Source: Candidatus Micrarchaeota archaeon (GTDB lineage Archaea > Micrarchaeota > Micrarchaeia > Anstonellales > Bilamarchaeaceae). Taken from it: a stretch of DNA of 64,000 bases. Positions 1 to 64,000 of this stretch are shown here, piece by piece. Positions within the stretch are counted from its first letter, which is position 1. Each line of letters starts with the position of its first letter. The notes beneath the pieces were generated by a model. That model ran no database searches. It had not been told where the DNA came from and saw nothing but the letters and a program-made list of their open reading frames with translations. The stretch is from positions 36,044 through 100,043 of the forward strand of contig JBBSVN010000012.1 in the NCBI GenBank assembly GCA_038046765.1, in the 5' to 3' direction. A program made the position numbers and the translations under genes.

Positions 1-706
1 CAAAATCTACTTTTCCGTCTAATTTGAAATGATTTGTAATCCCTCTGCCATTTTCCCCTAGAACTCCGTCCCCATGCGCGTCATCAATGTATGTTACTGC
101 TTCGTATTGTTCTGATAGTTTTACGATTTGGTCTAAGGGTGCGATGTCACCATCCATCGAAAATACGCCATCGCTTACAATAAGAATTCTTTTTGCGTTT
201 TTAGTTTTCGCTTCTTTCAATTTTGCTTCTAAATCTTGCATGTTCTTGTGTTCGTAAACTAATCGATCTGCTTTACTTAATCGTAGTCCATCTATTATCG
301 ATCCGTGATTTAGCGAATCTGAAATTACTGCATCGCCTTCTCTTAACAATGCGGGTAACGCTCCGCTATTAGCTGTAAAACCTGTATTATAATATAGTGC
401 TGCTTCTGTATGTTTAAATTTCGCGATTAATTCTTCTAGTTTTAAGTGTATGTCCATTGTTCCAGCAATTGGCCTTACTGAACCGCTTCCAGCCCCATGC
501 GTTCTTATTGCGTTTATTGCTGCTTTTCTAAGTGCTTTATGATTTGCTAATCCTAAGTAATTGTTTGAGCATAACATGACTACTTTCTTTCCGTCAATTG
601 TGGATTGTGCCACTGATGGCCCGCCTAGTGTTCGTGGTTTCCACAATAAGTTATCTTTATCTAATAAATCGAGTTCGGATTTTAGTTCTTCTAATAATCG
701 AGACAT
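1..706 (-). CDS. kbl: 2-amino-3-ketobutyrate CoA ligase / glycine C-acetyltransferase (PLP-dependent alpha-oxoamine synthase family). C-terminus lies beyond the window start.
   Basis: The reverse-strand translation from the ATG at 706 gives MSRLLEELKSELDLLDKDNLLWKPRTLGGP...HGAGSGSVRPIAGTMDIHLKLEE...LIVSDGVFSMDGDIAPL, typical of the AONS/KBL family. The gene sits back-to-back with tdh. Confidence 0.7.
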   Translation of the reverse strand, partial: MSRLLEELKSELDLLDKDNLLWKPRTLGGPSVAQSTIDGKKVVMLCSNNYLGLANHKALRKAAINAIRTHGAGSGSVRPIAGTMDIHLKLEELIAKFKHTEAALYYNTGFTANSGALPALLREGDAVISDSLNHGSIIDGLRLSKADRLVYEHKNMQDLEAKLKEAKTKNAKRILIVSDGVFSMDGDIAPLDQIVKLSEQYEAVTYIDDAHGDGVLGENGRGITNHFKLDGKVDF

Positions 707-863
707 TTAGAATCACCGTTAACATATAATCTATTCATTTTGATGTTTTAAATATCCTATTAAATTATTAAATCTGTTCGTGTAGAAAAATTCACATAAA
801 TATAAACTTATTGTTAATTTGACACTTTAGTATACTTTTAAATCTTGGTAGATTAATTTAATT

Positions 864-3035
864 ATGGTAAATATTCCTTCATCACCAGATTTGCCTGATT
901 TTATTCCAAAACTAAAGATACGCGACTTAAAGGGCGAACTACGAAGCGAAGCAGAAGATATTCTCGAACAATTTTCAGAAGTTTCTACTGCAACTTTATC
1001 TAAAAATAGCACGATTGAATCAATGGTTAAACTATCAGCTAAACTTAACAAGAAGAGTAAAGGACATAAGAAACTAAAAAACAAGGTTGAAAACTTTGTC
1101 ATGATGGCTAATGCGCTTAAAAGAGAAAACGTAGTTGTTGCTGTTGCAACTACAAGAAACGAAGAACGAAGATTTAGACCACCGACACAAGAAATTGAAG
1201 CAAGACGAATGTTATTAGGAAGATTTGAAATTCACGAAATACTTAAAGATAATGGGCAGATGGGGACAACTTATAAAGTTTGGGACAATGAAAAAAATCA
1301 GTTTGCAGTAGTTAAAGAAGTTTTAGAAAGAAATAGGGATGCAACTATAATTGCAAAAAGAGAATACAAACTTGGTAAAAGATTAAATCATTCTGGAATT
1401 TCGAGTTATTCTGAATTTATTGAAGATAAATCCGAGGGTATGATTTACGTTGTAAGAGAATGGGTTGAAGGAACTAATCTTAAGGATATTGGAACACAAA
1501 GCGAGCAGAAAATAAAACAATTCTTGGAGCAAATAATTGAAATCGTCAAATATGTACATTCCGAGGACATAATTTTGCGTGATTTAAAAATAAGTAATTT
1601 TGTTCTAACTAGTGATGGCAGACTTAAACTAATTGAAGTATGTGGTGCACTTGAAGAAGGTGAAGCTAAAATTCAGGAACGAAATCACGAATCAACAATG
1701 TTTCATGTAGGAAGTCCATTTTCAACTGCTCCTGAACTATTTAGTCCTTGTAAACAGTCTGATATTTGGTCAATCGGTTCGATTATTGCTGATTTGTACT
1801 TAGGTGATGGAAAGAAATGCCAAATCTCTTCAGATGAATATGATTTTAGTATAATTGAAAATAAAAAACTTAGAACAATCGTAGAAAAAGCCATGCAGTA
1901 CAGGGTAAAATATCGATATCAATCTGTTGAAGAACTCGCTCAAGCGATTAGCGTAAAAGACGAATCGGTTGCTTTAAATAATGTGGAAAGACCTGGTGTT
2001 TTTGCTAGGATTAGGGCAAGTGTTATTTCATTTTTCAGTTACTCTGAAGCTACTATAATTAAAAATTTAAAAGAATCAATCGAAACTAATTCGCTTCGTG
2101 CCAATGATCAAAGACTTCAAAATCTTACTCCTGAAGAAGCAGATAAACTTTTACAATCCTTAGATGCTAAAAAAATTAGCAAAGGGGCGGATGTAAATGT
2201 TGTACTTTACATAATTTGTGAAAAAATTACTCAACTTCGTTCATTAGAAGTTGTTGCGGCTATAAAAAAATTACTTGAAATTGAAAGTTTTGGTGCTAAA
2301 ATCATTAGTAATTCTGTTTTTGATTTTTTAATTGAGAACCTAAATTCCAAATCTGCTTCCCAGGGAATACTCGAATTTTCAAAGTTTGATTATTTTGCTG
2401 ATCAGATACATGCCTTAATGAAAAAAATCGATAAAGAAATAGATGCATGTAATGCGTTAATCACAATTAAAAAAATGAAGAATAGAAACGAACTTGATCA
2501 AAAAGGCATTTTTAGACTCGCAGGAACGATTATTTCATCCGCAAATGCAGCTGATGTCATGGAAGCCGAAGGAGCTGATTTTGATGAAGCAACGATGGAT
2601 ACTTTGGCAAGAACAATTGCTAATGCGGGTAATCAAAATGATGCAAAGCGAGCGCTATGGAAAAGAACAATTACTAAATATTATCCATGGATAGATGTTC
2701 TGGCAAAAACTATTGGGGCTGATTCGGCTAGTGCTTCACAAGTTCTAAGTACTATCGAAATAAACATTGGTGTTGGGTATTTTGAACCAAAATTAAGGAC
2801 TTCTCTAAGTAATCTCGCAGAAAAAGTAAGCGAATCAGCACATGCGAAAAATGTTATAATGAAATTCGGCGATGCTGAAAGAAGTCTTAGATGGATAAAT
2901 ACATGGTTAACTCCCGGATCTATTGGTACCTTAGTTGCTCAAGTAAATGTTCCACAGCACATACAGGAAATTTTGGCATATAGCCAAGCTCCCGAATCGA
3001 TAAAAACCGAATTACGAAAAAAACTTAGAGAATAA
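864..3035 (+). CDS. Eukaryotic-like Ser/Thr protein kinase-fold protein, probably a pseudokinase, with a roughly 430 aa helical C-terminal domain of unknown function.
   Basis: Hanks-type motifs are present: a VAIK-like FAVVKEV, an alphaC Glu, a catalytic loop LRDLKISNF (HRD changed to LRD), APE (TAPELF) and subdomain IX SDIWSIGS. The DFG Asp is absent (IEVCGA). Only a 28 bp gap separates it from tdh. Confidence 0.55.
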   Translation: MVNIPSSPDLPDFIPKLKIRDLKGELRSEAEDILEQFSEVSTATLSKNSTIESMVKLSAKLNKKSKGHKKLKNKVENFVMMANALKRENVVVAVATTRNEERRFRPPTQEIEARRMLLGRFEIHEILKDNGQMGTTYKVWDNEKNQFAVVKEVLERNRDATIIAKREYKLGKRLNHSGISSYSEFIEDKSEGMIYVVREWVEGTNLKDIGTQSEQKIKQFLEQIIEIVKYVHSEDIILRDLKISNFVLTSDGRLKLIEVCGALEEGEAKIQERNHESTMFHVGSPFSTAPELFSPCKQSDIWSIGSIIADLYLGDGKKCQISSDEYDFSIIENKKLRTIVEKAMQYRVKYRYQSVEELAQAISVKDESVALNNVERPGVFARIRASVISFFSYSEATIIKNLKESIETNSLRANDQRLQNLTPEEADKLLQSLDAKKISKGADVNVVLYIICEKITQLRSLEVVAAIKKLLEIESFGAKIISNSVFDFLIENLNSKSASQGILEFSKFDYFADQIHALMKKIDKEIDACNALITIKKMKNRNELDQKGIFRLAGTIISSANAADVMEAEGADFDEATMDTLARTIANAGNQNDAKRALWKRTITKYYPWIDVLAKTIGADSASASQVLSTIEINIGVGYFEPKLRTSLSNLAEKVSESAHAKNVIMKFGDAERSLRWINTWLTPGSIGTLVAQVNVPQHIQEILAYSQAPESIKTELRKKLRE

Positions 3036-3062
3036 ACAAATCAACAAACGAGGCGTTTAATT

Positions 3063-4097
3063 ATGTTGTCAGTTTGGAAAACAAAACCAGAAGAAGGACT
3101 TATAGTAAAAGAAACAGATGTCCCTAAAATCAAAGAAGACCAAGTTCTAATCAAAGTCAAAGCAACTTCAATATGCGGCACAGATATGCATATTTACAAA
3201 TGGGATGAATGGGCGCAAAAACGAATCGGGAAAAATATTCCATATATTTTTGGTCATGAAGTAGCTGGGGAAATTGCAGAAATGGGTAAAAGCGTAAAAG
3301 GCTTATCTATAGGAGATCACGTATCAGCTGAAACGCATATCTCATGCGGATATTGTTTCCAGTGTAAAACTGGAAATGAACATATTTGTCAGAATGTTAA
3401 AATTTTAGGAGTTGATACAAACGGAACTTTTGCAGAATATTTAGCACTACCCTATCGAAATGCATGGGTAAATGACAAGAAAATTCCTCATTCTGTTGCA
3501 ACAGCACAAGAACCATTAGGAAACGCAGTCCATACTGTTTTTGATGGCGAAATTGTTGGAAAAACAGTTACGATATTTGGTATGGGCCCAATCGGAATTT
3601 GTGCAGTTGGACTATGCAAACTAGGTGGAGCAGAAAAGATAATTGCAATTGATAACCATGGTAGCAGATTAAAAATGGCAAAAGATTTTGGCGCAGATGT
3701 ACTAATTAATCCAAAGGAAAGCAATACACAAAAAGAAATAATGGATGCAACAAATGGACTAGGCGCAGATGTATTTTTAGAAATCGCAGGAAGCGAAGCA
3801 GCAATGACTGATGGATTAGCAACAATTAAGGCAGGTGGGAGAGCTTCAATTCTGGGAGTTTTCTCGAAACCATTTACTGTTGATGTCACTAGAGACATTG
3901 TGTTTAAAGGCATCAAACTCACAGGGATTAACGGAAGAAAAATGTTTGATACTTGGTATAAAACAAGATCTATTTTAGCTAGCGGAAAACTAGACCTAGC
4001 AAAACTCGTTACGCACAAGTTTAAACTAAAAGATATTGAAAAAGGATTCCAGGTTATGAAAAAAAGAGAAGGAATGAAGATTGTTTTGGAGCCTTAA
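3063..4097 (+). CDS. tdh: L-threonine 3-dehydrogenase (Zn-dependent medium-chain dehydrogenase).
   Basis: Typical Tdh N-terminus: CGTDMHIYKWDEW, GHEVAGEIAEMG and GDHVSAETHISCGYCFQCKTGNEHIC (structural zinc Cys4), plus a Rossmann GMGPIG. kbl lies next to it. Confidence 0.85.
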   Translation: MLSVWKTKPEEGLIVKETDVPKIKEDQVLIKVKATSICGTDMHIYKWDEWAQKRIGKNIPYIFGHEVAGEIAEMGKSVKGLSIGDHVSAETHISCGYCFQCKTGNEHICQNVKILGVDTNGTFAEYLALPYRNAWVNDKKIPHSVATAQEPLGNAVHTVFDGEIVGKTVTIFGMGPIGICAVGLCKLGGAEKIIAIDNHGSRLKMAKDFGADVLINPKESNTQKEIMDATNGLGADVFLEIAGSEAAMTDGLATIKAGGRASILGVFSKPFTVDVTRDIVFKGIKLTGINGRKMFDTWYKTRSILASGKLDLAKLVTHKFKLKDIEKGFQVMKKREGMKIVLEP

Positions 4098-4119
4098 TCG
4101 TCATTTATCACACAAAATT

Positions 4120-4200
4120 CTAAAAAATGTGTGGTAAGTTTTTCTCTCGTAATTTTTAGGCACACATTTAATAGTTAAAATGTGTGGTAAGTAAATATAT
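4120..4200. repeat. 16 bp direct repeat (aaaatgtgtggtaagt, twice) with an embedded inverted repeat (aaatgtgtgg / gcacacattt) in the convergent tdh/rad50 intergenic region. Possibly a bidirectional terminator or binding site.
   Basis: Read directly from positions 4125-4140 and 4180-4195. The complementary block lies near 4163-4172. Confidence 0.3.
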
Positions 4201-4218
4201 AAAATAAAAAGAAACTAC

Positions 4219-6519
4219 CTAAACCCTTTGCGCAATCGTCGGTCCCAAATTAGATTTGTCCCTGGTTAGTACATAATTCGTTGCAAAATCACTTCCAGTT
4301 AATCCTTCTTCATGGCTAATTATTAACGTCTGTTCGATAACGCTTGGAACTTTAAATTGCAAAGTATTTGAAAGAAGTTCAATCGCTTCGCTATCTAAAT
4401 TGTGTGTTGGTTCATCTAAAATTAACCAACTTAAATTTGGTGTTAAAACTGTCGCTAATGCAACGCGCAAAGTTAATGCAACACAAGCTCTTTCTCCTCC
4501 GCTAGCAACTGTTTCTAATTCCTTCCAGCCATTTTCAAGTATTTCTACATTGTAATCTTTTTCAGTTACATTTATCCTAATTGCCTTGTAGTTTCTATGC
4601 GGGTAAAATATATTCCAAATCTCGTTCATCGCATTATTTATTGCTTCAATTAAATTTGTTCTAAGTGAAATCTGCGTTTCTAATAATGCGTCCTTGTAGA
4701 TACTCAATTCATTTTCAAGCTTTGATAAGTACTTAATTTCTAAGTCTATTTCCTTAAGGTGAATTAGTTCTTTATCCGTAATCTCATATATCTGTTGATA
4801 ATCACCAACTTGTTTTTTTAATACTGCTAATGATCCAAAAATCTTTTCATAGTTAATCTTTACATTTTCAAGTAAAACTCTTTTTTCCTCAAATACCTTA
4901 TCGTCAAATTTAACCAGAGCAAGTTTCGTATTTATTTCTTCTAAATTTTTAGTTGTATTTTCTATTTCCTTTTTCTTCTTAATTTCTGACTCCATTTTAT
5001 TTTGTTCTAAAATAAGTTTTTCAATCTGGCTAGTTAGCTCGCTTAGATTTTTTTGCATCTGTAATTTATTGTCTTCAATTATTTTTTGGTTTTCTGTCTT
5101 TGTAGTTGTTTCTTTTATGACTAAAGCCTCATCTATGAGTCCTTCTTTAAGCGCTTTTATCCGATCTGTTAAAAGTTCAGCTGATTTTAAATCTTTTTCA
5201 ATTGTTTCAATGCTACTTCTAATTTGGCTAATCTTTAGTTCGATTTTCGGTAAAATTTCGTTATTCTCCCTAACAATTTTTTCTCTTTCATTTTTTATGT
5301 GTGATATTTTATCTGGATTTAATTCGCAGTTACATACTGGGCATACTGCGGCACTATCCTGTAATTGTATTTTATTTGCTATGTCCTGTAACTCCTTGAT
5401 TTTAGCTTTTCTTACTCCAAGTTCGGCTGTTAGTTCTGATGACTCTTTTGAAAGGGGATCTTTTTTCAACTTTAGATCTGGGATACTGGCATTTTTTAAT
5501 ATAAGTTTTAACGAACTATCATATTTTGCTATCAGTTCGACTGAATTTTTGTTATTCTTTATTTTCTGTTCATTTGCAGCGATTTGTTTACTTATTTCTA
5601 ATGATGCCTGATCTAGTGGTTTAATTTTTTCCATTACTTCTAGTCTATTTTTCTGTGTCTCTGTTCTTCTTGTTTTTAGTTCTTCCAAAACTACCTCTTG
5701 AACTTCTACATATCCTTTTTTCAAATTTTCAATTATAGCAGTTAATTTTATCTGCTGGTTTTTCAAGATTTCAAAACTATCTTTTAGTAACTTTAATTGG
5801 TCATACTCATCTTGAAAGTCTTTTCTTTTTACGCTCAATTCCCCAATCTCTTTTTCTAGTTCAGTTGCCCTCTGTTTTCCCTTATCCATTTCTAAGATTA
5901 TTGTTTGTTTCTTTTCTTCTAATTCCTTTATTCTTAAGCTACTAAATTTTTCTGATAATGTTTTGTTGCCAGATTTTATTCTGTTTATTACAGAAATAAG
6001 GTTTGTTCTAGCTGTTTCAAACTTATCTAAACCCAGTAGGTTATCAAGTTCCTGCTTTCTTCTTCTTGGTTCAACAGATAAAAAATAATCTATGTTGTTC
6101 TGGTCGCTGTAAATTGCTCTTGTAAATAAATCGTAGTCCACTTGTAATAATTGTTCAATATATTCATTTACTGCTACTGGACCCTTATCCATTAACTGAT
6201 CTTTCTTGTATACATAAGCATCAGTACTGGTTCCTCTTTTATCTTTCTTTATAATTCGTTCTACCTTGTAATTTTCTCCCCTGCAGTTAAAATTAAGTTC
6301 GATTTGTGCAGAATTTTCATTTAGTCGCAGTGTGTTTTCTAAGTTTAATTTTCTTTTTTCTAAACTAGGAAAAGTTCCAAATAATGCAAAACAGATCGCA
6401 TCAAGTACGCTTGATTTTCCACTCCCCATACTTCCAATTAAAAGATTAGTTCCTTTGCTAAACGCTAAGTTGCTGTTTGCATGCGATCGCCAGTTTGTAA
6501 GTTTGATGGAAGTAAGCAT
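4219..6519 (-). CDS. rad50: Rad50-type SMC-like DNA repair ATPase.
   Basis: N-terminal Walker A GSMGSGKSS, a long coiled coil with a central CPVCNCEL zinc hook (CxxC), and a C-terminal signature plus Walker B (ILDEPTHNLD). Confidence 0.85.
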   Translation of the reverse strand: MLTSIKLTNWRSHANSNLAFSKGTNLLIGSMGSGKSSVLDAICFALFGTFPSLEKRKLNLENTLRLNENSAQIELNFNCRGENYKVERIIKKDKRGTSTDAYVYKKDQLMDKGPVAVNEYIEQLLQVDYDLFTRAIYSDQNNIDYFLSVEPRRRKQELDNLLGLDKFETARTNLISVINRIKSGNKTLSEKFSSLRIKELEEKKQTIILEMDKGKQRATELEKEIGELSVKRKDFQDEYDQLKLLKDSFEILKNQQIKLTAIIENLKKGYVEVQEVVLEELKTRRTETQKNRLEVMEKIKPLDQASLEISKQIAANEQKIKNNKNSVELIAKYDSSLKLILKNASIPDLKLKKDPLSKESSELTAELGVRKAKIKELQDIANKIQLQDSAAVCPVCNCELNPDKISHIKNEREKIVRENNEILPKIELKISQIRSSIETIEKDLKSAELLTDRIKALKEGLIDEALVIKETTTKTENQKIIEDNKLQMQKNLSELTSQIEKLILEQNKMESEIKKKKEIENTTKNLEEINTKLALVKFDDKVFEEKRVLLENVKINYEKIFGSLAVLKKQVGDYQQIYEITDKELIHLKEIDLEIKYLSKLENELSIYKDALLETQISLRTNLIEAINNAMNEIWNIFYPHRNYKAIRINVTEKDYNVEILENGWKELETVASGGERACVALTLRVALATVLTPNLSWLILDEPTHNLDSEAIELLSNTLQFKVPSVIEQTLIISHEEGLTGSDFATNYVLTRDKSNLGPTIAQRV

Positions 6520-6575
6520 ACATCAAGTAATTTATATGGTTAAAAATAAAGAGACATCTGTTCTGCTGGTTTTTA

Positions 6576-7453
6576 CTATCTAAAAACAGTATATCTGCAA
6601 ACTTCAGGGTCGTTTACCTTTGCAATAATTTCAGCGTTTCCTTCGTTTACAAGGCGTTCGTAATACGTATTTGTTGAAGCAAGGTCTAAACCAACTATGA
6701 AACTATTTTTATCTTTTAGTAATCCGCGTAACTTTGTTAAAAATTGTTTTACGAGTACGGATCCGGTTTCGGGATTATGGAATTCTTTAATAAAGTGCAT
6801 TACATTTGCGAGGAATATTCGGTCGAACTTACGACTTTTTAATTTTTCTAATCCTTCGGGTAATGTTGTCTGGATTATGTTATATCTGTCTGCAAGTATC
6901 TTCGCCCGAGTTTTTGCATAAATTTCTTCATTTTTTAAGTGTGGAAAGAAATGCGTTCCTATATCTTGTTCTTCTAAGGTGATGTTACAACTATCACTTA
7001 CACGGTGATGTTCATTATTAACATCTAATCCCGCCTGATTGAAAATATCAATTAAGATATCTCGTTCATGACTTGATAAACAATCTTTAAGAAACAGGAT
7101 TGAATTGCTACGCAAGTAGTCATATGCTTGATTAAGATTTACTATAAACCTACTTGCTAACAATAATTTTAATAATTCGAGAAATTCCGCTCTGCTAAAT
7201 TCAGTTGTAGCCATTCTTGTTAATCTGTTATAAATAATCTGCTCTTTACTTGCATCTATCGCAACAACTTCCCTTACCTTTGGAAGCATAGCTAGTCCCA
7301 ACCATAAGCTGCGATCGTTAGGACACTATGGTGTGGTTGTAAATCCATAATCTCGAGCGTTTTAGGAACTCGTGTTAGTGGGCAGCCCCAGCTGAGTCTG
7401 CCTTTGGCAATGTTTAATGGTTTAACTGGTTTAATTATCGGTTCTGCTACCAT
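6576..7453 (-). pseudogene. Class I SAM-dependent methyltransferase-like gene split by an apparent +1 frameshift near 7292-7301. Motif I is degenerate.
   Basis: The 81-aa frame ends ...VLTIAAYGWD and the 241-aa frame continues LAMLPKVREVVAIDAS...FDRIFLANVMHF. Joined together they reproduce MTase motif I-II spacing (VLDxGxGxG...VVGxDxS). The two frames overlap by 10 nt. Confidence 0.35.
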
Positions 7454-7485
7454 AAATATACTCCACAATATTAATCTAAACAACA

Positions 7486-7493
7486 CTTTATAA
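7486..7493 (+). promoter_or_regulatory. Archaeal TATA box (tttataaa) about 35 bp upstream of the ATG at 7528, in a 75 bp divergent intergenic region.
   Basis: Sequence motif only. Confidence 0.3.
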
Positions 7494-7527
7494 ATTCTTC
7501 TTACCTTATTATAATTGGTGAGATTAA

Positions 7528-8169
7528 ATGCAAGCACAACATTTACTAATTCCAGGTCAAAGAAGAATCAATAAAATGGAATATCCTGGTTTTAAGAATG
7601 ACTTAAAAAAAGCTGGGTTTCGTGTTGAAGTTGGGTTAAATGAATTTAGTTATGGTCTAAAAACAAATCATTTTTTTCATGATCCTGGTTTTAATTTAGC
7701 TGTTAATGCCCTACATACTCCTGATAAAAAAGAAACAATTGTAAGCGCCGAATTGACAATGGTGTGGAGACCAGCTCTCCAACTTAATAGTGTCATAATT
7801 GAAGGTTTTCAGGAAAAAGCACATACTGTAGATTTACCTAATGGATATCAATACGCTGCTTTTCTAGTCGTTCCAAAAACAGTTGAATTATTAGTTGAAA
7901 ATGCCTTAAAATTAGGTAAATTTATTGCTGGACTAGAGGAACATCCATTAATTGAAGGTATTGAAGACAATCCGAAGGAAATTGTCTATAATAATCGTTG
8001 GTATAGTCAACGGATCCAAAACGCTTCAATTCCAGCTGAGGCTAAATCAATTGAGTTAGAGTGGGCTAGGGTACGAGATTTTATATGCGCTAGTATAGCT
8101 CATAAAGTCGGAGTTCTGCGACTCGACCAAAATTTAATTGAAGTTATGGCGTTTGTCACAAATAAATAA
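7528..8169 (+). CDS. Hypothetical protein.
   Basis: Long ORF with codon usage like its neighbours. No motif recognised. Confidence 0.45.
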   Translation: MQAQHLLIPGQRRINKMEYPGFKNDLKKAGFRVEVGLNEFSYGLKTNHFFHDPGFNLAVNALHTPDKKETIVSAELTMVWRPALQLNSVIIEGFQEKAHTVDLPNGYQYAAFLVVPKTVELLVENALKLGKFIAGLEEHPLIEGIEDNPKEIVYNNRWYSQRIQNASIPAEAKSIELEWARVRDFICASIAHKVGVLRLDQNLIEVMAFVTNK

Positions 8170-8183
8170 TTTTTGGTATTTTT

Positions 8184-9011
8184 ATGTCACAAACAAAATC
8201 ACAAACATTTGCTCCTCACGTAAAACGAGAAGACGTTTATTCAAGACTTGGAGGGCCTACTTTAAGGTTGCTACAAAGACTTAAGGCGATTCCTGAGGAG
8301 AACGGTGCGGTTTCAAGATTCAAAGAAACTAAACTTGATCAATTGAATCTAGATGCAATATCTCGTATTTGGTCAAGTGATCCAAATGAATTAGCAACAA
8401 TTCATGAAAGAGTTTATAGCGAATTGGCTGATTCTAGAAGGTGCAAATCTTCCAGAATGGATGAAGAAATTAAACGCGGAGTTTTAGAACTAACCGCGTT
8501 TCCATTTATCGTAGCTGATGTCGTCCTAGATCTAGCTTTAATGGACGAAGAAGAAATAAAACGAAAATTTCCTTGTCCAAAATTCTTCACTCAAGATGAA
8601 AGAAATGTTTTTGCAGTTGCAATGCACTCTGCTATAGAAGCGACTGCTAAAGAAGACCTTAAAAATTTCTTGAAAACTCATGTAAGCAGTTTTTACCCTC
8701 ACAACTTCCCAGAAGTAGGGGTATTAAAGACCAGGATTGCTTTTCTTGAAAGTGTTGCTAATGATTTTACTGATCAAAAAACGCGCTACTTAATGCAAGA
8801 CCGATATGATATGTGTAATCGTTTTCATATTAAGACCAAATCTACAGAAGATTTATATGCCGACCTTAGTATGTATCCGCGAGGTGGAAGGCTAGCTTTA
8901 ATAGAAGTTCTAAGTTGGAATGGGGGGCTTGACCGTGAATCTAGAATTAAGTTGGAAGCACTCGATCTTGAGTATCAGGTTCTTGGTCTAGGTCTTTCAA
9001 ACAGTGATTAA
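8184..9011 (+). CDS. Hypothetical protein.
   Basis: Long ORF, 14 bp downstream of the previous ORF. No motif recognised. Confidence 0.45.
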   Translation: MSQTKSQTFAPHVKREDVYSRLGGPTLRLLQRLKAIPEENGAVSRFKETKLDQLNLDAISRIWSSDPNELATIHERVYSELADSRRCKSSRMDEEIKRGVLELTAFPFIVADVVLDLALMDEEEIKRKFPCPKFFTQDERNVFAVAMHSAIEATAKEDLKNFLKTHVSSFYPHNFPEVGVLKTRIAFLESVANDFTDQKTRYLMQDRYDMCNRFHIKTKSTEDLYADLSMYPRGGRLALIEVLSWNGGLDRESRIKLEALDLEYQVLGLGLSNSD

Positions 9012-9127
9012 TTTAGTTACTAGACAAAATTCTTCTTACATATGTTAACTATATCATTTCGTCTTTCGTCGTATCTTCCAGCGTCAATCAACAATCTTTT
9101 TAAACCAATCTTAGCACATAAATACTG

Positions 9128-10231
9128 TTGATTTCTATGCGCTTAGTCGTAAAACTCGGCAGTTCCTTAGTTACTGCAAAAAACGGAATAGATTCTCATT
9201 TAATAAAGAAAATCGCTGATGAAATCTGTTCTTTAAGCGAACACGATTTTGTCATTGTTACTTCTGGAGCAATATCTACTGGGATGCGTAAACTTGGGAT
9301 AAAAGAAAAACCAAGAGACATTGCATTACATCAAGCACTGGCCGCAGTAGGCCAAGGTTCACTCATGCGAGCTTACGAGAGAATATTCGCAGATCGAAAA
9401 ATTTTAGCCCAAGTTCTTTTAACAAATAATGACTTCTGTAACCGTTTACAATACCTAAACATTCAACACACATTAAACATGCTAATTTCAAAACATGTAG
9501 TTCCAATAATAAACGAAAACGATACGGTAACTGCCCAAGATATAAAGAAAGTCGCCTTTGGAGATAACGATTCGCTAGCAGCTCAAGTCGCAGTTGCTAT
9601 AGATGCGGATATGCTAATTATCTTAACGGATGTTGATGGGTTATACGATCGAAATCCAAAAGATTCGCAAGCAAAATTAATTCGTGAAGTTAATGATTTT
9701 GACGATGCTTTTTTAGAATCTGCTTGTAGCACCTGTGGTGAACTAGGTCGAGGAGGAATGTCTGCAAAAGTTAAAGCTGCAAAAATGGCAACATTAGGAG
9801 ATGTAAAAGTTATTGTAGCTAAAGGAACAGAAATTAATGTGATTAAAAAAACAATTAACCATGAAGTTGGTACTGCATTCTATCCACCTAAAAATAATGA
9901 TCAATTATCTGCTCATAAAAACTGGATTGCGTTTGCTAGTGAAATAAAGGGGAAAATATTTGTAAAAGGAAGTACAGAAACAACTTGCAATTTAACTAGC
10001 GTAGTTTTGCCAAGCGAAGTAGTTTCTGCTGAAGGAGATTTTGAGAAAGGAGATGTAGTTGAAGTAATTTGTAATGAAAAGCGAATTGCAAGAGGAATGA
10101 GTAACTATTCCGTTTACGATCTAAACCGGGTTAAAGGATTGGAAGAAAATGATATTTTTAAAATCTTAGGCTATGCTTATAGGGAAGTAATTTCACAAAG
10201 TAATCTGGTGAAAACCAATGGAAAACATTAA
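9128..10231 (+). CDS. proB: Glutamate 5-kinase with a C-terminal PUA domain.
   Basis: MRLVVKLGSS N-terminus, amino-acid kinase fold, and a C-terminal PUA-like segment. It overlaps proA by 14 nt. Confidence 0.85.
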   Translation: MISMRLVVKLGSSLVTAKNGIDSHLIKKIADEICSLSEHDFVIVTSGAISTGMRKLGIKEKPRDIALHQALAAVGQGSLMRAYERIFADRKILAQVLLTNNDFCNRLQYLNIQHTLNMLISKHVVPIINENDTVTAQDIKKVAFGDNDSLAAQVAVAIDADMLIILTDVDGLYDRNPKDSQAKLIREVNDFDDAFLESACSTCGELGRGGMSAKVKAAKMATLGDVKVIVAKGTEINVIKKTINHEVGTAFYPPKNNDQLSAHKNWIAFASEIKGKIFVKGSTETTCNLTSVVLPSEVVSAEGDFEKGDVVEVICNEKRIARGMSNYSVYDLNRVKGLEENDIFKILGYAYREVISQSNLVKTNGKH

Positions 10232-11480
10232 CCAAGTCGATTCTTACGTAATTGATCTTCTTAAGCGAAGTAAATCTGCTAGTTCTTCCCTTGCATTACT
10301 TAGTACAAAAGAAAAAAATGAGTACTTAATGAAAATGGCCGATTCCTTAGAAAAAAATAGCGAACAAATTCTAAAAGCAAATAGAATTGATGTAGAAAAT
10401 GCAGTAAAAGAAAAAACTTCAGAAAGCTTAATTGATAGATTACGATTAACAAAAGAACGTATATATTCAATTGCAAAAGATGTCCGATTTGTTGCGAGTT
10501 TAGCTGATCCTATTGGCGAAGGCGAAGTATGGAAAGTACCAAATGGATTGGAAATTAAACGATTACGCGTTCCACTTGGAGTTGTTGCGATTATTTATGA
10601 ATCTAGGCCCAACGTAACAGTCGATGTTGCCTCGTTATGTTTAAAAACAGGTAATTCCTGCGTATTAAGAGGGAGTTCGAGTGCGCTTAATTCTAATCGA
10701 GCGATCGTTTCTGCGATTTCTAAAGTACTCCCATCTGATGCAGCACTTTTAATTGATAGCGAAGATCGAAAAGTAGTCGATACGTTAATGCATGCCAGAG
10801 GCTATGTTGACGTTTTAATTCCGAGGGGCGGAGCGAATTTAATTAAACATGTAACAGAAAACGCAACTGTTCCAGTTATTGAAACAGGGAGCGGTAATTG
10901 TCATATATTTATTGATGAATCAGCAGATTTAGAAAAAGCAGAAAAGATTGTTCTTAACGCTAAAACACAACGACCCGGAGTTTGCAATGCTGCTGAAAAA
11001 TTATTAATTCATAAAAATGTTGTTAAAGAATTTTTACCTAAAGTTGCAAAAGCGTTAAACGACAAAAAGGTCGAGCTAAGAGCGGATAAAGAATGTAAAA
11101 CGATTCTCGATTCGCAAAAAATCCCATGCAAGTTCGCAACAGAAGAAGATTGGCCAAAGGAATATTTAGATTTAATCATCGGCATAAAAGTTGTAAATAG
11201 TCTAGATGAAGCAATTGCTCATATTAACAAATATAACACAAAACATACCGAAGCAATTCTAACGAACAACGTAACAAATGCGAATAAGTTTGCAAAAGAA
11301 ATCGATGCTTCAACCGTAATGATTAATGCTTCAACAAGATTTACCGATGGCGGAGAATTTGGTTTTGGTGCTGAAGTAGGAATTAGCACACAAAAAATGC
11401 ATGCAAGGGGCCCAATGGGACTAAAGGAATTGACTACTTATAAATATGTTGTAACTGGAGAAGGACAAGTTAGGGGATAA
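10218..11480 (+). CDS. proA: Gamma-glutamyl phosphate reductase (glutamate-5-semialdehyde dehydrogenase).
   Basis: Aldehyde dehydrogenase family with the typical ProA length and motifs (VLIPRGG, ETGSGNCH). Translationally coupled to proB. Confidence 0.85.
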   Translation: MENINQVDSYVIDLLKRSKSASSSLALLSTKEKNEYLMKMADSLEKNSEQILKANRIDVENAVKEKTSESLIDRLRLTKERIYSIAKDVRFVASLADPIGEGEVWKVPNGLEIKRLRVPLGVVAIIYESRPNVTVDVASLCLKTGNSCVLRGSSSALNSNRAIVSAISKVLPSDAALLIDSEDRKVVDTLMHARGYVDVLIPRGGANLIKHVTENATVPVIETGSGNCHIFIDESADLEKAEKIVLNAKTQRPGVCNAAEKLLIHKNVVKEFLPKVAKALNDKKVELRADKECKTILDSQKIPCKFATEEDWPKEYLDLIIGIKVVNSLDEAIAHINKYNTKHTEAILTNNVTNANKFAKEIDASTVMINASTRFTDGGEFGFGAEVGISTQKMHARGPMGLKELTTYKYVVTGEGQVRG

Positions 11481-11482
11481 CA

Positions 11483-12349
11483 TTAATACAAATATCCCTT
11501 ATACTGTCCTACAAAAACTTCAAACAGATACCTGATAAATGGTCTATACTTTTTATCGTAATCAAACTTCTGCAGCATCAAATAGTAAATTGTTTTTTGA
11601 TCGTTAAAAATATTTAACAACGGATAGTTTGCTTTAAACAAAACAAAATTCATAAGTAGTCTTGCCATTCTTCCGTTTCCATCTCTAAATGGGTGAATCC
11701 GGACAAATTTTAAATGAACTAGAGAAGCTAGTTCAAAAGGATGAAGCTGACTCTTAGCTTGATTATGCCAGGAAATAAATTGCTGCATTAAAACAGGTAC
11801 ATCTGCAAAATTTGGACAAACGTAGTTTCCAACACGAACGTTTACATTTCTGTATTTTCCAGCATCATTCATTATTTCTTTTTGTTCGATGTAATGCAAT
11901 TTTAAAATCATTTCCTCTGTCATTTCTCCTTGATAATCAAAAAGAAAATCAATACATTCGCGCATATTTTCTACTTCTTTGATATCTCGTTCTTTCCCTT
12001 TAGTATTAATCTTCTTGCCAAGTAAAATTGTTTCTGTTTCCTCGATTGTAAGTGTATTGCCTTCAATTGCATTTGTGTTGTAGATAAAACTCACAATACG
12101 TTCTCGCTCTTCCTTCCAAAGATTTTTGCTTATCGAATGTTTTTTTGAGTAATTGCTAGCTACTATTTTCAATATTTCTGTTTCTTTTTTTGTAAGTTTC
12201 GATTGAGCGATCTTTTTGGTTGGCAGTTGATTTGGTGGATGTGTTCCAATATATTTTCTTATTTTTTTAAATTTCCCGTCAACTCTTTTAGTTTCTGTTA
12301 AATAGTAATATGGCTTTCCTTTGATAATTTTCTTTTCCAAATATGTCAT
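11483..12349 (-). CDS. fic: Fic/Doc (Fido) family protein, class II, with an intramolecular inhibitory helix.
   Basis: Canonical Fic motif HPFRDGNGRMARL. An upstream TNAIEGN matches the (S/T)xxxE(G/N) inhibitory motif. Confidence 0.8.
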   Translation of the reverse strand: MTYLEKKIIKGKPYYYLTETKRVDGKFKKIRKYIGTHPPNQLPTKKIAQSKLTKKETEILKIVASNYSKKHSISKNLWKEERERIVSFIYNTNAIEGNTLTIEETETILLGKKINTKGKERDIKEVENMRECIDFLFDYQGEMTEEMILKLHYIEQKEIMNDAGKYRNVNVRVGNYVCPNFADVPVLMQQFISWHNQAKSQLHPFELASLVHLKFVRIHPFRDGNGRMARLLMNFVLFKANYPLLNIFNDQKTIYYLMLQKFDYDKKYRPFIRYLFEVFVGQYKGYLY

Positions 12350-12463
12350 GAATAGTTAGGGGGCACAAGTATTTTAAATAGAATTGGGGGCACAGAAGTG
12401 GATAACTGATCGTTCCCAGTTTTGGGTTTAATGTTTTGGAATTTAGAAAGAATAAGAAAAAAT

Positions 12464-12847
12464 TTAAGATTTCATAAATTTAGGGTGCTCAGTCAAAAAT
12501 TTCTGAACGATCGGATCCCCTATATCTGAAACATACAATCTAACTGAGGAAACTAATAATTGATCTGCTGGATATATTGAATCTCCATCGAAGATGAGTC
12601 TAAATCCAAGTTCGGGGGTCCATTCAATTCCGTTCGTGCGACCTTCTGTTTTTTTAGGATCAGGGGTTATCCGCGTTACGCTAATTTTATTTTCTTCTAT
12701 TTGAACAGAATAACTTATGGATTTGGGTTCTCCATCTGTTTTAGGAAGCCTAGTTCTCTTTGAAGGTGTACCTAACAAATAAGGTTGCTCTGGTGATTTA
12801 AGTTTTTCAAGTTTTTTAGGTCTGTGGTTTCTACCCATAGAAGTCAT
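12464..12847 (-). CDS. Hypothetical basic protein.
   Basis: ORF only. Co-directional with fic. Confidence 0.35.
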   Translation of the reverse strand: MTSMGRNHRPKKLEKLKSPEQPYLLGTPSKRTRLPKTDGEPKSISYSVQIEENKISVTRITPDPKKTEGRTNGIEWTPELGFRLIFDGDSIYPADQLLVSSVRLYVSDIGDPIVQKFLTEHPKFMKS

Positions 12848-13026
12848 CTATTACATAACTTGGTTGAATCTGTTTTTAAACCCTTATTTTTCATAAAAAG
12901 AAACATAAAATATTCTTTGACACGAAATAAAAGCTTTCATTAGTAATGAATACTAGTTTGCAGCGGCAGTACACACTTTCGATAATGCTTAAAGTGCTAT
13001 CTATCAATCTAATATCGCTGATATTT

Positions 13027-13803
13027 ATGTCAACAATCGGGATTATCGGAGCTGGAAGATTGGGAAGCGCATTTGCAGAAGCTTTTGCTAAAAGCTATAA
13101 AATAATTGTTAGTGATCCAAATAAAGAAAATCTTGAGCGATTTAAGAAAATCAAAAACATACAAACAACTACTGATAATATCGAACTCGCTACTAAAAGT
13201 GATTTTGTACTAATTGCAGTCAAACCAAAAGATTTTGATTTAGTTGTTGCACCAATAGCAAAAGCACTAGAAAATAAACTACTTATTTCATTCGCTGCTG
13301 CAGTAAACATAAATCGAATCGAGTCCTTAGGAATAAAAAATGTTATTCGAGTTATGCCAAATATTTGCGTTTCTGTAGATGAAGGATTACTTGCTTATTC
13401 GCTTGGTAAACATGCGAGTACCTACGAAAAACAATTCTTAGACTCTTTTTCTAAAATAGGAAAATGTCTAAAGATGGACGAAAAACTAATCGATCCAATA
13501 ACTGTGTGTTCGGGTTCTGGCCCAGCTTTTATTGCATATTTTGCTGATGCAATCGCAGAAGAAGCGAAATCGAACGGATTAGATTACGAATTAGCGATGC
13601 AAGCAGTTGCCCAGACTTTAGTTGGAACCGGGAAACTTCTTCTATCTGGCAAGCGTGCGCAAGAAATAATTACACAAGTGGCTTCGCCAGGAGGAGTAAC
13701 TGAAGAAGGATTAAAAATTCTTGATAAAAATCAGGTAAAAGAAAAAATTAAGGAATCAATTCGCTTTGCGATGAAAAAGACGATTGAGATGGGAAAGAAA
13801 TAA
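13027..13803 (+). CDS. proC: Pyrroline-5-carboxylate reductase. The ORF is open from 12946; the likely start is MSTIGIIGAGRLG.
   Basis: Rossmann IGIIGAGRLG and a C-terminal SPGGVTEEGL dimerisation/P5CR motif. Confidence 0.8.
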   Translation: MSTIGIIGAGRLGSAFAEAFAKSYKIIVSDPNKENLERFKKIKNIQTTTDNIELATKSDFVLIAVKPKDFDLVVAPIAKALENKLLISFAAAVNINRIESLGIKNVIRVMPNICVSVDEGLLAYSLGKHASTYEKQFLDSFSKIGKCLKMDEKLIDPITVCSGSGPAFIAYFADAIAEEAKSNGLDYELAMQAVAQTLVGTGKLLLSGKRAQEIITQVASPGGVTEEGLKILDKNQVKEKIKESIRFAMKKTIEMGKK

Positions 13804-14442
13804 TTAACTAGGTAATCTTTTGGCAGCTAATCTAGGTACGCGTATATTCGCTTCTGATCTACTGCGATAACCCCTTATTATTATTTCAAAATTCGATCTT
13901 TTACTGTAAAGTTCGTCTAATGGAATTTTACCTTTCATAAAATCAGCACATTTTTCATAAACTCCGTACTCTTTTAGTTTTGGTGCGTATAATTTCAATA
14001 CTTCTTGCTTAGATAAATAGGCTGAAACTGCTCTAACTAAAGCGTTTAAATCTACTATGGTAAAAACACGTCCATCAGCTACTTCGGTATTTACATATCT
14101 TAAAAATTCGGTAATCTTGGCTAATTGGTTCTGTTCGCTTATATTTGATTTATCGCACGCGATTATGTGGTCTGGATTTACAATTCTGATTCCATGCTGA
14201 TTGGATAATACTATTGACCATTTTTTGTTTGCTACATCATAACTCGATGCATCTACTCTATAAATATATTTTGAAATTTCCACTGGTTCTGCATCATCTA
14301 CTACTGCCTGAACTATATTGAAAACCAGAGTACCAATACTAAACGGAGGGAAATTCATTATAAATAAATGTTTAAAAGTGTTTTTAAATGCTAAGGAAAA
14401 TCTATAAACGTGCGGATTCCAGACGAATCTTTTTAAAGTCAA
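13804..14442 (-). CDS. Hypothetical protein.
   Basis: ORF only. Confidence 0.4.
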   Translation of the reverse strand: MTLKRFVWNPHVYRFSLAFKNTFKHLFIMNFPPFSIGTLVFNIVQAVVDDAEPVEISKYIYRVDASSYDVANKKWSIVLSNQHGIRIVNPDHIIACDKSNISEQNQLAKITEFLRYVNTEVADGRVFTIVDLNALVRAVSAYLSKQEVLKLYAPKLKEYGVYEKCADFMKGKIPLDELYSKRSNFEIIIRGYRSRSEANIRVPRLAAKRLPS

Positions 14443-14472
14443 AGTGAATAAACCTTCACATAGGTAACTTTT

Positions 14473-15165
14473 ATGTTTAAAACTTGGTTAAAGTCATTTG
14501 GGTTTGTTCTGTTAGTTATGATTTCACTTCTTTTACTATATACTGCATACGATAAACAAACAAAAACATTACAGTTTGAAAAAGTAATTACTGTACTTTC
14601 ATTTAGTGATACGAAACTCTCTTTAAACGAATTAAATAAAATCACTGCGCTTGGTGCGATTGGAATCATTGCAATCGTATTCATGCTGGGTCCTTTATCC
14701 AAGTTTTTTCCAAAAATATTTGCGCATTATTTAATTTATAGAAAACCAGTCGGTCTAATCGGGTTTGCATTTGCATTAATTCATAGCGTTTATTCTGCTT
14801 ATGTTTTCTATAGTTTTAATCTAGATAAAATAATCTCGGGAGGAAGAATTATCCCATTTACAGCAGGATTACTTTCTCTGTTTATATTTTTCCTTATGGC
14901 AGTAACTTCTACAGAGTCAGCAGTTAAAAAACTTGGATATAAAAACTGGAAAGTACTACAAACATTCGGTTACATCGGTTTACTGTTCGCAGTTGTACAT
15001 TTTTTTGTAATCGAAACAAAGCCAGTTATCGGGTTTGATGTCCGGCCTTATGGAGTTGCATTTTTTGTTATTGCGGTTGTCGCACTTTTACTAAGACTAT
15101 TTTTGGTATTCGTGCAGGTAAAAGAAAGAAAAGCTTATCATGAACACTTTGGGCAGAAGAAATAA
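14473..15165 (+). CDS. Polytopic membrane protein, possibly a ferric-reductase-like / MsrQ-like haem-binding TM domain.
   Basis: Six predicted TM helices with conserved His on TM helices (ALIHSVY, AVVHFFV). Confidence 0.35.
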   Translation: MFKTWLKSFGFVLLVMISLLLLYTAYDKQTKTLQFEKVITVLSFSDTKLSLNELNKITALGAIGIIAIVFMLGPLSKFFPKIFAHYLIYRKPVGLIGFAFALIHSVYSAYVFYSFNLDKIISGGRIIPFTAGLLSLFIFFLMAVTSTESAVKKLGYKNWKVLQTFGYIGLLFAVVHFFVIETKPVIGFDVRPYGVAFFVIAVVALLLRLFLVFVQVKERKAYHEHFGQKK

Positions 15166-15170
15166 TCGAA

Positions 15171-15701
15171 TTATCCTTTTTCTTCTAATCTGTTTACGGC
15201 GTCATGTAAAAATGAATGAAGATTTTCCGATTTTTGGTGTGCGCTAGTATAAGCTACGTAAATTGAAAAAGGCAAAAATACACAGATGCTTACAGCAATC
15301 ATATAGTTCCAACTGGAATTTGTTTGAGAATCCGAAAGGCCACTATGGGACAAAGACGCAAAAGCACTAAATAGAAAAGGAGAAGCTGCCGCACAGGCAA
15401 CCATGAGTGGACCAGAAGTATCTTGTTTGTTACTATTGCTTAGTTTCATATCAAGTGCAATTGAATATAATTTACCTTGTTCACCATTACTTAATTCCAT
15501 TAAGCGAAGTACCGTTCTTCGTTTGCTCGCTCTTAGATTTTGCCTAAGCGCTTGATCCTTTAAACCACATAAGCTCTTGTAGTAAATTTCTCCAAAATAC
15601 ATAAATTCTCTTCGAATCGAATCTCGTTTCGCTTCGCTAACTATCGATCGCGTAAGTAGTACATCTACCTGTCTTTTTGAAAATGCATTTTTAGTTCGCA
15701 T
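15171..15701 (-). CDS. Hypothetical membrane protein.
   Basis: ORF with a C-terminal hydrophobic segment. Co-directional with mscL. Confidence 0.35.
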   Translation of the reverse strand: MRTKNAFSKRQVDVLLTRSIVSEAKRDSIRREFMYFGEIYYKSLCGLKDQALRQNLRASKRRTVLRLMELSNGEQGKLYSIALDMKLSNSNKQDTSGPLMVACAAASPFLFSAFASLSHSGLSDSQTNSSWNYMIAVSICVFLPFSIYVAYTSAHQKSENLHSFLHDAVNRLEEKG

Positions 15702-15708
15702 TAAGAAT

Positions 15709-16014
15709 TCACTTCTTAACTACTTTTTCCTCCTTTAGAACTACTTTGGCAATCATGAAAACTACGAATGCAATTATGACAAAGTTAATTAGTGCGCTTA
15801 AGAAAGCTCCCCACTTTAATGCAATTGGGCCAATATCTAATGTTGCTAGTTCCCAACCTCCTTTTGGCATGAATCCCGTTATCGTTGGCATTATGATGTT
15901 GTTAACTAATGACTGAATTAGGTTTGTAGATGCAATTCCCATAATAACAGCAATAGATAGTCCAATTACTTTGTACTCCATTAAAAATTCTTTAAATTCA
16001 GCAAATATTTTCAT
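15709..16014 (-). CDS. mscL: Large-conductance mechanosensitive channel.
   Basis: MKIFAEFKEFLMEYKVIGLSIAVIMG... aligns with the MscL N-terminus and TM1. 101 aa with two TM helices. Confidence 0.8.
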   Translation of the reverse strand: MKIFAEFKEFLMEYKVIGLSIAVIMGIASTNLIQSLVNNIIMPTITGFMPKGGWELATLDIGPIALKWGAFLSALINFVIIAFVVFMIAKVVLKEEKVVKK

Positions 16015-16229
16015 CGTTTTTCACCTAATTTATTTTTTAGTAACCTAAACTTTTGTAAATCGTTTTCGATTATTTCGAAAGAAAAACTTTTTTCACTACA
16101 TTCTCGTAGATACGATTAACACTAATATTATTATCGACGCAAGCGAAAATCGCTTACGAGCAAGTGTAAGTTTGAAGTTTGCGAGATTTGTTTTCTAGTA
16201 ACAAATAAAATAACAAGTGTATATAAATT

Positions 16230-16470
16230 TATTAGATGATGACCAAGGTGATCGCTGAGCCAAGCCCTAAGCTAGTGCTTGATTTCGTGTCAAACGAGAT
16301 TGAGACAGGAGTAATCCGGCCACGGCCCCATGGCAGTGAAGATTGACGTGCGGTCTGATAATATTTTTGTTTCGAGTTTTGGGTCTAGTGTCTCGACGAA
16401 AAAGGTAGCGAGTTCTGTGTCCTGTGCGGGTAGTGACGAAAATAATCACTTGCAGACCCAAAAGTTAAGT
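16230..16470. ncRNA. Candidate structured non-coding RNA: a GC-rich island inside a 500 bp non-coding gap between two minus-strand genes.
   Basis: Local GC is far above the ~32% background (e.g. ccggccacggcccc). There is a perfect 6 bp stem GGGTCT(16381)/AGACCC(16460) enclosing 68 nt (80 nt element, 16381-16460) and a loose resemblance to RNase P CR motifs. The only ORF here is a weak 64-aa frame. Confidence 0.35.
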
Positions 16471-16511
16471 GTCATAAGTTTTAGAGTCTAATAATTTTAT
16501 TGTGCCTTAAA

Positions 16512-17342
16512 TTAATACTTGGCATTTAATCTTATCAGTCTTTTATACTGCCACACTCTTTCTTTAGCAATCTTAACATTGATATCTGCAGAATTTGTAG
16601 ATCTATAAATGGCTTGCAATGCATAATTAGCCGCAGCAATTGAATGAGTTTTAACATGCGCAGTTGCCATAGCTTGACCAGCTGCACGCGCAGCAGAACG
16701 AGCTGCGTTCTCTTCGCCTACCTCTCTAGCTGCAGCATGAGCATCAAGTGAAGCTTTGCGTACATCTGCCATTTTGAAGTTGCCAGTTTTTATCCATTTT
16801 TGCAGTGTTTCAATAGCATTTCTAGGTCGTTTGTCTTTTTGGTGGCTATCTTCAAAATAATGTAAAATTCTCTTAACACAAGTAATTGCCCATATTGCTA
16901 AAGTTTTCTTTTCTGTTTTTTTGACAAGATCTAAAAGATAAGGGTCTATTTGTGCAAGTGAAAACTTTGGTTTGTCCTTAGTTTTATTTTGGTCTACCCT
17001 GAATTTTACAATTCTTTTAACAAGTTCATATGGGATCGGTTTATTAATCGGAAACTGAATAGAACCCTTTGCTTGTTTATAACTTGTTAGTTCTTTTTTA
17101 AAAGTAATTATTGCAGATGGAGTTGGATAAAATCCAACATGATTTTTGAATGCAGCAAAATGTACCAGATTCCCATTTAACTTAAATGTCGGAATCCCGT
17201 AGCTTATGGTTTCTTGCGATTCTGGTGCTAAATGTCGTATTACTTTACGCAATTTTTGTAAAATTAATTGAACATTTTTTGGTAATGTAAATATATAACT
17301 TTCTATATCCTTGAAAACTCTTTTTCGAAGGGCATTTTTCAT
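16512..17342 (-). CDS. DUF1801 (YdhG/YdeI-like) domain protein with a C-terminal Ala-rich helical domain. The likely start is MKNALRK (the ORF is open to 17447).
   Basis: GFYPTPS...LVHFAAFKNHVGFYP matches DUF1801. The C-terminus has an AAREVGEENAARSAARAAGQAMATAH repeat. Confidence 0.45.
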   Translation of the reverse strand: MKNALRKRVFKDIESYIFTLPKNVQLILQKLRKVIRHLAPESQETISYGIPTFKLNGNLVHFAAFKNHVGFYPTPSAIITFKKELTSYKQAKGSIQFPINKPIPYELVKRIVKFRVDQNKTKDKPKFSLAQIDPYLLDLVKKTEKKTLAIWAITCVKRILHYFEDSHQKDKRPRNAIETLQKWIKTGNFKMADVRKASLDAHAAAREVGEENAARSAARAAGQAMATAHVKTHSIAAANYALQAIYRSTNSADINVKIAKERVWQYKRLIRLNAKY

Positions 17343-17436
17343 ATGCTTAGAACAACCTAAAGCCTTAAAAAAGAAAGTAAAATTATTATTGGGGGTTTGA
17401 TAAAGAATATAAATACTAACGCTCGAAAGAATTAAT

Positions 17437-17886
17437 ATGTCAAACAACAGCGTAACATTGCATAGAGTCCTTAAGGCAACACCTGAAAAGGTTTATCGCG
17501 CCTTTACCGATCCTAATGCGCTTGCTTCTTGGATACCTCCCTACGGGTTTGTGTGTATTATCCATAGTATGGAAGTAAAACCAGGCGGAGCTTACAAATC
17601 ATCATTCATCAATTTTTCTACTGGAAAAAAACATTCTTTTGGCGGAAAATATCTTGAAATTAAACCAAATGAATTCTTAAAATACACTGATAAATTTGAT
17701 GACCTTAACTTGCCTGGAGAAATGATTACTTCGGTTTGGCTTAAGAAAGTTTCAACTGGAACAGAACTTAAAATAATCCAAGAAGGTATTCCAGCAGTTA
17801 TACCAACTGAAATGTGCTATTTAGGGTGGCAGGAGTCATTAGAAAAATTAAAAAAGTTAGTTGAACCAGAGATTTCAGATTCCTAA
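17437..17886 (+). CDS. SRPBCC / AHSA1 (Aha1-like) domain protein.
   Basis: LHRVLKATPEKVYRAFTDPNALASW is the typical AHSA1/SRPBCC N-terminus. Confidence 0.6.
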   Translation: MSNNSVTLHRVLKATPEKVYRAFTDPNALASWIPPYGFVCIIHSMEVKPGGAYKSSFINFSTGKKHSFGGKYLEIKPNEFLKYTDKFDDLNLPGEMITSVWLKKVSTGTELKIIQEGIPAVIPTEMCYLGWQESLEKLKKLVEPEISDS

Positions 17887-17986
17887 TTTTGTTATAAATA
17901 ATATCGATGGAATTATAGGGCAATAACGCCTTAAGACCAATCGTAATAATTATAAATCTTATACAAATATATGAACGGGGGAGAAT

Positions 17987-18862
17987 ATGGCAAAACAAAA
18001 AATAGTTCCATGTTTATGGTTTGATAAGGAAGCAGTGGAAGCTGCCGAATTCTACACTTTAGTCTTTAATGACGCAAAAATAATACACAAGTCAATAATA
18101 CGTAATACTCCATCGGGCGATTGCGATATTGTTGGTTTTCAGATCATGGGTTATAATTTTATGGCCATAAGCGCAGGTCCACTCTTCAAGACTAATCCTT
18201 CAATATCCTTTCATATTAAATGCAAGAGCGTTGATGAAGTAGATAAAATTTGGGCAATGCTTTCTACTCAAGGAAAGATCATGATGGAACTTGGAGAATA
18301 TCCATTTAGTAAGCGGTATGGCTGGGTAGAAGATAAATACGGGGTCTCATGGCAGGTTATTTACATGGAAGGTAATTTTAAGCAAAGAATAATGCCTGCG
18401 CTTATGTTTACCAAAGATTTATCTGGAAAAGCACAAGATGCGATTAGTTTCTACGAATCCGTTTTCCCTGAATCAAAATCTCACGTCTTTATGCGCTACG
18501 CTAAAGGCGAGGAGCCAGATAAAGAGGGTACGGTGAAATATGCACAGTTGATTCTTGCAGGTCAGGAATTTGGTGTTATGGATTCTGCTCATGCACACAA
18601 ATTCAAATTTAACGAAGCGGTTTCCCTTATGGTCAACTGTAACGATCAAAAAGAAATCGATTATTTTTGGAACAAACTTTCTGCAGTTGCGGAATTCGAA
18701 CAATGTGGTTGGGTAAGAGATAAATTTGGCGTCTATTGGCAGATAATGCCAGAAAATATGGCTGAACTGATGGGGAAAAATCCAGATAAAACGACTCCCG
18801 CAATGCTTAACATGAAGAAAATTATTATTGCAGACCTAATACAAGCTGGGGAAGAAAAATAA
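17987..18862 (+). CDS. VOC superfamily protein with two tandem PhnB-like / 3-demethylubiquinone-9 3-methyltransferase-like domains.
   Basis: VPCLWFDKEAVEAAEFY and YGVSWQV, then a second repeat MPALMF...FGVYWQI. Confidence 0.6.
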   Translation: MAKQKIVPCLWFDKEAVEAAEFYTLVFNDAKIIHKSIIRNTPSGDCDIVGFQIMGYNFMAISAGPLFKTNPSISFHIKCKSVDEVDKIWAMLSTQGKIMMELGEYPFSKRYGWVEDKYGVSWQVIYMEGNFKQRIMPALMFTKDLSGKAQDAISFYESVFPESKSHVFMRYAKGEEPDKEGTVKYAQLILAGQEFGVMDSAHAHKFKFNEAVSLMVNCNDQKEIDYFWNKLSAVAEFEQCGWVRDKFGVYWQIMPENMAELMGKNPDKTTPAMLNMKKIIIADLIQAGEEK

Positions 18863-18882
18863 AAATAAAACGGTGAATAAAC

Positions 18883-19338
18883 ATGCAACAAAATGAAGTT
18901 GAATCAACTGGTCACAATCGACAAATCTTCGTTAATCTGGCCGTAAAAGATCTTAAGAAAACAATCGAGTTTTTTACAAAATTAGGTTTCAAATTTAATC
19001 CTCAATTTACTAATGAAAATGCAACCTGTATGATTATTGGAAAAGATTCTTATGTAATGCTACTAGTTGAAAAATTCTTCAAAGGATTTATTCCAAATAA
19101 ACAAATTTGTGATGCAAAAAAGAATACTGAAGTTCTTGTTGCACTATCCGCTGCAAGCAAAGAAGAAGTTGATCAAATGATAAACATAGCTATTGCAGCT
19201 GGTGGAAAAGAATATCGCGAAACCCAAGACTACGGATGGATGTATGGACGCGCTTTTGAAGATCTTGATGGCCACATTTGGGAACTAGGGTATATGGACA
19301 TGGATAACCTTCCAGAAGAAATGAAAAATAAAAAGTAA
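18883..19338 (+). CDS. Glyoxalase/bleomycin-resistance (VOC) family protein.
   Basis: Typical VOC beta-alpha-beta-beta-beta length with a DGHIWELGY C-terminus. Confidence 0.55.
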   Translation: MQQNEVESTGHNRQIFVNLAVKDLKKTIEFFTKLGFKFNPQFTNENATCMIIGKDSYVMLLVEKFFKGFIPNKQICDAKKNTEVLVALSAASKEEVDQMINIAIAAGGKEYRETQDYGWMYGRAFEDLDGHIWELGYMDMDNLPEEMKNKK

Positions 19339-19370
19339 AAAACTTAAGAAAATAAATAAGGACATTTGAG

Positions 19371-19784
19371 GTGAAAAATATGGTTATGAATCCAGTAGTA
19401 CATTTTGAATTACCAGCAGAAGATAGAAAGCGATCAAGTAAATTTTATACCGAAGCTTTTGGTTGGCAGATGAATCATCTAGGAAAAGATATGGGAGAGT
19501 ACATAATCGCCATGACAACTGAGTCTGATGAAAAAGGGCCAAAAAAATTAGGTGTAATTAACGGCGGAATTTATCAAAAAACAAAAGAAATGCCACCTCA
19601 ATATCCATCGGTTGTAATTTCAGTTGACAATATTCAAGAGTCAATGAAAAAAGTAATCTTGGCTGGGGGTAAATTACAAGGGGAACCAATGGAAATTCCA
19701 GGTGTCGGACAATACGTTTCCTTTGTCGATACTGAAGGTAATAGGTTAAGTATGCTTCAGCCTGCACCAATGATGCAAAAATAA
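19371..19784 (+). CDS. Glyoxalase/VOC family protein.
   Basis: VVHFELPAEDRKRSSKFYTEAFGW is the VOC N-terminal motif. Confidence 0.55.
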   Translation: MKNMVMNPVVHFELPAEDRKRSSKFYTEAFGWQMNHLGKDMGEYIIAMTTESDEKGPKKLGVINGGIYQKTKEMPPQYPSVVISVDNIQESMKKVILAGGKLQGEPMEIPGVGQYVSFVDTEGNRLSMLQPAPMMQK

Positions 19785-19788
19785 AAAA

Positions 19789-20574
19789 TTAAATATTAAT
19801 TTTTTCTAGTACAATCTTAAGTCCGTTTGCTGATAAAAAACCAAGTGAAAATGCGTGGAACGGATTTAGAATGAACATTGAATAAATAATGCCTAGCACC
19901 CATGCAGCAACCCCAAATATAATCTGGTGTTTTGTCTTAGTTGGGCTGGTTCTAGGTTCAGTTACCATAAAAAATGCTCCAAAAAACGGAAAGTATGCTA
20001 AACCTGCAGTTCCGGCCATTAAGAAGATCGTGATCGTATAAGTAATAAGATATGTCACGCTCGCTGTAATTCTTTTTATTTTTATCGCAACAAGTAATCC
20101 CAGAATTACTAATGCTCCAGTTCCAATTAAATTCTGCAAGCTACTATTGCCCCAGCCTAGTAAAAATTGCTCTCCAGTTGTTAATACACCTGTTGCTGAT
20201 AATAAAATAATTGCGCTAAACATTCCTAAAGAAGCTGGATTAAATATGGGTTTTTTTTCAAAGCGAATAATATGTTTTAGTAACATCGATATTGCTGAAA
20301 CTGCGCCTATTAATAAGTACTGGCCAGGCATGATTATATTTGCAATTATTAATGCAGCGATAGTCGCTGAATCCCCATATATAATTTTCTTTGTCTTTAT
20401 GTACGTAATCCCTATGTCAAATGCTTGGGCGATTATTACTGCCAAAATTCCTGAAAGTATGACTCTATCGTATCCGAAACTCGAAGCGTTTAGTAACGCA
20501 GTAACAATCAATGCTATTATAATTAACTTATACGCATCTGGTAATTTTTTTTCAATATCTCTAAGTAATTTCAT
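19789..20574 (-). CDS. Polytopic membrane protein of the RnfD/NqrB-like family.
   Basis: FFMVTEPRTSP resembles the FxMxTDPxTSP signature of RnfD/NqrB. Multiple TM helices. Confidence 0.35.
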   Translation of the reverse strand: MKLLRDIEKKLPDAYKLIIIALIVTALLNASSFGYDRVILSGILAVIIAQAFDIGITYIKTKKIIYGDSATIAALIIANIIMPGQYLLIGAVSAISMLLKHIIRFEKKPIFNPASLGMFSAIILLSATGVLTTGEQFLLGWGNSSLQNLIGTGALVILGLLVAIKIKRITASVTYLITYTITIFLMAGTAGLAYFPFFGAFFMVTEPRTSPTKTKHQIIFGVAAWVLGIIYSMFILNPFHAFSLGFLSANGLKIVLEKINI

Positions 20575-20645
20575 TTTATCTACCTACAAATAGTTTGTTG
20601 ATTTCTATTATTCTTATATAATCGTACTTTAGTTTAATTTAAAAA

Positions 20646-22640
20646 TCATCTATAAAAATTCAAATCCTTCTTCTTTATTACAATGTATCCAATTATGATT
20701 GCTAAAACTACAAAGTATGACGATAGCGCGGCAAAGTCTGCAATCGGGTCTCCATTTGTTATCAAAACTACTTTGAATATGTTCGTTACGTGAGCTAGCG
20801 GAAGCAACTGCTGCAGGACTTGCGTATAATTTGGTAATAAATCAGGAGAAAATAAAATATTTCCAAGGAAAAGCATTGGTATTGCGAGCATAAGAGCTCC
20901 TTGAATTGCTGCTGATTCTGTTTTAGCATAAAAACCAATCAAAAGTCCTATCGAAGCTAGTACTAATCCAGATATAATTATTCCAGTTAAAAGTAGTGAT
21001 ATATCATTTGGCATGCTTACACCAAATAGTCCGACTGCAATAATTATTATCAAAAATATCTGCCCTATTGAAAGCAATACTATTGTGATTAATTTTCCAA
21101 ATATTAAACTTCCAAGAGAGCCTGGTGCCATTAACGCTCTGATTATTGTTCCGTTTGTTTTTTCCTTTACTAAGCTAATTGATGCTAGTAGGAAACAAGA
21201 AAGTAGTAGCGAAATTGATATTACCTGCGGCATTAGAAAATCAACAAAACTCGAACGAGTATACTGGTTTTCAAGTTTTACTGAAAGCGGTTCTGCAATC
21301 TGATCTGGATTTTTTCCTGTTTGTGTTGCGACTGTTTTTTGCAGTGATCCTATAAGTTTATCTACTGAACCTGTCTGATCAAGTATCTGGTCAAATACTT
21401 CATTTATATCTCCTATTGTGGAATTTATTCTTTCTAATACTGTTCGTAATTTGCTGATTTGAAGTTGTGCGCTTGCAAATGAGCTGTTCAAGTTAGTCAG
21501 GCTTTGATCTGCTTTACCCAGCGTAGCTATTAGTTTTGCCTGTTCATTGCCGTTTATTTGTTTTGTTAGGCTAATTTGTGTTGCGTAATTACTTATCTCT
21601 AGTTTAATTGATTGTAATGTTACATTTAACTGTTCTAATTGTATTGTTTCGTTTAGTGCATCCTTTCTTTGTTGCTCTGTACTATTTCTAAGTGCTTCTA
21701 ATGAAAATATTTGGATGTCAAGTGCGGTCACAGTTATATTTGCCGAACTGCTGTTAGAATTTTGTACTTGCGCCCTTAGGAACTTAAGCGCACTAATCGA
21801 TGTATTGAGGTTAGCGATATTCGTGTTTAAGTTTTTAGTTTGTTTTACTAATTTATCGTGACTATCTTCAAGTATTGTTATTGCCTGATTTACTGCCTTA
21901 CTGGAATTATCTATAAAATTCTCGCTTTGATTAAATAATTGCTCGTTTTGCATCGATGCATTTTGCAATTCTGCTTTTTGACTTGCTAATATCTCCTTAA
22001 GGTTAGTTGTCTGGTCTGCTGCACTTGTTATTGAGTTTTCAAGAGATCCGATATCCAGTGAACTGATGTTTTCCTTTATCTGATTTAAAATCAATTTAGT
22101 TTCCCTCATCCTAACCTGGCTTTGTGTTATTTGTGCTCCAAGCGATGCTGCAGTTGCATTAAGAGATTTTAAGTCATTCCAAGCTGAACTTACATATGTT
22201 TTTGTTATGTTGACTGATGATGCTTGTACTACTGATGACATTGCTGAAATTATTGCCTGCTCAAGGGCAAGGTCGGAGTTATCAATTATAATTCTTATTT
22301 GGGATTTGTTTTCGGTTGATAGAGCATACTCAAAATTTTGAGGTATTACTATTAATGCTCTTAATTGCCCGTTTTTAAGTGTGTCCCGTGCCTCATCTTC
22401 CGTTGGAAATGATTTTACATTAAATGCCTTTGATTCATTTAACTCTTCTAAAAGTGCAGAACTAAATGTCGTATTTTCAGATGAAACTAATCCTATTGGC
22501 AATCCTTTTATATCGATTGAACGAAAAGAGCTGCCCATAAATAGCATTATAAAAATTGGAAAAATAATTAACGCAGTAAGCATAGTCTTGTCGTGCGATA
22601 TTTCCCGAAATTCCTTTTTTATTGCCGATAAAAGCTTCAT
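20646..22640 (-). CDS. ABC-2 type exporter permease with a large extracytoplasmic coiled-coil insert (YhgE/Pip-like).
   Basis: An N-terminal TM helix, then a roughly 400 aa Q/N/S-rich helical region, then a C-terminal ABC-2 TM bundle. Overlaps the upstream ATPase gene by 4 nt. Confidence 0.65.
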   Translation of the reverse strand: MKLLSAIKKEFREISHDKTMLTALIIFPIFIMLFMGSSFRSIDIKGLPIGLVSSENTTFSSALLEELNESKAFNVKSFPTEDEARDTLKNGQLRALIVIPQNFEYALSTENKSQIRIIIDNSDLALEQAIISAMSSVVQASSVNITKTYVSSAWNDLKSLNATAASLGAQITQSQVRMRETKLILNQIKENISSLDIGSLENSITSAADQTTNLKEILASQKAELQNASMQNEQLFNQSENFIDNSSKAVNQAITILEDSHDKLVKQTKNLNTNIANLNTSISALKFLRAQVQNSNSSSANITVTALDIQIFSLEALRNSTEQQRKDALNETIQLEQLNVTLQSIKLEISNYATQISLTKQINGNEQAKLIATLGKADQSLTNLNSSFASAQLQISKLRTVLERINSTIGDINEVFDQILDQTGSVDKLIGSLQKTVATQTGKNPDQIAEPLSVKLENQYTRSSFVDFLMPQVISISLLLSCFLLASISLVKEKTNGTIIRALMAPGSLGSLIFGKLITIVLLSIGQIFLIIIIAVGLFGVSMPNDISLLLTGIIISGLVLASIGLLIGFYAKTESAAIQGALMLAIPMLFLGNILFSPDLLPNYTQVLQQLLPLAHVTNIFKVVLITNGDPIADFAALSSYFVVLAIIIGYIVIKKKDLNFYR

Positions 22641-23377
22641 TTAGTCACCTTTGATACTCCCTCGGGTTTTACTAAATGTGCAAAAACATCTTCCATTTGT
22701 TTTAGTTTGTATTTTGTTTTTAACTCGTTAGGCGTTCCACTTGCAACTATTCTTCCAGCAAACATTATTGCAACTCTGTCGCAAAGTTCTTCAATTTCTT
22801 CCATGTAATGTGATGTAATAACTATTGTTTTTTTCAATTTATGAAGTTCTTTAATAATTAACCAGATCTCCCTTCTTACAACTGGGTCAAGTCCAACTGT
22901 CGGTTCATCAAGAAATATTATCTTAGGTTCATGTATTAGCGAACAAGCCATATTTAATCTGCGTTTCATTCCACCTGATAGATTGCTTGCAATGACATTT
23001 TTTTTGTCTGTTAATTTCATATCCTGCAAAAGTTTGCTTATTCTTGTTTTTATGTCTTTACCATTGACACCAAATTGCTCCGCAAAAAATTCAAGATTTT
23101 CCAATACGCTTAAAGTTTCATAAAATGAGTTTTCTTGAGTTACAAATCCGATATCTAGAGATGAAATTTCTCCGATATTTTTCCCAAGTATTGTAATTGA
23201 CCCTGACGAGGCTGGAATTAATTTTGATAGCATGTTAAATGTCGTAGTCTTTCCAGAACCATTTGATCCTAGCATTCCAAATATTTCTCCTTCTTCAACT
23301 GTAAATGAAATATTGTCTACAATTATCTTTTCTTTGATAATTTTGACTAGTTCTGTTACGTGGACTGCAACTACCAT
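22637..23377 (-). CDS. ABC transporter ATP-binding protein.
   Basis: Walker A GSNGSGKTT, signature LSGGMKRR, Walker B IIFLDEPTVGLD. Confidence 0.85.
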   Translation of the reverse strand: MVVAVHVTELVKIIKEKIIVDNISFTVEEGEIFGMLGSNGSGKTTTFNMLSKLIPASSGSITILGKNIGEISSLDIGFVTQENSFYETLSVLENLEFFAEQFGVNGKDIKTRISKLLQDMKLTDKKNVIASNLSGGMKRRLNMACSLIHEPKIIFLDEPTVGLDPVVRREIWLIIKELHKLKKTIVITSHYMEEIEELCDRVAIMFAGRIVASGTPNELKTKYKLKQMEDVFAHLVKPEGVSKVTK

Positions 23378-23415
23378 ATATCTTATGGTACTTTTAGGGT
23401 TTTTAAATACCTCTT

Positions 23416-23425
23416 TTTTATAATT
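23416..23425 (+). promoter_or_regulatory. TATA-like box (ttttttataa) about 34 bp upstream of the GNAT start.
   Basis: Sequence motif only. Confidence 0.25.
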
Positions 23426-23458
23426 CTTTTATTAATCTTTGGCATACAAAGTAAATCT

Positions 23459-23902
23459 ATGCAAATCAAAACAGTCAATTCTACAAAAGAAATTCAAAGA
23501 ATCGTTCCTGTGTTTATCAAAATATTTGGCTCCACACCATTTAATGAAAAATGGTCGATAGATCAGGCATACAAACGACTTTTGTTCTTACACTCGCTTG
23601 GAAAAAAATTCTGCTTTTATATTGTCGAGTCTAACGAAATTCTTGGTTTTATGTTTTGTCGCGTTATGGTGTGGCCCGAAGGCTATCGCATTTTTGTTGA
23701 GGATATGGGCGTACTTCCAGAACATCAACATAAAGGTTTAGGCAAATTATTAATCGAAGAACTTGAAAAACAGGCTAGTATTTTTGGAATTAAAACAATC
23801 GAACTAGAAATTCTTGATGAATCAACTGGTGCTTCGTTTTGGCCTAAATTTGGGTACAAATATTCTAAACGAAAGGTATTTTCTAAAACTATTATCCAAT
23901 AA
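23459..23902 (+). CDS. GNAT family N-acetyltransferase. The ORF is open from 23360; the likely start is MQIKTV.
   Basis: Motif A QHKGLGKLLIEELEK (Q/RxxGxG/A). Confidence 0.65.
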   Translation: MQIKTVNSTKEIQRIVPVFIKIFGSTPFNEKWSIDQAYKRLLFLHSLGKKFCFYIVESNEILGFMFCRVMVWPEGYRIFVEDMGVLPEHQHKGLGKLLIEELEKQASIFGIKTIELEILDESTGASFWPKFGYKYSKRKVFSKTIIQ

Positions 23903-23909
23903 GGATTAA

Positions 23910-24887
23910 CTAGCAGTAATCGCTCGTTTTACCTGCTGTACCATCTGCTCCTGGTAAGTTCCTTATAACTTTTTGGTCTTCAATGGGTAAGTTGTCAAAC
24001 CAACATATCGCATGAAATGCGAACCATCTAATTGGCCAATGTTTTTGTCTGTAACTTGGATTCTTAGACGCCTGATTTTCTTTTCTTAGGTCATAAACGC
24101 CCCAATCGAAAAATACATTGTTTGGTAAACCCACTTTAATTGCAATAAGATCCCCCTTCTTAATCTGAATTGGAGGGGTGCTCGTAGTTCTAGAGTCCTG
24201 TTCTTTAGCTTCTGGAAAATCATTTGCTAATTTATTAAATTCTGCAGATAGTTCAAGAAGATGTCCTAAACGGTACATTATTCCACATGAATTAACTATA
24301 TCAAAAGCGTATTGGATAGTTCCACCTTCTAAGTATCTAGCACCTCGCCAAACATAACCATCAAAAGGTGCGCGAACCTCAATTTCATTATTTTTTTGGT
24401 TATCAAATCTAAATCCACCATGAGGTTTGTAATCATCCCCTGTGTTTACATTTTGTCCTCTATACTGACCCGGGTATAACATTGATGTTACTTTGCTTAG
24501 ATCAGTTGGATTTTGAAATAGGACAGGCCCACAATCTGGCGGGTTTCCAGTTGGTATCCAATTATTTCCAGAATAGTTATAATCCCATTCTACATTTTGA
24601 TTCGTTATTTGTCCGATTATATTTTGTAGTTTAGGGATAAATTCTGGAAATATCATTTCTTGTGGCACGTTACTATTGCTTTGATTAATCTGGGATTTAT
24701 TATCAGAACCATTTTGTGAGTAATTTTGAAAACTATTTTGCTCAATTGGGGAGCCCGTAATCGCCGATGTATTATTTGGTGCAATAAATTTGTCATTGTA
24801 ATTATTTTGTTTAGGTACTGCTGCACAACCCATAAATAAAGTAGCTACAAGAAGCAAAATCAAAGTAACTGTAAAATTTCTTTTCAT
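23910..24887 (-). CDS. Secreted lipoprotein with an N/S/Q-rich linker and a C-terminal domain of unknown function.
   Basis: Signal peptide plus lipobox LFMGC, then a low-complexity NYS-rich stretch. Confidence 0.5.
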   Translation of the reverse strand: MKRNFTVTLILLLVATLFMGCAAVPKQNNYNDKFIAPNNTSAITGSPIEQNSFQNYSQNGSDNKSQINQSNSNVPQEMIFPEFIPKLQNIIGQITNQNVEWDYNYSGNNWIPTGNPPDCGPVLFQNPTDLSKVTSMLYPGQYRGQNVNTGDDYKPHGGFRFDNQKNNEIEVRAPFDGYVWRGARYLEGGTIQYAFDIVNSCGIMYRLGHLLELSAEFNKLANDFPEAKEQDSRTTSTPPIQIKKGDLIAIKVGLPNNVFFDWGVYDLRKENQASKNPSYRQKHWPIRWFAFHAICWFDNLPIEDQKVIRNLPGADGTAGKTSDYC

Positions 24888-24889
24888 GT

Positions 24890-27406
24890 TTATCCCTGCT
24901 TATTTTGACTAGTTTTTTTATTGTATAAAAATAAACCAATACCTAAAAATAAAAATACATAAAGTAACGGACAAATTGTATTATTAAAAACTCTTTTAAC
25001 TGGTGGTTTTGTCTCTGTTGTTTCATTTGTATCTGGATCATTTATTTCATTTGTAGTTCCAGTTTCTTTTTTACCTTCTGTTTGTAATCCTTTAGCCATA
25101 AATTTAACTGTACAAGCATCTCCAACAAAATCCCCATTTGAATCTTTTTGATCACTGTTTGAAATTTTAGGGCAGTTATCTAGTGTATCAACAATGCCAT
25201 CTTTGTCAATATCGCTGCATCCTTCATCAATTAATCCATCGCCATCATTATCTTGCCCATCGCAAGCTTCGCCTAAAAATGGAACTAATGGTGGATATCT
25301 TTCATCAGTATCTTCGCTTATTTTTCCTAAATTATTTCTTATTGCGTTTAATTCCGGACAGCTATTTTTAAGACTAGATAATCCAATCACATCATTTTCT
25401 GTCATAGTTCCGTTAATTCCATAATACGGGCAGCCGATAGGAAGTATGGCGTTTTTCCAGTCATTAGTTCCATTTAATTTAGTTAATGAACCATTTGCAG
25501 TGTCATATTCATTATCTCTATTTCCGTTTACGTTTACAGTCTGGCTTCCTGCAAAATTACTATCGCAATTCCAGTCAACTGCTGAACCATTTAATCCAAA
25601 CATAATCATTAAACTGGAATTTGTACGAGTGCGTCCAATTACACCATTTCCAAAAGCTGCGCTTCGTCCGTTGTTTGTACAAGTATAATAAGAAAGCGCC
25701 AGCGGATTAGATGAAATAATTCCATTTGTTTCACTTAAACCTGCATTCTCGTCAAGCGTGCTAAGTTTTTCATCTGAATAATCTAAATCATAAATAATTC
25801 CTAAAGGCGTATTTCGTGGAATCCCGCTAAATTGGAAATAGTAATTCATGATGCTTCGATAATTTGGTTTAAAGTGCGTGTTATCAAATGCAAGTTCTTT
25901 TTCTAACCTGCCGCCATGACCTAGCATCAATGTGTGCCCAAATTCATGCATTAACGTTCCTGCTACTGCAGTAGTATTTGAACCGTTGCGCATTGCAACA
26001 AAGAAATTTCCACCTACTGTTGCCTGGCCAGTTGTATTTTCCTTTTCATGCGTAAATATTCCGTAACGAAATATTCCCGCTCGATTTATATCAAAATTAT
26101 CTTTTTTTATGTCAAACAAATATTTACTATTATTTGTATAAAATGCGCGCGCTTCGTTACTGTCATTTAAAGAAAACTGGTCCCATTCTGCCTGCGGTTG
26201 TTCTGTGATTGCATTTCCTTCGCCCCATTGTCCAATATCAATATGCAAAGTTATATCTCTATTAGCAAATGCGTTAACTACCATCTGTAACGATTCATTT
26301 GTTGGTTTATGTGTGTGAGAGCCATCTTCCATCCAATCAAGTTCTAAAAACAAATCCTTCTTTAGTGGGTTAGCCCCCATTGCGGGTAAATCTACCAGCG
26401 TTCGTCCATTTTTAACTAATCCATAAACTTCTAAACCATCGCTTAAGCCATCTGCATCTGTATCTGCGTTCTTCGGGTCTGTTCCAAAAACGCTTTCATT
26501 TATATCGACAATTCCATCTTTATCACTATCAATTTTCATCCATGCGTCGGGGTCAGGAATTTCTATATTCCAGGAAACGCTCCAGGGTGTGCTGCCGTAA
26601 ACTGATATTGGGCCTGCATATGTCAGTCCTCCAAAATCTACATTTGAATATCCTGAAATTATACTCGCTTTCATCTGGTTTCCAGTTGGTTCAAGTGCTT
26701 TAAATGATCCGGAATAGGAAAACTGGTTTTCAGGATTTGCGTCAAACAATGTAATTGGGACGGAAAAAGTACCTGCAGTTAATCGTGAAAATGTTGTTGT
26801 TTGCCTCGCACCACTACAAACTGGATTTATATTTGGGGAAGTTTTAGTTACCTGCGTAATGTCTGTTTTAGTTACTGGAATTATTAATTTTCCAGCTAAA
26901 GAAAGTTCGGGATTTCCACTTAAGCCTGTTTTTTTGTAAATTAATTTTAAATCATAACCTTTTAGGTGAATCAAATTCCCGTTTGAGTCTTTGCCGTTAC
27001 CTGTGCTATATGGGACATTTAAGTTTGAAATTTTGTCGGACCCAGTAGCATTAACTTCTGTTATATATGCGCATTCCTTGCCCCCCGTATTAGTCTGCTG
27101 GTCAATACTCCACTCTACTGCCTCGTTCTGAAATTTAAAAGCCCGATCAGAATATCTAGTAAGGGAGTCAGAGTTCGGATCAATTTCTAAAAGATACCCA
27201 GAAATCTTAAAATTTAATTTTTGCTTTACTGAACCTGTGTTTGTTTGAACATTGTATGGCCCAGTATAATCATAAACAAGCGTAATCGTGGTTAACTTAT
27301 CTGAAACAGAATAATTTTTCGATGTATCGTTCTCAATTGCATAAGCAAAGTTCAATATTAATAAAACAAAAACTCCAAAATAAGTCAATTTAGTTAAAAA
27401 TCTCAT
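24890..27406 (-). CDS. Secreted zinc metalloprotease (metzincin-like) with thrombospondin type 3 / calcium-binding Asp repeats and a C-terminal TM anchor.
   Basis: Signal peptide, HEFGHTLMLGH (HExxH...H), DTDADGLSDG and CDGQDNDGDGLIDEGC...DKDGIVD...DSNGDFVGDAC TSP3-like repeats, and a terminal hydrophobic helix followed by KK. Confidence 0.6.
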   Translation of the reverse strand: MRFLTKLTYFGVFVLLILNFAYAIENDTSKNYSVSDKLTTITLVYDYTGPYNVQTNTGSVKQKLNFKISGYLLEIDPNSDSLTRYSDRAFKFQNEAVEWSIDQQTNTGGKECAYITEVNATGSDKISNLNVPYSTGNGKDSNGNLIHLKGYDLKLIYKKTGLSGNPELSLAGKLIIPVTKTDITQVTKTSPNINPVCSGARQTTTFSRLTAGTFSVPITLFDANPENQFSYSGSFKALEPTGNQMKASIISGYSNVDFGGLTYAGPISVYGSTPWSVSWNIEIPDPDAWMKIDSDKDGIVDINESVFGTDPKNADTDADGLSDGLEVYGLVKNGRTLVDLPAMGANPLKKDLFLELDWMEDGSHTHKPTNESLQMVVNAFANRDITLHIDIGQWGEGNAITEQPQAEWDQFSLNDSNEARAFYTNNSKYLFDIKKDNFDINRAGIFRYGIFTHEKENTTGQATVGGNFFVAMRNGSNTTAVAGTLMHEFGHTLMLGHGGRLEKELAFDNTHFKPNYRSIMNYYFQFSGIPRNTPLGIIYDLDYSDEKLSTLDENAGLSETNGIISSNPLALSYYTCTNNGRSAAFGNGVIGRTRTNSSLMIMFGLNGSAVDWNCDSNFAGSQTVNVNGNRDNEYDTANGSLTKLNGTNDWKNAILPIGCPYYGINGTMTENDVIGLSSLKNSCPELNAIRNNLGKISEDTDERYPPLVPFLGEACDGQDNDGDGLIDEGCSDIDKDGIVDTLDNCPKISNSDQKDSNGDFVGDACTVKFMAKGLQTEGKKETGTTNEINDPDTNETTETKPPVKRVFNNTICPLLYVFLFLGIGLFLYNKKTSQNKQG

Positions 27407-27457
27407 AAAAATCTAGGACATCTGTAATTAAAATATCTTACTGCCTCTAGTTGTACT

Positions 27458-28330
27458 ATGGCAAAAAAGAAAAAAGGAATAATTTACTATGTTATTGCTT
27501 TTCTTGGACTAATTTTTAGTGCAGTCAAATTCCTTCTGACTGGAACTTTTAAAATTATTAAATTTCTTGCTATTGCTACTTACAATTTTCTAAATTTTTT
27601 ATTTAAATTTGCTCAAAATTCAATCCAAAAGTCAAATGAACTAAGAAAAGAAGTCGCAAAAGAAGTTATTCGTCCTATAATTACTGCAACATACTCTGCG
27701 TTTGTAGAATTAGAGGAAAAAGCAGGAAATTTACAAGATTTTGAAAATCACATCTATTCTGATAAAAGTTCGGTTGGTTTGATTCTAGGCGCCCGGGGGT
27801 CGGGTAAAAGTGCAATTGGTTTACGCATTCTTGAAAATATTGTCGCAAAATCAAAGCGCAAGGCTTACGCTATGGGCTTTAATAAAGAAGATTTGCCAAA
27901 GTGGATCGAATCTATTAATTCTATTGAAGAAGTCAAAAATAACTCATTCTTGCTTGTTGATGAAGGTGGGGTAGAATTTTCTTCTAGGCAAACGATGTCA
28001 AATGCGAATAAATTACTAAGCGAATTACTTTTGATTAGCAGACACAAGGATCTAAATGTTCTTTTTATTACTCAAAACTCTTCAAATATTGAAGTTAACG
28101 CAATAAGGCAAAGCGATTATCTTGTTCTTAAACCACCATCACTTTTGCAAATGGATTTTGAAAGAAAGAAAATAAAAGATATTTATGAAAGTGTTAAGGA
28201 AAAATTTACTTCCTACAAGGATCAGGTTGGTCTAACTTATATCTATTCTGACCGGTACACTGGCTTTGTGAAAAATGATCTTCCTTCCTTTTGGAGTAAA
28301 AAGGTTAGTACAGCTTATAGCGCCAAATAG
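27458..28330 (+). CDS. Membrane-anchored P-loop NTPase (Zot-like or viral/plasmid assembly ATPase-like).
   Basis: N-terminal TM helices, Walker A GARGSGKS, Walker B FLLVDEGG. Confidence 0.5.
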   Translation: MAKKKKGIIYYVIAFLGLIFSAVKFLLTGTFKIIKFLAIATYNFLNFLFKFAQNSIQKSNELRKEVAKEVIRPIITATYSAFVELEEKAGNLQDFENHIYSDKSSVGLILGARGSGKSAIGLRILENIVAKSKRKAYAMGFNKEDLPKWIESINSIEEVKNNSFLLVDEGGVEFSSRQTMSNANKLLSELLLISRHKDLNVLFITQNSSNIEVNAIRQSDYLVLKPPSLLQMDFERKKIKDIYESVKEKFTSYKDQVGLTYIYSDRYTGFVKNDLPSFWSKKVSTAYSAK

Positions 28331-28840
28331 TTATTTTTTATAAGTTAATTGAACTAGTCCTGTCTCAAATTTCTCTGCTTTGATAAGTTTTAATTCCTTT
28401 CTTATTGCGCTTTCTTTGAACAAATTAATTCCTCTCCCAAGCAGTATCGGGTGGATTGAAATAATAAATTCATCAATTAAATTCTCTTTTAAAAATTCAT
28501 AAATTAGTTCGCTTCCCCCGACCAACCAAATTTTTTTCTTTCCGTTCTTTTGCATGTCTAAAATAAATTTCCTAACACTATTTTTAACAAAAGTTACGTT
28601 TTCATCTTTTTCTCTTTTTTCTTTTTTAGAAAATACAAAACATTCTTTGTCTTTGTGTGGAAAAGTATCAAATGTCAAAGTTGTTTTGTATGTGTTGTTT
28701 CCCATAACTAGCACATCAATACTTTCATAAAACTTAGAGTATCCATAGTCCTGGTCTTGAAAAAGCCAGGCTATTTCACCATTTAGGTCAGCAATAAAGC
28801 CATCTAAGCTACATGCGATAAATAGTGCTATTTTAACCAT
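28331..28840 (-). CDS. Dihydrofolate reductase-like protein (RibD C-terminal domain family).
   Basis: IALFIACSLDGFIA...IWLVGGSELI is the typical DHFR/RibD_C pattern. Confidence 0.6.
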   Translation of the reverse strand: MVKIALFIACSLDGFIADLNGEIAWLFQDQDYGYSKFYESIDVLVMGNNTYKTTLTFDTFPHKDKECFVFSKKEKREKDENVTFVKNSVRKFILDMQKNGKKKIWLVGGSELIYEFLKENLIDEFIISIHPILLGRGINLFKESAIRKELKLIKAEKFETGLVQLTYKK

Positions 28841-28927
28841 AAACGATTGTAAAAGTTAAGAATAAAAATCCAGTGGCTGATACCACTAGTTTTTCATTTG
28901 CTGATGAAAATAAAAAAAAGTAAAAAA

Positions 28928-29377
28928 TTATCTGCAAGTTGGAGCCATCGTTAACATTTTCTCTCCTCTCTTTTCCTTTAGGTGGCTTCCGATTATTTTT
29001 ACAACTGGTCTTTCATCACTTGCTCGTGTGTAAAGCGTTCCATGCCATTCTTTAATTCCAAATTGATCGTTTAATAATTCTAAAACTGTATTAACGTCAA
29101 AGCATCTACAGGAATACAAGTCAAAGTAAAATTCGTTTGACCCATCCTTGTGAGTAAATAAATGCATCGAACAATGGCTAGTTGTAATCATCTGTACAAA
29201 GCTCTGACCTGGAAAATCCAAATCAACTGCATCGGCCCAGTTTAATGGTCCTAGCGGCTTCATTTCTATTGCTTTTAGCAACCTATCCACAAAACGCTGT
29301 GCATCTTCCCTAGGCAAAGCCTTAAAAGAGGGCGAGATCTTCGCGTTAACCGTCAAATGTATATGTTCTAACGACAT
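28928..29377 (-). CDS. S-adenosylmethionine decarboxylase-related protein (SpeH class 1 family). The cleavage-site Ser context is atypical (TS rather than ES).
   Basis: TTSHCSMHLFTHKDGSNEFYFDLYSCRCFD resembles ESHxSxHTWPExxxAxxDxFTCG. Confidence 0.4.
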   Translation of the reverse strand: MSLEHIHLTVNAKISPSFKALPREDAQRFVDRLLKAIEMKPLGPLNWADAVDLDFPGQSFVQMITTSHCSMHLFTHKDGSNEFYFDLYSCRCFDVNTVLELLNDQFGIKEWHGTLYTRASDERPVVKIIGSHLKEKRGEKMLTMAPTCR

Positions 29378-29658
29378 TTCAGATCCTTAATTATTTTTAT
29401 TAAATTAGTATTTTTAAATATATGCCTAAAATTTTTATATTTTTATTTTTCAGACGTATTTTTCATACCTTTTTAATAATTTTTTTCTAATTTTATTTTT
29501 TTATCCTCGATCATTTTTTGCAATTTTTGCATTTTTACGTGTCAAAAACTGATTTTGAAATCTAAAAATATAATTTGCACGCTATTTTTGGGTATTTTAT
29601 TTTTTATAAAAAAATAATTTTCATATATTATTACTGTTATTCTCTTTTTAAATGTTGC

Positions 29659-30549
29659 TTAAAATGTCTGGTCTTGTCTTGCAAATATTATTCTATTAAT
29701 TATTTCTGCAATTTCTGGTGCTGCTTCCAGTTCAGGATAAAATGCAGTTGGAGTAGGTTCTAGTTTTAATCGTTCTTTTTTATTTGCAAGACATTTTTCA
29801 ATTAATCTTTTTGCCCTTGGATTATTCAAAATAATATCCAGCTCTCCGTTAATTACGGCAATCTTTCCCGGCAAGTCTATTTGGGCGCTTTCTAGGGCAT
29901 GTTCTATTTTTGGGCCCGTCTGATTTAACTGGTTATAAAATAACCTGAGGGCGAGTCTATCTGTTGTCTTAAGCCCATGAAAAAATTCGCCTAAAAAATC
30001 TACTGAGCAGTTCGGCATTGCTCGTACGAATTTTAGTATTGGTGCAGCTAATTCAAAGGAGTGCAGCCTATTTGGTCCTAGGAATCTTACCAACCTATGC
30101 AACTGCGCTGGTAAAACGGATTCTAAACTTCCTATAATCGGGTTGATTAACATAAGGGACGCGAATTTATCTGCTACATTCGTTCCGTTTTCCATCATTT
30201 TTTGTATGTACTCTAAAAATAGAAATGCTCCTGCGTCCCTGGCTATTATATGTGGTCTGCTAATTTCAAATTCCAGGATCACTTGCCTAAGCGTGCGTGC
30301 GAACTCCTGACTAAAATCATCGGAAGTTTTGCTACTAAGTTTGTTTAATCCGTGACCTGGTAAATCAAAACCAATAAATGCACAATCATTTAGCGAAACT
30401 TCGGTAGCTAATGCAGCCCAGGTTTCTTTGTTTCCTCCAAATCCATGTATTGCAACAATATTTCTGGAAGTTTTGCTTGAGGGAATCCCTCTCACTAAAT
30501 AGTCTCGTTTTGCGTGCCTATGCTGTCTTAATATGTGCATATAGACCAT
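29659..30549 (-). CDS. Alpha/beta-fold hydrolase.
   Basis: IVAIHGFGGNKETW oxyanion/HG motif. The nucleophile elbow reads ARDAG (Asp type). Confidence 0.5.
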   Translation of the reverse strand: MVYMHILRQHRHAKRDYLVRGIPSSKTSRNIVAIHGFGGNKETWAALATEVSLNDCAFIGFDLPGHGLNKLSSKTSDDFSQEFARTLRQVILEFEISRPHIIARDAGAFLFLEYIQKMMENGTNVADKFASLMLINPIIGSLESVLPAQLHRLVRFLGPNRLHSFELAAPILKFVRAMPNCSVDFLGEFFHGLKTTDRLALRLFYNQLNQTGPKIEHALESAQIDLPGKIAVINGELDIILNNPRAKRLIEKCLANKKERLKLEPTPTAFYPELEAAPEIAEIINRIIFARQDQTF

Positions 30550-30828
30550 TCTTCCTTACTTCGCGCATAAATATAATCTTTCCCAATCATAATAACTCTG
30601 GTAATGATGATGACACTGTCCCAGAGGAGATTTTGTATGACCGGAAGAGTAGCTGCTGAGTTACCATTTAAGGAAATTTTATCCCAAGTCAACTAAAAAG
30701 TCCAGTGAACGACTATTCGTTTACTAGATCGTTCAAAACTTTGTTTTTGAATCTCGACTTGATCTATTCAAAACCAACTAGAGAAACTTATAAATGTGCG
30801 ATCGGTATTACTTATTTGGTTTTGAATA

Positions 30829-31346
30829 TGAACGAGAAATTTAAGGGAATTTTAGAAATCACATTTGCTGTTGTAATCGTTTTATTAACTTTCTTTTTCA
30901 AAGACCAGATTATACAATTAGGCGATTATGGTTACCTTGGTGTTTTCCTAATCTCACTTCTAAGTTCTGCAACAATTCTTTTGCCAGCACCAGGTTGGGC
31001 AGTTGTATTTGCTTTAGGCAGGAGCCTTGACCCATTTTACCTAGCTTTATTCGCTGGTCTTGGTTCTGGTATCGGTGAACTTACTGCATATTTTGCAGGA
31101 AATGGAATTCAAAGTATAATTAAAAATAAACACCTGGAACAAATAAAACAATTTATTAAAAACTACGATATTTACGCAATTCTGATTCTTAGTTTTATTC
31201 CAAATCCTTTTTTTGATATTGCTGGTATTTTGGCAGGCAGTATGCGTATTAATCCATTAAAATTTGTTCTTGTTTGTATTGTCGGCAGGATTCTTCGCTT
31301 TTTACTGCTAGCCTACTTCGGATTCCTAACCATTCGTTTTTTATAA
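30829..31346 (+). CDS. DedA / SNARE-associated (VTT domain) membrane protein. The ORF is open from 30705.
   Basis: YGYLGVFLISLLSSATILLPAPG is the typical DedA motif. Confidence 0.6.
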
Positions 31347-31367
31347 CTTTTTGGTATAATCAAAGCT

Positions 31368-32084
31368 ATGAAAACATTTTATTTCGCTTTACTCGTGTTA
31401 GTAATTTTTGCAATGTTCGGTTGCATCCGTAATAATGATCAAATTAAGATCGAGCAAGTAGTTGTTGCATCAAATAATTCTTCTCTTGAGGCTCTTAATG
31501 ACACTCAAAACGATTCTACTACGAATACTCCTCTTTATCAGGTGAATGTTGGTCTTCCGATACCTCCAAATGTATCTGGTAATACAACTATAAATACAAA
31601 TGAAACTACCAATAACAAGACTAACAATCTTACTAATACGACTACTTATCCAAATCTACCTTCTCCACCTTGCGTAGATAGCGATGGTGCTAATATTTCT
31701 AGTTCTGGATCTGTTACTTTCCAGGGAAAAACATTTTATGATTTATGCACGGGTCAGGAAAATGTGAAGGAGTATACCTGCACTAATAATACGCTCGATA
31801 ATTACATTACTCAGTGTCCATTCAATTACGAATGCAACCTTGGCGCATGTTCGCTCGTAAAACAAACCTGCACAGATAGCGATGGCGGGAAAGACGATCG
31901 CATAAGCGGTACGATAACAATAAAAGACTCATCTGGCAGGTTGCTTAAAACTACAGATAAATGTAGCGGCATATACGATGTTCAGGAGTTTTATTGTAAT
32001 GGTAATCAACTAGCTTATATAGTTACTCCTTGTACTGGAAACTATACGTGCAATGTTGATTCTGGCGCTTGTGATTTTAAGTAA
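31368..32084 (+). CDS. Secreted lipoprotein with an N/T-rich linker and two tandem ~75 aa Cys-rich repeats.
   Basis: Lipobox AMFGC. The repeat C(V/T)DSDGG...C..NY.CN.GAC occurs twice. Confidence 0.5.
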   Translation: MKTFYFALLVLVIFAMFGCIRNNDQIKIEQVVVASNNSSLEALNDTQNDSTTNTPLYQVNVGLPIPPNVSGNTTINTNETTNNKTNNLTNTTTYPNLPSPPCVDSDGANISSSGSVTFQGKTFYDLCTGQENVKEYTCTNNTLDNYITQCPFNYECNLGACSLVKQTCTDSDGGKDDRISGTITIKDSSGRLLKTTDKCSGIYDVQEFYCNGNQLAYIVTPCTGNYTCNVDSGACDFK

Positions 32085-32107
32085 TTGTTTATTGTTCTTA
32101 TCGTTAA

Positions 32108-33019
32108 ATGGTTACTCTTATGCCAAAATTCGATTTTATTGATGTAGTTACAAAAGATAAACTACTTCTACCCGCATTAGTCTTTGAGCCAACAAGTTCT
32201 ACTAAACGGACTGCGTTAATTTATGTTCATGGCTTGGGGGGAGATTTTTACAGCAACAGCGAAAAAGCAAATGCGTTTGCAGAAGAATGCAATAAATATG
32301 GATTTGCTTTCCTTACCTTTAATAATCGCGGTTCGGGATACGATGCTGCAGTTAAAAAATTAGATTCTAAAACAGATAAAGGTTTTGTTAGGGTAGCTGC
32401 CGGAAGAACTTACGAAAAATTCTCTGATTGCGTTTATGACATTGGTGCGGTTATTAGTCAGGCAAAGAAACGTGGATACAATAAAATAATTCTAATTGGC
32501 CACAGTACGGGGGCGAATAAAGTCATTTATTATTTATACAAAAATCAAAATCAAAAAAATATTGTGGCATCAGTCCTTACCGGAGCTTTAAGCGATGTCC
32601 CAATACAAAGGAAACTTTCTGGAAAAAGCTATCCAAAAATTCTGGCTCTTGCAAAAATGCTTTATAAAAAAGGCAAAGGAAGCGTACTTCTGCCAGAAGG
32701 CAGTAGTGATTCTCCAATTACTGCACAGCGTTTTCTAAGCCTATGTGTTGAAAAAAGCGAAGAGGATGTTTTCCAGTATTATTTACAAAACCCAGCATTT
32801 ACCCAGTTAAAAAGTCTCAAAATTCCTGCTCTTTTTATAATTGGAGAAAAGGACGAGTATGCAACAACCAAACCGAATCAAATATTGAAAACTTATTCTA
32901 AACTAAAGAGTAATTTCGAAACTGTCCTGATTAAAGGATCATTACATTCTTTTAATAAAATGGAGAAAAAACTCGCAAAAATTGTATGTACTTGGATCAA
33001 TAAAAAAGTTACACTCTAA
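32108..33019 (+). CDS. Alpha/beta hydrolase (DUF1749-like).
   Basis: YVHGLGG and the nucleophile elbow GHSTG. Confidence 0.55.
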   Translation: MVTLMPKFDFIDVVTKDKLLLPALVFEPTSSTKRTALIYVHGLGGDFYSNSEKANAFAEECNKYGFAFLTFNNRGSGYDAAVKKLDSKTDKGFVRVAAGRTYEKFSDCVYDIGAVISQAKKRGYNKIILIGHSTGANKVIYYLYKNQNQKNIVASVLTGALSDVPIQRKLSGKSYPKILALAKMLYKKGKGSVLLPEGSSDSPITAQRFLSLCVEKSEEDVFQYYLQNPAFTQLKSLKIPALFIIGEKDEYATTKPNQILKTYSKLKSNFETVLIKGSLHSFNKMEKKLAKIVCTWINKKVTL

Positions 33020-33020
33020 G

Positions 33021-34379
33021 TTAAATCAGCCTTATTTCTTTATTTTCCTTATCAAGTTGCATTAAACTAACTGTTGCACCATTTTTAGTTGCTTTTTTTA
33101 TTGCAGGGTTTTGACACAGAACTTGCTTTAAGAAATTTAAAACTTCTGGATCAGAATGTACAATCACAATATGTCCCGTACTTTTAACACAATTAACAGA
33201 AGCAAGTGCATATTCAATGCTTCCAAGTGCTTCTTCGCTTAATTCTGCGTTTTTCAAACTAACCGCGAATAACTCGTTTAAATCTGCACCAAAGAACGTG
33301 CGGCCATTTGTTACATTGCCTAAATCTTTTGGATCGCTTAAAATTATCGCGTGAGCATACTGTTCTGCAAAAGTTTTTCCTGCAATTTTAGCGTGCATGA
33401 TCGCGATTCGCACTTCGGATGTGGTTTCTGAAACAAAATCAGATAATTCTCTTGTTTTAGAATAAGTAAGTCCTAAATCAGTTGTATTAAATCCGATTAC
33501 TCCCGCATATACTTTTATTTTTCTTTCTCTTACAATATCTAAATTAGCTAATACTTCTCTTTGATATTCTGTGTTATTGATAAATATGTTGGGGTGACCA
33601 GAGCCTTTTATGTGGATTCGATCTAATAACCTATCAATGCTTTGGCTTTTTCCGCGGTGTTTATGTTCGTCTTTTTTAACTAAGCATGCTCCGCAACCAA
33701 TGTGGCCAATAACAAAAATTTCGCCATTTTCCTTAAGTTTGTCTATTACTGCACGTACTTCATCAGTTACTGCATTTCCCGCAATCTGTACAGTTGCTAT
33801 GTGTTTACCCTCATAATGCCTAAGAGACGTAGCCTCACACCTGGAATCAGAACACATTAATACAACTGCGTCATACTCTTTAGGTGTTTTTACTAAAGTA
33901 CGTTCAAGTGCTCCTTTAGCTCCTGCAATTAAAATTTCTCTTGACGCTTTGATGTCAAGGAGTCCTTGTTTTGCTATTATTCTTTTTAAGTCATCTATAT
34001 AAAACGGATTTTTTCTGCTTTCTCTTACTGAATCTGGAATAAGTAATCTTTCACTTCGAGTAAAACTTCTTGGTCGTGCTACTTCTTTATCTGTTTTTCT
34101 TGGGTCTTCTCTATGCTCTACTCCTCTTAATTTTTGTAACGAAAGAATAATATTTTCTGCATCTTTTAATCTTTTTTTAGCCGTTTTGTCCTTTTTGTTT
34201 TGAATCAGTTTTTCCTTAATCTTTTCTATATTGGCAACATTGAATTTCCGATCTCCAAGAATTAGCGTAGCTTCAGGAAAATTCTGCTTATTTAAGTCTA
34301 AGCAAAAATCAATTAATTCCTGGTGAAGCATAGGATCGGTAATCTGAATATTTTTTAACTTCAAGTCCGGACACTTCAA
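33021..34379 (-). CDS. Beta-class carbonic anhydrase-like protein: an N-terminal ~130 aa extension, a catalytically intact beta-CA domain, and a degenerate second beta-CA-like domain.
   Basis: CSDSRC (Cys plus the Asp/Arg dyad), QIAGNAV, and VIGHIGCGA (His and Cys) give all three Zn ligands. The C-terminal half repeats the fold without ligands. Confidence 0.65.
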   Translation of the reverse strand: MKCPDLKLKNIQITDPMLHQELIDFCLDLNKQNFPEATLILGDRKFNVANIEKIKEKLIQNKKDKTAKKRLKDAENIILSLQKLRGVEHREDPRKTDKEVARPRSFTRSERLLIPDSVRESRKNPFYIDDLKRIIAKQGLLDIKASREILIAGAKGALERTLVKTPKEYDAVVLMCSDSRCEATSLRHYEGKHIATVQIAGNAVTDEVRAVIDKLKENGEIFVIGHIGCGACLVKKDEHKHRGKSQSIDRLLDRIHIKGSGHPNIFINNTEYQREVLANLDIVRERKIKVYAGVIGFNTTDLGLTYSKTRELSDFVSETTSEVRIAIMHAKIAGKTFAEQYAHAIILSDPKDLGNVTNGRTFFGADLNELFAVSLKNAELSEEALGSIEYALASVNCVKSTGHIVIVHSDPEVLNFLKQVLCQNPAIKKATKNGATVSLMQLDKENKEIRLI

Positions 34380-34428
34380 TACATCGCCTAATTCTATGTC
34401 TTTTTTTATGTTTTAAAAACTTATAAAA

Positions 34429-35448
34429 CTATGCTAGAATAAAAGTTTGGCCATTCATCTTGTTGAACTTCATCAGGGTAATTAGTTTTCCATTTTGGCT
34501 CTTTTCTTTTATTATTTTACTTTCAAGAATCTGTTTTTTTAATTCCTTAACTGTATCACTATCTGTATGAAGTATCATTATATGTGGTGAGTCCTTAACT
34601 CCATGAACCTTTAATAGTGCATCTTCTATTGCTGCAATTGATACTGTAGCTATTTTCTTACCAAAGTTACTCACGCATATAATTTCGTTTAAATTTCCGT
34701 CAAAGATTATTCTGGGGTTGTTTACTAAACCTAGGTCTAGTGGGTCGCTTAAAATAATTGTATGTGCATATGCTGCATTCAAATTTACTCCCTGGTTTTT
34801 AGCCTTTGTTAATCTGCTGCTTAAACTTCTTTTTAATCCGTTTATACTGTTGCTTGGTTTACCATCTTTTAGAAATCGTATTGGTTCAAGACTATTTGTA
34901 AAATCTGCAAGTACTGGTATTATTGCTGCTTTTTTAGATATTAAAATTTCGTTGTGTTTTAATTTTTCTACCTGGTTTATTGCATTTGCAGAGTATATAT
35001 CTTTTGCAAAACTATCCTTTTTACCAATTTCCACGTGACTAATTAAATTATCTATGCTGTTACTAATTCCTCGGTTATTGCTTTCCTGTGCTTTTAAATC
35101 ACATTCATAGCACATTAGCGATCCGCAGACAATTACTTCTCCATCTTGTTTTATTCTGATAAATCCGTTATCCAAATCATCTGTTACTATCTGCCCTGCA
35201 GTTTGTATGTTTAAAATTTTTTGTTCTAGGTAATCTGTTAGAATTGTTGGATCAGTGCGTGGTCCAGTTGATGAAACTAAAACTAAATCATATTCCGCCG
35301 GTTTAGCCAAGTTCGCTTTCTTTTGGGTTATTTGCCTTACAAATGCTGCGTTTCCTGCAATTAACAAATCAAGCGATTCTTTTACTAAAATTGGTTGCTG
35401 CGTTTGTACTTTCTTCATTACGACATCGAGTAATACCATCGAACGCAC
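34429..35448 (-). CDS. Beta-CA-like paralogue (duplicated domain) with a degenerate active site.
   Basis: Co-linear with the neighbouring gene (LIAGNAAF, QTAGQIVTD), but CxDSR is replaced by VSSTGPR and HxxCG by GSLMCYEC. The C-terminal half (AHTIILSDPLDLG...) is homologous to that of the neighbour. Confidence 0.55.
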   Translation of the reverse strand: MRSMVLLDVVMKKVQTQQPILVKESLDLLIAGNAAFVRQITQKKANLAKPAEYDLVLVSSTGPRTDPTILTDYLEQKILNIQTAGQIVTDDLDNGFIRIKQDGEVIVCGSLMCYECDLKAQESNNRGISNSIDNLISHVEIGKKDSFAKDIYSANAINQVEKLKHNEILISKKAAIIPVLADFTNSLEPIRFLKDGKPSNSINGLKRSLSSRLTKAKNQGVNLNAAYAHTIILSDPLDLGLVNNPRIIFDGNLNEIICVSNFGKKIATVSIAAIEDALLKVHGVKDSPHIMILHTDSDTVKELKKQILESKIIKEKSQNGKLITLMKFNKMNGQTFILA

Positions 35449-35540
35449 CTCTGGTGGATAATTAGTACTTTATAGTAATAGCTTATGCTAGTAAAGAATT
35501 AAAAAAAGGAAAGATTAAATTATTTGAAAAATATTTAAAA

Positions 35541-36083
35541 TTATTTTCTCATTTTCTTGGATTTTTCCTCTAAGATCATTCCCGCTTTAAGAAGTCCTGC
35601 CAGAAGTTGATACGGGTTAGGTGGGTTTCCAGGTACATTTACATCAACTGGTACAGTATCTTCAACTTTTCCGCTTCCAGCTAATGCATAACTACCTTGA
35701 TATGGAAAACCCGTAACTGCACCATCTCCTGCTGCGACAACTACGCGCGGGTCTGCCATCGCATCATAACTTTTCTCAAGTGCAAGTTTCATATTCATTG
35801 TAACTGGACCTGTAACAATAATTACATCTGCATGCCTTGGCGAGGCTACATAGTGGATTCCAAATCTTTCTGCATCTACACGCGGGTTCATCATCATCTG
35901 TTCTTCAAGTTCGACATCGTTTGGCGAACCAGCGTCAACCATTCTAACGTGTATTGACTGCGCAAAAGGGTTAAGACTGCGTTTTTTAAGTAGTTCTGCA
36001 ACCTCTCTAATATCTGGGTCATCTGAATTAGGATCTATACGGTCCGGATATTTTTCAAAAAGGAATTTGAATATTTCAAACAT
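35541..36083 (-). CDS. NuoB / [NiFe]-hydrogenase small-subunit homologue lacking all four [4Fe-4S] N2 cysteine ligands.
   Basis: Aligns with the NuoB core (RFG..ASPRxxDVxIVxG, VPVD..VPGxPP), but CC is replaced by SP, GSCA by GDGA and GCPP by GNPP. The protein has no Cys at all. Confidence 0.75.
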   Translation of the reverse strand: MFEIFKFLFEKYPDRIDPNSDDPDIREVAELLKKRSLNPFAQSIHVRMVDAGSPNDVELEEQMMMNPRVDAERFGIHYVASPRHADVIIVTGPVTMNMKLALEKSYDAMADPRVVVAAGDGAVTGFPYQGSYALAGSGKVEDTVPVDVNVPGNPPNPYQLLAGLLKAGMILEEKSKKMRK

Positions 36084-36092
36084 ATTTACACC

Positions 36093-37649
36093 TCACAAAT
36101 CAGTACCTGCGTAAGACATATTAAAGCTTTTATTTATAAGCGGGAAATCTGGCACAATATTTCCAGGAACTAAATTTTCCGCGCCACGCCAGTTACGAAA
36201 AGATGCTGTCCTGCATCTAAAACTTTTTATTGTTCCATTATCCATTAGTTCAATCATGAATGTACAAGAACCTCTTGGTGCCTCTGCCCATCCTAAGCTC
36301 CATACACTTTTACGCGATTTTGAAACTGGTACTGGTGCAAGAATCTCGCCATTAGGCATCTTGGCAATTACTGTCTTTATGATTTCAACTGCTTGTTTTA
36401 CTTCTGCAATTTTTACTAGGAACCTGCATAATACGTCTCCTCCCTCTTCCTTCTGTTCGCTAAACTTGACCTTATCATAAAATTCGTAAGGGAAGTATTT
36501 TCTTACATCGCAGCTATATCCTGCTGCACGAGCGACAGGTCCAACTAAAGATAATTTTTGCGCAACCTCTGTTGTAACTATTCCTGTTGAATAAACCCGA
36601 TCAAGATATGTTGAGTTTGTCAATGTAACTGTTTCAAGTGTGTTTAATCTATTGACAAAGTTGTCAAGTTCGCTAACTAAAACACTAATTTTAGTCTCAT
36701 CTAAGTCTGCTTTTACCCCTCCTGGTGTACAAACTCCCCCTAAGAACCTATGGCCAGTTATTTTATTATTAAGGCGCATCATATCCTCGCGCAAAACGGC
36801 GAATCTAGATGCTGCGAAATAAAATCCGACATCTGTTGGCATTCCGCCTAAATCCGATAAATGACTGTATATTCTTTCAAGTTCAGCTAAGATCACTCTT
36901 ATTGCCTGCGCTCGTTCTGGAACTTTTATATCTAGCGCTTTTTCTACCGCTGTACAATAGCCGATCATATTCGCAATTCGTTCATCTCCTGAAATCGATT
37001 CTATAAGTGGTATTGCTTCGGTTATATTTTTTCCTTCAACTAGTTTCTCAACCCCCCGATGAAGGTAGAACATTCTTGTTTCAAGTTTGTTTATTGATTC
37101 CCCGACCACGCTGAATCTAAAATGTCCTGGTTCGATTATACCTGCGTGAACTGGGCCAACTGGAATCTGGAATTCACCTTCGGCACCCGTCATCGGCATT
37201 TCGTAAACGTAATCTGCATTTTTACCCAATCTTTTCTTCTGACCTTCTATATTTTCTAATCCGCCATCAGGATGGAAAAGTATTGGACGTGAATCTGGAA
37301 TGTTATCAAATCTAAGTCCGCTTAAATCCTGCATTTTCCTCTCATCCCATACTGCTGCGTTAACAACTGCAGAAACTGCATAAAATTCCTTGCCTTCTGC
37401 ATATAATACTGCGAATGTTTCAAGAGCTGGCACACGAAAAACATATGATGCCTGAAAGTTTCCTTTTTCTAAATCACTTATAAATGAGCTATCGAATAAT
37501 GCATTCTCTTTAATCATTTTTTCACTTAAACCTGGCAAATCTTTGGAATTACATTTTATCCAGACTATTCCTGATTGTTCAACAGAAGAAATTTTTGCAT
37601 TAGCAGATGACTCAAGCTGTTTTAAGAATTTTTCTAATTTAGAATCCAT
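36093..37649 (-). CDS. NuoC-NuoD fusion / group-4 hydrogenase large-subunit homologue without NiFe-binding cysteines.
   Basis: GPVHAGIIEPGHFRF...LHRGVEKL is a NuoD/EchE-like core. The N-terminal CxxC position reads ANMIGYC, and the C-terminus ends NMSYAGTDL with no DPCxxC. Confidence 0.75.
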   Translation of the reverse strand: MDSKLEKFLKQLESSANAKISSVEQSGIVWIKCNSKDLPGLSEKMIKENALFDSSFISDLEKGNFQASYVFRVPALETFAVLYAEGKEFYAVSAVVNAAVWDERKMQDLSGLRFDNIPDSRPILFHPDGGLENIEGQKKRLGKNADYVYEMPMTGAEGEFQIPVGPVHAGIIEPGHFRFSVVGESINKLETRMFYLHRGVEKLVEGKNITEAIPLIESISGDERIANMIGYCTAVEKALDIKVPERAQAIRVILAELERIYSHLSDLGGMPTDVGFYFAASRFAVLREDMMRLNNKITGHRFLGGVCTPGGVKADLDETKISVLVSELDNFVNRLNTLETVTLTNSTYLDRVYSTGIVTTEVAQKLSLVGPVARAAGYSCDVRKYFPYEFYDKVKFSEQKEEGGDVLCRFLVKIAEVKQAVEIIKTVIAKMPNGEILAPVPVSKSRKSVWSLGWAEAPRGSCTFMIELMDNGTIKSFRCRTASFRNWRGAENLVPGNIVPDFPLINKSFNMSYAGTDL

Positions 37650-37651
37650 AT

Positions 37652-39124
37652 TTAAACACCCCCGATTAAACTACCTGCATCTTTTATTAAATTAAGAACT
37701 GGTGCTGGAGGGAACAATGCTAATGCTATTGCAAGAAGCAAAAGCGCAATCACTGAAAATGACATGTAAGGACTTACTTCTATATGTTTTGGCATTTTTT
37801 CCGGCTTATTACCAAAGACCATATCTGAAGCTTTGTAGAGGAAACTTGCAAATGCAATTACTGTAAATACGATTACAAAAAGAGCAACTAGGTATTGTCC
37901 CTTTGATAATGCGCCTCCTAGAAGTGCAATTTCAGAAAAGAACGTACCAAATGGGATACTTCCAGCCACTCCTAAAACAGCTAGTAAAAATAAAAGTCCA
38001 AAAACAGGTACTGCGCTTGCAGCTCCCTTTATATCTGGCATATTTTTAGTGCCATATGCATTTGTTATAATTCCACCTAAAAGAAATGCTAATGGTTTAG
38101 CTAAAGAATGAGCAAGCATATGGAATAATGCTGCAAAAATTGCTATTGGTCCACCAATTCCAGTAGCTAGTACAATAATTCCCATATTCTCTACGCTTGA
38201 ATATGCTAAAAGTCGCTTAAGGTTATCTTGTGCAAAAAGACGAAGCGCGCCTACAACTAGGGAAAGCACGCCAAATAGTATAAATAATCCTGACGCAAAA
38301 CCTGCAATTTCTGGTGACAAGATTACAATTCCATATACTCTTAATATTCCATAAAGGGCTATATTTAATATAAGTCCGGATAGTAAAGCACTAACTGGAG
38401 TTGGTGCCTGACTGTGCGCATCTGGAAGCCACACATGCAACGGTACAAGACCAACCTTTGTCCCGTATCCAACTAAAACGAATACGAATGCAAGTTTAAG
38501 GTATAGTGGGTTTATTTTGGTAATATCAAACGGTGTTCCGTAAACTGGGGTTTCTAAACCTCCCTGTGCAAATGCATAAAATAAAACAAGAATTCCAATA
38601 AATGCCAGTGTAAATCCAACAGAATTTATTGTAAAGTATTTCCATGCTGCTTCTATTGAAGCTTTGGTGTTGTAAAAACTTATCAAAAACACTGATGAGA
38701 GTGTTGTAAGTTCAACTGCTGCCCAAACGTGAATTGGGTTTGATGCTAAAAGTCCAGTTAGCATTGCAGCTAAAAACAGGGAAAGCTGTGCATAAAATCT
38801 TGCGAGCCTGTCTTCTTTAATTATTCCTTCTTCTACTTCATGGCGCATATATCCTACAGAGTAAATAAATACCAGTAGTGAAACAACTGATGTAATTCCT
38901 ATTAAAAATGCTGATAATGCATCCATTCTAAGTAGTTCTGAGAAATCTGAAATCGGTGCCCCGCTACTTATGAAAATTGATATTGAAAATAGTGCTGCAC
39001 CAACTGCTCCAAGAGCGCCTAAACATGCAACTAATTCTGCAAGTCGCGGGTGTTTACCTAAAAATACAGCAATTATTCCTGCAATTACCGGGAAAAGAAT
39101 AATTAATTCAAGCATAAATATCAC
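37652..39124 (-). CDS. NuoM/NuoN/HyfD/MrpD-like antiporter-type membrane subunit.
   Basis: About 14 TM helices with conserved PF00361-type motifs (WLPEAH-like HVWLPDAH). Confidence 0.75.
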   Translation of the reverse strand: MIFMLELIILFPVIAGIIAVFLGKHPRLAELVACLGALGAVGAALFSISIFISSGAPISDFSELLRMDALSAFLIGITSVVSLLVFIYSVGYMRHEVEEGIIKEDRLARFYAQLSLFLAAMLTGLLASNPIHVWAAVELTTLSSVFLISFYNTKASIEAAWKYFTINSVGFTLAFIGILVLFYAFAQGGLETPVYGTPFDITKINPLYLKLAFVFVLVGYGTKVGLVPLHVWLPDAHSQAPTPVSALLSGLILNIALYGILRVYGIVILSPEIAGFASGLFILFGVLSLVVGALRLFAQDNLKRLLAYSSVENMGIIVLATGIGGPIAIFAALFHMLAHSLAKPLAFLLGGIITNAYGTKNMPDIKGAASAVPVFGLLFLLAVLGVAGSIPFGTFFSEIALLGGALSKGQYLVALFVIVFTVIAFASFLYKASDMVFGNKPEKMPKHIEVSPYMSFSVIALLLLAIALALFPPAPVLNLIKDAGSLIGGV

Positions 39125-40797
39125 CTTTTTTCATTAAGTTCAGCAAGTTCTCCAGTGTCAACGGTTTTCGCAATACTCTGGATTTTAAGCGCTAAAACTA
39201 CTGATACAACTACCAATACCAATATATCAAAAAGCGTAATTGCTTCGGATATAAGCGGGATGTCCACACCAAGCGCAACTGGTAAAAGTACAATTCCGTT
39301 TTCCATTATCAAAAATCCTAACATCTGTAAAAGAATGTGCGTTTTTGTTGAAATAATTAAAAGACCTATTAAAATTATTGAAAGTGCAATTGGTAAAACT
39401 ATTCCTGCAGTCAGGCTTGAACCCACTAAAAATGATACGGAAATAAGTAACACTGAAATTACTAATGCTGTCGTAGTTGTAACTGGCGCATCGATAAATA
39501 ATGGGTCGATATCGATTAAGCTTCTTAATTTCACATTCGTGTGCTTTAGTACATCGGTTATTCCCTCTGGTGTGAGGTTCGTTTTATCAAGTAAATTCTC
39601 TCCTTTTGCCATCTGGTTAAAAATTCGATATATCAAAAGCGGTAAAATTATTACCTTTAAAATTACTGTAATGCCTAGTCTTAAATAGCTGTCAACTGAA
39701 CCTGTTTTAACTGCTATAAGTGCAAAAATTATTCCAAGTGCAACGTTTTGCAATAAATATATCTCTATTCTTCTTTTGAACGTCGCTCCAAAAAGGAAAT
39801 ATAAATTGCTTATTAGCATTACGCAAAGTAATATTGGGACTGTACCGTTTGCGTTTGGGTCTGGATTAATATGTATTAAAAATGCGAATACTGCCAAATT
39901 CAAGGCAAAGACAAGAAGCTCGGCAACTTTAAATAATCTGACCTTGACGCTAAATGATTCAACTATTGCTGTAATTACTCCCAAAACTAGTACTGTTGCT
40001 AAAATTGCGGCTGTTCGGGATATCGGGTCGCTAAATAATGCAAGCGGAAAAAATAAATTTGCAAAAAGCGTGAAAAATAAAAACATTTTTGAAGCTTGCG
40101 CCCATTCTATAAGTCCAAGGCTTGGGCCAGAATTTTCAAGAATCATTGCCTCGTGGACCATTGTTAGTTCTAGGTGTGTAGCTGGGTTATCAAAAGGAAG
40201 TCTGCCCATTTCAGCTAGCATCAATATAAATAATGCGGCAGCTGCTAAATAAAATGTTGGCGAACTAAGAATTCCGAACCAGTTGTTTGGTCCATTTGCA
40301 GTGAATATCATTAAGTTGGTACTTCCTGAAAATAATACTAAAAATAAAATTGCTGCAAAAAGGACTGGTTCAATTAAAACAGAATATAATGATTCCCTGC
40401 TTGAGCCTAATCCTCCAAATGCGCTAGCTGCATCCAGGCCAGATAAGATTACTACAAATCTGCCTATTGCAAAAAGATAAACGAATATTATTATGTCTGC
40501 TACAAATGGCGGAACTGCGGTAAATATTGGTAAAAGTAATGTTGCAGCTACTGTTGAAACAAAAATAAAAATCGGTGTCGCTAAAAAGATCCATGAACTA
40601 ATATCGCTTCTAACTGTTCCTTTACTAAATAATTTTACAAGGTCGAAATATGGTTGTATTATTGAAGATCCGCTCCTACCCTGACAATATGCTTTGACTT
40701 TTCTTATGACTCCAACTAGGAGCGGTGAAAGCGCAAAAACAAATAAAATCTGTACAATCATTCCTAAAACTGAAGATATCATTGTCATAAATATCAC
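39121..40797 (-). CDS. NuoH/HyfC-like membrane subunit fused to an additional C-terminal TM domain (HyfE/NuoK-like).
   Basis: RKVKAYCQGRSGSSIIQPYFDLVKLFSKG matches the NuoH RxxAxxQxRxGP...QPxADxxKL motif. The 558 aa length is about HyfC plus HyfE. Confidence 0.7.
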   Translation of the reverse strand: MIFMTMISSVLGMIVQILFVFALSPLLVGVIRKVKAYCQGRSGSSIIQPYFDLVKLFSKGTVRSDISSWIFLATPIFIFVSTVAATLLLPIFTAVPPFVADIIIFVYLFAIGRFVVILSGLDAASAFGGLGSSRESLYSVLIEPVLFAAILFLVLFSGSTNLMIFTANGPNNWFGILSSPTFYLAAAALFILMLAEMGRLPFDNPATHLELTMVHEAMILENSGPSLGLIEWAQASKMFLFFTLFANLFFPLALFSDPISRTAAILATVLVLGVITAIVESFSVKVRLFKVAELLVFALNLAVFAFLIHINPDPNANGTVPILLCVMLISNLYFLFGATFKRRIEIYLLQNVALGIIFALIAVKTGSVDSYLRLGITVILKVIILPLLIYRIFNQMAKGENLLDKTNLTPEGITDVLKHTNVKLRSLIDIDPLFIDAPVTTTTALVISVLLISVSFLVGSSLTAGIVLPIALSIILIGLLIISTKTHILLQMLGFLIMENGIVLLPVALGVDIPLISEAITLFDILVLVVVSVVLALKIQSIAKTVDTGELAELNEKR

Positions 40798-42773
40798 ACC
40801 ATAACTGCGTAAATAAGAATTGCAACCATGACAAATAGCATGTACATCAAGTAATGTAATAATTTTCCTGTCTGGAATATTGAAGACCTGGACGAAATTG
40901 CTCTAAATCCATTTTCTATTGGCTTATAAATAACTGCCTCGAAAAATGCAGGCCCATACGCATTCTTTTCTGTATTAAGCGGATTAAGCCATCTGTTTAA
41001 TGCCCTTTGAATTGGCATTGAAATTCCTATTGGGGTATATTCCATTTTTGATTCTACTTTATGTATTCCGCAATCCCATGTAACCCTAGTAACATCATTT
41101 GCTTTTGTAAATGCTCGAATAATCCAGAGGAATGCAAAAACTGCAATTGTCGCCCCTAATAAAACCAATACGATTCCAAATGAAGGAAGGGTAAATACAA
41201 CTTTTGATGTTGCGCTCATATCGCTAATATTTAACTTTGCAAACATCGGGCTAATTATCGAAAATATTATTGTTGGGAAAACTCCCGCTATAATACACGC
41301 AATTACTAGTATGATCATTCCTATGTGCATTAACGAACCTACTTCTTTAGCGTGTTCAACATGTTCGCTTCTAGGTAATCCTAAAAATACCATTCCAAAT
41401 GCCTTAACAAAAGCTGCTAATGCCAGTGCACTTGTAAATGCGAGGACTAAAACAACTGCACCAAATAAGAATGCAATTAATTTAGGAAGTGCTAATCCTG
41501 ACAAAAGTGCCTGGAACATAGTCCATTCGCTTGCAAAACCATTTAATGGTGGCAAAGCAGAAATTGCTGCTACGCCGACAAAGAACAAAATTGCAACTAC
41601 TGGTAGTTTCTTTATCAACCCACCCATTGCGTTCATGTCTTTAGTGTGTGTTGCGTAAGCAACTGCTCCTGCTCCTGTAAATAAAAGACTTTTGAAAAGC
41701 GCGTGATTTAATGAATGGTAAAGTGCTGCAAATAATGCTAATGCTGCTAATGCGTCCATGTTTAAACTATGAAATAATACTGCAGCTCCAATTCCTAAGA
41801 AGATAATTCCTATGTTTTCTACACTTGAATAAGCGAGAAGTCGTTTTAAATCTTTTTGAATTATCGCATATAATACTCCGAATACGCAGGACACTGCTGC
41901 TAATAATAATAATAAAATTCCCCACCAGAAATGGAATGGAGTTGCACCTAAAAAGTCAAATAATACCCGAATTATTCCGTAAATTGCTACTTTTAACATT
42001 ACTGCGCTCATTAAAGCGGATATATTACTTGGTGCCTGGGGGTGTGCTTCTGGTAACCATGTATGAAATGGCATTAAACCAGCTTTTGATGTAAACGCGA
42101 TTACTGCCAACACAAAAATGATACTTGCTAACATGGGTGTTAAACTAATTGTTCTAAATCCGGCAAAGTCCATGTTTCCTGAAAATCCAGTGAAAACCAG
42201 GAACATTAAAATTAATGCAACTGCACCGATATGCGTTATTAGTAAGTATATAAAACCAGCATCTTTTGTTTTTGCTTCCTTGCTTTCATATGTTACAAGG
42301 AAAAATGAGCTAAGTGCCATTAGTTCCCAAAAAATTAAAAAAAGAAGACCGTTTTGAGAAGTTACAACTGCAATCATAGACAAAATAAAAATATTATAAA
42401 GAAAACCAAATAACGCGTTACTATATCCTTTTTCCTGGTACTCTTTCATGTAATCTATTGAATATATCGAAACTGCTAGTCCAACTAAAGAAATTAATAA
42501 TATGAAAAATCCAGAAAGCGCGTCAATACTAAAAGTTAAATTTCCAATCGGGGCAAAATTTCCCAAGTTTAATGGTGCAATATTTGTGCCCATCATTACC
42601 ATAAGCCCAGCTATTACTCCAATAATGCAACCTAAGATTGCAAATAAAAATGAAAGTTGCCTGCATAAATTTTTCCATTTGGATAAAACAAGCGACACTA
42701 AAGAACCAAATAAAAATAAAACAAAAAGGCCTAATAAACTCTGAGCGGTAAAAAGTTCAATCAAATTAACCAT
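40794..42773 (-). CDS. NuoL/HyfB/MrpA-like antiporter-type large membrane subunit.
   Basis: 659 aa polytopic protein with HTWLPEAHPQAP, a PF00361 core. It is the first gene of the operon. Confidence 0.75.
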   Translation of the reverse strand: MVNLIELFTAQSLLGLFVLFLFGSLVSLVLSKWKNLCRQLSFLFAILGCIIGVIAGLMVMMGTNIAPLNLGNFAPIGNLTFSIDALSGFFILLISLVGLAVSIYSIDYMKEYQEKGYSNALFGFLYNIFILSMIAVVTSQNGLLFLIFWELMALSSFFLVTYESKEAKTKDAGFIYLLITHIGAVALILMFLVFTGFSGNMDFAGFRTISLTPMLASIIFVLAVIAFTSKAGLMPFHTWLPEAHPQAPSNISALMSAVMLKVAIYGIIRVLFDFLGATPFHFWWGILLLLLAAVSCVFGVLYAIIQKDLKRLLAYSSVENIGIIFLGIGAAVLFHSLNMDALAALALFAALYHSLNHALFKSLLFTGAGAVAYATHTKDMNAMGGLIKKLPVVAILFFVGVAAISALPPLNGFASEWTMFQALLSGLALPKLIAFLFGAVVLVLAFTSALALAAFVKAFGMVFLGLPRSEHVEHAKEVGSLMHIGMIILVIACIIAGVFPTIIFSIISPMFAKLNISDMSATSKVVFTLPSFGIVLVLLGATIAVFAFLWIIRAFTKANDVTRVTWDCGIHKVESKMEYTPIGISMPIQRALNRWLNPLNTEKNAYGPAFFEAVIYKPIENGFRAISSRSSIFQTGKLLHYLMYMLFVMVAILIYAVMV

Positions 42774-43141
42774 ATTCTAACCTACAGTTGGATTTTTTTG
42801 AATAATACCTAATACTTAGAAAGGTAAGTTTTTAAATTAAACACTTGGGCGTTTCGAGCTAAAAATTAGATTTTTTATATCTCGTTTATTCTAAAATCAA
42901 TCAAAATCAAGATACGGTATCCAAACTAAATATATTTGGAACTGCTTATAAATACTTCGCTGATAAATCGCCACTAACTACAATTAAAAAGACAATGCAT
43001 CAAAGTTTTATAAAATCGATAAACGAATTGAAAATAAAAATTAAAATTTGTGTATCATCAATTTAACATAGGTTTATAAACACTTTTAGACAGAAATTAT
43101 CATATATCTTTCAAACAAGTAAAATAAAACAAGGCAAGAAA

Positions 43142-44377
43142 ATGTCTGTAGATTTAAGAAGAATTAGTCACAAACTTAAATTAAGCGAAATGGATATAAG
43201 TGCAATCCCAAGTCTGCGTAGATCTACTACCCCGTTATCTATTCCTCAGTCTGCTTTTGAAATATTTCGTGGCTTTAGCCTATTTAATGAAAGGATTAGG
43301 CCAACTAAACTTCTAGGTGTACGTTTTGAACGAGTTGCTGGTCAGGCCTTTGACAAAAAGGATTTGCATTCCAGGGAAGCTATAAGAAGAAATTTATTAA
43401 GCATAAAACAAAAAGGTGCATTTTTAATTTTAGGTCATGGTGGGGAAATTGGTTGTGGTGCAATTAAGGGAAAGCAAAATCCAAATCCATCCCAACCTCA
43501 ATTAGTAAAAGATTTAGTTGAGCATATATCCGAAAGAGTCATAGGATTAGATGATTTGCAGTATGCTGCTTCTATAGAAAATGCTTTATTTCAAGGCATA
43601 AAAATTTTACACGATCCTGAATTTGCAGCAATAATTAAAGAAAAAGATATTACTGTTGTTTATGCTGTTTGCAATGGTGATGCCAACTATTCCTATAATG
43701 CCTTAAATAAAGGGCTTAATGAAAATGCACTTCTATTTAAGCACCCAAAGTTACAGCAATTAAGAGAACAGTTCCAGCATGGGTTAGCTAAAGTTTCAGA
43801 ATTTGGCATAGATCTTAAGAAACAGTATGCTTATGCTGCATTTGGTTATGATCCAGCTGAACTTGCATCTGTAATAGATAAATATAGCACTGAAATCGAA
43901 CTAGGGGGGGTATGCTGTGTTGATTCAAGACTTCCACCACATACTGGTGTTTACTATTTACTTCGAATTGAACCAAATGAAGCCTTTTCAGGAACATTTC
44001 ATCATTCAATTAGGCCTGATGGTGTTTATCAACCAATAATTTCTAAATTAGCGGCTGGGAGTATAGAATTTGGTCTTCAAAATGTTTGTGGAATAAATAG
44101 TCTAAATCCCGATAATCCTGGAAATGGGCATTTAGTTATGCTTGCAACTAGTCTAGCTAATGCAAGAAAAATGAAAGAAACTGTACTTCAATTCTCTGGT
44201 ACTGCTCGCGCAACAAAAGATGGAAAAACAATTTCACTACTTAGTTTTGATGGAAAAGAGTTAGTAATGCAAAATGATTCTCTTGGTTTTGATTTGGTTG
44301 CATCTTATGATTCTCCCGCTCAAATACTTACGCGACCTCCATCTGAATTTGCAGAACTTATGGATCAACGAGCCTAG
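43142..44377 (+). CDS. Hypothetical protein with weak beta-CA-like features, divergently transcribed from the complex-I-like operon.
   Basis: RFERVAGQAF (RNAGN-like) and LILGHGGEIGCGAIKG (GH..CGA with a 3-aa insertion). The first Cys ligand is absent. Confidence 0.35.
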   Translation: MSVDLRRISHKLKLSEMDISAIPSLRRSTTPLSIPQSAFEIFRGFSLFNERIRPTKLLGVRFERVAGQAFDKKDLHSREAIRRNLLSIKQKGAFLILGHGGEIGCGAIKGKQNPNPSQPQLVKDLVEHISERVIGLDDLQYAASIENALFQGIKILHDPEFAAIIKEKDITVVYAVCNGDANYSYNALNKGLNENALLFKHPKLQQLREQFQHGLAKVSEFGIDLKKQYAYAAFGYDPAELASVIDKYSTEIELGGVCCVDSRLPPHTGVYYLLRIEPNEAFSGTFHHSIRPDGVYQPIISKLAAGSIEFGLQNVCGINSLNPDNPGNGHLVMLATSLANARKMKETVLQFSGTARATKDGKTISLLSFDGKELVMQNDSLGFDLVASYDSPAQILTRPPSEFAELMDQRA

Positions 44378-44386
44378 AATAAGTAA

Positions 44387-45583
44387 TTATAATCCAAAAT
44401 TCTTCTTCATAATCTGCGAAACGATTTTTGGTTCTAAGCCTAATCTGATTAAAGTCGTATGTCCTCTTTGACCTTTTGTACTAGGTGTTGTCATAATTAA
44501 ACCTAAGGTTTCTAAATCTTTTAAGTATTCATGATACCATCTAACGCTTCTAGCTCTCTTCTTTAATTTCTTACAAATTAGTTCGTATTCTTCGTAAACT
44601 TCGCCAGACATTAAGAAGTTTTCTTCTCCAACATCAAGCCTAGAATACTTTGTACCATTTAAAATTAAATCTGAAATTGCCAGTAAAAGCATCTGGTGGT
44701 TTTCTGGTAAAGTTGCAAGTGTTTCCTGTGCAATATCTAATTCTACCTTTCGTCTTGCTGATTCAACTTCCTCATCAGTTACTTTTGTTTTATTATTTTG
44801 TTCAGCAGATTCTCCTGCTTTAAGGAGTATTTTTAACGCATATCTAGCATCCCCGCTTTCTTGCGCTGTTATTGCTGCTGCCAGATTTATTGCAGATTGC
44901 TGTACTACATTATCCTTAAATGCTTTTTCAGCGCGCTGTGCTAAAATCTTTTTTAATTGCTCGCTAGTATAAGGAGGAAAAACTATTTCAGTTTCGTTTA
45001 AACTGCTTTTACTTCTTTGGTCTAAACCCTGCTTAAACGTAAGTTTGTTTGAAATTCCGATTAGCGATACGCCTCCTTTACGAAGTTCGTCATTTACCCT
45101 AGTTAATGTGTAAACCATGTCGTCAAGATCTTTTATTATATCAATTTCATCAAGTACAACTATCATTACGATTCCTTTATCGCAAATCTCAATAAGTTTC
45201 TCGTATAAAAAGGTTAATCCAAATCCTGCTTTTTCAAGTTCTGGTACAAACTGCTTTAGGATTTTTTGCATTACCCTATATCTTGAATTATATATTCTGC
45301 AATTGACATAACTAATATACGCGTTATTTCTTGAAGAGCCAAATTTTTCCATCACATGTTTTACTGTTGCTGTTTTTCCGCAACCTGTTTTGCCGTATAT
45401 AAAAATGTTTTTTGATCTTTGGCCTTTAATCGCGGGACTAACTAGGGACATTATTTCCTTTATTTCTTTTCCACGAAACGGCAGTGCTTTTGGTACGAAG
45501 TGTGGTGAAAGTATCGATGCATCCTTAAATACTTTACTCTCTGTTAAAAATTCGTCAAAGGAGTCTTCGGTCATATTTTTCAC
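44387..45583 (-). CDS. cdc6: Orc1/Cdc6 replication initiator (AAA+ domain plus winged helix).
   Basis: Walker A GKTGCGKT, Walker B VVLDEIDII, sensor motifs and a C-terminal wH. Confidence 0.85.
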   Translation of the reverse strand: MKNMTEDSFDEFLTESKVFKDASILSPHFVPKALPFRGKEIKEIMSLVSPAIKGQRSKNIFIYGKTGCGKTATVKHVMEKFGSSRNNAYISYVNCRIYNSRYRVMQKILKQFVPELEKAGFGLTFLYEKLIEICDKGIVMIVVLDEIDIIKDLDDMVYTLTRVNDELRKGGVSLIGISNKLTFKQGLDQRSKSSLNETEIVFPPYTSEQLKKILAQRAEKAFKDNVVQQSAINLAAAITAQESGDARYALKILLKAGESAEQNNKTKVTDEEVESARRKVELDIAQETLATLPENHQMLLLAISDLILNGTKYSRLDVGEENFLMSGEVYEEYELICKKLKKRARSVRWYHEYLKDLETLGLIMTTPSTKGQRGHTTLIRLGLEPKIVSQIMKKNFGL

Positions 45584-45792
45584 TGTTATTTTTGTATAAT
45601 CCCTTTAGCTAGTAAGAAATATAAACTACTTTATCAAAGAATTTAATTTAATCAAGCATCTTTTTCTGCTGTTTTGACCATACTTGGTTGGGTGTTCTCT
45701 TAAGCCATGCAACGTATGCATCTATGAATCGTAATCTCTCTTCAAAATTTTTCTTTTGATCATTTCTTAGTTCATTGAGGTCTATATTAATG

Positions 45793-46416
45793 TTAAGATT
45801 TTTTTTCATAATCATCACCTAAATAACTTAACATCTGACTGGGAATTTTTAACACGAATAGTGCTCCTTCAAATATTCTTCTATCAAGTTCCTTATTAAA
45901 AAGTTTATATAAAAATCTGGCATCTTCAATGTCTTTCTGAGCTCCTAAAAATAATTTGTATGCAATCTGAAGTTCAAAGGATGAAAAAAACATTCGATAT
46001 TTGTTATTTAAGTTTATTTGATTTTTTGTTTTAAGTGTTAGCTTGTCAAAATCATTTTTTACAAACTTAAGTTCCATGTTTGGGATAAAGTTATTCTTTT
46101 CATAGAATCTTAATGAAGAATCATTGGATAAATACTCCTTGTAGGCATCCTCCTGATTCTTAGCGTTCATACATTCAAATTTTTGCATTGTCAAACTCCA
46201 GAATTCCTGGAATTTTTTTGAGTCACAACGCTCTATTAAAATGTCAACGTCTTCTGTGTTCCTACTTCTACCAAAAAATATTCCGACATATCCTGATACT
46301 ATTACGTAATCTATGCTTGATTTATCTAACAATTCTATAAACGCTAATACAAAGTTGTCCAAACTAAGAAGCTCTTTTCTAATACTTATGTTACCTTTTA
46401 CGTATTCAATTTCCAT
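45793..46416 (-). CDS. Nucleotidyltransferase-fold protein (minimal polymerase-beta superfamily).
   Basis: VSGYVGIFFGRSRNTEDVDILI is a GS...DxD NTase motif. Confidence 0.5.
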   Translation of the reverse strand: MEIEYVKGNISIRKELLSLDNFVLAFIELLDKSSIDYVIVSGYVGIFFGRSRNTEDVDILIERCDSKKFQEFWSLTMQKFECMNAKNQEDAYKEYLSNDSSLRFYEKNNFIPNMELKFVKNDFDKLTLKTKNQINLNNKYRMFFSSFELQIAYKLFLGAQKDIEDARFLYKLFNKELDRRIFEGALFVLKIPSQMLSYLGDDYEKKS

Positions 46417-46490
46417 AATCTAATTGTTCCTTCTATGCTTATATTTTATTCGGTTAGCAGGTCAAAATTACAAATCTAAATAATCCGTAA

Positions 46491-47312
46491 TTATACTCTT
46501 TCTCCTGCCAAAAATCCAACTAAAAATCCTATAAACGCGGCAGCCAGTCCAATAACCATCATTTCTAAGCCCGTTTTCCACCACGTTCCTAATGTAGTTT
46601 TACCTTTGTATGCGCCTATTGCAAATAGGCTAATTGCAGATACAAAAAGCGATACATAAGACGCGCTAACAACATTCATAAAGAAAAATGGCGTAAGCGG
46701 AATTAATGAACCGACAAATGCCGAGATACCAACAACAATTCCTTCTTTTGTCGGGTTAATATCTGCGCTTTCGGATAATCCTAATTCTTCGGTCATCATT
46801 GTTTCTAACCAAAGTTTTTCATCGCTTATTATGTGCTTTACAATTCCTTCAAGGTCTTTTCCTTTAAATCCCTTTTTCATATAAATTAGTTTTATTTCCT
46901 CTTTTTCAACATCAGGGAATTCTTTTATTTCTTGTCTTTCGCGCTCTAGTTCTTTATAGTAAAAATCCCTTTGAGCTTTTCCAGAGGTATATGCCACTGC
47001 GGCCATACTTATTGATTCGGCAAAAGTAGCAGCTAATCCACCTACAATTACTGCGCCCGCAGCAATGTTCGTGTTAACAATCGCAGCTGCGGCTAGTCCT
47101 AAAACAATTCCTAAAACATTTACTAAGCCGTCTTGTCCGCCTAGTATTACCTGACGTAGTAAAGAACCCTTGTCATTTTGAGGGTGTTCTTCTTTGTGAA
47201 TAATATTTTTGTATGCCTGTTCTAAGGATTTTGCCATAATTAGTTTTTTGCAGTCCTCTTTTTTAAACATCTGGGTTTTTGCAGTCTTACTATAATATTT
47301 AAAAGCATACAT
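46491..47312 (-). CDS. VIT1/CCC1 family iron/manganese transporter homologue.
   Basis: ILGGQDGLVNVLGIVLG (AxxDG..S motif) and C-terminal TM helices. Confidence 0.6.
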   Translation of the reverse strand: MYAFKYYSKTAKTQMFKKEDCKKLIMAKSLEQAYKNIIHKEEHPQNDKGSLLRQVILGGQDGLVNVLGIVLGLAAAAIVNTNIAAGAVIVGGLAATFAESISMAAVAYTSGKAQRDFYYKELERERQEIKEFPDVEKEEIKLIYMKKGFKGKDLEGIVKHIISDEKLWLETMMTEELGLSESADINPTKEGIVVGISAFVGSLIPLTPFFFMNVVSASYVSLFVSAISLFAIGAYKGKTTLGTWWKTGLEMMVIGLAAAFIGFLVGFLAGERV

Positions 47313-47391
47313 GAGATATTATTTGTAAGGTTATTTGGGTGTGTTTCCTAAAATAACTAGTATGATCATAAAAATTTAAGGTGATTTTAAT

Positions 47392-47673
47392 ATGGCAGAT
47401 GATAGTAAAACAATGGCAGCAGTAGCATATGTATTAACCTCGCTTACAGGCATATTGGTATTCTTCATGAAGAAGGATGATGCTTTTGCAAGATTCCACG
47501 CAGTTCAAAGTATTTTGCTTAGTGTCGTTATGATTGTTGTGTCAATGCTTACATTTGGTATTGGCGGTTTGATTCTATACGTATATGGATTATTCTGTGC
47601 ATACAAGGCATACCAAGGAGAAAAGTATATGATTCCAGTAATTGGAAAATATGCTGAACAATACGCTAAATAA
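47392..47673 (+). CDS. Small DUF4870-like membrane protein.
   Basis: AAVAYVLTSLTGILVFF.KKDD.FARFHAVQSILL is the typical DUF4870 pattern. Confidence 0.5.
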   Translation: MADDSKTMAAVAYVLTSLTGILVFFMKKDDAFARFHAVQSILLSVVMIVVSMLTFGIGGLILYVYGLFCAYKAYQGEKYMIPVIGKYAEQYAK

Positions 47674-47697
47674 ATTTTAATTTTCTTTTTAATTTTT

Positions 47698-48333
47698 TTA
47701 TTCTTTTATTTTTCTAATTTTTGAATTCTGAAGTATGGGGACATCTAAATTATAAGTTTTGCTAAATGTTTCTAGCCTTCTTATAAATAACTGCTTCAGT
47801 TCCTCTGAAAGTTTTTGTGAATTTAATTCTTCTAAGATATTATTCCAGTTAAGATTTGAATATAAAACCTCCATGTCGGGTAAATCTCTTTGTCTGCCTT
47901 CACTAGCTAGCCCTTTAAAGAGAAAAATATCTTCTTTTGAAAGCAAATAAACAGATAATTTCGAATATGTTTTATATAATTCTGACCTACCTATCATCGA
48001 TTCAGATATTGTGAGTTTTCCAACTACCTGGCGTATAAATAAGTCGAGATGAAACCCATCTTTATTTTCGTACATTTTTACAGTATTGAGTTTTTCATGT
48101 TCGCTTTTTATTGTTCTTGGCTCGTAGTATTGCGCACCAAATAAAGCCCAGCAAAATGCGTCATAATCTGTTTCATCCTTAAATACAATATCGATGTCCT
48201 TAGTAGTTTCTTTTAAATTCCTAAAGGACATTGCACATCCCCCTATAAGGTATATTGAAACCTGTCTTTGAATTCTTGAACCAATATTGTTTAGTTCATG
48301 GTCAATATAAGACGCATCGAATTGTCTATCCAT
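47698..48333 (-). CDS. Nucleotidyltransferase-fold protein, AbiEii-like candidate toxin.
   Basis: IGGCAMSFRNLKETTKDIDIVF NTase motif. Overlaps the upstream wHTH gene by 8 nt. Confidence 0.5.
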   Translation of the reverse strand: MDRQFDASYIDHELNNIGSRIQRQVSIYLIGGCAMSFRNLKETTKDIDIVFKDETDYDAFCWALFGAQYYEPRTIKSEHEKLNTVKMYENKDGFHLDLFIRQVVGKLTISESMIGRSELYKTYSKLSVYLLSKEDIFLFKGLASEGRQRDLPDMEVLYSNLNWNNILEELNSQKLSEELKQLFIRRLETFSKTYNLDVPILQNSKIRKIKE

Positions 48334-49306
48334 AGACTATCGCCTCAATTTCTTCCCAGGACGGGAACCCTATAAATGTTTTCGCTCCTTTAGATTCAAT
48401 AAAGTCCATCAGATTCTTCAGACTTTGGTCGGTTATCCCAAACCGATACCTTACTTTTAAGAGTTGTTCATATTGGACTTTGTTTTTTAATATCAAACCG
48501 CATACATATGCTAAGCTCCTAACATCAAGCCATTTTTGAGGAATGTTGCCTACAGATAAAGTTAGTATATGAATTATTACATTCTCTATCTTAGGTTTAA
48601 TGTTCGTATAATAATTATTTTTTGTTCTTATCAAGTTTACACCATATTTAGATAATAAATTGTATGCAGTCAAATAGTAATTTTGGGGATGAATTTCCTC
48701 TTTGGTTACAAGGAGAATTTCCCATTTTGTTGGCCCCTTACATATATTGAAGGAGTTTGTAAAACCCATTTCTTTTTTTGCATATTCTAAATGTATTATA
48801 TATAATAAAGAGGTGCAAAAAAGCGAGAGAGGTTCAATCTCATTACGCAGCTGGTAGATCCCTTTTCTTTTCATAAATACAATTCCCAAACCCCTTAATC
48901 TTTTAATAATTCTTTTTGCACTGGCAGGAGCTAGCTCAGTATCCTTGATTTTAAATTCGACCATATTTCCGTTTTGCTTTAGATTAAAGTAGCTGATTAT
49001 ATATGGCATTTTTCCAATTAGAGAAGAATAGATTACCTCATCAATATTCGAGTTATTTAAAGTAGTGTCCTGAAGCAGCGGATTTCTTATTTTGTTATAT
49101 TCAGAAAAAAAATATTGAGATATTGAAACCTTATTTTCTTTGCCTATTTTTTTTATTGCTATCAAGCCAAAAGAGTATAAATCTCTAATATATTTACTTA
49201 AATTGGTTTTCTTTAGATTTAACTCTAAACCTAGCTCAGATTGACCAAGCTCCTGCTTTTGCATAATTTTTTTAAGTAATTTAACATGTGTTGGTTTTAG
49301 AAACAT
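48326..49306 (-). CDS. Winged-HTH protein, AbiEi-like candidate antitoxin/regulator.
   Basis: N-terminal LGQSELGLELNLKKTNLSKYIRDLYSFGLI wHTH. Translationally coupled to the NTase. Confidence 0.45.
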   Translation of the reverse strand: MFLKPTHVKLLKKIMQKQELGQSELGLELNLKKTNLSKYIRDLYSFGLIAIKKIGKENKVSISQYFFSEYNKIRNPLLQDTTLNNSNIDEVIYSSLIGKMPYIISYFNLKQNGNMVEFKIKDTELAPASAKRIIKRLRGLGIVFMKRKGIYQLRNEIEPLSLFCTSLLYIIHLEYAKKEMGFTNSFNICKGPTKWEILLVTKEEIHPQNYYLTAYNLLSKYGVNLIRTKNNYYTNIKPKIENVIIHILTLSVGNIPQKWLDVRSLAYVCGLILKNKVQYEQLLKVRYRFGITDQSLKNLMDFIESKGAKTFIGFPSWEEIEAIVYG

Positions 49307-49425
49307 AGTATCAATTAATATAACTATATTAATATAAAGTTATGTTTTTTGATACTATAAATTTTCTTCTTCTTTAGATGCTCAACTGTTTTTATTTGCC
49401 TATTTCATGAGTCTAGGGTATCTTC

Positions 49426-50973
49426 TTATTCGATCAATTCTACAATCGCTTTTTGCTGTCGTTCGCTTGCTGTAACGCGGAATCGTATATGCTTAAAAGT
49501 TGTATTATTTCCTATTCCAGCCCTTGCCTTTATTTTAGCTAGAGTTTCAAGATCAAATTCTCTTTGTACAATAAGCAATTTTCCAGTCTCTGCTAGAAGT
49601 CCTTTCCAATGCTCTGCTGCATCATCATCGTGCTTTTCTCCACCTACTTCAGATAATACTCTTGCATTGTTGATATAAGGATAAATAATCGATCGTCTGC
49701 CTTCTGAAACAAAATCTGAAGGATAAAAAACAATATAATTACTGTGTGTTTCATTAAATCTTATTAATTCTTCAACCTCGAATCGATGTATCAGTACAAC
49801 TATCCCTCCACACTCAAAAATTCCGCTCTTTCCTTTAACATATTCTGCACGAAATAACAGATCTTTAGGGTTCGAAAAATCGTAAAAATCTGTATTGATG
49901 TTTACATCTGCAATCTGCAGAATTGTAACTTGCGGTTCGCCGTTTTCTTCAATTATCGCAAATTCAATATACTGTGGTTTTCCAATCAAATTTTCCAGTT
50001 TTTTTAGTTTTTCAAATAACCAGACTAAATTTTTTTCCTGTATTGCATTGTCTGGTACATCTATCTCTGATACTCCCCCATATTTTAAATTAATCGCCTC
50101 TCCTTTTTTATCATCCCTAGTTTTCAGGATTATTCTTTTAAGTTTTCGTAATTCATCTTCCTCAATTTTTTTCATTGATTTACTAACTGTTTTTAGTCCT
50201 AAACCCGGGCATATTTTTACGTAACCTTTACCTTGCGAAGTTGAAGTGTATGCTAATCCACCATATGCTGGTGCAAAATAATTTTTTTCAAAATCCCCTG
50301 GTTTTGTTTCTGGTCTTTCTGAATAATCCTTCCAGAAATCATCTTCTCTTGCTTGACCATAAACTGGTTCAATAATTATTGCCATTCCTTCTGCTAAACC
50401 CTTATCTTTTCTAAAAGTAATCGCATCTAAAGAAAATTCGCTTTCTAAAACGTTCTTAATTGAATCAACTAGGCTCTTTATTTCCCATCTCTCAAACTCG
50501 TCGTTATATTTCTTTAATAAAGGTATGCAAAATTCGCTTTGATATGTTCCGGTTCCTCGTGAATCCCCGTAAGCAGATGATCTGACTGCAACAGGTGTTC
50601 CTTTGAATTTCTCATCTAAAGAATTTATTATCGCCAATTCTTGTTCGTTAAAAGTTCCGTTTCTAATCAGTTGCTGAATTTCATTCGGACTAGCGCCTTG
50701 AGCTACTGCTGCGTTTATTCCATTTCGTTCTTTAAATCCTTCAAAAAACCCCATTGCTAGAACAGTTCTTGGATTCGCTACAAAACCCGCTTGAATTATT
50801 GCCCAGGTTTTTCTCATTAGTTCTTCTGCCTTATCTCCGATTGAACCCGAACCAATAATTGTCCAATATTTTTCATTAAGCTTGGCTACTTGCGTTTGCC
50901 TGGCTACTAAAAGGTTTCTAAAATTTGAGCGATCTGTTGCTACTATTTGTTGTACTAATCTAGAATTAGACAT
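49426..50973 (-). CDS. Protein with a PEP-synthase/pyruvate-phosphate-dikinase N-terminal nucleotide-binding (PPDK_N-like) domain. No recognisable phospho-His domain.
   Basis: IIGSGSIGDKAEEL and VRSSAYGDSRGTGTYQSEF resemble the PPDK_N VRSSA..ED..SFAGQ motif. Confidence 0.35.
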   Translation of the reverse strand: MSNSRLVQQIVATDRSNFRNLLVARQTQVAKLNEKYWTIIGSGSIGDKAEELMRKTWAIIQAGFVANPRTVLAMGFFEGFKERNGINAAVAQGASPNEIQQLIRNGTFNEQELAIINSLDEKFKGTPVAVRSSAYGDSRGTGTYQSEFCIPLLKKYNDEFERWEIKSLVDSIKNVLESEFSLDAITFRKDKGLAEGMAIIIEPVYGQAREDDFWKDYSERPETKPGDFEKNYFAPAYGGLAYTSTSQGKGYVKICPGLGLKTVSKSMKKIEEDELRKLKRIILKTRDDKKGEAINLKYGGVSEIDVPDNAIQEKNLVWLFEKLKKLENLIGKPQYIEFAIIEENGEPQVTILQIADVNINTDFYDFSNPKDLLFRAEYVKGKSGIFECGGIVVLIHRFEVEELIRFNETHSNYIVFYPSDFVSEGRRSIIYPYINNARVLSEVGGEKHDDDAAEHWKGLLAETGKLLIVQREFDLETLAKIKARAGIGNNTTFKHIRFRVTASERQQKAIVELIE

Positions 50974-51073
50974 GTAATTAATTTTCTTAGGAATAATTTA
51001 TAAAGTTGTATGGAAGTGCATCTTATGTAAATTAATCTCCAAAACATAGTTTTAAATACACGTTTGTGCACAT

Positions 51074-51388
51074 TTGTTATACAATGGTGAAACTATGGAA
51101 TTTGTAAGTTTTAGAGCAGAAAAAGAACTAAAAATGCAACTAGAATTACTTGCTACTATGGAAAATAAAAATAAATCTGATGAATATAGAGAAATTTTTC
51201 TCTTAGGTATGCAGGAAAAAAAGAAAGAAGTGTCCGTTAGAAAATACCGGTTGGGGGAGCTTAGCTTAGGTAAAGCATCTGAACTATCTGGTTTAACAAA
51301 CTGGGAATTTCTACAGCTTTTAAGAGAGAAAAAAGTTCCTTTAAATCTTACAAAAGAAGAAGTTTTGGAAGGTGTTGAAAATTTATGA
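51074..51388 (+). CDS. UPF0175-family antitoxin-like protein.
   Basis: YRLGELSLGKASELSGLTNWEFLQLL is the UPF0175 signature. Overlaps the next gene by 4 nt. Confidence 0.6.
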   Translation: MLYNGETMEFVSFRAEKELKMQLELLATMENKNKSDEYREIFLLGMQEKKKEVSVRKYRLGELSLGKASELSGLTNWEFLQLLREKKVPLNLTKEEVLEGVENL

Positions 51389-51858
51389 AAGCAGTGATCG
51401 ATTCAGTGTCATTAATTTTTCTTCTTAAAATTCCGAAGCTTGAGGAATTGCTTAATACTTATGTGAACGAATTATTTGTTACCGATGAAGTCTGGCACGA
51501 AGTCTTTGAAAGCAAAATTTCTCATGAACTTAACCCAATATCCCAATTAAATTTAAAAGTTAAAAGAAAAAATCCACGGCAAAAAATCAAAACGAATCTT
51601 GGCGCCGGCGAATTATCTTCAATTTCCCTTGCCCTAGAAGAAAGAATATTTTTTTTATCTGATGATCGAAAAGCAATTTTATTTGCCAAAAGTCTAAATT
51701 TAAATACAGCTACGACCTTATCTGTCCTAATCAGATCTAAGAAAGATAAACTAATTGATGGGGGGGAAGCTAAAAAAATCCTTTTCGAACTTGTAGAAAA
51801 AGGTTTTTACATTAGTTCGGAACTCTTTGTCGAAGTTCTCAAAATTTTAGAAAGTTAA
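51385..51858 (+). CDS. DUF3368 (PIN-like) toxin partner of UPF0175.
   Basis: Size and position match the known UPF0175-DUF3368 pairs. VIDSVSLIFL N-terminus. Confidence 0.55.
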   Translation: MKAVIDSVSLIFLLKIPKLEELLNTYVNELFVTDEVWHEVFESKISHELNPISQLNLKVKRKNPRQKIKTNLGAGELSSISLALEERIFFLSDDRKAILFAKSLNLNTATTLSVLIRSKKDKLIDGGEAKKILFELVEKGFYISSELFVEVLKILES

Positions 51859-51862
51859 TCTT

Positions 51863-54800
51863 TTAAACAAAATCCGCAAGTCCAAGTTGTCTGCTTTTTT
51901 CATCTTCGAAAATACTTCGTATTTCCTTTTTAACTAGAAGTAGTCTTTGCTTTAAATAATCCGGTAATTCGTAATCTGCAATAATCTTTTCTGAAATTTC
52001 TAAGTATTTTTCAATTCCTCCCTTATTTATTGTTAAAATAAGATTTCCTCCACAGAAATTGCATTTGCCCGATAACGGGACGCGTCTTAAACTTTCATTA
52101 CAACTAGTGCATCTAAATGTTTGCCTTGAAAATGATCTTAAATTACCATATAAATCTGGTATAAAATGGCTAAGGATTAATCTTTCAGCAGCATTCTTCG
52201 CATCTACTGCCCTTATTTTTCCCTGTAATTTAAATTGCGTGGTTATCTTATCAGCCATATTATCAAATGTTACATAAGCCGTTCGTAAATTTCCTTTATC
52301 TATATATCCGCCCGTATGCGTAAGCTGAATTTCAAATTGCTCGGGGGTTCCAAGTAAGTCCTTTACTGTTTTTAATTTTACTTCTGTTGGAGGTGTATAC
52401 TTTAGTGTTGCCTCATAAAATTCTTTTGGATAAGAATTCACTACTTCAATACAGTGCGCTTCATCATCAACTTCTTTTGGGTCTAACTGAGGTGTTAAAA
52501 CTAATGGCGCGTCCATTGTCCCCCCTCTTCGCTCAGTTAAATAATGCCTTGAAAAATTAATCAGGGTGTCCATAAGAAGCATGACTGAGTCTTCATCACC
52601 ATCACATTGATAAGTAGTTATTCCAGAACAAATAAGACTGTGGTACTTTTCTACCGTTACATTGTAAACAAATTTATCTTGGTTTTTGATCGTTTTTCTC
52701 TCAATAACCTGATCAATAAAAGTGTCTCCTAAATATTCTGTCCTAGATCCTTTTCTTTTTGTTTCCCACTTCTCCAAAAGTTTTTGCGCTTTTTCTTGCT
52801 TTAAACCAGAAAATCCTATGTTATCAATAAATTTTTTAGCTTCACTAGAATAAATTCTTATCTTATATGAATGAATATATTTGGGTCTGCCATAAAACTT
52901 TATAATCAGAGAACTTTTTACGTATCTATCTTCTTCATAAATCGAATGCTTAATTCCAAAGAAATTTAGCAAAATGGAAACTCCATCTATCAGTTCCTTA
53001 TTTATAGAAGTTACATTCACCTCCAGGGTATTGCCTAAAGAACAAGAACCATCTCCCGTGAAGTAACCTTTTAGCAGTGCAATCACTTTTTTATTTGGCA
53101 AAGAATAGACAAAATCAGGTATTTTTTTAGTTTTTGCATTTCTACCTATTTTTAACTTTTCAAAGAGTTCGTAAATATATCTTGAACAAATTGTTATATG
53201 TGTTTTATTTACATGAGGTTTAATTCCAAAAACTTTCTCAATTTTTTCTTTTATTATATCTACTGCCCATTCTTTGGTAGCTGTCAAAGAAACCTGATAA
53301 CAATCTATCTGCTTATTTTTAGTAAACCCCTCCGCTAAATAAAATCCGATTAAATAGAAGAAATCCTCATCAAGCTTTATTGTTGGCTTTAACAGAACCT
53401 TATCCCTCTTACTACCTAATATATATTTTTTACTCGCCAGTATGTCTGCTCTAAATTCTTTTACCAATTCCAACGGATAAGATTTTCTATATATATAATT
53501 AGTGAAAGTTTTGTAATTTAATCCAAAACTTCTACTTATTTGAGATAATTCTCCCTCTTCATTGAATAATTTCTCATCTGTTCTTATCATTGCATCTGTA
53601 ATATTCAAACTAGAAATAAGTTCCATGTCTTCCCTATCTATAATTTCCCTTTGCAAATTCCAAGGAATTATTAGTTCTTCAACTTCATTCGCGCTTACTT
53701 TTTCTCCTTTTGAATTCGGAAATTTATGGTCTGGCGTTACCGTTATTCTTCTGCCAGATTTTGTTTTTAACTTTACTAAATTTTCTGGTGCAATATGTTT
53801 TGAAACATGCGTAATATTACATAATTCAAATTTTTTCATTTTCTTGTTCCAAGCATATGTCTTTACTCCTTCTACTAGTTTATATTGAGTCCCAAAATCA
53901 TCTATTTCTGTTTTTCCGACTAAATTACTTTCTACAAAATCCATTATTTTCGTAAGTTCTAGTGATCCGTTTCGCTCGACCAAAATTTTTTCTTTTCCAT
54001 CAAAACAATTTCTCCTTCGCGCTGATATCAAATAAGGATGAGCATAAGATAAATTTGCCTTTGTAAAACCTACAATTCTGCAAAGAACTGCCGCGCTAGT
54101 GTGTGGCGAAAGACAAGCAGTTAGTTGTCCTATTAAGTCCTGTTTTGTTAATGCATTATAAAACGGCGCAAGCCCGTAAACGTTTACTAATAAATCATCG
54201 ATAAATTTTGCAGCCTGTAAGAAATATTCTCCATTCGCTTCTGGTATTACAATGTCCTGTATTTTAAGTGAAACAAGTTGGTTTTCGTTAGTTAATTCAT
54301 TTCCATAATAATCTTTCAAATAGCCTAAACTTCTTAGTTTTGCAATACTAACCTGTGCTTCACTTGGTTTAAAATGAGTTAAAGGGACGTTACTGGCATC
54401 AAAGCGCATTGTTCCATCACGAAATACATAAACCCCATATTTCGCCCTTAAAAATCCTTTTTCTAAAAGTTCGGGCGTACGCTCTAAATTAGATAACCCC
54501 TTTATTCCCTTTACATCCTCAACGCTTATGTCTAGTTTTTTCTTTATTGAATCATAAAGTTCGATCATATCTATGGGTTTTTTTTCAAAGCATACTGTTT
54601 CCTTATCACAGTGTATTTTCATGTTAACTGGGTTGCCGCATACAACGCATTTTTTTTCAATAATTGTTTCGCCCTTACAAATTTCGCATGTAGATAAAAA
54701 TGTAAGTTTTTTACAACTCGTACATCTTCTGTTTACAAGTTCAAGGTTAACTGTTCGTTCATCCCTACCACGAAGAGTTTTGTATATTTTTGTTATGCTT

Positions 54801-56623
54801 CTGTTTTTTTGTGATCCTGTCGGGAATAGAACGTTTGGTGAGCCATCCATCTTTCTTTCTTTTCCCTTTTCAGGCCTTCCCATTCTTGCGCCAATATAAG
54901 ATGGTGATTTAATTCTCATCGTTATACCGCTGGTTTTAGATAAAATTTCCATAACGAGGCCGCTTGGGCTAATCGTAATTGCATCATCAAATGTTATCTG
55001 ATTTTCACTAGTTTTTATTATTCCAAGACTAGCGAGTATCGCATATCCATATTCTTTCTCAACTATTATTTTGTTATCCACTACACGGTGTTCTATAAGC
55101 AAGTCTTCTAATATTGGCTTTGCGTCAAGGTTTTCAAAAACTATTTGTGTTATATTTTCATTGTCTTTATCTACTCTTGCCTTTTTACATTCTAGATAAA
55201 ACATTTGTAATTGTTCTATGGTAATTTCATTCCACTCGTAAGTATAATCTGGGTGAAGGGGTAATTTATGTGCTAGACAAAATTCAAAAGCAGACTTGGC
55301 ATCAAATATGCTTGGCATATTAATCCCTATTGCTTCGCATTCTTTTAGGAACCATTCTACGCACCAGCTCGAGGGCATAAGTGGCATATTCGCCTTAAGA
55401 AAATCACCATAAGGAACTAACATGTCCCCAAGAGAAAGAATCTCTGCAACATCTTTGTTTATTGCATATGCCATTTCAACTGTTTTTACTTTTACCACAT
55501 CTCCATTTTTCATTTTTACTATTGGCGGTTCCATTTCTTCATACCCAGTTACTACACATCCTTTTCCTGGATATTCTATTTTCATGTGTGTCCCATATGC
55601 TAAAAAATTATCCAGGATAATCATTGTTGCTGGATGGACATTTTTTGCCATTAAGCTGTTTGTTTTGCTTTTTCCATAGCGCAACTTGAATCCGCCTTTT
55701 CTAGAAGGATAAGAAAATACTGGTCTGCCGGCAACTAAACCATCAAGATAAGTTTCATCCTTTTTAAGGTTCTTTTCTTCTTTATTGTCCTTTTTGAGTT
55801 TGATTAGTTTTTCTAAAAAATCCCATCCAAGTTTTAGTTTTTTTGTATACTTGAAAACTTTTGCTGCTTTTTGCGCAATTCCCTCGCATATAACTAACGG
55901 AGTTCCTCCTCGAATTCTGTTTGTTTCAACTCCTGGGACATTTCTAAATGCGCTAACTTCTATTTCTTCAGTAGGATCGCCATCTATGCAAACCGGGCAG
56001 TTTTTAAGTATGTGTCTTATATCTTCTTCGCTTGGTTTATACTGCAAGTGTGCAACTCGTGATTCGTACATATTTATTTCTTCAAGATATCTTTCAATCT
56101 GAGTATCTGTTGCCCTATAATCCGCAAGCTTTAATACTCGCCTTGCAATATCTGCTAAAACAACGCTTAATGCAACTGCTGTGCCTCCTGCGCTTCTAAT
56201 TGGTCCGGAGTAATAAACTGCGACAAAGTCGCTTCCGTCTGGATTACTTTTTATGCGAACTTTCGCAATTCCTTCGGTAGGCGCAACCAAAACCCCTTCA
56301 GTTAATATTCCTAGACCTGTTCGTACTGCCTGCTCGATTAATTCTTCAGGTGTTCCGCGGATTATTTCTCCAGCAGCTATTTTTCTAGCTATCTCAAAAG
56401 AAATATCCTCTCTTGCCATTCCGTTTTTTTCCATATTTCGGATTGTTTCGGCAACTCCCTTTGGTCCGACAATATTTTCTACTCTTGCTGCTACGTCCTT
56501 AGCAATTTTTACTTCAACTTCACGTTCAGGATCAAAACCTTTCTTACGGGCTTCGCTGGCGTAAGCGTAAGAACGTTGAAGTTCGTTTTTTAACATTTCA
56601 AAATAAGCTTCTATTTCGGACAT
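51863..56623 (-). CDS. DNA polymerase II (PolD) large subunit DP2, containing an intein.
   Basis: DP2 N-terminus MSEIEAYFEMLKNELQ, Zn-finger clusters (CTSCKK..CEICKG..CVVCGN), the conserved RRRN|CDGDEDS motif interrupted by the intein, and C-terminal CTSC...CNFCGG. Confidence 0.9.
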   Translation of the reverse strand: MSEIEAYFEMLKNELQRSYAYASEARKKGFDPEREVEVKIAKDVAARVENIVGPKGVAETIRNMEKNGMAREDISFEIARKIAAGEIIRGTPEELIEQAVRTGLGILTEGVLVAPTEGIAKVRIKSNPDGSDFVAVYYSGPIRSAGGTAVALSVVLADIARRVLKLADYRATDTQIERYLEEINMYESRVAHLQYKPSEEDIRHILKNCPVCIDGDPTEEIEVSAFRNVPGVETNRIRGGTPLVICEGIAQKAAKVFKYTKKLKLGWDFLEKLIKLKKDNKEEKNLKKDETYLDGLVAGRPVFSYPSRKGGFKLRYGKSKTNSLMAKNVHPATMIILDNFLAYGTHMKIEYPGKGCVVTGYEEMEPPIVKMKNGDVVKVKTVEMAYAINKDVAEILSLGDMLVPYGDFLKANMPLMPSSWCVEWFLKECEAIGINMPSIFDAKSAFEFCLAHKLPLHPDYTYEWNEITIEQLQMFYLECKKARVDKDNENITQIVFENLDAKPILEDLLIEHRVVDNKIIVEKEYGYAILASLGIIKTSENQITFDDAITISPSGLVMEILSKTSGITMRIKSPSYIGARMGRPEKGKERKMDGSPNVLFPTGSQKNRSITKIYKTLRGRDERTVNLELVNRRCTSCKKLTFLSTCEICKGETIIEKKCVVCGNPVNMKIHCDKETVCFEKKPIDMIELYDSIKKKLDISVEDVKGIKGLSNLERTPELLEKGFLRAKYGVYVFRDGTMRFDASNVPLTHFKPSEAQVSIAKLRSLGYLKDYYGNELTNENQLVSLKIQDIVIPEANGEYFLQAAKFIDDLLVNVYGLAPFYNALTKQDLIGQLTACLSPHTSAAVLCRIVGFTKANLSYAHPYLISARRRNCFDGKEKILVERNGSLELTKIMDFVESNLVGKTEIDDFGTQYKLVEGVKTYAWNKKMKKFELCNITHVSKHIAPENLVKLKTKSGRRITVTPDHKFPNSKGEKVSANEVEELIIPWNLQREIIDREDMELISSLNITDAMIRTDEKLFNEEGELSQISRSFGLNYKTFTNYIYRKSYPLELVKEFRADILASKKYILGSKRDKVLLKPTIKLDEDFFYLIGFYLAEGFTKNKQIDCYQVSLTATKEWAVDIIKEKIEKVFGIKPHVNKTHITICSRYIYELFEKLKIGRNAKTKKIPDFVYSLPNKKVIALLKGYFTGDGSCSLGNTLEVNVTSINKELIDGVSILLNFFGIKHSIYEEDRYVKSSLIIKFYGRPKYIHSYKIRIYSSEAKKFIDNIGFSGLKQEKAQKLLEKWETKRKGSRTEYLGDTFIDQVIERKTIKNQDKFVYNVTVEKYHSLICSGITTYQCDGDEDSVMLLMDTLINFSRHYLTERRGGTMDAPLVLTPQLDPKEVDDEAHCIEVVNSYPKEFYEATLKYTPPTEVKLKTVKDLLGTPEQFEIQLTHTGGYIDKGNLRTAYVTFDNMADKITTQFKLQGKIRAVDAKNAAERLILSHFIPDLYGNLRSFSRQTFRCTSCNESLRRVPLSGKCNFCGGNLILTINKGGIEKYLEISEKIIADYELPDYLKQRLLLVKKEIRSIFEDEKSRQLGLADFV
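52607..54007 (-). mobile_element. Intein with a LAGLIDADG homing endonuclease (467 aa, DP2 residues 873-1339). C-terminal residue is Gln; +1 extein residue is Cys.
   Basis: Starts CFDGKEKILV immediately after extein ...ISARRRN. LAGLIDADG blocks LIGFYLAEGF and LLKGYFTGDGSCS. Ends ...GITTYQ before CDGDEDS. Confidence 0.8.
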
Positions 56624-56729
56624 AAAATTCGTATTAACTATTATACTTAAAAATTAATAAAAAACAAACTGATTTAGCAAAAAGCTAAGGTCGTCAAGCT
56701 TTTTAAGTATTGCTTGTTCAAATAAAAAA

Positions 56730-58352
56730 ATGACCTCATTTCTCAAACAAATTGGATTTCCAATAGTTGCATTTATGGTCGTCATCGCCGCTTTATACAT
56801 TGGTGTTTCAACTTTTACTACTCCTTCTGTTAATGAAGCTTTGAAAAATAATTCTAATCTTACAGTAGTAAAACCCTTAGATCCACTACAAAAAAGCACT
56901 AACAATCAGGTAGATGAAAAAGTAGTTCAAAAACTAATTGGTGCAAATGCAATTACTGTTGATACTTCAAAGCAGTACCAAAAAATGCTTGGATTTGGTG
57001 GTTTTATTTCTAGGTTTGATGAACCACATATGCTTTATGGACAAGGACAAGGAAATCCAAAAGATATTGTTCCAGAACAAGAAAAAGAAAAAATACTAGA
57101 TGATGTTTATTCTGACCTATATCTAAACTCGATTACGCTTGGCATTGGACCAAGGGCAAGTCCCAGTTACAACTGGCTTAGTTCCTGGGAGTTACAAAAT
57201 GACAATAACGATCCACAAACTATAAATTGGAATGCTCTTAGATTCAATCGTAACTATTATGATAACTTATTCAAAACCATACAAAATGCAGAAAAAAAGA
57301 TAACTGGTCGGGGCGATAAGTTAACCTTAATTTTTAAGCATTCCTGGGGCGTTGAGAACTGGCTTTCAAATGAAGGTGGAAATACGGTAATAAAGCCAGC
57401 ATTAGAAGAGGAATATGCGGAAAATCTGGTAATATTTATTTTGTGGATAAAAAATACCTATGGTCTTGAAGCTGATTATATCGTACCAATGAACGAACCA
57501 GATGGAGCTGGCGGTATGGGTTATGAGCAATATGCAAGGATAATTAAATACCTTGGTCCGATGCTTGAAAAATATAATCTTTCAACTAAAATTTCCGGTC
57601 CTGAAACATATCTGCCAAGTACAGCACCTAGGTATCTTAAAGCAATTGCTGCTGATCCGCAGGCAGCAAAATACCTAAAACTGATAAGTTTCCATGGCTA
57701 TGATCGAGATTTATCTGTAAATATTCATGGGGACGCTAATGCAAGAAAGGAAATTGCGAACTATGCCAAAATACTTGGAGCTGATGTAATCCAAGGAGAA
57801 TTAAGCGCGTGCTGCAAAGAAAATCAAAAAACTTTTTGGAATAACAAATATACTCAGGCGATGGCATGGGCAAATGATTTTTACTTTGATATTACAAATG
57901 CAAACGCCGGCGCAGTTGATATGCAGTTATCATTTTGGCAGATTGATGACCCAAGTGCTTATGTTTTAATAAAATATGATCAAAACAAAAATTACCTTGG
58001 ATATGAAAAGGCTAAATTCTATTATGTTCTTGGACAATTTATAAATTACATAAAGCCAGGTATGGTAAGGATAGATGCAAAATCAGGCGATGAAAAAGTT
58101 TTGGTTAGTGCATACCAAGATAGGCAAACTAAGCAAGTTGTAATCGTTGCAATAAATAATGCAAAAGAAACAAAGAACTTTAAAATTGGTTTTGTGCAAA
58201 GTGCTAACTCCCCAAATCAAATTAGCGTAATTCGTTCATCAGAAACTGAAAATTGGATTGATCTTGGTTTAGTCTCTAAGAATAAAGATGGAATCTTTGA
58301 AGTTACGCTTGCGCCATCAAGTGTGACGACTTATAGTGGAATTGGGAAGTAG
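56730..58352 (+). CDS. Membrane-anchored clan GH-A glycoside hydrolase, GH30-like.
   Basis: N-terminal TM anchor, a GFGG motif (QKMLGFGGF), an MNEPD acid/base motif, and a C-terminal beta-sandwich-length tail. Confidence 0.5.
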   Translation: MTSFLKQIGFPIVAFMVVIAALYIGVSTFTTPSVNEALKNNSNLTVVKPLDPLQKSTNNQVDEKVVQKLIGANAITVDTSKQYQKMLGFGGFISRFDEPHMLYGQGQGNPKDIVPEQEKEKILDDVYSDLYLNSITLGIGPRASPSYNWLSSWELQNDNNDPQTINWNALRFNRNYYDNLFKTIQNAEKKITGRGDKLTLIFKHSWGVENWLSNEGGNTVIKPALEEEYAENLVIFILWIKNTYGLEADYIVPMNEPDGAGGMGYEQYARIIKYLGPMLEKYNLSTKISGPETYLPSTAPRYLKAIAADPQAAKYLKLISFHGYDRDLSVNIHGDANARKEIANYAKILGADVIQGELSACCKENQKTFWNNKYTQAMAWANDFYFDITNANAGAVDMQLSFWQIDDPSAYVLIKYDQNKNYLGYEKAKFYYVLGQFINYIKPGMVRIDAKSGDEKVLVSAYQDRQTKQVVIVAINNAKETKNFKIGFVQSANSPNQISVIRSSETENWIDLGLVSKNKDGIFEVTLAPSSVTTYSGIGK

Positions 58353-58421
58353 CTCAATGCAATTATTACTATTTTTACTCTTTCTATAACATTTATAAAC
58401 TGTTCCAAACAGATTAATTAT

Positions 58422-59501
58422 ATGGCGATTCACAGAAGCGATAAAGATAACGGATCCGTTCCATCAGCTTTAGCTAAGGGACAAATTGAAAAAGGAGGAA
58501 AATCAGCAATAGTTCGATTAAGAAATGAACTAAGTGCTAGCAGGGATTTACTTATTGAAGAAAGTGCTAATCTATCCGGAAGGATAAATGAATCTAGAAA
58601 AGCATTAAATGAATCCCAAGAAAGGCTTGATTTAATTAAATCCAAAAAGGACATGGAAGCAAAACTTGCAACACTAAAGGAAAAACAAAGACAACTAAGC
58701 GAAAGAATTAACGAAATTTATAGTGGAATTGCAGAAGCTTTTGGGATTATTAATATCTTTAAATGCGTCGCAGACGGAAGAGTTGATCTAATTATTCAAA
58801 GCGGAAAAGAAGACATTATAAAAGCAATTCAGATGATTAATTCTGCACTTGCAGGACATATGTATGCTGGTGGGGATTATGAAATTAAAAATTTAAATGG
58901 TGACATAAGATTCATACGGGGGGGTATTTTAACTAATTATTGCACCCTACTTCAAAATGCATTATCACAAGCATCGAATTCAGAGTCTAAGCAAGCTGCT
59001 CTTCAAAGAAAATTACGGGAACATTCTACTTATCTAAGCCTTTTCGCAGAATTTGAATCAGTTAAAAGAGAAGGTCTTGAAATAGAATCCAAACTTGCAG
59101 CCTTTACTACTTATGCTTTAGAATGGCAAAGAATAACGGGAGTAGATAAAACAGAAAAAACATTTTCTTTAATTGAAAGAATCACTAAAGCAGGAGGTAT
59201 TGTCGCTGCATTTGCTGCAATTCCAGCTGCTTTTCTTGGGAGTATCGAACTTGGTGCAACTATTGCAGCTGCTGCCGGGCTAGTACCTTTAGCTACAAAA
59301 CTATCTATTAAATCTCTTCGTCCAAATCCAAATCTCTTACTTGAAGAAACAGAACTTGCGCTTAGAAGTATTTCTGAAAAGCAGGTTAAAGAACTAAGAG
59401 AAGCAATCAAAGATTTAAGTGAACAAAAACGAGCACAAGTTGAAGCACTAATTTCTGAAGAAAGGTCATTACGAGAATTAAGCGATGGAAAAGCGGAATA
59501 A
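58422..59501 (+). CDS. Coiled-coil protein with a C-terminal hydrophobic (Ala/Gly-rich) segment. Hypothetical.
   Basis: Long heptad-like charged stretches and an AAFAAIPAAFLGSIELGATIAAAAGLVPLA helix. Confidence 0.4.
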   Translation: MAIHRSDKDNGSVPSALAKGQIEKGGKSAIVRLRNELSASRDLLIEESANLSGRINESRKALNESQERLDLIKSKKDMEAKLATLKEKQRQLSERINEIYSGIAEAFGIINIFKCVADGRVDLIIQSGKEDIIKAIQMINSALAGHMYAGGDYEIKNLNGDIRFIRGGILTNYCTLLQNALSQASNSESKQAALQRKLREHSTYLSLFAEFESVKREGLEIESKLAAFTTYALEWQRITGVDKTEKTFSLIERITKAGGIVAAFAAIPAAFLGSIELGATIAAAAGLVPLATKLSIKSLRPNPNLLLEETELALRSISEKQVKELREAIKDLSEQKRAQVEALISEERSLRELSDGKAE

Positions 59502-59539
59502 ACGAAAACCTTAAATAACACGTAATACACATATATTAT

Positions 59540-59767
59540 GTGATAAATATGGTAAACCTAACATTAACCGTACCCTCTGACTTAAAAAATCAGATGAACG
59601 AGTTTCCGGAAATAAACTGGAGCGAAGTAGCAAGACAATCAATTAGTTTAAAAATACAAGAGCTTTTACTCGTCCGTTCAATACTAGCTAAAAGCCAGTT
59701 GACAGAAGATGATGCAATAAAAATAGGAGAAAAAATAAAGACTGCAATTGCAGAGAAACACAAGTAG
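59540..59767 (+). CDS. Small antitoxin-like protein upstream of a PIN gene.
   Basis: 75 aa ORF 10 bp upstream of the PIN gene. Confidence 0.35.
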   Translation: MINMVNLTLTVPSDLKNQMNEFPEINWSEVARQSISLKIQELLLVRSILAKSQLTEDDAIKIGEKIKTAIAEKHK

Positions 59768-59776
59768 GCGAACATT

Positions 59777-60208
59777 GTGCACCTTATCGTTGATACGAAT
59801 ATAATAATTTCTGCATTAATAAGAAGGGCAATAACCTATGAAATAATTAAAATAGGAAATTTACACATTTATGTTCCCGAGCATTCAATACAAGAAATCG
59901 AAAGAAACAAACAAGAAATAATCGATAAGATGAAAGTATCTGCTGACGAATTTCAAATTGTTCTTATTAGCCTTCTTTCTCATGTTGAAATTATTCCTAG
60001 GGGGCAGTATTGTGAATTTGAAGAACAAGCAAAACAAGTTTGTCCACATTACAAGGATTTTACTTTTTTTGCGCTTGCCTTAGCTAAAGATTTGCCGCTT
60101 TGGACTAATGAAAAGAGACTTGCGCAACAGAGTCGTGTAACTGTTTATAATACTGGTCAAATAATTGAAAAGATTGGAAGAAATTTGTTTGTTAGACTTA
60201 ATTTATGA
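59777..60208 (+). CDS. PIN-domain (VapC-like) protein. GTG start.
   Basis: LIVDTNIIISAL N-terminal acidic motif and a downstream conserved D/T residue pattern typical of PIN. Confidence 0.5.
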   Translation: MHLIVDTNIIISALIRRAITYEIIKIGNLHIYVPEHSIQEIERNKQEIIDKMKVSADEFQIVLISLLSHVEIIPRGQYCEFEEQAKQVCPHYKDFTFFALALAKDLPLWTNEKRLAQQSRVTVYNTGQIIEKIGRNLFVRLNL

Positions 60209-60212
60209 TTTG

Positions 60213-61718
60213 TCAGCTTTTAAAATCCAAAGTCCTTAATTTCCCGTATTTAGTTTCATAAACAGGAACCATTGCAGGCGTTGGTATATGTCCCTGCTTT
60301 ACCTGATACTCTGTCTGGTCCTGAAATGTCCCGGAATTAATTACCAAAGTTCCACGATACGCAGTATAGCCATTCTTGTGCACGTGTCCTGAGTGAAAAA
60401 CATCCGGTTCATCTTCAATAACAAAGTAATCAATTTTTTCAGGTATGATCAGATTACCTGGGTAAATAGGAGATAAATGCCTTCTTTTTAAGTACTCTAC
60501 CATAACTTTTTCAGGATGGGCATAACTTGCATTTGGTAAACATGCAATTAATGAATCCATACTTGTCCCATGGTAAATCAAATGTTTTAATCCTTCGATA
60601 TTTACTGTACTAGGATTTCCGATTCGGACAATTCGGTCATTTTTAATTAGGTCTTTTGGTATTGCTGGCATTGGTTCGCCACGTCTTACTGCATCGTGAT
60701 TTCCTGGTCCTACAATTACTTCGATATAATCAGGGACGCGCTCTAAAAAATCATCGAACATTTCATACTGTTTATAAATATCTTTGATCGTAAGTTCTTT
60801 TTCCTGATTCGGATAAACACCTATCCCATCAACAATATCTCCTGCAACAACAACATATTTTACTTTGGACGCAATATCCTTTGCTTCGCCCTTTCCTTGG
60901 AGCCATTCAGTAAAATAGTCAAAATATTTACTAAGAAAGTATCTTGACCCATAATGAATATCACTTATATAAACAATTCCAAGGTCGTTTTCCGTGGTTT
61001 TGCGTTCGCGCATTACAGGTAAATCTGGCCACTCAACTTCTTCAGCTATTAAGAACGCCTCCATTGCCTTTCCAGTTATTGCAATAACATCATCTTTTAG
61101 GATGTATCCCACTTTATCCCATACCTTTTCTTTTGAATTATTATCTTTTCCGTGTTCTACATGGCTAGAATTTTTTGAAATAATAACTTTAAATGTGCCA
61201 GTTAAATCTTCTACTTCAAGCATTACATTTCCTTTTTTTGTTTCACGTTTATCAAATACGCTAACAATGACCTTTACTTTCTGGTCTTTGTAATGCTTCA
61301 AATCTTTTAAGTCAACAATTGTTGTATGCCTGATACCGCCCCGAAGCATTTTCGCTAATTTTTCGTAGCGATCCCGAAAATAAGATATAAAATCGCCAAC
61401 TTCTCCTTTACTTCTTGATTTTCCTGTAACATCCCTAGTATGTGTTACCTGAATGTTTGAAGAATATTCCTTTGCAATTGGCTTAAAGAGCGGCTCTCTT
61501 AATATTTCCACTTTTACAGAATCAGCAGATAAATCAGAAGGTGCCTCCTTTGATATTTCAAGTTTATTTGTTTTATTTCTTATCTCGTCTAAATCTTCTT
61601 TAGTAATAAATGATTTATTTAGTGCGACAACTTGTTCGATAAGTTTTTCGTCTTTTTTTATTTCTTCTTGAGCCTCCAGTGTAAATCTCACACCTTTCTC
61701 CAGAAGCTTCTGCATCAT
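60213..61718 (-). CDS. DNA polymerase II (PolD) small subunit DP1 (Mre11-like phosphoesterase/exonuclease).
   Basis: VVVAGDIVDGIGVYP, GPGNHD, SGHVH phosphoesterase motifs and an N-terminal OB-fold region. Confidence 0.85.
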   Translation of the reverse strand: MMQKLLEKGVRFTLEAQEEIKKDEKLIEQVVALNKSFITKEDLDEIRNKTNKLEISKEAPSDLSADSVKVEILREPLFKPIAKEYSSNIQVTHTRDVTGKSRSKGEVGDFISYFRDRYEKLAKMLRGGIRHTTIVDLKDLKHYKDQKVKVIVSVFDKRETKKGNVMLEVEDLTGTFKVIISKNSSHVEHGKDNNSKEKVWDKVGYILKDDVIAITGKAMEAFLIAEEVEWPDLPVMRERKTTENDLGIVYISDIHYGSRYFLSKYFDYFTEWLQGKGEAKDIASKVKYVVVAGDIVDGIGVYPNQEKELTIKDIYKQYEMFDDFLERVPDYIEVIVGPGNHDAVRRGEPMPAIPKDLIKNDRIVRIGNPSTVNIEGLKHLIYHGTSMDSLIACLPNASYAHPEKVMVEYLKRRHLSPIYPGNLIIPEKIDYFVIEDEPDVFHSGHVHKNGYTAYRGTLVINSGTFQDQTEYQVKQGHIPTPAMVPVYETKYGKLRTLDFKS

Positions 61719-61727
61719 AAATAAGAC

Positions 61728-61988
61728 CTACTTAACCTTGAGTGATTCAAGTGCGCTTATTACTCCCCAAATTTGCGTTCGTGCATGGGCAGGCATGTTT
61801 ATATCTTCGCTTATTGACTCAATCAAGTATACTGCTGCGCTTGCCTTGACAATTTGTTCCTCATTGCTCTTAAGTCTTGTGCAAGCATCGTTTAATGCTT
61901 TTCTTATATTCTTTGGGATGCTATTATCTTCAGTAAGATTTTCGAGCATAGTTATAATTTCATTGACTTTTGGATCCATACGAGCCAC
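61728..61988 (-). CDS. UPF0147-family small archaeal protein.
   Basis: EIITMLENLTEDNSIPKNIRKALNDA matches the UPF0147 signature. Co-directional with and immediately upstream of DP1. Confidence 0.5.
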   Translation of the reverse strand: MARMDPKVNEIITMLENLTEDNSIPKNIRKALNDACTRLKSNEEQIVKASAAVYLIESISEDINMPAHARTQIWGVISALESLKVK

Positions 61989-62295
61989 CTCTTTATTTGC
62001 AAAAGTAAATCCTGTTGAATTTTTTTATTTTTTAAATAATCAGTTTGTTATTAATTAGTCTGCTTTTTTTTAAATAGGTATCTGTTAAGCAATGACAAGC
62101 TAATATATGCGCTTAAGAATTTCTGTTAGTCGATATAACTGCGTTGCGTTTTTCCATATGACGAATACTTTAAACGAGTCACGCTAAAATAAAAAGTAAG
62201 TTTGTTGCTTGTAGCGGAAAGTTTTTTTAAGCGCTTAAGTTAACCCTGATAGAATAATCACTAGTATTTAGAACCTAACTAGCTATTCTTTATTT

Positions 62296-63744
62296 ATGTT
62301 AAAATTCTACGATTCCTACTCTAAAACATTAATCGAATTTAATTACACTGGCCAAATAAATATGTATGTTTGCGGTTTGACTCCTTACGATAAAGCACAT
62401 GTTGGCCACTTAAGAACCTGTCTTGCTTTTGACTCAATCAAGCGTTTACTAATTAAAAGCGGGCTTGAAGTTCAACATATTCAAAATATCACTGATGTTG
62501 ATGATAAGATAATCAAGCGTTGCAAAGAAACTGGTACAGACCCAAAAGTACTCACAGAAACTAATCACAATGAAGCTTTAGAAATGTTTGACAAAGTTGG
62601 AATTATTCGGGCAGATGTTTATCCTAAAGTTACTCTTCATATAAAAGAAATTATCGAAATAATTCAAAAACTCATAAAAAATGGTTATGCATACCAAACA
62701 AAATCCGGAGTATACTATATTGTTGGCAAATTCTTAAAATATGGCAAATTAAGCGGTCAAAATCTAGATGAGGTAAAGGATGGCTCTAGGTTAGAAGTGG
62801 ATGAAACAAAGTACAATCCTGAAGATTTTGCCTTATGGAAAAATACATCCGGCGAAATAATCGAGTTTGATTCTCCGTGGGGTACTGGCAGGCCTGGGTG
62901 GCATATTGAATGCAGTGCAATGGCAGGTAAATATGCAAAAAAACTTCACATTCATGGTGGGGCTAGGGATTTAATTTTTCCGCATCATGAAAACGAGATT
63001 GCACAAAGCGAAGGCGCAACAAATGAAAAATTTGCAGAATTATGGCTTCACACTGGTTTTCTTACTGTTGATGGGGAGAAAATGAGTAAAAGCCTTGGAA
63101 ATTTTATTACTATTGATAAAATTGTAAATAAATTTAGTAAAAATGCAATTCGGTTTTTTATGTTAAATTCTCATTATCGGAGCCCTGTTGATTATAACGA
63201 AGCACAACTTGAAGCTGCGAGTGAAAGTGTTGAGCGCATACTAAACTCTATCGGACTTTTAAGAGAAGAACTTAAAGTTAAACTAAATGGGCCAGATGCA
63301 AATTTTAAACAAGAAACAAACGATCTAGTAAAAGAAATCTGGAGCTATCTTCGAAATGATTTTGATACTCCTAATGCATTAGCTAAACTATTTGACCTTG
63401 TGCGCGTTATAAATAAGCATGTTTCGAAAGAAAAAATTGATCACGCACAGCTTCTTCTTCTTGATAGCGGACTACAAAATATTTTGTGGGTATTTGGTTT
63501 TGAAGAGGAGAATAAACTATCGGGTTTAGACTCTAAAAAATCAGAACTGGAAGAAATAATTAAGGAGTTTGGTCTAAAAACAAAATCAAAACCAGACGAA
63601 ATGATCGAAAGTTTAATTGAACTTCGGATCGATGCTCGAGCTAAAAAGGATTATAAAAAGAGTGACCTGATTCGCTCTAAATTAAAGGAAATTGGAATTA
63701 TTATAGAAGATTCTAGCTCTGGGCAAAGATGGAAGGTTGAATGA
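62296..63744 (+). CDS. cysS: Cysteinyl-tRNA synthetase.
   Basis: HIGH motif (HVGH), a KMSKS motif, and Zn-binding residues of class I CysRS. Confidence 0.9.
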   Translation: MLKFYDSYSKTLIEFNYTGQINMYVCGLTPYDKAHVGHLRTCLAFDSIKRLLIKSGLEVQHIQNITDVDDKIIKRCKETGTDPKVLTETNHNEALEMFDKVGIIRADVYPKVTLHIKEIIEIIQKLIKNGYAYQTKSGVYYIVGKFLKYGKLSGQNLDEVKDGSRLEVDETKYNPEDFALWKNTSGEIIEFDSPWGTGRPGWHIECSAMAGKYAKKLHIHGGARDLIFPHHENEIAQSEGATNEKFAELWLHTGFLTVDGEKMSKSLGNFITIDKIVNKFSKNAIRFFMLNSHYRSPVDYNEAQLEAASESVERILNSIGLLREELKVKLNGPDANFKQETNDLVKEIWSYLRNDFDTPNALAKLFDLVRVINKHVSKEKIDHAQLLLLDSGLQNILWVFGFEEENKLSGLDSKKSELEEIIKEFGLKTKSKPDEMIESLIELRIDARAKKDYKKSDLIRSKLKEIGIIIEDSSSGQRWKVE

Positions 63745-63746
63745 GA

Positions 63747-63998
63747 TTATTCCAATACACTTATTGTAAACTTTCCCCCTTTTAATATTCTAAGTGCATA
63801 AATAAATTCTTCCTTTATTTGGGGGTCACTTTCTTCTCTTATTGCCTTCCCTAAAGCTTCTAAAATCTCATTCGTTCTCTTATTTATTATAATTAATGCT
63901 CTTGCAGAAGTTTCTCTTACTCTATCAGAAGATTCTAGTTTAGGGTCTAGTTTTTCCAGTAATTTTGGAATAGCTATCTCTGCTCTTAGTGTCCCCAA
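63747..63998 (-). CDS. HEAT-repeat-like protein, probably partial (N-terminus beyond the window end).
   Basis: Helical-repeat sequence (VRETSARAL, PQIKEEFIYAL). The ORF is open to the window edge. Confidence 0.3.
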   Translation of the reverse strand: MGTLRAEIAIPKLLEKLDPKLESSDRVRETSARALIIINKRTNEILEALGKAIREESDPQIKEEFIYALRILKGGKFTISVLE

Positions 63999-64000
63999 TG

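Follow-up and report, generated by a model that had tools for sequence, protein, structure and literature searches.

A predicted pseudokinase gene as an apparent lineage-specific insertion between kbl and tdh in a Micrarchaeota archaeon

A gene for a kinase-like protein lies between kbl and tdh in the genome of a Micrarchaeota (DPANN) archaeon from Hainich groundwater, within the 64,000-nucleotide stretch of DNA that was analyzed (the window). The explanation that we favor, and that we would credit with an even chance when taken as a whole, is that this gene is a lineage-specific insertion whose product is a predicted pseudokinase and from which transcription reads through into tdh, with no shared function implied by its position. 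A gene of ~2.2 kb would have been inserted into the divergent control region of kbl and tdh in one Micrarchaeota lineage, and its product would be a soluble, three-part protein of the signaling type, with a basic helical N terminus, a Hanks-type fold, and an orphan helical C-terminal region of 363 residues. Prokaryotes commonly have Hanks-type kinases and predicted pseudokinases that bear unique accessory domains. As a kinase, the protein adds little, being the singleton product of a fairly ordinary lineage-specific insertion without conserved context. Its main use would be as a documented gene gain in a reduced DPANN genome, wherein an orphan gene of native composition, located in a control region that two genes share, has parted kbl from its operator and has probably left tdh as a second cistron.

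The kinase-like gene occupies positions 864 to 3035 of the forward strand and encodes a soluble Hanks-type kinase-fold protein of 723 amino acids and ~81.6 kDa without a transmembrane segment. A sequence-only reading of the locus had assigned this ORF, placed it between kbl and tdh, and located tdh at 3063 to 4097 of the same strand, all of which we confirmed; the kinase gene indeed sits directly upstream of tdh, but the gap is 27 nt rather than the 28 bp that had been given. The ORF is a real gene. A run of 723 codons without a stop would arise by chance with P ~1e-27 at the composition of the window (34% GC), and the frame-0 codon usage of all three ORF segments is typical of the window's genes and as good as that of its housekeeping genes. 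Both findings, along with a canonical promoter geometry, argue against a passenger without function or an ORF that is decaying or chimeric, a reading that we consider barely credible even though the gene stands alone, lacks homologues over two thirds of its length, and takes in former regulatory DNA with its last ~13 codons. No paralogue was found within the window, no direct or inverted repeats that would signal a mobile element flank the gene, and no Rfam elements were detected in positions 600 to 4400. The surrounding genes are housekeeping genes.

The protein kinase domain spans positions 1209 to 1943 (+), corresponding to residues ~116 to 360, as delimited by PF00069, AlphaFold, Foldseek, and PDB sequence matches. 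Pfam Pkinase (PF00069) matches residues 130 to 351 with E = 4.2e-27 and 95.6 bits against a gathering cutoff of 31.7, and thus the profile check proposed with the earlier reading was passed. The proposed structure prediction likewise returned a kinase fold: AF2 pLDDT is ~90 over residues 120 to 260 and 290 to 360, and the top Foldseek matches of the domain are chains of Mycobacterium tuberculosis PknB (E = 9e-13, TM(target) 0.75). A PDB sequence search of the protein gave matches at E = 7e-14. These matches and models establish the bilobal Hanks-type kinase fold of the protein.

Alignment locates the motifs D129-x-G131-x-x-G134, K151, E167, L238-R239-D240, K242, N245, A289-P-E291, D300-x-W-S-x-G305, and R351, which agrees with the previous assignment of the K/E/D-K-N residues, APE, subdomain IX, and LRD in place of HRD. 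The VAIK region is normal (AVVK). In the catalytic loop (1575 to 1598, +), L238-R-D240-L-K242-I-S-N245 aligns with HRDLKxxN with His replaced by Leu. This replacement is not diagnostic, because FRD occurs in 2 of the 20 nearest homologues (P0003 and P0012), and in both of these the K, D, N, and DFG Asp are canonical. The DFG position (1635 to 1646, +) reads E258-V-C-G261, with Asp changed to Glu, Phe changed to Val, and an insertion of one residue, whereas all 20 nearest homologues carry Asp there. The DFG Asp is therefore absent, as had been noted, but the position is not empty; with Glu258 replacing Asp, a metal-binding carboxylate would be retained.

By sequence, a pseudokinase is a kinase-fold protein that lacks the β3 Lys or the Asp of either HRD or DFG (PMC12599244). 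The earlier suggestion that the protein may be a pseudokinase holds under this usual definition, since the metal-binding Asp required of a competent kinase is missing and E258-V-C-G stands in its place; we therefore classify the protein as a predicted pseudokinase by the standard residue criterion. Titin kinase carries EFG for DFG, and in twitchin kinase the single change D147E abolished measurable phosphotransfer (PMC4042850). We infer that catalysis is weak or dead. The ATP-binding and catalytic-loop residues are kept, and the protein would chiefly bind ATP or serve as a scaffold, with the orphan helical region conferring specificity.

An active, perhaps Mn-dependent kinase is nevertheless possible, because Glu keeps a carboxylate at the metal position and all other catalytic residues are intact. 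A corresponding alternative is a conventional active Ser/Thr kinase that uses Glu258 in the metal role and is independent of tdh, the latter being expressed under operator control from a promoter of its own that lies within the 3′ end of the kinase gene. We regard this alternative as unlikely, though deserving serious weight. Its enzymatic half draws on the intact K151, E167, D240, K242, N245, APE, D300, and R351, on the conservative nature of the substitution at the DFG position, and on the FRD variants among the homologues; it is opposed by the loss of twitchin kinase activity upon the D-to-E change alone (PMC4042850), by the Asp kept in 20/20 nearest homologues, and by the altered Phe and spacing in EVCG. 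Its promoter half is taken up below with the transcription signals.

The remainder of the protein had been described as a helical domain of ~430 aa. That description does not hold, as the nonkinase parts are an N-terminal region of 115 aa and a C-terminal region of 363 aa. The former (residues 1 to 115; 864 to 1208, +) is basic (pI 9.9), predicted helical, and without a family match. The latter (1944 to 3032, +) is predicted all-helical, has no detectable homologue, and carries an intact coding signal. An exhaustive phmmer search of the C-terminal region against 1.84 billion representative proteins recovered only two tiny frameshifted fragments of the same gene; a word-seeded search gave no match, nor did searches of Pfam (E up to 10), PDB, and PHROGs. 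AF2 pLDDT is ~40 for this region, both within the full protein and alone, and no internal repeats were found in it.

Homology searches with the full-length protein returned, among the matches listed, only weak kinase-domain matches with identities of ≤31%, and scans of JGI metagenomes and of IMG/VR with the protein gave no relatives. The only copies of the gene found are identical ones from three samples of one site; loci L081 and L082 hold the full 395-aa kbl gene. The full-length protein thus appears to be an orphan known from one population, its absence elsewhere resting partly on word-seeded searches and on the matches that these listed. One speculative reading of this isolation is that the 363-aa helical region is the founder of an unrecognized sensor or scaffold domain, and that the E258 (pseudo)kinase is a DPANN-specific signaling device recruited into an amino-acid regulon rather than landed there by accident. 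If this were true, the device could serve, for example, in a symbiont–host relationship or could link tdh expression to amino-acid status by way of the operator that its own 3′ end contains; we consider it a long shot.

Comparison with relatives bears directly on whether the gene belongs with its neighbors. The N-terminal 235 aa of kbl (glycine C-acetyltransferase/2-amino-3-ketobutyrate CoA ligase; TIGR01825, E = 1e-94; NF005394, E = 2e-89) are encoded at 1 to 706 of the reverse strand, from where the gene runs off the window start. The 344-aa tdh product is L-threonine 3-dehydrogenase (TIGR00692, E = 3e-128; NF003808, 424 bits against a cutoff of 380) and is 68 to 79% identical to Micrarchaeota orthologues. 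Across 24 genomes of related Micrarchaeota, kbl and tdh lie side by side in divergent orientation, with a spacer of 104 to 310 bp in 21 of them. The statement that kbl and tdh are normally adjacent is therefore borne out to the extent that they are immediate neighbors in relatives, but kbl lies on the opposite strand and the genes form a divergent pair, not an operon.

A search of orthologous kbl–tdh loci for the insertion, which had been recommended, found a homologue at none of the 24 divergent-pair loci and at none of the other tdh loci. The only kinase-domain match among the tdh loci is a weak one ~4.5 kb upstream of tdh at a cyanobacterial locus (L033). Unrelated genes occupy the same kbl–tdh site in three lineages (L013, L019, and L023), namely GH114, DUF2878, and an orphan; the L019 insert was considered as a relative of the kinase protein and rejected, since the two proved unrelated on comparison. 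Because the gene is in 0/24 relatives and three unrelated inserts stand at the same spot, it appears to be a lineage-specific insertion and not a conserved kbl/tdh partner.

These observations weigh against a dedicated (pseudo)kinase regulator of threonine catabolism that is expressed together with tdh and has Tdh or Kbl as its target. The position of the gene 27 nt upstream of tdh, the absence of a terminator with probable read-through, and its seat inside the kbl/tdh regulatory region all speak for such a regulator. However, the gene is lacking from all 24 related Micrarchaeota with the divergent pair, the GH114, DUF2878, and orphan inserts point to a permissive insertion site rather than to functional coupling, and the ancestral operator still accompanies tdh. 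We judge a dedicated regulator to be improbable, and the earlier proposal of a pseudokinase regulator of tdh is left without comparative support. Under the insertion explanation, the link to threonine catabolism would stem from the landing site, which is not evidence of shared function, and we infer no role in tdh regulation.

The ancestral control region can still be traced. In relatives, a palindrome TTCG-N8-CGAA is conserved in the kbl–tdh spacer between the kbl and tdh TATA boxes; as wwCG-N8-CGwA, the motif is present in 21 of 24 relatives against ~1 expected. A copy, ATCGATAAAAACCGAA, at 2996 to 3011 (+) overlaps the last codons of the kinase ORF, falling within its final 40 nt, and precedes the tdh ATG by 52 nt. 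Scored by PWM, this site ranks second among all sites on either strand of the window, and it aligns with the L018 operator and its flanks at a level that only 0.7% of shuffles match or beat. The palindrome is absent from the kbl|kinase spacer; its retention at 2996 to 3011 indicates an insertion point with the kbl promoter on one side and the tdh operator/TATA module on the other. A half-site, TTCGTGTAG, at 776 and whole-spacer alignments to relatives were both rejected, as they were no better than shuffles. The palindrome also occurs at the proBA promoter in this genome, and a palindrome is present at 9058 to 9073. As a candidate operator of an amino-acid regulon, from a phylum without cultured members, it may be useful more generally.

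The kbl signals (713 to 755, reverse strand) comprise a Shine–Dalgarno sequence (SD), GGTGA (complement of 713 to 717), and a TATA-like ATATTTAAAA (complement of 746 to 755), the same layout as in relatives, where CAT is followed by TCACC and then by a TATA ~40 nt from the start. The kinase gene is preceded by a TATA-like box, TTTTAAAT, at 836 to 843 (+), which starts 28 nt before the ATG with no SD. A TATA-like hexamer at −26 to −33 without an SD precedes 18 of the 56 window genes, and the kinase gene fits this leaderless class; it would thus be driven by its own leaderless-type promoter with TATA at −28. Capture of the ancestral tdh promoter by the kinase gene, suggested by the likeness of their TATA boxes, was rejected, as the operator is at 2996 to 3011 and not in the kbl|kinase spacer and as TATA boxes are alike across the genome. 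The occurrence of TTTAATTATG before both start codons was likewise rejected as a target-site duplication, since TTAATTA-type contexts before ATG are common in the window. A sigma-70 promoter scan showed no enrichment, this model not being applicable to archaea.

Downstream, the kinase ORF would run through the old tdh operator and end within the former tdh TATA. About 20 nt past the operator, where the tdh TATA box of relatives is located, this genome has AGAGAATAAA (3027 to 3036, +), a putative degenerate remnant that was recognized by positional comparison with L004, L007, and L018 and that contains the kinase stop codon TAA (3033 to 3035). An SD, GAGG, at 3050 to 3053 (+), 9 nt before the tdh ATG (−13), is of the type seen on operon-internal window genes. 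No canonical TATA or TATA-like hexamer was found within 90 nt upstream of tdh, and no T5 run between the kinase stop and tdh; two T5 runs (4139 to 4143 and 4153 to 4157, +) follow the tdh stop and are a likely archaeal termination signal for a kinase–tdh transcript. Given the 27-nt gap, the SD, and the lack of a T-run and of a canonical TATA, read-through from the kinase gene into tdh is likely, and tdh would have become a mostly SD-dependent second cistron. On these same features, the co-transcription proposed earlier is plausible, but the 3′ end of the kinase gene still contains the tdh operator. The retained operator and the A-rich TATA remnant could form a working, if weak, internal tdh promoter, in which case tdh would not depend on read-through. 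This is the promoter half of the active-kinase alternative: the operator 52 nt upstream of tdh and the A-rich segment at the expected TATA position favor it, whereas AGAGAATAAA is unlike the TATA-like hexamers of the other window genes.

We also considered whether the protein is a stand-alone antivirus kinase of the abortive-infection type, comparable to PD-T4-6 or Stk2, and senses through its orphan C-terminal region. The patchy, single-lineage distribution and variable site would suit such a protein, as would matches to the PADLOC PD-T4-6 and mad6 models of up to 92 bits and to PHROG 2361 (serine–threonine kinase) at 81 bits. However, the top PADLOC match (PD-T4-6, 91.9 bits, residues 116 to 434, from a model without a cutoff) is about the Pfam kinase score, and the scores as a group equal the 95.6 bits of the generic model and mostly concern the kinase domain only. 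NCBIfam equivalog cutoffs were missed widely for the MADS/BREX proteins MAD6 (63.5 against 460) and PglW (17.5 against 990), as well as for PknB_PASTA (Stk1; 52 against 450) and LanL (49 against 650), and the cutoffs for the atypical archaeal kinase Bud32/KEOPS were missed at 22.9 bits against 199 and 19 against 125. No partner genes of the defense systems are present among the housekeeping neighbors, no relative was found in IMG/VR, and a canonical DFG would be expected in an abortive-infection kinase. A neighboring SMC-type ATPase that matches LmuB and mad3 models was rejected as a partner, its best matches being archaeal Rad50 and the ATPase itself having a zinc hook. We consider a defense role very unlikely.

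Among known systems, PknB-type Hanks Ser/Thr kinases (PF00069) share with this protein the bilobal fold, the β3 Lys, the αC Glu, D-x-K-x-x-N, APE, and the residues of subdomains IX/XI. In bacteria and archaea, such kinases often carry fused helical repeat or sensor domains at the C terminus, and the nearest sequence matches listed are kinases fused to helical TPR repeats. The present protein differs from the PknB type in having LRD for HRD and EVCG for DFG and in lacking a transmembrane segment and a PASTA or TPR domain. Titin kinase, a vertebrate pseudokinase, also has Glu for the metal-binding Asp and keeps the catalytic-loop Asp, but it has Met in VAIK together with EFG, whereas here VAIK is normal and the DFG Phe and spacing are altered; lineage and context are unrelated. 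PD-T4-6, Stk2, and MADS MAD6 resemble the protein in that they have a kinase domain, a C-terminal part that varies, and a patchy distribution, but the likeness is no better than to a generic kinase model, and their system partners are lacking here. As for the kbl–tdh pair itself, both genes are intact, but the pair, which in these archaea is divergent and has a common spacer with the palindrome, is here separated by 2.3 kb, the palindrome being kept on the tdh side alone.

The kinase ORF (864..3035, + strand; 723 codons) was found to lie between kbl and tdh, a placement proposed by the sequence-only reading and borne out by the ORF positions and the family matches of both flanking genes. After a gap of 27 nt it is followed by an ORF of 344 codons for L-threonine 3-dehydrogenase (tdh, 3063..4097, + strand; TIGR00692, E=3e-128; NF003808, 424 bits with a cut-off of 380). 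The kbl gene is on the minus strand; it begins at 706 and runs off the start of the window, and the 235 N-terminal aa encoded here match glycine C-acetyltransferase Kbl (E=1e-94). The nearest tdh and kbl orthologues all belong to Micrarchaeota (DPANN) genomes, with 68-79% identity. Identical copies of the locus are present on contigs of one ENA and two Logan samples from the Hainich H52 groundwater well. In the ENA assembly contig L081 from this population, which has two mismatches with the window over 7.3 kb, tdh (10200-11234) is called as two ORFs; the split probably stems from faulty assembly or sequencing, and a genuine pseudogene is less likely.

Could the ORF be a dead passenger? This is unlikely, because both its length and its codon usage speak against it. 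The chance of 723 stop-free codons at the base composition of the window is ~1e-27, and the frame-0 codon usage of all three parts (N-terminal, kinase, and C-terminal) is as good as that of the other 55 ORFs in the window. GC and GC3 are likewise typical of the genome, and therefore the gene is not a compositionally foreign recent arrival.

To place the locus among relatives, we used a tdh-based scan with one genome per species, which yielded 80 loci. The expectation that kbl and tdh are normally adjacent holds in that they are divergent neighbors in 24 Micrarchaeota loci, and immediate ones in 21 of these (spacer 104-310 bp); however, kbl is also divergent from the kinase ORF here and hence does not belong to a co-directional operon. 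More distant genomes carry the pair in tandem, tdh then kbl. In three Micrarchaeota loci the spacer is larger, and each of them has a different gene between kbl and tdh, unrelated to the kinase gene: a 289-aa orphan (L019, 9017-9886), a secreted GH114 glycosidase (L023, 8014-9153), and a DUF2878 membrane protein (L013, 9513-9872). Together with the kinase gene, these three unrelated inserts identify the kbl|tdh spacer as a site of repeated gene gain, of which the kinase-like gene is a lineage-specific case. Such gains remove the guilt-by-association case for a role in threonine catabolism. The earlier suggestion of a tdh regulator thus finds no support, since none of the 24 Micrarchaeota kbl/tdh loci carries a relative of the kinase protein.

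The insertion point could be located from the promoter elements of the relatives. Reading from kbl to tdh, their spacers hold the kbl start, its Shine–Dalgarno sequence (SD), the kbl TATA, a quasi-palindrome, and, ~20 nt on, the tdh TATA; beyond it, tdh starts either after a short SD-containing leader or without any leader. The quasi-palindrome (wwCG-N8-CGwA, typically TTCG-N8-CGAA), positioned between the divergent TATA boxes, occurs in 21 of 24 spacers (compared loci L001-L026 and L037), with ~1 expected from shuffles. When a weight matrix built from these palindromes was scanned over both window strands, the second-best score fell at 2996-3011 (ATCGATAAAAACCGAA), in the final 40 nt of the kinase ORF and 52 nt before the tdh ATG, the same distance as in short-spacer relatives. 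With its flanks, this site aligns with the operator of the related locus L018 (0.7% of shuffles are equal or better). In the kbl|kinase spacer, by contrast, the matrix found no palindrome, the highest score there being -2.1. The insertion therefore separated the kbl promoter from the operator; the L019 insert likewise lies between kbl and the palindrome. The kinase ORF runs through the candidate operator, and its stop codon (TAA, 3033-3035) falls at the position of the relatives' tdh TATA, where the window reads AGAGAATAAA. No mobile-element-type repeats flank the gene.

The top matrix score, at 9058-9073, belongs to a site ~24 nt ahead of the proB TATA; proB spans 9137..10231, and proA (10218..11480) comes next. 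The palindrome, found at the kbl/tdh promoters and at that of proBA, is a small separate lead, being a candidate for the operator of an amino-acid regulon. Between proA and proC (12946..13803) there is a Fic/DOC-family gene (11483-12349, - strand; E=2e-22), another signaling or toxin-type gene within an amino-acid biosynthesis cluster.

The proposal that the kinase gene is co-transcribed with tdh is plausible. Among the 56 window genes, 18 are of a leaderless type: they lack an SD, and a TATA-like hexamer begins 26-33 nt upstream of the ATG; the others have an SD (GGTG, GAGG, or AGGT at -9..-16), some with a TATA farther upstream, and operon-internal genes have an SD without an upstream TATA. 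The kinase gene is a clear example of the leaderless type, its TATA-like box TTTTAAAT (836-843) beginning at -28. By contrast, tdh resembles the operon-internal genes: its SD is GAGG at -13, and the 90 nt upstream contain no TATA-like hexamer. In addition, the gap between the two ORFs is free of T5 runs, whereas two of them lie just past tdh. Transcription from the kinase promoter therefore most likely continues into tdh. However, tdh is still preceded by the operator and by an A-rich remnant of the TATA, and may thus have a weak, operator-dependent internal promoter. Whichever arrangement holds, kbl is now 2.3 kb from the palindrome.

The spacer beyond tdh (4098-4218) holds more than the T-runs of a simple terminator: AAAATGTGTGGTAAGT occurs at both 4124 and 4177 as an exact 16-nt direct repeat, and the RNA is predicted to fold into a nested hairpin (-24.4 kcal/mol, z=-4.4 versus shuffles). 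It has no Rfam match. Convergent with tdh is a gene for a Rad50-type SMC ATPase with a zinc hook (4219..6519, - strand), which is short (766 aa), scores under every curated Rad50 cut-off, has no adjoining Mre11 gene, and is not beside tdh in the related genomes examined. Its neighbor (6576-7301, - strand) is a weak methyltransferase-like ORF, and two further ORFs (213 and 275 aa; 7528-9011, + strand) have no match in Pfam or PADLOC. Elsewhere, the 1586-aa DNA polymerase D large subunit (DP2; 51863-56623, - strand) contains an intein with a LAGLIDADG homing-endonuclease domain at about aa 890-1335.

The kinase fold claimed from sequence is confirmed by a kinase HMM match (Pfam Pkinase, aa 130-351, E=4.2e-27) and by structure prediction. 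PDB kinases give sequence matches with E down to 7e-14, AlphaFold (21-sequence alignment) modeled aa ~120-260 and 290-360 with pLDDT about 90, and the top Foldseek match is Mycobacterium tuberculosis PknB (TM(target) 0.75). In an alignment with the best 20 database matches, two of three loop glycines are present (D129-N-G131-Q-M-G134), and K151, E167, the catalytic loop (L238-R239-D240-L-K242-I-S-N245), A289-P-E291, D300-I-W-S-I-G305, and R351 are found as well. The motif list of the sequence-only reading is correct here except that the DFG Asp is not missing but replaced by Glu (E258-V259-C260-G261, aligned with D-F-G of the homologues). The change of HRD to LRD is weak evidence because two of the 20 homologues have FRD; the D-to-E change weighs more, as all 20 have Asp. 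Among human kinases, EFG occurs in titin kinase alone, and in the active twitchin kinase a single D147E change removed measurable phosphotransfer (PMC4042850). The protein is a predicted pseudokinase under the common sequence definition, which asks that the β3 Lys, HRD Asp, or DFG Asp be lost (PMC12599244). A conventional active kinase is possible, in that Glu retains a carboxylate at the metal site.

Outside the kinase domain, residues 1-115 form a basic stretch (pI 9.9) that is predicted to be helical, and residues 361-723 are all-helical. The protein has no hydrophobic segment of transmembrane strength and is therefore soluble. The C-terminal region, for which AlphaFold models are unreliable (pLDDT about 40), gave zero matches in a word-seeded search of 5.8 billion proteins and none in Pfam, PDB, or PHROGs; exhaustive phmmer against 1.84 billion representatives recovered only two short frameshifted fragments of the same gene. 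JGI metagenome and IMG/VR scans yielded no relatives of the protein, so that no viral relative turned up to suggest a viral origin.

Comparison with known systems also bears on whether this is a defense kinase such as PD-T4-6, Stk2, or MAD6. The scores for these models are no better than that of a generic kinase model, the curated NCBIfam cut-offs are missed, and the partner genes of such systems are absent. The gene, inserted into the shared promoter region of a DPANN archaeon, encodes a new singleton kinase or pseudokinase of the Hanks type whose accessory regions are orphans.

Follow-up and report, generated by a model that had tools for sequence, protein, structure and literature searches.

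Gene content and redox centers of the membrane module

The window, a stretch of 64,000 nucleotides, comes from a genome of the Micrarchaeota (DPANN), a tiny symbiotic archaeon. On its minus strand we found a run of five close-set genes (positions 35541 to 42773), which the open reading frame (ORF) list, Pfam, and NCBIfam together identify as HyfB/NuoL-, NuoH+HyfE-, HyfF/NuoM-, NuoC-D-, and NuoB-like. Successive genes of these five are separated by −4 to +9 nt. A preliminary description of the locus had given ORF coordinates that match the ORFs we found, and its subunit identities are upheld by Pfam and NCBIfam, with an order like that of hyfB-C(E)-F-G-I. It had also counted seven tightly packed genes. 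This is true of the five Ehr genes but not of the two minus-strand carbonic anhydrase (CA)-like genes, which are offset by 92 and 49 nt.

EhrL (40794 to 42773, minus strand; 659 amino acids [aa]) is a HyfB/NuoL-type antiporter-like subunit with about 16 hydrophobic segments and matches to PF00361 (E 8.8e-56) and PF00662. Its best NCBIfam match is hydrogenase-4 subunit B (642.7 bits), and its nearest solved chains are HycC (7z0s_C; E 2.4e-77) and MbhH (6cfw_H), with MrpA and MrpD also among the closest. The EhrH(+E) gene (39121 to 40797, minus strand; 558 aa) overlaps each neighbor by 4 nt and encodes a NuoH/HyfC-like subunit (PF00146, E 8.4e-38, residues 15 to 308) with a fused HyfE-like C-terminal part; residues 439 to 555 match the NCBIfam hydrogenase-4 membrane subunit (HyfE; E 2e-11). 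EhrM (37652 to 39124, minus strand; 490 aa) is the second antiporter-like subunit, of the HyfF/NuoM type (PF00361, E 2.7e-50; best NCBIfam match HyfF, 368.8 bits). We found that EhrL residues E150, K230, K261, H353/H357/K361, and E416 are kept in 12 Micrarchaeota orthologues and that EhrM residues E138, K223, H335/H339/K343, and E398 are likewise conserved across the clade (12 orthologues). By our own motif-based reading of the helices, these charged residues would occupy TM5/TM7/TM8/TM12-type antiporter positions.

The two peripheral subunits have lost their metal ligands. EhrCD (36093 to 37649, minus strand; 518 aa; PF00329 and PF00346) is a fusion of NuoC- and NuoD/HycE-like parts. In an alignment with Escherichia coli HycE (7z0s_E), its four NiFe cysteines are replaced by S220, E223, S512, and G515, as expected of an Ehr large subunit. 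The ligand positions read SESG or AEAG in all Micrarchaeota EhrCD orthologues, acidic and His residues of the former active site are still conserved, and mean column identity within the clade is 56%. EhrB (35541 to 36083, minus strand; 180 aa; PF01058, E 1.7e-20) is NuoB/HycG-like and contains no cysteine. Alignment with MbhJ and HycG placed P54, V57, a G/V position, and N152 where the Fe-S cysteines would be, and its Micrarchaeota orthologues retain at most one true Fe-S ligand. We found no NuoI/HyfA/HyfH-like (ferredoxin) gene within the cluster. The preliminary description had held that all NiFe and Fe-S ligands are gone and that ferredoxin-like subunits are absent, and our results agree on both points. 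Given substitutions at all four NiFe cysteines and a cysteine-free NuoB-like protein, we classified the module as Ehr type and devoid of redox centers. Judging from the sequences, the loss is clade-wide, yet the proteins are under strong constraint.

We compared the module with known complexes. It has the gene set that defines Ehr, with a group-4 large subunit (PF00346/PF00329), a small subunit (PF01058), a NuoH-like subunit (PF00146), and two antiporter-like PF00361 proteins in five contiguous genes. Described Ehr complexes, including Mbx/MBS-type and a proposed FDH-Ehr, similarly combine group-4-like large and small subunits lacking NiFe ligands with NuoH-like and Mrp/antiporter-like subunits (PMC6349859). 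Among the 78 nearest loci outside the Micrarchaeota, 65 are of the Ehr type as well. Most relatives retain the first two Fe-S cysteines of the small subunit, and a stricter motif scan found them together with a PGCPP motif in 47 loci. The described complexes are assumed to be redox coupled and no CA partner has been described for them, whereas in the Micrarchaeota clade the cluster is gone and CA-like genes flank the module.

The gene order resembles that of E. coli hydrogenase-4/formate hydrogenlyase (hyfABCDEFGHI; FHL 7z0s) in its B-C(E)-F-G-I-like part, and the best NCBIfam and PDB matches are all Hyf/Hyc. The module is not a hydrogenase, because it has no NiFe site, Fe-S cluster, HyfA/HyfH ferredoxin, or FdhF partner. 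Accordingly, the L1 (RxCGxC), L2 (DPCxxC), and small-subunit [4Fe-4S] motifs of group 4 [NiFe] hydrogenases (Hyf/Hyc/Mbh/Ech) are all missing. Respiratory complex I (Nuo/Nqo) was rejected as well: the N2 ligands have disappeared, the cluster has just five genes, none of them NuoI-like, and only a HyfE-like segment replaces NuoA/J/K. Mrp antiporters share with the module MrpA/MrpD-type subunits and freedom from redox chemistry. However, Mrp consists of an MrpA-G set with no NuoB, NuoCD, or NuoH homologues, whereas the cluster here joins its MrpA/D-like PF00361 subunits to NuoB/CD/H-like ones and has no separate MrpB/C/E/F/G-like genes.

CA-like proteins beside the module

CA452 (33021 to 34379, minus strand; 452 aa) matches PF00484 with 32.4 bits, above the gathering score of 25.7. 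It carries CSDSR at 176 and HIGCG at 226, so that the Zn/dyad set (C176, D178, R180, H226, and C229) is complete, and its predicted fold is that of a beta-CA. A charged helical N-terminal extension (residues 1 to 130) is followed by a catalytic N-domain and a C-domain without ligands; the C-domain has Gln/His where the canonical QxP glutamine sits. Sequence, motifs, and predicted fold together identify CA452 as a true homologue of beta-CAs that retains the whole Zn site and is built as a fused pseudo-dimer; the reversible CO2 hydration typical of the class would be its putative activity.

CA339 (34429 to 35448, minus strand; 339 aa) is a two-domain paralogue that is 31% identical to CA452 across 326 aa (E 3e-46). 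Its ligand columns read S-G-R / S..C, the sole such case in 66 family members, and it is probably noncatalytic. CA411 (43142 to 44377, plus strand; 411 aa), encoded by the divergent gene, belongs to subfamily A2 (E 2e-9 versus CA452). Its N-domain retains H97...C104-G and lacks CxDxR, and a conserved CVDSR (259 to 263) lies inside a C-domain insertion. This pattern is common to 19 of the 66 family representatives, whereas 45 of the 66 family A members retain the complete catalytic set. CA339 and CA411 have no Pfam match and are tied to beta-CAs solely through CA452 and the family profile. The preliminary description had called both minus-strand proteins genuine beta-CAs and the divergent one weakly CA-like. 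The first designation fits CA452 (PF00484, motifs, and predicted fold) but not CA339, since its Zn ligands are lost; CA411 is indeed a CA452 homologue, with a rearranged motif.

The best sequence and structure matches of the CA-like proteins are true CAs throughout. Identity to the two-domain beta-CA of Porphyridium purpureum (1ddz) and to carboxysomal CsoSCA (8thm and 2fgy) is 9 to 15%. Unlike these, CA452 has the additional 130-residue extension, and subfamily A2 has its CxDxR shifted to the second domain. We found no transmembrane segment in the three CA-like proteins (maximum Kyte-Doolittle 19-residue score, 0.89 to 1.45).

We read the spacers from the sequence. The 92-nt spacer between EhrB and CA339 (35449 to 35540) contains, by eye, a T-tract and a TATA-like box and could possibly combine a terminator with a separate promoter. 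The spacer between CA339 and CA452 is 49 nt, and T-tracts and TATA-like boxes are visible by eye in the CA-gene spacers. The AT-rich intergenic region of 368 nt between EhrL and CA411 (42774 to 43141) likely serves as the promoter region of both divergent genes. No translational coupling links the CA-like genes to the module: spacers set them apart, and many are encoded on the other strand. In other genomes, they are often convergent or divergent to the module or have purE in between. With spacers of 49 to 92 nt and CA genes that often lie on the other strand, the earlier proposal that module and beta-CAs form one operon is not supported.

Conservation of the neighborhood

Of 13 informative Micrarchaeota loci, 12 have 1 to 3 CA-like genes within about 5 kb of the module; the exception is one module (L005) without a CA-like neighbor. 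The preliminary description had let its proposal depend on homologous Ehr operons carrying CA genes. The Micrarchaeota loci bear this out, and no CA-like gene was found beside the related modules of other phyla (0/78 loci), including those in which the first two Fe-S cysteines are likewise missing (0/11). The corresponding Fisher P values of 4e-14 and 1e-5 are indicative only, as the loci are mutually related.

The CA-like neighbors fall into three diverged, lineage-specific families: A, B (L004, L008, L093, L096, and L097), and C (L006, L094, and L095). Family B is tied to beta-CAs by its CxDxR motif and weak profile matches only. The adjacency survives turnover of the other flanks (cdc6; eRF1/Lon; LemA/M48/HSP20), and in family B and C loci the CA-like gene abuts EhrB down to 44 to 46% EhrCD identity. 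In the window and in L001, the CA/cdc6 arrangement occurs with the module; in L091, L092, and L098, the family A pair lies at cdc6 with no Ehr module within 5 to 10 kb. Cofactor-less Ehr modules without nearby CA genes occur in Methanosarcina, Dehalococcoidia, CPR bacteria, and others, and those of Methanosarcina and some other lineages are nearly identical to the module here. The module must therefore have a function of its own, and since each partner also occurs without the other, the link is lineage specific and not obligatory.

A possible gradient-coupled carbonic anhydrase system

Vectorial CAs that are coupled to the PMF and sit on NuoL-like subunits have precedents in DAB2 (PMC13144422), DAB1 (bioRxiv), and NDH-1MS (PMC6981117). 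We tentatively favor a DAB/Cup-like ion-gradient-coupled CA system at this locus, while rating it somewhat short of an even chance. Given the gene neighborhood, the Micrarchaeota module and its CAs may constitute a new ion-gradient-driven CO2/bicarbonate converter, and we found no publication describing such a system. The module would combine a pair of antiporter-like ion channels with a NuoH/HyfE junction and a NuoB/NuoCD stub devoid of cofactors. As no redox chemistry is possible, its only energy exchange would be with an H+ or Na+ gradient across the membrane. Its partners in Micrarchaeota would be lineage-specific, cytoplasmic, two-domain beta-CA-like proteins, in the window CA452 with a canonical Zn site, CA339 in a presumably structural or regulatory role, and CA411 with a rewired site. 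By analogy with DAB and NDH-1MS/Cup, the passage of ions through the antiporter-like subunits would most likely be linked, by proton removal and/or conformational gating, to the hydration of CO2 at the zinc of the beta-CA. Such coupling would make the reaction directional and hold CO2 as cytoplasmic bicarbonate, which a small heterotrophic symbiont might use for carboxylations and pH control.

The locus differs from both models. DAB (DabA/DabB, DabABC) uses a single NuoL-like subunit, whereas the present Hyf-type module has five genes, two of them for antiporter-like subunits and the others for NuoH/HyfE and the NuoB/NuoCD stub; the CA-like genes show no translational coupling to those for the membrane subunits, and the context is archaeal and nonautotrophic. 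DAB itself was rejected: we found no PF10070 (DUF2309, DabA family) match at E ≤ 0.01 in the three CA-like proteins, and its single DabB partner and the transmembrane helix that DabA contributes to the proton path (PMC13144422) have no equivalent in a five-subunit module whose partners lack a hydrophobic segment. That the CA-like proteins are without such a helix, whereas DabA2 supplies one (PMC13144422), counts against the coupling proposal. NDH-1MS/MS' (NdhD3/F3-CupA-CupS; NdhD4/F4-CupB) is likewise a complex-I-type machine whose antiporter-like subunits bear a CO2-hydrating module (PMC6981117). However, it draws its energy from ferredoxin-plastoquinone redox chemistry, its Fe-S clusters are retained, and CupA is not a beta-CA, whereas the module here is redox-dead and its partners are beta-CA derivatives. 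With no Cup-family Pfam match and no redox centers, we rejected CupA/CupB (ChpY/ChpX) as well. A further point against the proposal is that no signs of autotrophy were seen within the window, which makes the need for a CO2-concentrating device questionable.

The link could also be functional and not physical, a reading that we consider possible if rather doubtful. The module would then act as an Mrp-like cation/proton antiporter that needs no redox chemistry, or as a gradient sensor, and the CAs would be free, coregulated enzymes of the cytoplasm that serve the same pH and ion homeostasis by buffering or supplying H+/HCO3−. The occurrence of the module alone in other lineages implies that it works without CAs, and the kinship of EhrL with MrpA and MrpD, the separate spacers and orientations of the CA-like genes, and the lack of transmembrane segments in their products fit this picture. 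So do the complete Zn site of CA452 and the Gln/His at its C-domain QxP position, which suit an ordinary reversible CA. However, it leaves unexplained why all the partners are highly diverged, lineage-specific two-domain forms, some of them ligand-less or rewired, and why adjacency persists in 12 of 13 loci despite neighborhood turnover; the conserved NuoB/NuoCD stub, moreover, has no role in known Mrp antiporters. We think it unlikely that the adjacency is inherited synteny without function, with the CA-like genes as part of a conserved cdc6-proximal block that the module simply adjoins in some lineages. The CA/cdc6 arrangement is indeed kept both with and without the module, and the loci are phylogenetically related, so that 12 of 13 does not represent 12 independent events. 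Yet family B and C flanks are wholly different and the CA-like gene still abuts EhrB, and adjacency that outlasts the rearrangement of all else is the usual mark of functional coupling.

Other chemistry, or none, is a shade less probable again: the CA-like proteins might be COS/CS2-type hydrolases, CO2/bicarbonate sensors, or purely structural parts that fill the place on the NuoB/NuoCD stub vacated by the electron-input module. The exclusively true-CA top matches, the full catalytic set in most family A members, and a neighborhood that gives no pointer to sulfur metabolism speak against this. It is quite improbable that the module is still redox driven, through an unrecognized cofactor or an oxidoreductase encoded elsewhere as proposed for other Ehr complexes, with the CA genes irrelevant. 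The general assumption for Ehr complexes in the literature is that ion translocation is coupled to redox chemistry in the cytoplasm (PMC6349859), and the conserved acidic and His residues of EhrCD would be in keeping with this. However, EhrB has no Fe-S cluster for electron transfer, a NuoI/HyfH/HyfA-like ferredoxin subunit is lacking, and an oxidoreductase gene adjoins the module in 0 of 13 loci.

Returning to the gradient-coupled reading, we suggest, more cautiously still, that the Micrarchaeota system could be a third, independent kind of energy-coupled CA. A redox-dead but otherwise complete complex-I/Hyf module would act both as an engine run by the ion gradient and as the docking platform for beta-CAs that are catalytic, ligand-less, or split-site pseudo-dimers, and conversion would be directional. 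If this is true, a nonautotrophic, host-dependent archaeon would carry out directional CO2/bicarbonate conversion, and a function would be assigned to a cofactor-less Ehr complex for the first time.

Gene layout and redox sites of the Ehr module

The region contains eight genes, five encoding Ehr subunits and three encoding β-carbonic anhydrase (CA)-like proteins, which we named by their length in amino acids. The Ehr genes lie on the minus strand and encode EhrL (40794-42773; 659 aa; PF00361/PF00662; top NCBIfam match hydrogenase-4 subunit B, 642.7 bits), EhrH(+E) (39121-40797; 558 aa; PF00146 plus a HyfE-like C terminus at residues 439-555), EhrM (37652-39124; 490 aa; PF00361, HyfF-like), EhrCD (36093-37649; 518 aa; PF00329 plus PF00346, a NuoC-NuoD/HycE fusion), and EhrB (35541-36083; 180 aa; PF01058, NuoB/HycG-like). 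The genes for CA339 (34429-35448) and CA452 (33021-34379) are downstream on the same strand, and the gene for CA411 (43142-44377, plus strand) is upstream and divergent.

The preliminary description placed seven tightly packed genes in one operon. We found that the packing holds for the five Ehr genes, which are spaced by -4 to +9 nt, but not for the CA339 and CA452 genes, which are preceded by 92- and 49-nt spacers. A 368-nt AT-rich region separates the EhrL gene from that of CA411. We judged spacers by eye, the host being archaeal and a sigma-70 scanner unsuitable, and read a T-tract and TATA-like boxes in the window's CA-gene spacers. One operon joining the CA-like genes to the module is not supported, since they lie outside the tightly coupled string and have spacers of this kind.

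We aligned EhrCD to Escherichia coli HycE (7z0s_E) and found that its four NiFe Cys positions are S220, E223, S512, and G515. For EhrB, an alignment with MbhJ (6cfw_J) and HycG (7z0s_G) puts P54, V57, a G/V position, and N152 at the sites of the Fe-S ligands, the fourth being placed solely by this alignment. EhrB has no Cys at all, and the Ehr cluster contains no NuoI/HyfH/HyfA-like ferredoxin gene. The claim that all NiFe and Fe-S ligands are lost and the ferredoxin subunits missing is therefore correct. An alignment-column survey of 12 Micrarchaeota orthologues found SESG or AEAG at the NiFe positions in every case, and these orthologues retain no more than one true Fe-S ligand. Because the NiFe positions are uniformly replaced and EhrCD retains a mean column identity of 56%, we concluded that the module has not decayed.

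The charged residues that antiporter-like subunits should have are kept in EhrL (E150, K230, K261, H353/H357/K361, and E416) and EhrM (E138, K223, H335/H339/K343, and E398). From well-known motifs, read without a structural alignment, we take these to lie in TM5/7/8/11/12. The ion gradient is the only energy source that the module can exchange. Ehr complexes are group-4-hydrogenase-like but lack the NiFe ligands (PMC6349859), and the module is one of them by its make-up and its missing ligands. Direct tests ruled out a true hydrogenase and complex I.

The window is archaeal by gene content, with Orc1/Cdc6, TFE, PolD small subunit DP1 (60213-61718), and PolD large subunit DP2 (51863-56623; 1586 aa), which is split by an intein that carries a LAGLIDADG domain. 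It also encodes two proteins unusual in a reduced DPANN genome: a protein of 723 aa that has a Ser/Thr kinase domain of the eukaryotic type (864-3035) and a 311-aa DUF1801 plus Imm5-like (immunity-protein-like) protein (16512-17447). ARAGORN found no tRNA genes in window positions 1-64000.

The carbonic anhydrase-like proteins

CA452, whose sequence is identical to that of an NCBI entry from a Candidatus Micrarchaeota MAG, matches Pfam Pro_CA at 32.4 bits (threshold, 25.7) and carries the motifs CSDSR (176-180) and HIGCG (226-230). The family profile matched solved β-CAs with E values down to 5.7e-14, in the N-terminal half only. In an AF2 model built from a 49-sequence alignment (a single-sequence model, pLDDT 39, was set aside), CA452 is a fused pseudo-dimer of a catalytic N-domain and a β-CA-fold C-domain without Zn ligands. 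Ahead of both domains is a 130-residue charged helical extension. Of 101 ordinary β-CAs, 98 have the canonical QxP Gln ahead of CxDxR, versus 5 of 46 members of the CA452 subfamily; at the equivalent position, within a QYAHA motif, 65 of 66 members have Gln or His in the dead C-domain. We infer that the one live site of the pseudo-dimer may be served in trans by the other domain.

CA339 is a paralogue of CA452 (31% identity; E, 3e-46). Its ligand columns read S, G, R / S..C, unique among 66 family representatives, and CA339 is therefore probably noncatalytic. Thus, of the two β-CA-like proteins said to lie beside the module, CA452 has intact motifs and CA339 has lost its ligands. CA411 is more distant (E, 2e-9 against CA452) and belongs to subfamily A2, which comprises 19 of the 66 representatives. 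A2 proteins keep H...C-G in the N-domain, where CxDxR is absent, and carry a conserved C[VI]D[AS]R within an insertion in the second domain. This suggests that the Zn site may have been rewired, or split, across two pseudo-domains. All three proteins lack TM segments, and direct tests ruled out membership in the DabA and CupA families.

These three proteins belong to family A (subtypes A1 and A2), one of three lineage-specific CA-like families near Micrarchaeota modules. The family came to light in an exhaustive profile search across 1.84 billion representatives, which gave 213 matches; about 65 to 70 were two-domain proteins of 300 to 460 aa covering the whole profile, and the rest were ordinary 190- to 230-aa β-CAs matching the N-domain only. 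A word-indexed search with CA452 gave just 3 proteins, one with the family alignment was dominated by ordinary β-CAs, and a metagenome scan with a narrower family alignment gave 5 loci. Family C proteins (288 to 300 aa; motifs GCGDRR and GHxDCGA) match β-CAs by hhalign (95% probability; E, 3.4e-8). Family B proteins (380 to 476 aa) have an invariant CxDxR close to the N terminus, and their C-terminal part has weak profile similarity to family A and β-CAs (hhalign, 17 to 33% probability), with no sequence match in PDB or Pfam. We provisionally call family B CA-like on the basis of the invariant motif and these weak matches.

Module neighbourhoods in Micrarchaeota and other phyla

Micrarchaeota EhrCD proteins form a distinct clade (426 to 928 bits), and the next Hyf/Ech/Ehr-type proteins, from other phyla, score below 390 bits. 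An EhrCD-alignment contig scan had 2 Micrarchaeota loci among the matches listed, many of its matches resting on the widespread PVHAGIIE motif. We fetched 13 informative, distinct Micrarchaeota loci and scanned all ORFs with the CA-like family profiles; L009, whose contig ends about 280 bp past EhrB, was left out as uninformative. The association seen in the window recurs at homologous Ehr loci: CA-like genes lie near the module in 12 of the 13. The window has three family-A genes; L001 has two of the A2 type, both on the module's strand and downstream of it; L002/L003 has one, convergent and after purE; and L007 has two plus one family-B gene. Two family-B genes flank the module in L004, L008, L096, and L097, and L093 has one, convergent. 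One convergent family-C gene directly follows EhrB in L006, L094, and L095. L005 has no CA-like gene near the module.

As background, we used 78 loci from other phyla among the matches listed with the same EhrCD profile (13 true hydrogenases and 65 Ehr-type), and none of these listed loci had a CA-like ORF within ±10 kb. Because loci are related to one another, the Fisher P value of 4e-14 for 12/13 versus 0/78 among the matches listed is indicative only. More telling is that the adjacency persists while the other neighbours change completely from lineage to lineage (cdc6, eRF1/Lon, or LemA/M48/HSP20).

In two Micrarchaeota lineages, purE (PF00731; L002/L003:12160-12645 and L007:4277-4732) directly adjoins the module, in L002 between EhrB and the CA-like gene. 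PurE is the AIR carboxylase/mutase of CO2/bicarbonate-dependent purine synthesis. The eRF1 genes upstream of the module in two genomes contain inteins (Intein_splicing, LAGLIDADG_3, and HTH; L007:1450-4191 and L093:1284-4052).

Among the matches listed, the first two Fe-S Cys are missing as well in 11 of the 65 Ehr-type background loci. One of these loci is on the Methanosarcina sp. Mfa9 chromosome (L012:4708-12114), with the order L-H-E-M-CD-B, no CA genes, and aminotransferase, methyltransferase, and FilR1 regulator neighbours. The others are L010, L011, L013, L024, L043, L057, L067, L076, L079, and L087; hosts include Methanosarcina, Dehalococcoidia, Dehalogenimonas, Saccharibacteria, and Daviesbacteria. 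No CA-like gene or obvious partner enzyme lies near these listed NiFe-less modules, which look like a widespread, uncharacterized redox-free complex-I-like module. Since the cofactor-less module occurs without CA genes in Methanosarcina, Dehalococcoidia, Saccharibacteria, and others, it has an activity of its own.

Interpretation and significance

Tentatively and by analogy, we favour a DAB/Cup-like system as the best-supported reading. A CA-like subunit would be attached to the module, and coupling of its β-CA Zn site to the ion flow in EhrL/EhrM would give CO2 hydration a direction. Hydration would supply bicarbonate; dehydration, if that is the direction, would dispose of protons. DAB2 pairs β-CA-like DabA with NuoL-like DabB and depends on PMF (PMC13144422). 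In DAB1, a buried β-CA site is remodelled by protons, and CsoSCA is the nearest fold relative (bioRxiv 10.64898/2026.05.01.722082). In NDH-1MS, CupA is mounted on NdhF3 (PMC6981117). In contrast to these systems, here the module is a complete one of the Hyf type whose peripheral stub is free of metal, the CA-like partners lack TM helices, and the host is archaeal and apparently heterotrophic.

It is somewhat unlikely that free, coregulated CAs serve an Mrp-like antiporter; soluble partners and a module with its own activity would suit this, and so would the same-strand module-CA gaps of 185 to 284 nt in other loci, whereas recurrence beside the module argues for a closer tie. Many CA-like copies are convergent or divergent to the module, and in L091, L092, and L098 an A1/A2 pair or single family-A gene lies by cdc6 with no Ehr gene within 5 to 10 kb, so part of the family-A adjacency may be inherited cdc6-proximal synteny. 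Set against neighbour turnover, synteny without function is nevertheless distinctly unlikely as the whole explanation. Orc1/Cdc6 is a conserved family-A neighbour with or without the module (window 44387-45583, L001:9149-11428, L091:7197-8372, L092:5987-7159, and L098:6895-8076), and the L001 copy has an intein with a LAGLIDADG endonuclease.

We consider a different chemistry or purely structural role for the CA-like proteins improbable. Hidden redox function is very improbable given the ligand replacements. The DAB/Cup-like reading would place the system in a known kind, complex-I-type modules partnered with CO2-hydrating proteins; the present case comes from genomic association only. Full-text searches found no publication that connects carbonic anhydrase with Ehr complexes or with Micrarchaeota, and comparative studies simply list "complex I" for most Micrarchaeota (PMC8407392).

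The role of Ehr complexes is still to be settled, since they resemble hydrogenases or complex I without having the catalytic metals. A clade in which the last Fe-S cluster is gone, yet whose proteins are strongly conserved and whose neighbours regularly include CA-like genes, offers a concrete, testable hypothesis for at least one Ehr complex. If it is true, vectorial (energy-coupled) CAs would not be confined to bacterial CO2-concentrating mechanisms but would reach archaea and heterotrophic symbionts, and the complex-I scaffold would be reusable without any redox chemistry. There would also be new pseudo-dimeric β-CA architectures, including a split Zn-site variant, and the genome annotations behind DPANN metabolic reconstructions (e.g., PMC8407392), in which the module counts as "complex I," would be corrected.

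Follow-up and report, generated by a model that had tools for sequence, protein, structure and literature searches.

Results

In the window, i.e., the whole stretch of 64,000 nucleotides that was analysed, two open reading frames lie in tandem on the minus strand, at exactly the positions that the original prediction had given for the pair. W452 (33021..34379, minus strand; 452 aa) encodes a fused two-domain beta-carbonic anhydrase (beta-CA) that is catalytically complete, and W339 (34429..35448, minus strand) encodes a ligand-poor pseudoenzyme paralogue. The reading frame of W339 spans 339 aa, with the ATG at 35439 as its likely start, which gives a protein of 336 aa and matches the orthologue P0004. 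A spacer (35449..35540, minus strand) that contains an oligo-T run as well as a TATA-like box lies between W339 and the genes of an Ehr complex and, given these elements, the transcription of W452 and W339 may be separate from that of Ehr. The Ehr genes, all on the minus strand, encode a NuoB/HycG-like small subunit (35541..36083), a fused NuoC/NuoD (HycE-like) large subunit (36093..37649), a HyfF/NuoN-like antiporter-type subunit (37652..39124), a NuoH-like subunit with a fused HyfE-like C-terminus (39121..40797) and a HyfB/NuoL-like antiporter-type subunit (40794..42773), the latter being the first gene of the operon. A third CA-like paralogue, W411 (43142..44377, plus strand; 411 aa), is divergent from this operon, and W452, W339 and W411 together flank it. 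Beyond W411 lies the archaeal marker Cdc6/Orc1 (44387..45583, minus strand).

The genes around W452 and W339 (Ehr genes, Cdc6 and hydrolases) are those of an archaeal genome. Weak NCBIfam matches of the MYXO-CTERM type hinted at a bacterial origin, which is ruled out by Cdc6, PolD, TFIIE and the MAG labels. The host is a tiny symbiotic archaeon (Micrarchaeota, DPANN archaea). An Rfam scan of the window returned zero matches.

The sole Pfam match of W452 at E <= 0.01 is to Pro_CA (PF00484; 32.4 bits versus a cut-off of 25.7), and the same protein in a Ca. Micrarchaeota MAG is annotated by NCBI as 'carbonic anhydrase' (447 aa). Comparison by hhalign with a canonical beta-CA profile gave a probability of 99.7% (E 4e-25) for the zinc-site-bearing domain 1 (33465..33962, minus strand; approximately residues 140-305) and of 98.6% (E 1e-15) for domain 2 (33024..33422, minus strand; approximately residues 320-452), which is degenerate and has no zinc ligands. 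The catalytic set is complete, as had been claimed, and is found in domain 1 only: the motif C176-S-D178-S-R180 (33840..33854, minus strand) supplies the first Cys zinc ligand and the Asp-Arg dyad, while H226-I-G-C229 (33693..33704, minus strand) supplies the His and the second Cys zinc ligands. Domain 2 keeps Q340, F371 and Y390 as pocket-residue equivalents, which we take to correspond to Gln151, Phe179 and Tyr205 of pea beta-CA, with a role in trans that is assumed from the pea structure and not from model coordinates. The single-sequence AF2 model of W452 was unusable (pLDDT 39). From its sequence, W452 is predicted to be enzymatically active and is most likely a CO2 hydratase, an assignment that is limited by the fact that COS or CS2 hydrolases have the same fold and ligands.

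The N-terminal extension of W452 (34005..34379, minus strand; approximately residues 1-125) comprises a small alpha/beta unit, a long and charged helix (residues 48-84) and a low-confidence linker of basic character (85-115), and a hydropathy scan detected no hydrophobic segment in it. This extension had been proposed to be unique and to act as a docking arm for the membrane complex. It is, however, shared with P0007, P0008, P0010, P0011 and the long copy in L015, and is also conserved in a 75-81% identical relative. It occurs at loci where Ehr is missing within 10 kb (L006, L015 and L021) and is absent from the Ehr-adjacent CA-like genes in L008, L009, L011 and L013. Given that the extension does not track the membrane complex, the docking-arm idea finds no support, and its distribution across homologues and loci rules out that it is unique or Ehr-specific.

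Both proteins had been described as beta-CA pseudo-dimers, and this agrees with structure and with the matches to canonical beta-CA profiles. The family has the beta-CA fold: its profile matches PDB beta-CAs with E 3.7e-13, and in structure it comes closest to true CAs (1ddz, CsoSCA 8thm and 2a5v). Similarity between half 1 and half 2 was not detected by hhalign, either with the alignment of 4 sequences or with that of 45, which means that the duplication is visible only through structure and the canonical beta-CA profiles. Word-index homologue searches retrieved only 1-3 relatives, and the query with the family alignment retrieved mostly ordinary beta-CAs. The family as collected comprises 107 matches, of which about 60 are full-length proteins with both domains. 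Among 45 family members, the first Cys and the Asp are conserved in 43 and the Arg in all 45, and the pocket residues (W452 numbering) in 40 (Q340), 41 (F371) and 42 (Y390); only W339 and its orthologue deviate at all six of the variable positions. A zinc site in domain 2 is missing throughout the family. W411 belongs to a split-motif subfamily, its motif being divided between domain 1 (H99-GGEIG-C105) and domain 2 (C259-V-D-S-R). Neither W339 nor W411 has a Pfam match of its own, and both were linked to the family via its profiles. The hydropathy scan revealed no membrane-inserting segment in any of the three proteins, with maximum values over 19 residues of 1.00 for W452, 1.45 for W339 and 0.89 for W411.

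W339 is indeed a paralogue of W452 (31% identity over 326 aa, E 3e-46) and does not have the full Cys/Asp-Arg/His/Cys set of a beta-class CA. In its domain 1, Cys is changed to Ser60, Asp to Gly62 and His to Ser110, and in domain 2 all three pocket residues are gone, their positions being occupied by A226, I257 and D276. Arg64 is kept, as is Cys113, the second Cys ligand, and the claim that every ligand had been mutated was therefore overstated. The sister of W339 in the tree is P0005 (47% identity, bootstrap 100), which rules out that W339 is a recent duplicate of W452. Given that P0005 retains every catalytic residue, the loss of ligands in W339 is derived and lineage-specific. The original prediction would have taken ligand-retaining relatives as a sign of recent decay, and a missing CA fold as evidence against it. 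The fold is present and the closest relative does keep all the ligands, yet the loss is not recent decay, given that it is common to W339 and its 75%-identical orthologue, with the same residue classes gone in both, and that dN/dS is low. The dN/dS of W339 is 0.078, similar to the 0.06-0.11 of neighbouring genes, although this value is approximate because dS is near saturation (about 2). A ratio of about 0.08 indicates a maintained pseudoenzyme and not decay, and effectively rules out a pseudogene: W339 is a pseudoenzyme under strong constraint. The dead copy is confined to the lineage whose CA pair follows the NuoB-like gene directly and in the same orientation. As beta-CAs form dimers of dimers, W339 could act as a structural or regulatory partner, and may form a heteromer with W452.

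Ehr complexes are widespread, and their function is regarded as unknown. The NuoB-like subunit encoded in the window has zero cysteines and, therefore, no N2-type [4Fe-4S] cluster; across all 7 loci this subunit has 0-3 Cys, with PGNPP replacing PGCPP. The large subunit is without the C-terminal NiFe Cys motif: its NuoD-like C-terminus ends in ...INKSFNMSYAGTDL, and the motif is absent in all 7 orthologues. The Ehr beside the CA genes thus has neither NiFe nor Fe-S ligands and, judged from these residues, is cofactor-less. This feature, the archaeal nature of the genome and the presence of W411 had all escaped the original prediction. The antiporter-like subunits have Proton_antipo_M matches as well as HyfB/HyfF NCBIfam matches, and contain invariant membrane-embedded Glu/Lys/His, as seen in the HyfF/NuoN-like subunit of the window. 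In the literature, we found no report linking Ehr complexes to flanking beta-CA-like genes.

CA-like genes lie next to Ehr in 6 of the 7 informative Micrarchaeota loci (the window, L001/L002, L008, L009, L011 and L013). In these Ehr-anchored loci the CA-like genes lie within 3 kb and belong to different CA subfamilies, and in L008, L011 and L013 they accompany Ehr without Cdc6 nearby. At L012, Ehr is followed directly by GlmS, and the CA pair is absent. When CA-like genes served as the anchor, Ehr was found within 10 kb in 0 of 5 long loci (L006, L015, L016, L017 and L021). Across loci, the most constant neighbour of the CA-like genes was Cdc6 (the window, L004, L005, L006, L009, L015 and L016). 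The contigs of P0020 and P0006 were too short to be informative. The orientation of the CA genes relative to Ehr varies among loci, and the shared neighbourhood occurs in two synteny contexts, one linked to Cdc6 and the other to eRF1...GlmS. Given that the Ehr-bearing loci all belong to a single phylum and represent only two synteny types, 6 of 7 does not amount to six independent events. A functional coupling of the CA set with Ehr is suggestive but unproven.

Discussion

The explanation that we favor, and consider probable, is that a family of fused, asymmetric beta-CA pseudo-dimers has multiplied in Micrarchaeota, with one intact and one dead copy placed beside Ehr. Domain 1 carries the single zinc site (Cys-x-Asp-x-Arg ... 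His-x-x-Cys), and domain 2, with its own site gone, keeps the Gln, Phe and Tyr that line the pocket of the partner subunit in ordinary beta-CA dimers. The retention of these partner-pocket residues suggests that domain 2 exists to complete the site of domain 1, in a manner similar to CsoSCA. W339 would have descended from an active short-form enzyme by losing the catalytic Asp, two of the zinc ligands and all three pocket residues. The membrane arm of Ehr keeps charged residues as in a translocator of protons or ions, and its peripheral arm has neither a NiFe site nor an Fe-S cluster. It is tempting to propose that the CA set and Ehr cooperate, such that CO2/HCO3-/H+ chemistry would be tied to ion translocation as in DAB and NDH-1MS, although to this coupling we give distinctly less than an even chance. 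The same favored explanation would also accommodate soluble CAs whose synteny with Ehr is merely inherited.

That the three CA-like genes encode soluble enzymes of an ordinary kind, one partner being inactive, used for bicarbonate supply or pH buffering, and that the adjacency to Ehr reflects gene order inherited near the replication origin and is functionally meaningless, comes close to an even chance. Cdc6 and not Ehr is their most constant neighbour, none of the five long CA-anchored loci has Ehr nearby, and L012 has Ehr while the CA pair is absent. The variable orientation, the possible terminator and promoter between the Ehr and CA genes, the absence of a membrane anchor and a pocket Gln kept as in free CAs all point in the same direction. 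Inherited order is harder to reconcile with the presence of CA-like genes within 3 kb in six of seven Ehr-anchored loci, including the Cdc6-free L008, L011 and L013, and the clustering of two to three paralogues in small DPANN genomes around a cofactor-less complex, whose peripheral arm is without a known catalytic partner, needs explaining. Another proposal, which we consider unlikely, assigns the CA-like proteins to Ehr itself, as its catalytic or peripheral module. They would form a vectorial carbonic anhydrase in which ion flux through the antiporter-like subunits drives CO2 hydration, or CO2/HCO3- conversion drives ion movement, and in which the dead copy serves as an adaptor. The conservation of the neighbourhood in two synteny contexts, an Ehr that has no redox cofactor ligands but keeps its membrane charged residues, and the restriction of the dead copy to the lineage in which the pair follows the NuoB-like gene directly and in the same orientation are consistent with this proposal, for which precedents exist in DabA/DabB, in NDH-1MS with CupA, and in plant complex I with its gamma-CA/CA-like subunits. 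Nonetheless, these proteins have no membrane finger and retain the pocket Gln, CA-like genes often occur away from Ehr, one Ehr locus is without CA-like neighbours, and the loci are phylogenetically non-independent. That the Micrarchaeota Ehr, a complex-I relative that has shed all redox cofactors, employs the fused beta-CA pseudo-dimers for its peripheral module and the dead copy as adaptor is in our view quite unlikely.

With respect to the reaction catalysed, hydrolases of COS or CS2 have the beta-CA fold and identical ligands, and an archaeal CS2 hydrolase is known. Such an activity in place of CO2 hydration is nonetheless improbable for this family, whose best structural matches are true CAs, whose plant-type pocket triad Gln/Phe/Tyr is conserved, and whose neighbourhood, as far as scanned, showed no genes of sulfur metabolism. 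The loss of six catalytic or pocket residues in W339 and its lack of a Pfam match might also be expected of a pseudogene decaying after tandem duplication, a view that we regard as very improbable, given that the reading frame is intact in two genomes with 75% identity at the protein level, the same residue classes are gone in both orthologues, dN/dS is as low as that of the neighbouring Ehr genes, and the sister sequence is P0005 and not W452.

If Ehr did have the pseudo-dimers as its peripheral module, a complex-I-type ion translocator would be independently paired with carbonic anhydrase chemistry for the fourth time, and for the first time in archaea, and Ehr complexes would gain their first proposed non-redox function. 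This neighbourhood, found again in related genomes, may signify a novel membrane-coupled CO2 system, and its presence around an Ehr without Fe-S or NiFe ligands offers a concrete, testable non-redox hypothesis. Regardless of coupling, the family is a clear natural case of a fused enzyme dimer whose halves have degenerated in a complementary way: the metal site persists in one domain, and in the other only those residues that serve it. In addition, an entire paralogue has turned into a selected pseudoenzyme. The maintenance of two to three paralogues in reduced DPANN genomes implies an important role in the handling of inorganic carbon or pH in a host-dependent life.

The CsoSCA-like asymmetry of the original prediction was borne out, and lies first of all within each polypeptide, given that domain 2 is without a zinc site. 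CsoSCA (PDB 8thm; PF08936) likewise has two beta-CA-like domains and one zinc site. However, a PF08936 match is absent here at E <= 0.01, the N-terminal region differs from that of W452, and CsoSCA belongs to the alpha-carboxysome (cso) operon of bacterial autotrophs, whereas the present proteins have an archaeal host, no carboxysome genes nearby and several paralogues per genome, one of them wholly dead. In the tandem beta-CA of Porphyridium purpureum (PDB 1ddz) both repeats are active and clearly alike, in contrast to the halves of W452, which have no detectable sequence similarity and one zinc site. The DAB system resembles the present locus in placing a two-domain beta-CA-like cytoplasmic protein, DabA, beside complex-I-type antiporter-like subunits in the absence of redox cofactors. 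Here, however, the PF10070/DUF2309 match is absent, and W452, W339 and W411 do not have the membrane-inserted helix-loop-helix finger of DabA, with its amphipathic helices. The lack of family matches and of the finger rules out membership in either the DabA or the CsoSCA family. Furthermore, the pocket Gln, which is Leu658 in DabA2, is retained in 40 of 45 members, including Q340 of W452, which makes these enzymes look like ordinary, freely reversible CAs and not gated vectorial ones. The partner of DabA is a single NuoL-like DabB, whereas here it would be a five-gene Ehr with NuoB-, NuoCD- and NuoH-like subunits.

Cyanobacterial NDH-1MS, with CupA/CupS on NdhD3/NdhF3, is likewise a machine of the complex I family with a CO2-hydrating module, but CupA is not a beta-CA and NDH-1MS is redox-driven, whereas Ehr is without Fe-S or NiFe ligands. 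In plant mitochondrial complex I, active subunits and ligand-less (CAL) ones occur together in the gamma-CA domain; these are of the gamma class and the complex is redox-driven, in contrast to the beta-class proteins and cofactor-less Ehr found here. Both NDH-1MS and plant complex I carry a CO2-hydrating or CA module, and the link between Ehr and CA seen here is one of gene neighbourhood. Compared with known Ehr complexes, that of Micrarchaeota shares the group-4 hydrogenase-like large subunit without NiFe cysteines and the antiporter-like subunits, but differs in that its small subunit is also without the four-Cys cluster motif and in that it is flanked by beta-CA-like genes.

Genomic context of the CA-like genes

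The genes for the 452-aa and 339-aa carbonic anhydrase (CA)-like proteins, W452 (33021-34379, minus strand, TTG start) and W339 (34429-35448, minus strand, GTG start), are the final two in a seven-gene co-oriented run. W339 probably starts at an ATG at position 35439, where its orthologue P0004 also starts, and would then be 336 aa long. Upstream of them lies a cluster of the energy-converting hydrogenase-related (Ehr) type, also on the minus strand, which encodes a HyfB-like subunit (40794-42773), a NuoH-like subunit fused to a HyfE-like C-terminus in a single ORF of 558 aa (39121-40797), a HyfF-like subunit (37652-39124), a fused NuoC/D-like subunit (36093-37649), and a NuoB-like subunit (35541-36083). 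In the related loci L008 and L010, the region of the NuoH-like/HyfE-like fusion is divided among two or three ORFs, possibly through frameshifts or because the gene is truly split there. The window also carries Cdc6/Orc1 (44387-45583), PolD DP2 (51863-56623, minus strand) with an intein bearing a LAGLIDADG homing-endonuclease domain, PolD DP1, and TFIIE-alpha and, therefore, the genome is archaeal. At NCBI, a Candidatus Micrarchaeota MAG has an entry under the name 'carbonic anhydrase' whose sequence matches W452 at 100% identity.

Between the NuoB-like stop codon and the W339 gene are an oligo-T run and a TATA-like box, which leave it uncertain whether Ehr and W339 are co-transcribed. The AT-rich minus-strand spacers 35449-35540 and 34380-34428 hold the oligo-T run and TATA-like boxes before each CA gene; these boxes may be separate archaeal promoters, in DNA of 34% GC where such motifs are common by chance.

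Two asymmetric domains and one putative active site

The prediction that W452 is an internal pseudo-dimer was borne out. The AF2 model, built with a 45-sequence family alignment, has a mean pLDDT of 84, with residues 125-452 mostly above 90, and the family profiles of both halves match a profile of 60 canonical beta-CAs (domain 1, probability 99.7%, E 4e-25; domain 2, probability 98.6%, E 1e-15). Profile-profile comparison of the two halves with each other gave no similarity with either 4 or 45 sequences. W339 is a paralogue of W452 (31% identity over 326 residues, E 3e-46), and the pseudo-dimer assignment is carried over to it through this full-length homology.

Between W452 and W339, only W452 passes Pfam Pro_CA (residues 171-258, 32.4 bits, cut-off 25.7). 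Its site, in domain 1, is formed by C176-S-D178-S-R180 and H226-I-G-C229; over 45 family members, R180 is conserved in all, C229 in 44, and C176, D178, and H226 in 43 each. In the alignment to canonical beta-CAs, domain 2 has D349 and K351 at the Cys and Asp positions and is without the GHxxCG segment. The hydrophobic pocket of plant-type beta-CAs is made of Gln151, Phe179, and Tyr205 (pea numbering), and in the pea enzyme these residues of each active site come from the partner subunit. Domain 2 of W452 has Q340 aligned with the conserved Gln that precedes the first Cys ligand, F371 (NELF) at the Phe of GDLFV, and Y390 (SIEYAL) at the Tyr of SIEYAV (conserved in 40/45, 41/45, and 42/45 members, respectively), while the equivalent Gln and Phe positions are lost from domain 1. 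Judged from these residues, the domains appear to have degenerated in a complementary fashion, each retaining precisely the residues that one active site shared between them would need.

When all 1.84 billion representatives were scanned by HMM, 107 matched; about 60 of these are two-domain proteins of 330-450 aa, and C-D-R-H-C is kept in nearly all. A third member, W411, was overlooked in the original prediction (43142-44377, plus strand, 411 aa, divergent from the Ehr operon; 44% identity to the homologue P0083, E 2e-25 versus the family HMM). Its domain 1 has GHGGEIGCG with the CxDxR strand missing, and its domain 2 has CCVDSR with HxxC missing. All 16 sequences of its subfamily are alike in this, with GHGGxxxCG and no CxDxR in domain 1, and CxDxR and no HxxC in domain 2. 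This division of the ligand set between domains points to a zinc site that is composite or formed by a strand swap.

W339 as a putative pseudoenzyme

W339 had been described as mutated at every ligand position, which overstates the case: the residues aligned to the W452 site are S60, G62, R64, S110, and C113, so that W339 lacks the catalytic Asp and two of the three zinc ligands but keeps the Arg and the second Cys. W339 and P0004 are both of the exceptions at C176, D178, and H226 in the 45-member family, and at Q340, F371, and Y390 they carry Ala, Ile/Val, and Asp/Asn. The entire site, beyond the ligands alone, is erased in the pair.

In a neighbor-joining tree, W339 and P0004 are sister to P0005 (bootstrap 100), a 344-aa short-form protein, 47% identical, which rules out W339 as a recent copy of its neighbor W452. 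P0005 keeps all ligands, so that relatives of the dead copy with intact ligands do exist. The original prediction had named such relatives as its refutation, the loss then being simply recent decay. That reading does not follow from them, given that the dead state is common to a 75%-identical relative and dN/dS against that orthologue is 0.078, an approximate ratio with dS near saturation. The NuoB-like, NuoCD-like, W452, and flanking hydrolase genes give 0.057-0.114, equally approximate for the same reason. W339 is, by these measures, a selected pseudoenzyme. W452 probably hydrates CO2, and W339 could be a structural or regulatory partner, given that beta-CAs form dimers of dimers.

Association with Ehr

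The Ehr NuoCD-like anchor retrieved six Micrarchaeota MAG loci (52-60% identity), which were analysed by ORF, BLAST, and HMM. In L009, two co-oriented 411-type genes directly follow the NuoB-like gene and precede Cdc6; in L008 and L011, the order is eRF1, Ehr, an unknown ORF, two CA-like genes of other subfamilies, and GlmS; L013 has eRF1, Ehr, and two CA-like genes; L012 has Ehr followed by GlmS with no CA-like gene; and L010 is incomplete. With the window and the closely related L001/L002 counted in, six of seven informative Ehr loci have CA-like neighbors, in two distinct wider contexts. From the CA side, Cdc6 adjoins the CA-like genes in L004, L005, L006, L015, and L016, and Ehr is found within 10 kb in none of the five long loci (L006, L015, L016, L017, and L021). 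The association is one-sided, since Ehr is nearly always by CA-like genes whereas these are often without Ehr, and it comes from few independent events in a single phylum.

In L012 (5690-8165), GlmS comes straight after Ehr; L008 (12082-17949) and L011 (12043-18057) have an unknown ORF and a pair of CA-like genes between the two. One synteny block thus seems to have cleanly lost (or gained) the CA pair. The conserved ORF between the NuoB-like and CA-like genes (L011, 12200-13564, plus; L008, 12191-13556, plus) has no match to Pfam or to the CA family HMM. The Ehr-less loci L006 (7566-11314), L015 (8361-11158), and L005 (3616-6246) share with the window, by Cdc6, a core layout of a divergent CA-like gene and then one or two co-oriented ones; the lineage of the window seems to have had the Ehr operon inserted between that divergent gene and the pair.

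The NuoB-like subunit has no Cys in the window and one to three scattered Cys in orthologues. PGNPP replaces PGCPP in every NuoB-like protein (window, L001, L008, L009, L011, L012, and L013), with no four-Cys cluster motif, and the NuoD-like C-terminus is without a Cys motif. Together with the NiFe-less large subunit, this leaves the peripheral arm without recognisable redox cofactor ligands, which the original prediction also overlooked. The antiporter-like subunits have invariant membrane-embedded Glu, Lys, and His whose pattern agrees, on an approximate mapping, with that anticipated for TM5, TM7, TM8, and TM12, and the ion-translocating arm looks intact.

Ehr coupling and alternative explanations

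It is possible, though doubtful, that the CA set and Ehr cooperate, tying CO2/HCO3-/H+ conversion to ion movement by analogy with DAB and NDH-1MS; a non-redox Ehr-CA machine is unlikely. The N-terminal extension of W452 had been proposed as a docking arm unique to the active copy. AF2 models residues 1-125 as a small alpha/beta unit, a long helix rich in charge (48-84), and a linker that is basic and of low confidence, and conservation across the L001/L002 contig break indicates that the extension is real. It is nonetheless common to the homologues P0007, P0008, P0010, and P0011 and the long copy of L015. Its distribution does not follow Ehr, given that extension-bearing homologues occur where Ehr is not within reach (loci L005, L006, L015, and L021) and the Ehr-adjoining CA-like genes of L008, L009, L011, and L013 lack it, and its top 19-residue hydropathy window is far under the membrane range. 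For these reasons, docking to Ehr is at present unsupported.

The leading alternative takes these proteins to be ordinary soluble CAs and ascribes their position by Ehr to inherited synteny near the origin. COS or CS2 hydrolase activity of the CA-like proteins is a further alternative with which their sequences are compatible.

Comparison with known systems

A search of the available literature found no paper tying Ehr or Micrarchaeota to carbonic anhydrases; the Ehr/CA link would be new, and it draws on neighborhood evidence from one phylum. A gated mechanism like that of DAB is disfavored, given that W452, W339, and W411 have no membrane finger, that the family retains the pocket Gln that is replaced in DabA2, and that the Pfam scan gave no signal for PF10070 and PF08936. 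The complementary degeneration of two domains in the W452 family resembles that of CsoSCA. Because CsoSCA and DabA are already known as fused asymmetric beta-CAs, the proteins described here are one more variant of that kind of protein.

Follow-up and report, generated by a model that had tools for sequence, protein, structure and literature searches.

A Micrarchaeota Ehr/Hyq-type complex without ligands for redox cofactors, and its beta-carbonic-anhydrase-like neighbours

The window analysed here, a 64,000-nucleotide stretch of contig JBBSVN010000012.1 from a Candidatus Micrarchaeota archaeon, carries an Ehr/Hyq-type operon of five genes on the minus strand (35541-42773), the last two of which encode the large and small subunits of the cap. 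The first gene, ehrA (40794..42773), codes for a HyfB-/NuoL-like antiporter-like subunit of 659 amino acids (PF00361 and PF00662; NF005086 'hydrogenase 4 subunit B', 643 bits). It is followed by ehrBC (39121..40797), in which a NuoH/HyfC-like part (residues ~1-310; PF00146 at 15-308) is fused to a HyfE-like part (residues ~440-558; NF008556 'hydrogenase 4 membrane subunit' at 439-555), and by ehrD (37652..39124), which encodes a 490-aa HyfF-/NuoM/N-like antiporter-like subunit (PF00361; NF005044 'hydrogenase 4 subunit F', 369 bits). The cap genes are ehrL (36093..37649), coding for a 518-aa NuoC+NuoD/HycE-like large subunit without NiFe ligands (PF00346, PF00374 and PF00329, and an alignment to HycE, 7z0s_E), and ehrS (35541..36083), coding for a 180-aa NuoB/HycG/MbhJ-like small subunit without cysteine (PF01058 at 1.7e-20, and alignments to MbhJ and HycG). 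An earlier, sequence-only reading of the window had placed these two cap ORFs at the positions where we find them, on the minus strand.

The gene order (ehrA-B-C-D-L-S) matches the B-C-E-F-G-I order of Ehr/Hyq, with C and E fused. The fusion of the NuoH-like and HyfE-like parts was seen in 19 of the 20 Micrarchaeota loci, the exception being a locus with a split gene (L004), and bacterial Hyq/Ehr operons encode the two subunits by separate genes. All five genes were intact and in a single order in each of the 20 Micrarchaeota species-level genomes examined, and pairwise dN/dS, taken at unsaturated dS values of 0.44-1.1, ranged from 0.07 to 0.24 over the five genes. Domain and model searches of the 20 loci showed no NuoI/HycF-type ferredoxin-like subunit among the operon genes, no ORF with a CxxCxxCxxxC motif was present anywhere in the 64-kb window, and the part of the window that was scanned contained no hyp maturation genes. 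The gene for the HyqR regulator is absent at the Micrarchaeota operon, and no partner enzyme is encoded within it. In orthologue alignments none of the five proteins held an alternative conserved set of cysteines; only isolated conserved cysteine columns were found, at 123 in the small subunit, 42 and 462 in the large subunit and 493 and 568 in the HyfB-like subunit.

The small subunit was aligned with MbhJ of P. furiosus (6cfw_J, E 2e-22) and HycG of E. coli (7z0s_G, E 4e-22). Residue by residue, GSPNDVELE, GDGA and PGNPP of ehrS face GSCNGCDIE, GaC and PGCPP of these proteins, so that all four cysteine positions of the [4Fe-4S] cluster are substituted, by P54, V57, G121 and N153. The one-time CxxC (GSPNDVE, residues 52-58) lies at 35910..35930, the one-time third ligand (GDGA, residues 119-122) at 35718..35729 and the one-time fourth ligand (PGNPP, residues 151-155) at 35619..35633, all on the minus strand and with their coordinates checked. 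The sequence-only reading had described a NuoB-like protein devoid of cysteine in which every cluster ligand is replaced, and both the translated sequence, which has none, and the two alignments bear this out. Its 'C to N' is N153 at the fourth ligand, and its 'CC to SP' and 'C to D' were right as to the loss and wrong as to the register, each by one residue; S53 and D120 are neighbours of the ligands and occur in cysteine-containing relatives too. Cysteines that are present and merely shifted could be ruled out, as there are none in the protein and the MbhJ and HycG alignments are unambiguous at all four sites.

The substitutions hold across the whole clade, and the replacement residues are themselves conserved. 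Among 21 orthologues S53, N55, D56, V57 and E58 did not vary, and of the 120 protein clusters nearest to the small subunit, about 110 show the same replacements at the four otherwise universal ligand positions; these clusters, more than 100 in number, are only 55-82% identical among themselves, yet they keep the replacement residues. The lack of cysteine in 180 residues is by itself unremarkable, and it is the shared replacement of four ligands that is far beyond chance. Complete absence of cysteine is in fact a minority trait of the small-subunit family (7 of 121 rows), most members of which have a cysteine at the non-ligand column 123, where the protein studied here has valine. The nearest cysteine-containing relatives of ehrS are 45-51% identical, and a sister clade that has the cysteine ligands was found to have the same operon, likewise without NuoI and without NiFe ligands, which sets the direction of change as one from Ehr to cluster-less Ehr. 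The dN/dS of ehrS, 0.07-0.12 (pairwise, dS 0.44-1.1), indicates purifying selection and is the lowest of the complex. In its AF2 model (pLDDT 84) the best superposition was with MbhJ (rmsd 2.3 A over 134 columns), and the one-time CxxC loop is the sole part of the core modelled with low confidence (pLDDT below 50 at residues 55-58 and 64-67). An NCBI record under the name 'MAG: hydrogenase [Candidatus Micrarchaeota archaeon]' matches the ehrS protein at 100% identity, and members of the family carry database names such as 'hydrogenase', 'MbhJ', 'formate hydrogenlyase' and 'Ni,Fe-hydrogenase III small subunit'.

The large subunit aligned with HycE at E 2.5e-61, and the alignment confirmed the claim that this NuoCD-like protein lacks both the N-terminal and the C-terminal NiFe motif. 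At the one-time N-terminal motif (residues 217-227; 36969..37001, minus strand) ESISGDERIAN faces drvCGiCgfaH of HycE, with S220 and E223 in place of the cysteines and N227 in place of the histidine, and at the one-time C-terminal motif (NMSYAG, residues 510-515; 36105..36122, minus strand) NMSYAGTDL faces DPCYSCTD, with S512 and G515 at the cysteine positions; both sets of coordinates were checked. As in the small subunit, the new residues are kept among orthologues (S220 in 20, D222 in 21, E223 in 20 and N227 in 21 of 21 at the first motif; N510 in 21, S512 in 20 and G515 in 21 of 21 at the second). The chain stops three residues past NMSYAG and has no C-terminal extension for cleavage by a maturation protease. 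Purifying selection is also indicated for ehrL, by a dN/dS of 0.11-0.21 (pairwise, dS 0.44-1.1).

It had been argued from the sequence that a well-conserved fold without ligands points to selection on a non-redox function, and the intact operon at 20 loci, the low dN/dS, the conserved replacements, the MbhJ-like model and the lack of a ferredoxin-like subunit or a cysteine cluster all speak for this argument; the accompanying proposal of a scaffold or conformational coupling element would be one form that such a function could take. It might be suggested that the operon is a decaying relic within a reduced DPANN genome, its genes turning into pseudogenes, with loss of the ligands as an early step of decay. 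DPANN genomes are reduced, and the NuoH-HyfE gene is split at L004, but all five genes are found in order in 20 species at dN/dS values of 0.07-0.24, and residues that are conserved across more than 100 clusters of only 55-82% identity do not look like decay. Pseudogenes were ruled out by the integrity of the operon in the 20 species genomes together with these dN/dS values, and we regard decay as the least credible of the explanations considered, with next to no chance of being correct.

It is also very improbable, if slightly less so, that the complex is still a redox enzyme, whether as a Hyq-type 'endo-hydrogenase' or as an Ehr fed by an unlinked partner, for instance a soluble group 3b hydrogenase or a formate dehydrogenase, through a cofactor not bound by cysteine. 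The hydrogenase-type database names of family members, the genetic evidence that ties alphaproteobacterial Hyq to H2 recycling (PMC2650096, PMC3357923) and the electron-transfer role that the literature assumes for Ehr (PMC6349859, PMC10432482) would fit such an enzyme. Against it, two of the four ligand positions are occupied by valine and glycine, which are incapable of binding a metal; the quinone-binding tyrosine of complex I (LDYV motif of NuoD) aligns to G221 of ehrL; and both a NuoI-like subunit and a ferredoxin gene are absent from the window. Moreover, three cysteines are conserved in HyqG (C258, C491 and C497; PMC3357923), and in Micrarchaeota their columns hold A/P/T/S, I/V and L/M, respectively, with no cysteine. 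As read from its sequences, then, the complex is neither a hydrogenase nor a pseudogene, and it is very probably both non-redox and functional. Ehr was already without a NiFe site, and in the Micrarchaeota variant the small subunit has given up its [4Fe-4S] cluster as well, the one redox cofactor that remained. With no ligands for a metal centre the complex could not carry electrons, and we infer that its ion-pumping machinery has been put to other use.

The loss of the cluster was not confined to Micrarchaeota. A subclade of alphaproteobacterial HyqI has independently lost the cluster ligands; as in Micrarchaeota, the residue that precedes the second ligand has changed from G to D, and the fourth ligand shows C-to-N/S/D changes. 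It was stated that all HyqI orthologues keep four cysteines for an N2-type [4Fe-4S] cluster (PMC3357923), and these ligand-less proteins contradict that statement. A second, independent loss speaks for a core function in this family that does not require the cluster. The neighbourhood of the bacterial Hyq/Ehr operons holds an NMT1-type ABC transporter or nothing conserved, and no carbonic anhydrase (CA) neighbour was found at the bacterial cluster-less Hyq operons examined. The cluster-less family is not discussed in two papers on Micrarchaeota (PMC8561730 and PMC12892359).

The two antiporter-like subunits, through which ions would move, retain all their channel residues. The channel residues E150, K230, K261, H357 and K361 of ehrA showed no variation across 18 orthologues, nor did E138, K223, H339 and K343 of ehrD across 21 sequences, and the TM5 Glu, TM7 Lys and TM12 Lys are kept in both antiporter-like subunits. 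Little or no variation was seen in the loops by which complex I joins its cap and its membrane arm. In ehrL the segment VGPVHAGIIEPGHFRF, which by our own reading of its position would be the counterpart of the beta1-beta2 loop of complex I, is invariant, and the loop PFDNPATHLELTMVHEAM in the NuoH-like part of ehrBC is almost without variation. Taken from these residues, ion translocation has probably been retained.

Three genes for two-domain beta-CA-like proteins flank the operon. The product of the gene at 33021..34379 (minus strand) has 452 residues, a match to PF00484 at 1.3e-7 and a complete zinc site (C176-x-D178-x-R180, H226 and C229); its AF2 model has a pLDDT of 95.4, and Foldseek gave the tandem beta-CA of Porphyridium (1ddz) as the best match, the remainder of the 50 matches listed being beta-CAs. 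Between this gene and the operon lies that of a degenerate 339-aa paralogue (34429..35448, minus strand; 31% identical to the 452-aa protein), in which the zinc ligands are gone and their columns read S, G, R, S and C, and whose closest relatives elsewhere retain CSDAR and GHxxCG. The third gene (43142..44377, plus strand) encodes a 411-aa paralogue of a permuted type, with H99 and C105 in domain 1 and C259-x-D261-x-R263 in an insertion in domain 2; these five residues did not vary in 12 sequences. Of 28 members of the CA-like family, 27 have the Cys-Asp-Arg-His-Cys site. The second beta-CA-like domain of the family is degenerate; one subtype has an insertion of about 28 residues between the His and Cys ligands, and in another the Cys-x-Asp-x-Arg motif has moved to the second domain. 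Sequences and models thus suggest for the neighbours a beta-CA fold with a zinc site and an Asp-Arg dyad, and their enzyme activity is putative. The family is rare. A direct homologue search with the 452-aa protein gave three matches only, and the counts come from an exhaustive profile search, in which 230 representatives among 1.84 billion were found at E <1e-3, with about 80 full-length members. None of the CA-like proteins has a membrane helix (maximum 19-residue hydropathy 0.9-1.45) and none matches the DabA family PF10070, the matches being to PF00484 or to nothing; on both counts an identity of the neighbours with DabA was rejected.

The explanation that we favour, and that we think stands about an even chance of being correct, is that the complex is a Micrarchaeota-specific Ehr/Hyq variant acting as an ion-gradient-linked, cofactor-free conformational machine, with the CA-like proteins as the preferred partner. 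Ions would move through the two antiporter-like subunits, and the NuoH-like subunit would link this movement to the cofactor-free cap, whose part would be that of a gate or docking module and not of a redox catalyst. The soluble two-domain beta-CA-like proteins might be the partner of either the cap or the membrane arm, and the gradient could then pull a proton from, or push one into, the reaction CO2 + H2O = HCO3- + H+, as in DabAB and CupA/B. The adjacency of the CA-like genes suggests, but does not prove, such gradient-coupled CO2/bicarbonate chemistry, and the coupling of the complex to these neighbours is a tentative proposal. More speculative again is its most specific form, a vectorial carbonic anhydrase driven by the gradient, or an ion pump linked to bicarbonate dehydration, built on a complete, cofactor-free complex-I/hydrogenase chassis with docked beta-CA-like proteins, in which the proton of CO2 hydration would be handled by machinery that once served redox coupling.

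How much weight the CA-like genes can bear depends on their neighbourhood. At 16 of the 20 loci, one to three copies were found no more than about 3.5 kb from the operon; they belong to three sequence types and differ in side (upstream or downstream) and in orientation. None was found at the other four loci, where 10 kb downstream and about 3 kb upstream were covered. A reciprocal search with subtype alignments also found metagenome contigs in which CA-like genes stand beside eRF1 or Cdc6 with no Ehr gene; on one of these (L032) there was no Ehr gene within 10 kb on either side, and a second (L028) was similar. The existence of CA-like genes apart from Ehr lowered our confidence in coupling. 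Likewise, eRF1, Lon and Cdc6 adjoin the operon about as often as the CA-like genes do, so much of the CA adjacency could be due to conserved synteny. In the window, the 92-nt gap that separates the small-subunit gene from the first CA-like gene contains an oligo-T run and a TATA-like box, which means that the operon and the CA-like genes may be transcribed separately, and co-transcription with the downstream CA-like genes is not claimed. All of this can be accommodated if the complex is a stand-alone Mrp-like secondary cation/proton antiporter, exchanging H+ for Na+ or K+, with a cap kept for assembly or gating and CA-like genes that merely share the neighbourhood; the intact channel residues, an operon that encodes no partner enzyme, plausibly separate promoters and the missing CA at bacterial cluster-less Hyq also fit an antiporter. 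Such an antiporter remains a minority view in our estimate. Conservation within the complex is strongest in the cap, whose small subunit has the lowest dN/dS (0.07-0.12), and the membrane-facing loops of the cap are invariant beyond the need of a passive plug. True Mrp, moreover, functions without a cap and has the MrpB, C, E, F and G that are missing here, and the CA-like genes remain adjacent even though side, strand and paralogue type have been rearranged.

In the prevailing view, complex I, the membrane-bound hydrogenases and their relatives all turn redox chemistry at the junction of NuoB, NuoD and NuoH into ion pumping, by a mechanism that is debated. The Micrarchaeota complex keeps the junction loops, the NuoH-like subunit and two antiporter-like subunits under strong selection without sites for redox cofactors, and it would mean that a complex-I chassis can be useful without electrons and provide a minimal system in which coupling could be studied by structure and reconstitution. 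Ehr complexes, which are known from nitrifiers, Geobacter, CPR bacteria and rhizobia, have been discussed as electron-transfer devices. Since the cluster was lost twice independently, in Micrarchaeota and in alphaproteobacterial HyqI, this view of Ehr needs re-examination. The names 'hydrogenase', 'MbhJ' and 'formate hydrogenlyase' are wrong for the Micrarchaeota family, and such database names are unfit for inferring H2 metabolism in DPANN genomes. Should the link to the CA-like proteins be true, it would constitute a new type of energy-coupled inorganic-carbon system; should the complex be a vectorial carbonic anhydrase, the coupling apparatus of complex I could drive, or be driven by, non-redox chemistry, and archaea would have an inorganic-carbon system of an origin independent from those of DAB and NDH-1MS.

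Compared with known systems, the complex shares with complex I a homologous cap and membrane arm of the same fold and the TM5 Glu, TM7 Lys and TM12 Lys of the antiporter subunits, but it has no N2 cluster, NuoI, NuoA/J/K/N or NADH module, and the tyrosine that is a quinone ligand has become glycine. Group 4 [NiFe] hydrogenases (E. coli Hyc/Hyf and P. furiosus MBH) give the best matches to the cap subunits (HycE at E 2.5e-61, MbhJ/HycG at E ~1e-22) and have the same HyfB/C/E/F-type membrane subunits, with PF00146 and PF00361 twice, whereas their NiFe ligands, proximal cluster, HycF/MbhN subunit and protease-cleaved extension are all lacking here. The Mrp antiporter has MrpA/D-type subunits with the same TM5 Glu, TM7 Lys and TM12 Lys, and differs in its MrpB, C, E, F and G, absent here, and in the NuoB/D cap that is present here.

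In DAB, as seen in the DAB1 and DAB2 structures, a complex-I-type antiporter-like subunit stands beside DabA, a zinc enzyme of the beta-CA fold (10.64898/2026.05.01.722082, 10.64898/2026.03.13.711513), and in cyanobacterial NDH-1MS a CA-like module, CupA/B, is carried on a complex-I chassis (PMC6981117). The likeness to both lies in a possible mechanism only. DAB, which lacks a NuoB/D/H cap, has just one antiporter-like subunit, and the neighbours here are not DabA; NDH-1MS is redox-driven, and they are not CupA/B either. The CA-like neighbours resemble the Porphyridium purpureum tandem beta-CA (1ddz), their best fold match, in having two domains per chain and a Cys-Asp-Arg...His-x-x-Cys site, but they are 12-20% identical to it, with a degenerate second domain and with subtypes that have an insertion or a permutation. 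From Ehr/Hyq the complex is set apart by its archaeal (DPANN) lineage, a small subunit with none of the four cluster ligands, the three HyqG-conserved cysteines missing from the large subunit, the fused NuoH-like and HyfE-like parts, the lack of a HyqR gene and the beta-CA-like neighbours. It shares with Ehr/Hyq a large subunit without both NiFe CxxC motifs, the absence of a ferredoxin-like subunit, and the set and order of NuoL-, NuoH-, HyfE- and NuoM-like subunits, a NuoC+D fusion and a NuoB-like protein (PMC3357923).

The five-gene operon (35541-42773, minus strand) encodes, according to Pfam and NCBIfam, a HyfB/NuoL-like antiporter-like subunit (40794-42773), a fusion of NuoH/HyfC-like and HyfE-like membrane proteins (39121-40797), a HyfF/NuoM-like antiporter-like subunit (37652-39124) and, as its last two genes, a NuoC+NuoD/HycE-like large subunit (36093-37649) and a NuoB/HycG-like small subunit (35541-36083), all on the minus strand. 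A ferredoxin subunit of NuoI/HycF type is not encoded in the operon, and a CxxCxxCxxxC motif occurs in no ORF of the 64-kb window. A protein of the window was matched exactly by a protein from a Micrarchaeota MAG at NCBI, which together with the Cdc6/Orc1 and PolD genes identifies the organism as a DPANN archaeon of the Micrarchaeota. A locus scan using one genome per species yielded 20 Micrarchaeota loci, all with an identical five-gene order, and one more distant Thermoproteota match. In the Micrarchaeota loci the NuoH-like and HyfE-like parts form a single protein of 536-571 aa with a weakly conserved linker of ~130 residues, whereas bacterial Ehr/Hyq operons encode them separately. In one genome (locus L004, 5287-6950) a frameshift or an error of assembly has broken the fusion gene into two or three ORFs; no other broken operon gene was seen among the 20 loci.

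The small subunit contains no cysteine. Residue-by-residue alignment to the solved chains of MbhJ and HycG placed P54 and V57 opposite the CxxC and G121 and N153 at the third and fourth ligands, confirming the claim of a sequence-only reading that all four ligands are gone; the exchanges it had written as CC to SP and C to D were each off by one residue. The same reading had held that the large subunit lacks both NiFe motifs, and this was borne out by alignment to HycE (434 residues, E 2.5e-61), in which ESISGDERIAN replaces the N-terminal CGxCxxxH and NMSYAGTDL replaces DPCYSCTD. The protein terminates at the latter motif with no extension for protease processing, and G221 lies where complex I has its quinone-ligand Tyr. 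No conserved Cys set was found elsewhere in the five operon proteins. At residue 123 of the small subunit (35715-35717), two residues past the former third ligand, the window's protein carries Val and more than 80% of the Micrarchaeota orthologues a Cys (GDGACTG), which alone cannot hold a cluster.

The operon is bordered by genes for three beta-carbonic-anhydrase-like (CA-like) proteins of one rare family, whose members are two-domain proteins of ~400 aa with named records so far from Micrarchaeota alone. A 339-aa paralogue (34429-35448, minus strand) lies directly downstream, followed by one of 452 aa (33021-34379, minus strand), and a divergent 411-aa paralogue (43142-44377, plus strand) lies upstream. 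The 452-aa protein, modelled from residue 125 (pLDDT 95.4), had as its best fold match the Porphyridium tandem beta-carbonic anhydrase, the other matches listed also being beta-carbonic anhydrases, and it holds a complete zinc site (C176, D178, R180, H226, C229). Across the compared loci (L004-L021, L028-L033) the family shows three active-site layouts: a canonical one, one in which ~28 inserted residues separate the His and Cys ligands, and a permuted one, including the 411-aa protein, in which CxDxR sits in a second-domain insertion and His and Cys are still in the first domain. The 339-aa copy is degenerate and has lost its zinc ligands, which its closest relatives elsewhere retain. None of the three proteins has a membrane segment.

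The replacements in the small subunit are shared widely. GS[PS]NDVE, GDGA and GNPP recur in about 110 of the 120 nearest protein clusters, the named ones being all Micrarchaeota except one record labelled Thaumarchaeota, and all four Cys are retained in seven clusters further away. S53, N55, D56, V57, E58, D120 and G121 are invariant in the small subunit, as are D222, N227, N510 and G515 in the large subunit, where S220, E223 and S512 are almost so; a cap loop, VGPVHAGIIEPGHFRF, and a NuoH-like loop, PFDNPATHLELTMVHEAM, are near-invariant. In both antiporter-like subunits the charged residues defining complex-I-type ion channels are invariant (E150, K230, K261, H357 and K361 in one; E138, K223, H339 and K343 in the other). 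Modelled with AlphaFold (pLDDT 84), the small subunit has low confidence only at the N-terminus and the former cluster loop, and it superposes on MbhJ at 2.3 A. In pairs with unsaturated dS (0.44-1.1), dN/dS by Nei-Gojobori was 0.07-0.12 for the small subunit, 0.11-0.21 for the large subunit and 0.09-0.24 for the three membrane subunits. Taken with the conserved replacements, the kept fold and the lack of an alternative Cys set, these ratios show that the complex is maintained by selection and can accommodate neither a NiFe site nor an iron-sulfur cluster; selection on a ligand-free complex, as had been proposed, is thus upheld by dN/dS of 0.07-0.24, the conserved residues and the intact order in 20 loci. 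Decay of the genes, set against these ratios, is very unlikely, as is a residual redox function in proteins with this ligand content, and the complex is very probably both non-redox and functional.

Such a complex would be an ion-gradient-linked machine without redox chemistry, in which ion movement through the two antiporter-like subunits would be coupled via the NuoH-like subunit to a cofactor-free cap acting as a gate or docking module. Its most likely partner, which we name tentatively, is the CA-like set, which might give gradient-coupled CO2/bicarbonate interconversion. In 16 of 20 loci one to three CA-like genes adjoin the operon, upstream or downstream and on either strand, which suggests a functional link. 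A complex-I-type antiporter-like subunit is known to give CO2 hydration its direction in DabAB (10.64898/2026.05.01.722082, 10.64898/2026.03.13.711513) and with CupA/B in cyanobacterial NDH-1 (PMC6981117), and both serve as precedents. The evidence for the link is only moderate, because four of the 20 loci have no CA-like neighbour; metagenome contigs carry CA-like genes next to eRF1 or Cdc6 with no Ehr gene near, in one case none within 10 kb on either side; eRF1, Lon and Cdc6 adjoin the operon about as frequently; a T-run and a TATA-like box occupy the gap behind the small-subunit gene; and the bacterial cluster-less Hyq operons have no CA-like neighbour. The main rival, a stand-alone Mrp-like antiporter whose cap would be structural, would likewise make use of the two channel-bearing subunits, and we regard it as about as probable as the coupling to the CA-like set.

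Many related loci share the syntenic block eRF1 / CA-like / Ehr / CA-like / Cdc6 or Lon. In the window a 368-bp AT-rich intergenic region (42774-43141) lies between the operon and the divergent CA-like gene, which is followed by a Cdc6/Orc1 gene (44387-45583), and a replication origin may lie near 42774-45583. Besides Cdc6/Orc1 the window encodes PolD subunits; the gene for the large one (DP2, 51863-56623, minus strand) carries an interrupting intein, which contains a LAGLIDADG homing-endonuclease domain. A 723-aa protein (864-3035, plus strand) has a eukaryotic-type Ser/Thr protein kinase domain (PF00069, 4e-27).

Ligand loss was also found in an alphaproteobacterial subclade, with one record named Mesorhizobium sp., that was reached by a search from a second Cys-free match. 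About 28 of the 120 nearest HyqI clusters there have lost two to four ligands (patterns SSEN, SAES, CADD, DTDN and others), among them the proteins P0275, P0278 and P0119 (hyq loci L035, 10001-10522, and L036, 7199-7720), and the ligand-depleted proteins are 75-80% identical to relatives keeping four Cys. Their operons (hyqR-BCEFGI) are otherwise intact and have downstream an NMT1-type ABC transporter, a type of the nitrate/sulfonate/bicarbonate family. In a neighbour-joining tree the ligand-depleted HyqI are nested among the bacterial proteins that contain the Cys and lie far away from the archaeal clade; the cluster was therefore lost at least twice independently. Replacements are partly convergent (Asp before the second ligand; Asn, Ser or Asp at the fourth), and the two losses speak against an essential role of the cluster in the work of the Ehr chassis.

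Ehr complexes as such are known. Three findings appear to be new: a wholly cofactor-free Ehr that is clade-wide and under selection, a second independent cluster loss in rhizobial Hyq, and the association with a rare beta-CA-like family; we met no report of any of the three in the papers searched, and earlier mention is possible. The cofactor-free complex offers a natural, pared-down system in which to study how ion translocation is driven by the complex-I junction, and the finding corrects 'hydrogenase' annotations in DPANN genomes. In subunit set and gene order the Micrarchaeota operon matches both Ehr (ehrABCDLS) of Geobacter (PMC7894505) and the alphaproteobacterial hyqRBCEFGI 'endo-hydrogenase' (PMC3357923, PMC2650096). 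The Ehr family is marked by loss of NiFe ligands, and its function has been called unknown or presumed to involve electron transfer (PMC6349859, PMC7304191, PMC10284858, PMC10432482). Since the window's small subunit has its nearest Cys-containing relatives in operons of the same architecture, also without NuoI and with a large subunit free of NiFe ligands, the Micrarchaeota clade is an Ehr that later lost its last cofactor. According to PMC3357923, four Cys are retained in every HyqI orthologue, as are Cys-258, -491 and -497 in HyqG; the alphaproteobacterial losses contradict the statement on HyqI, and of these seven Cys the Micrarchaeota proteins have none.
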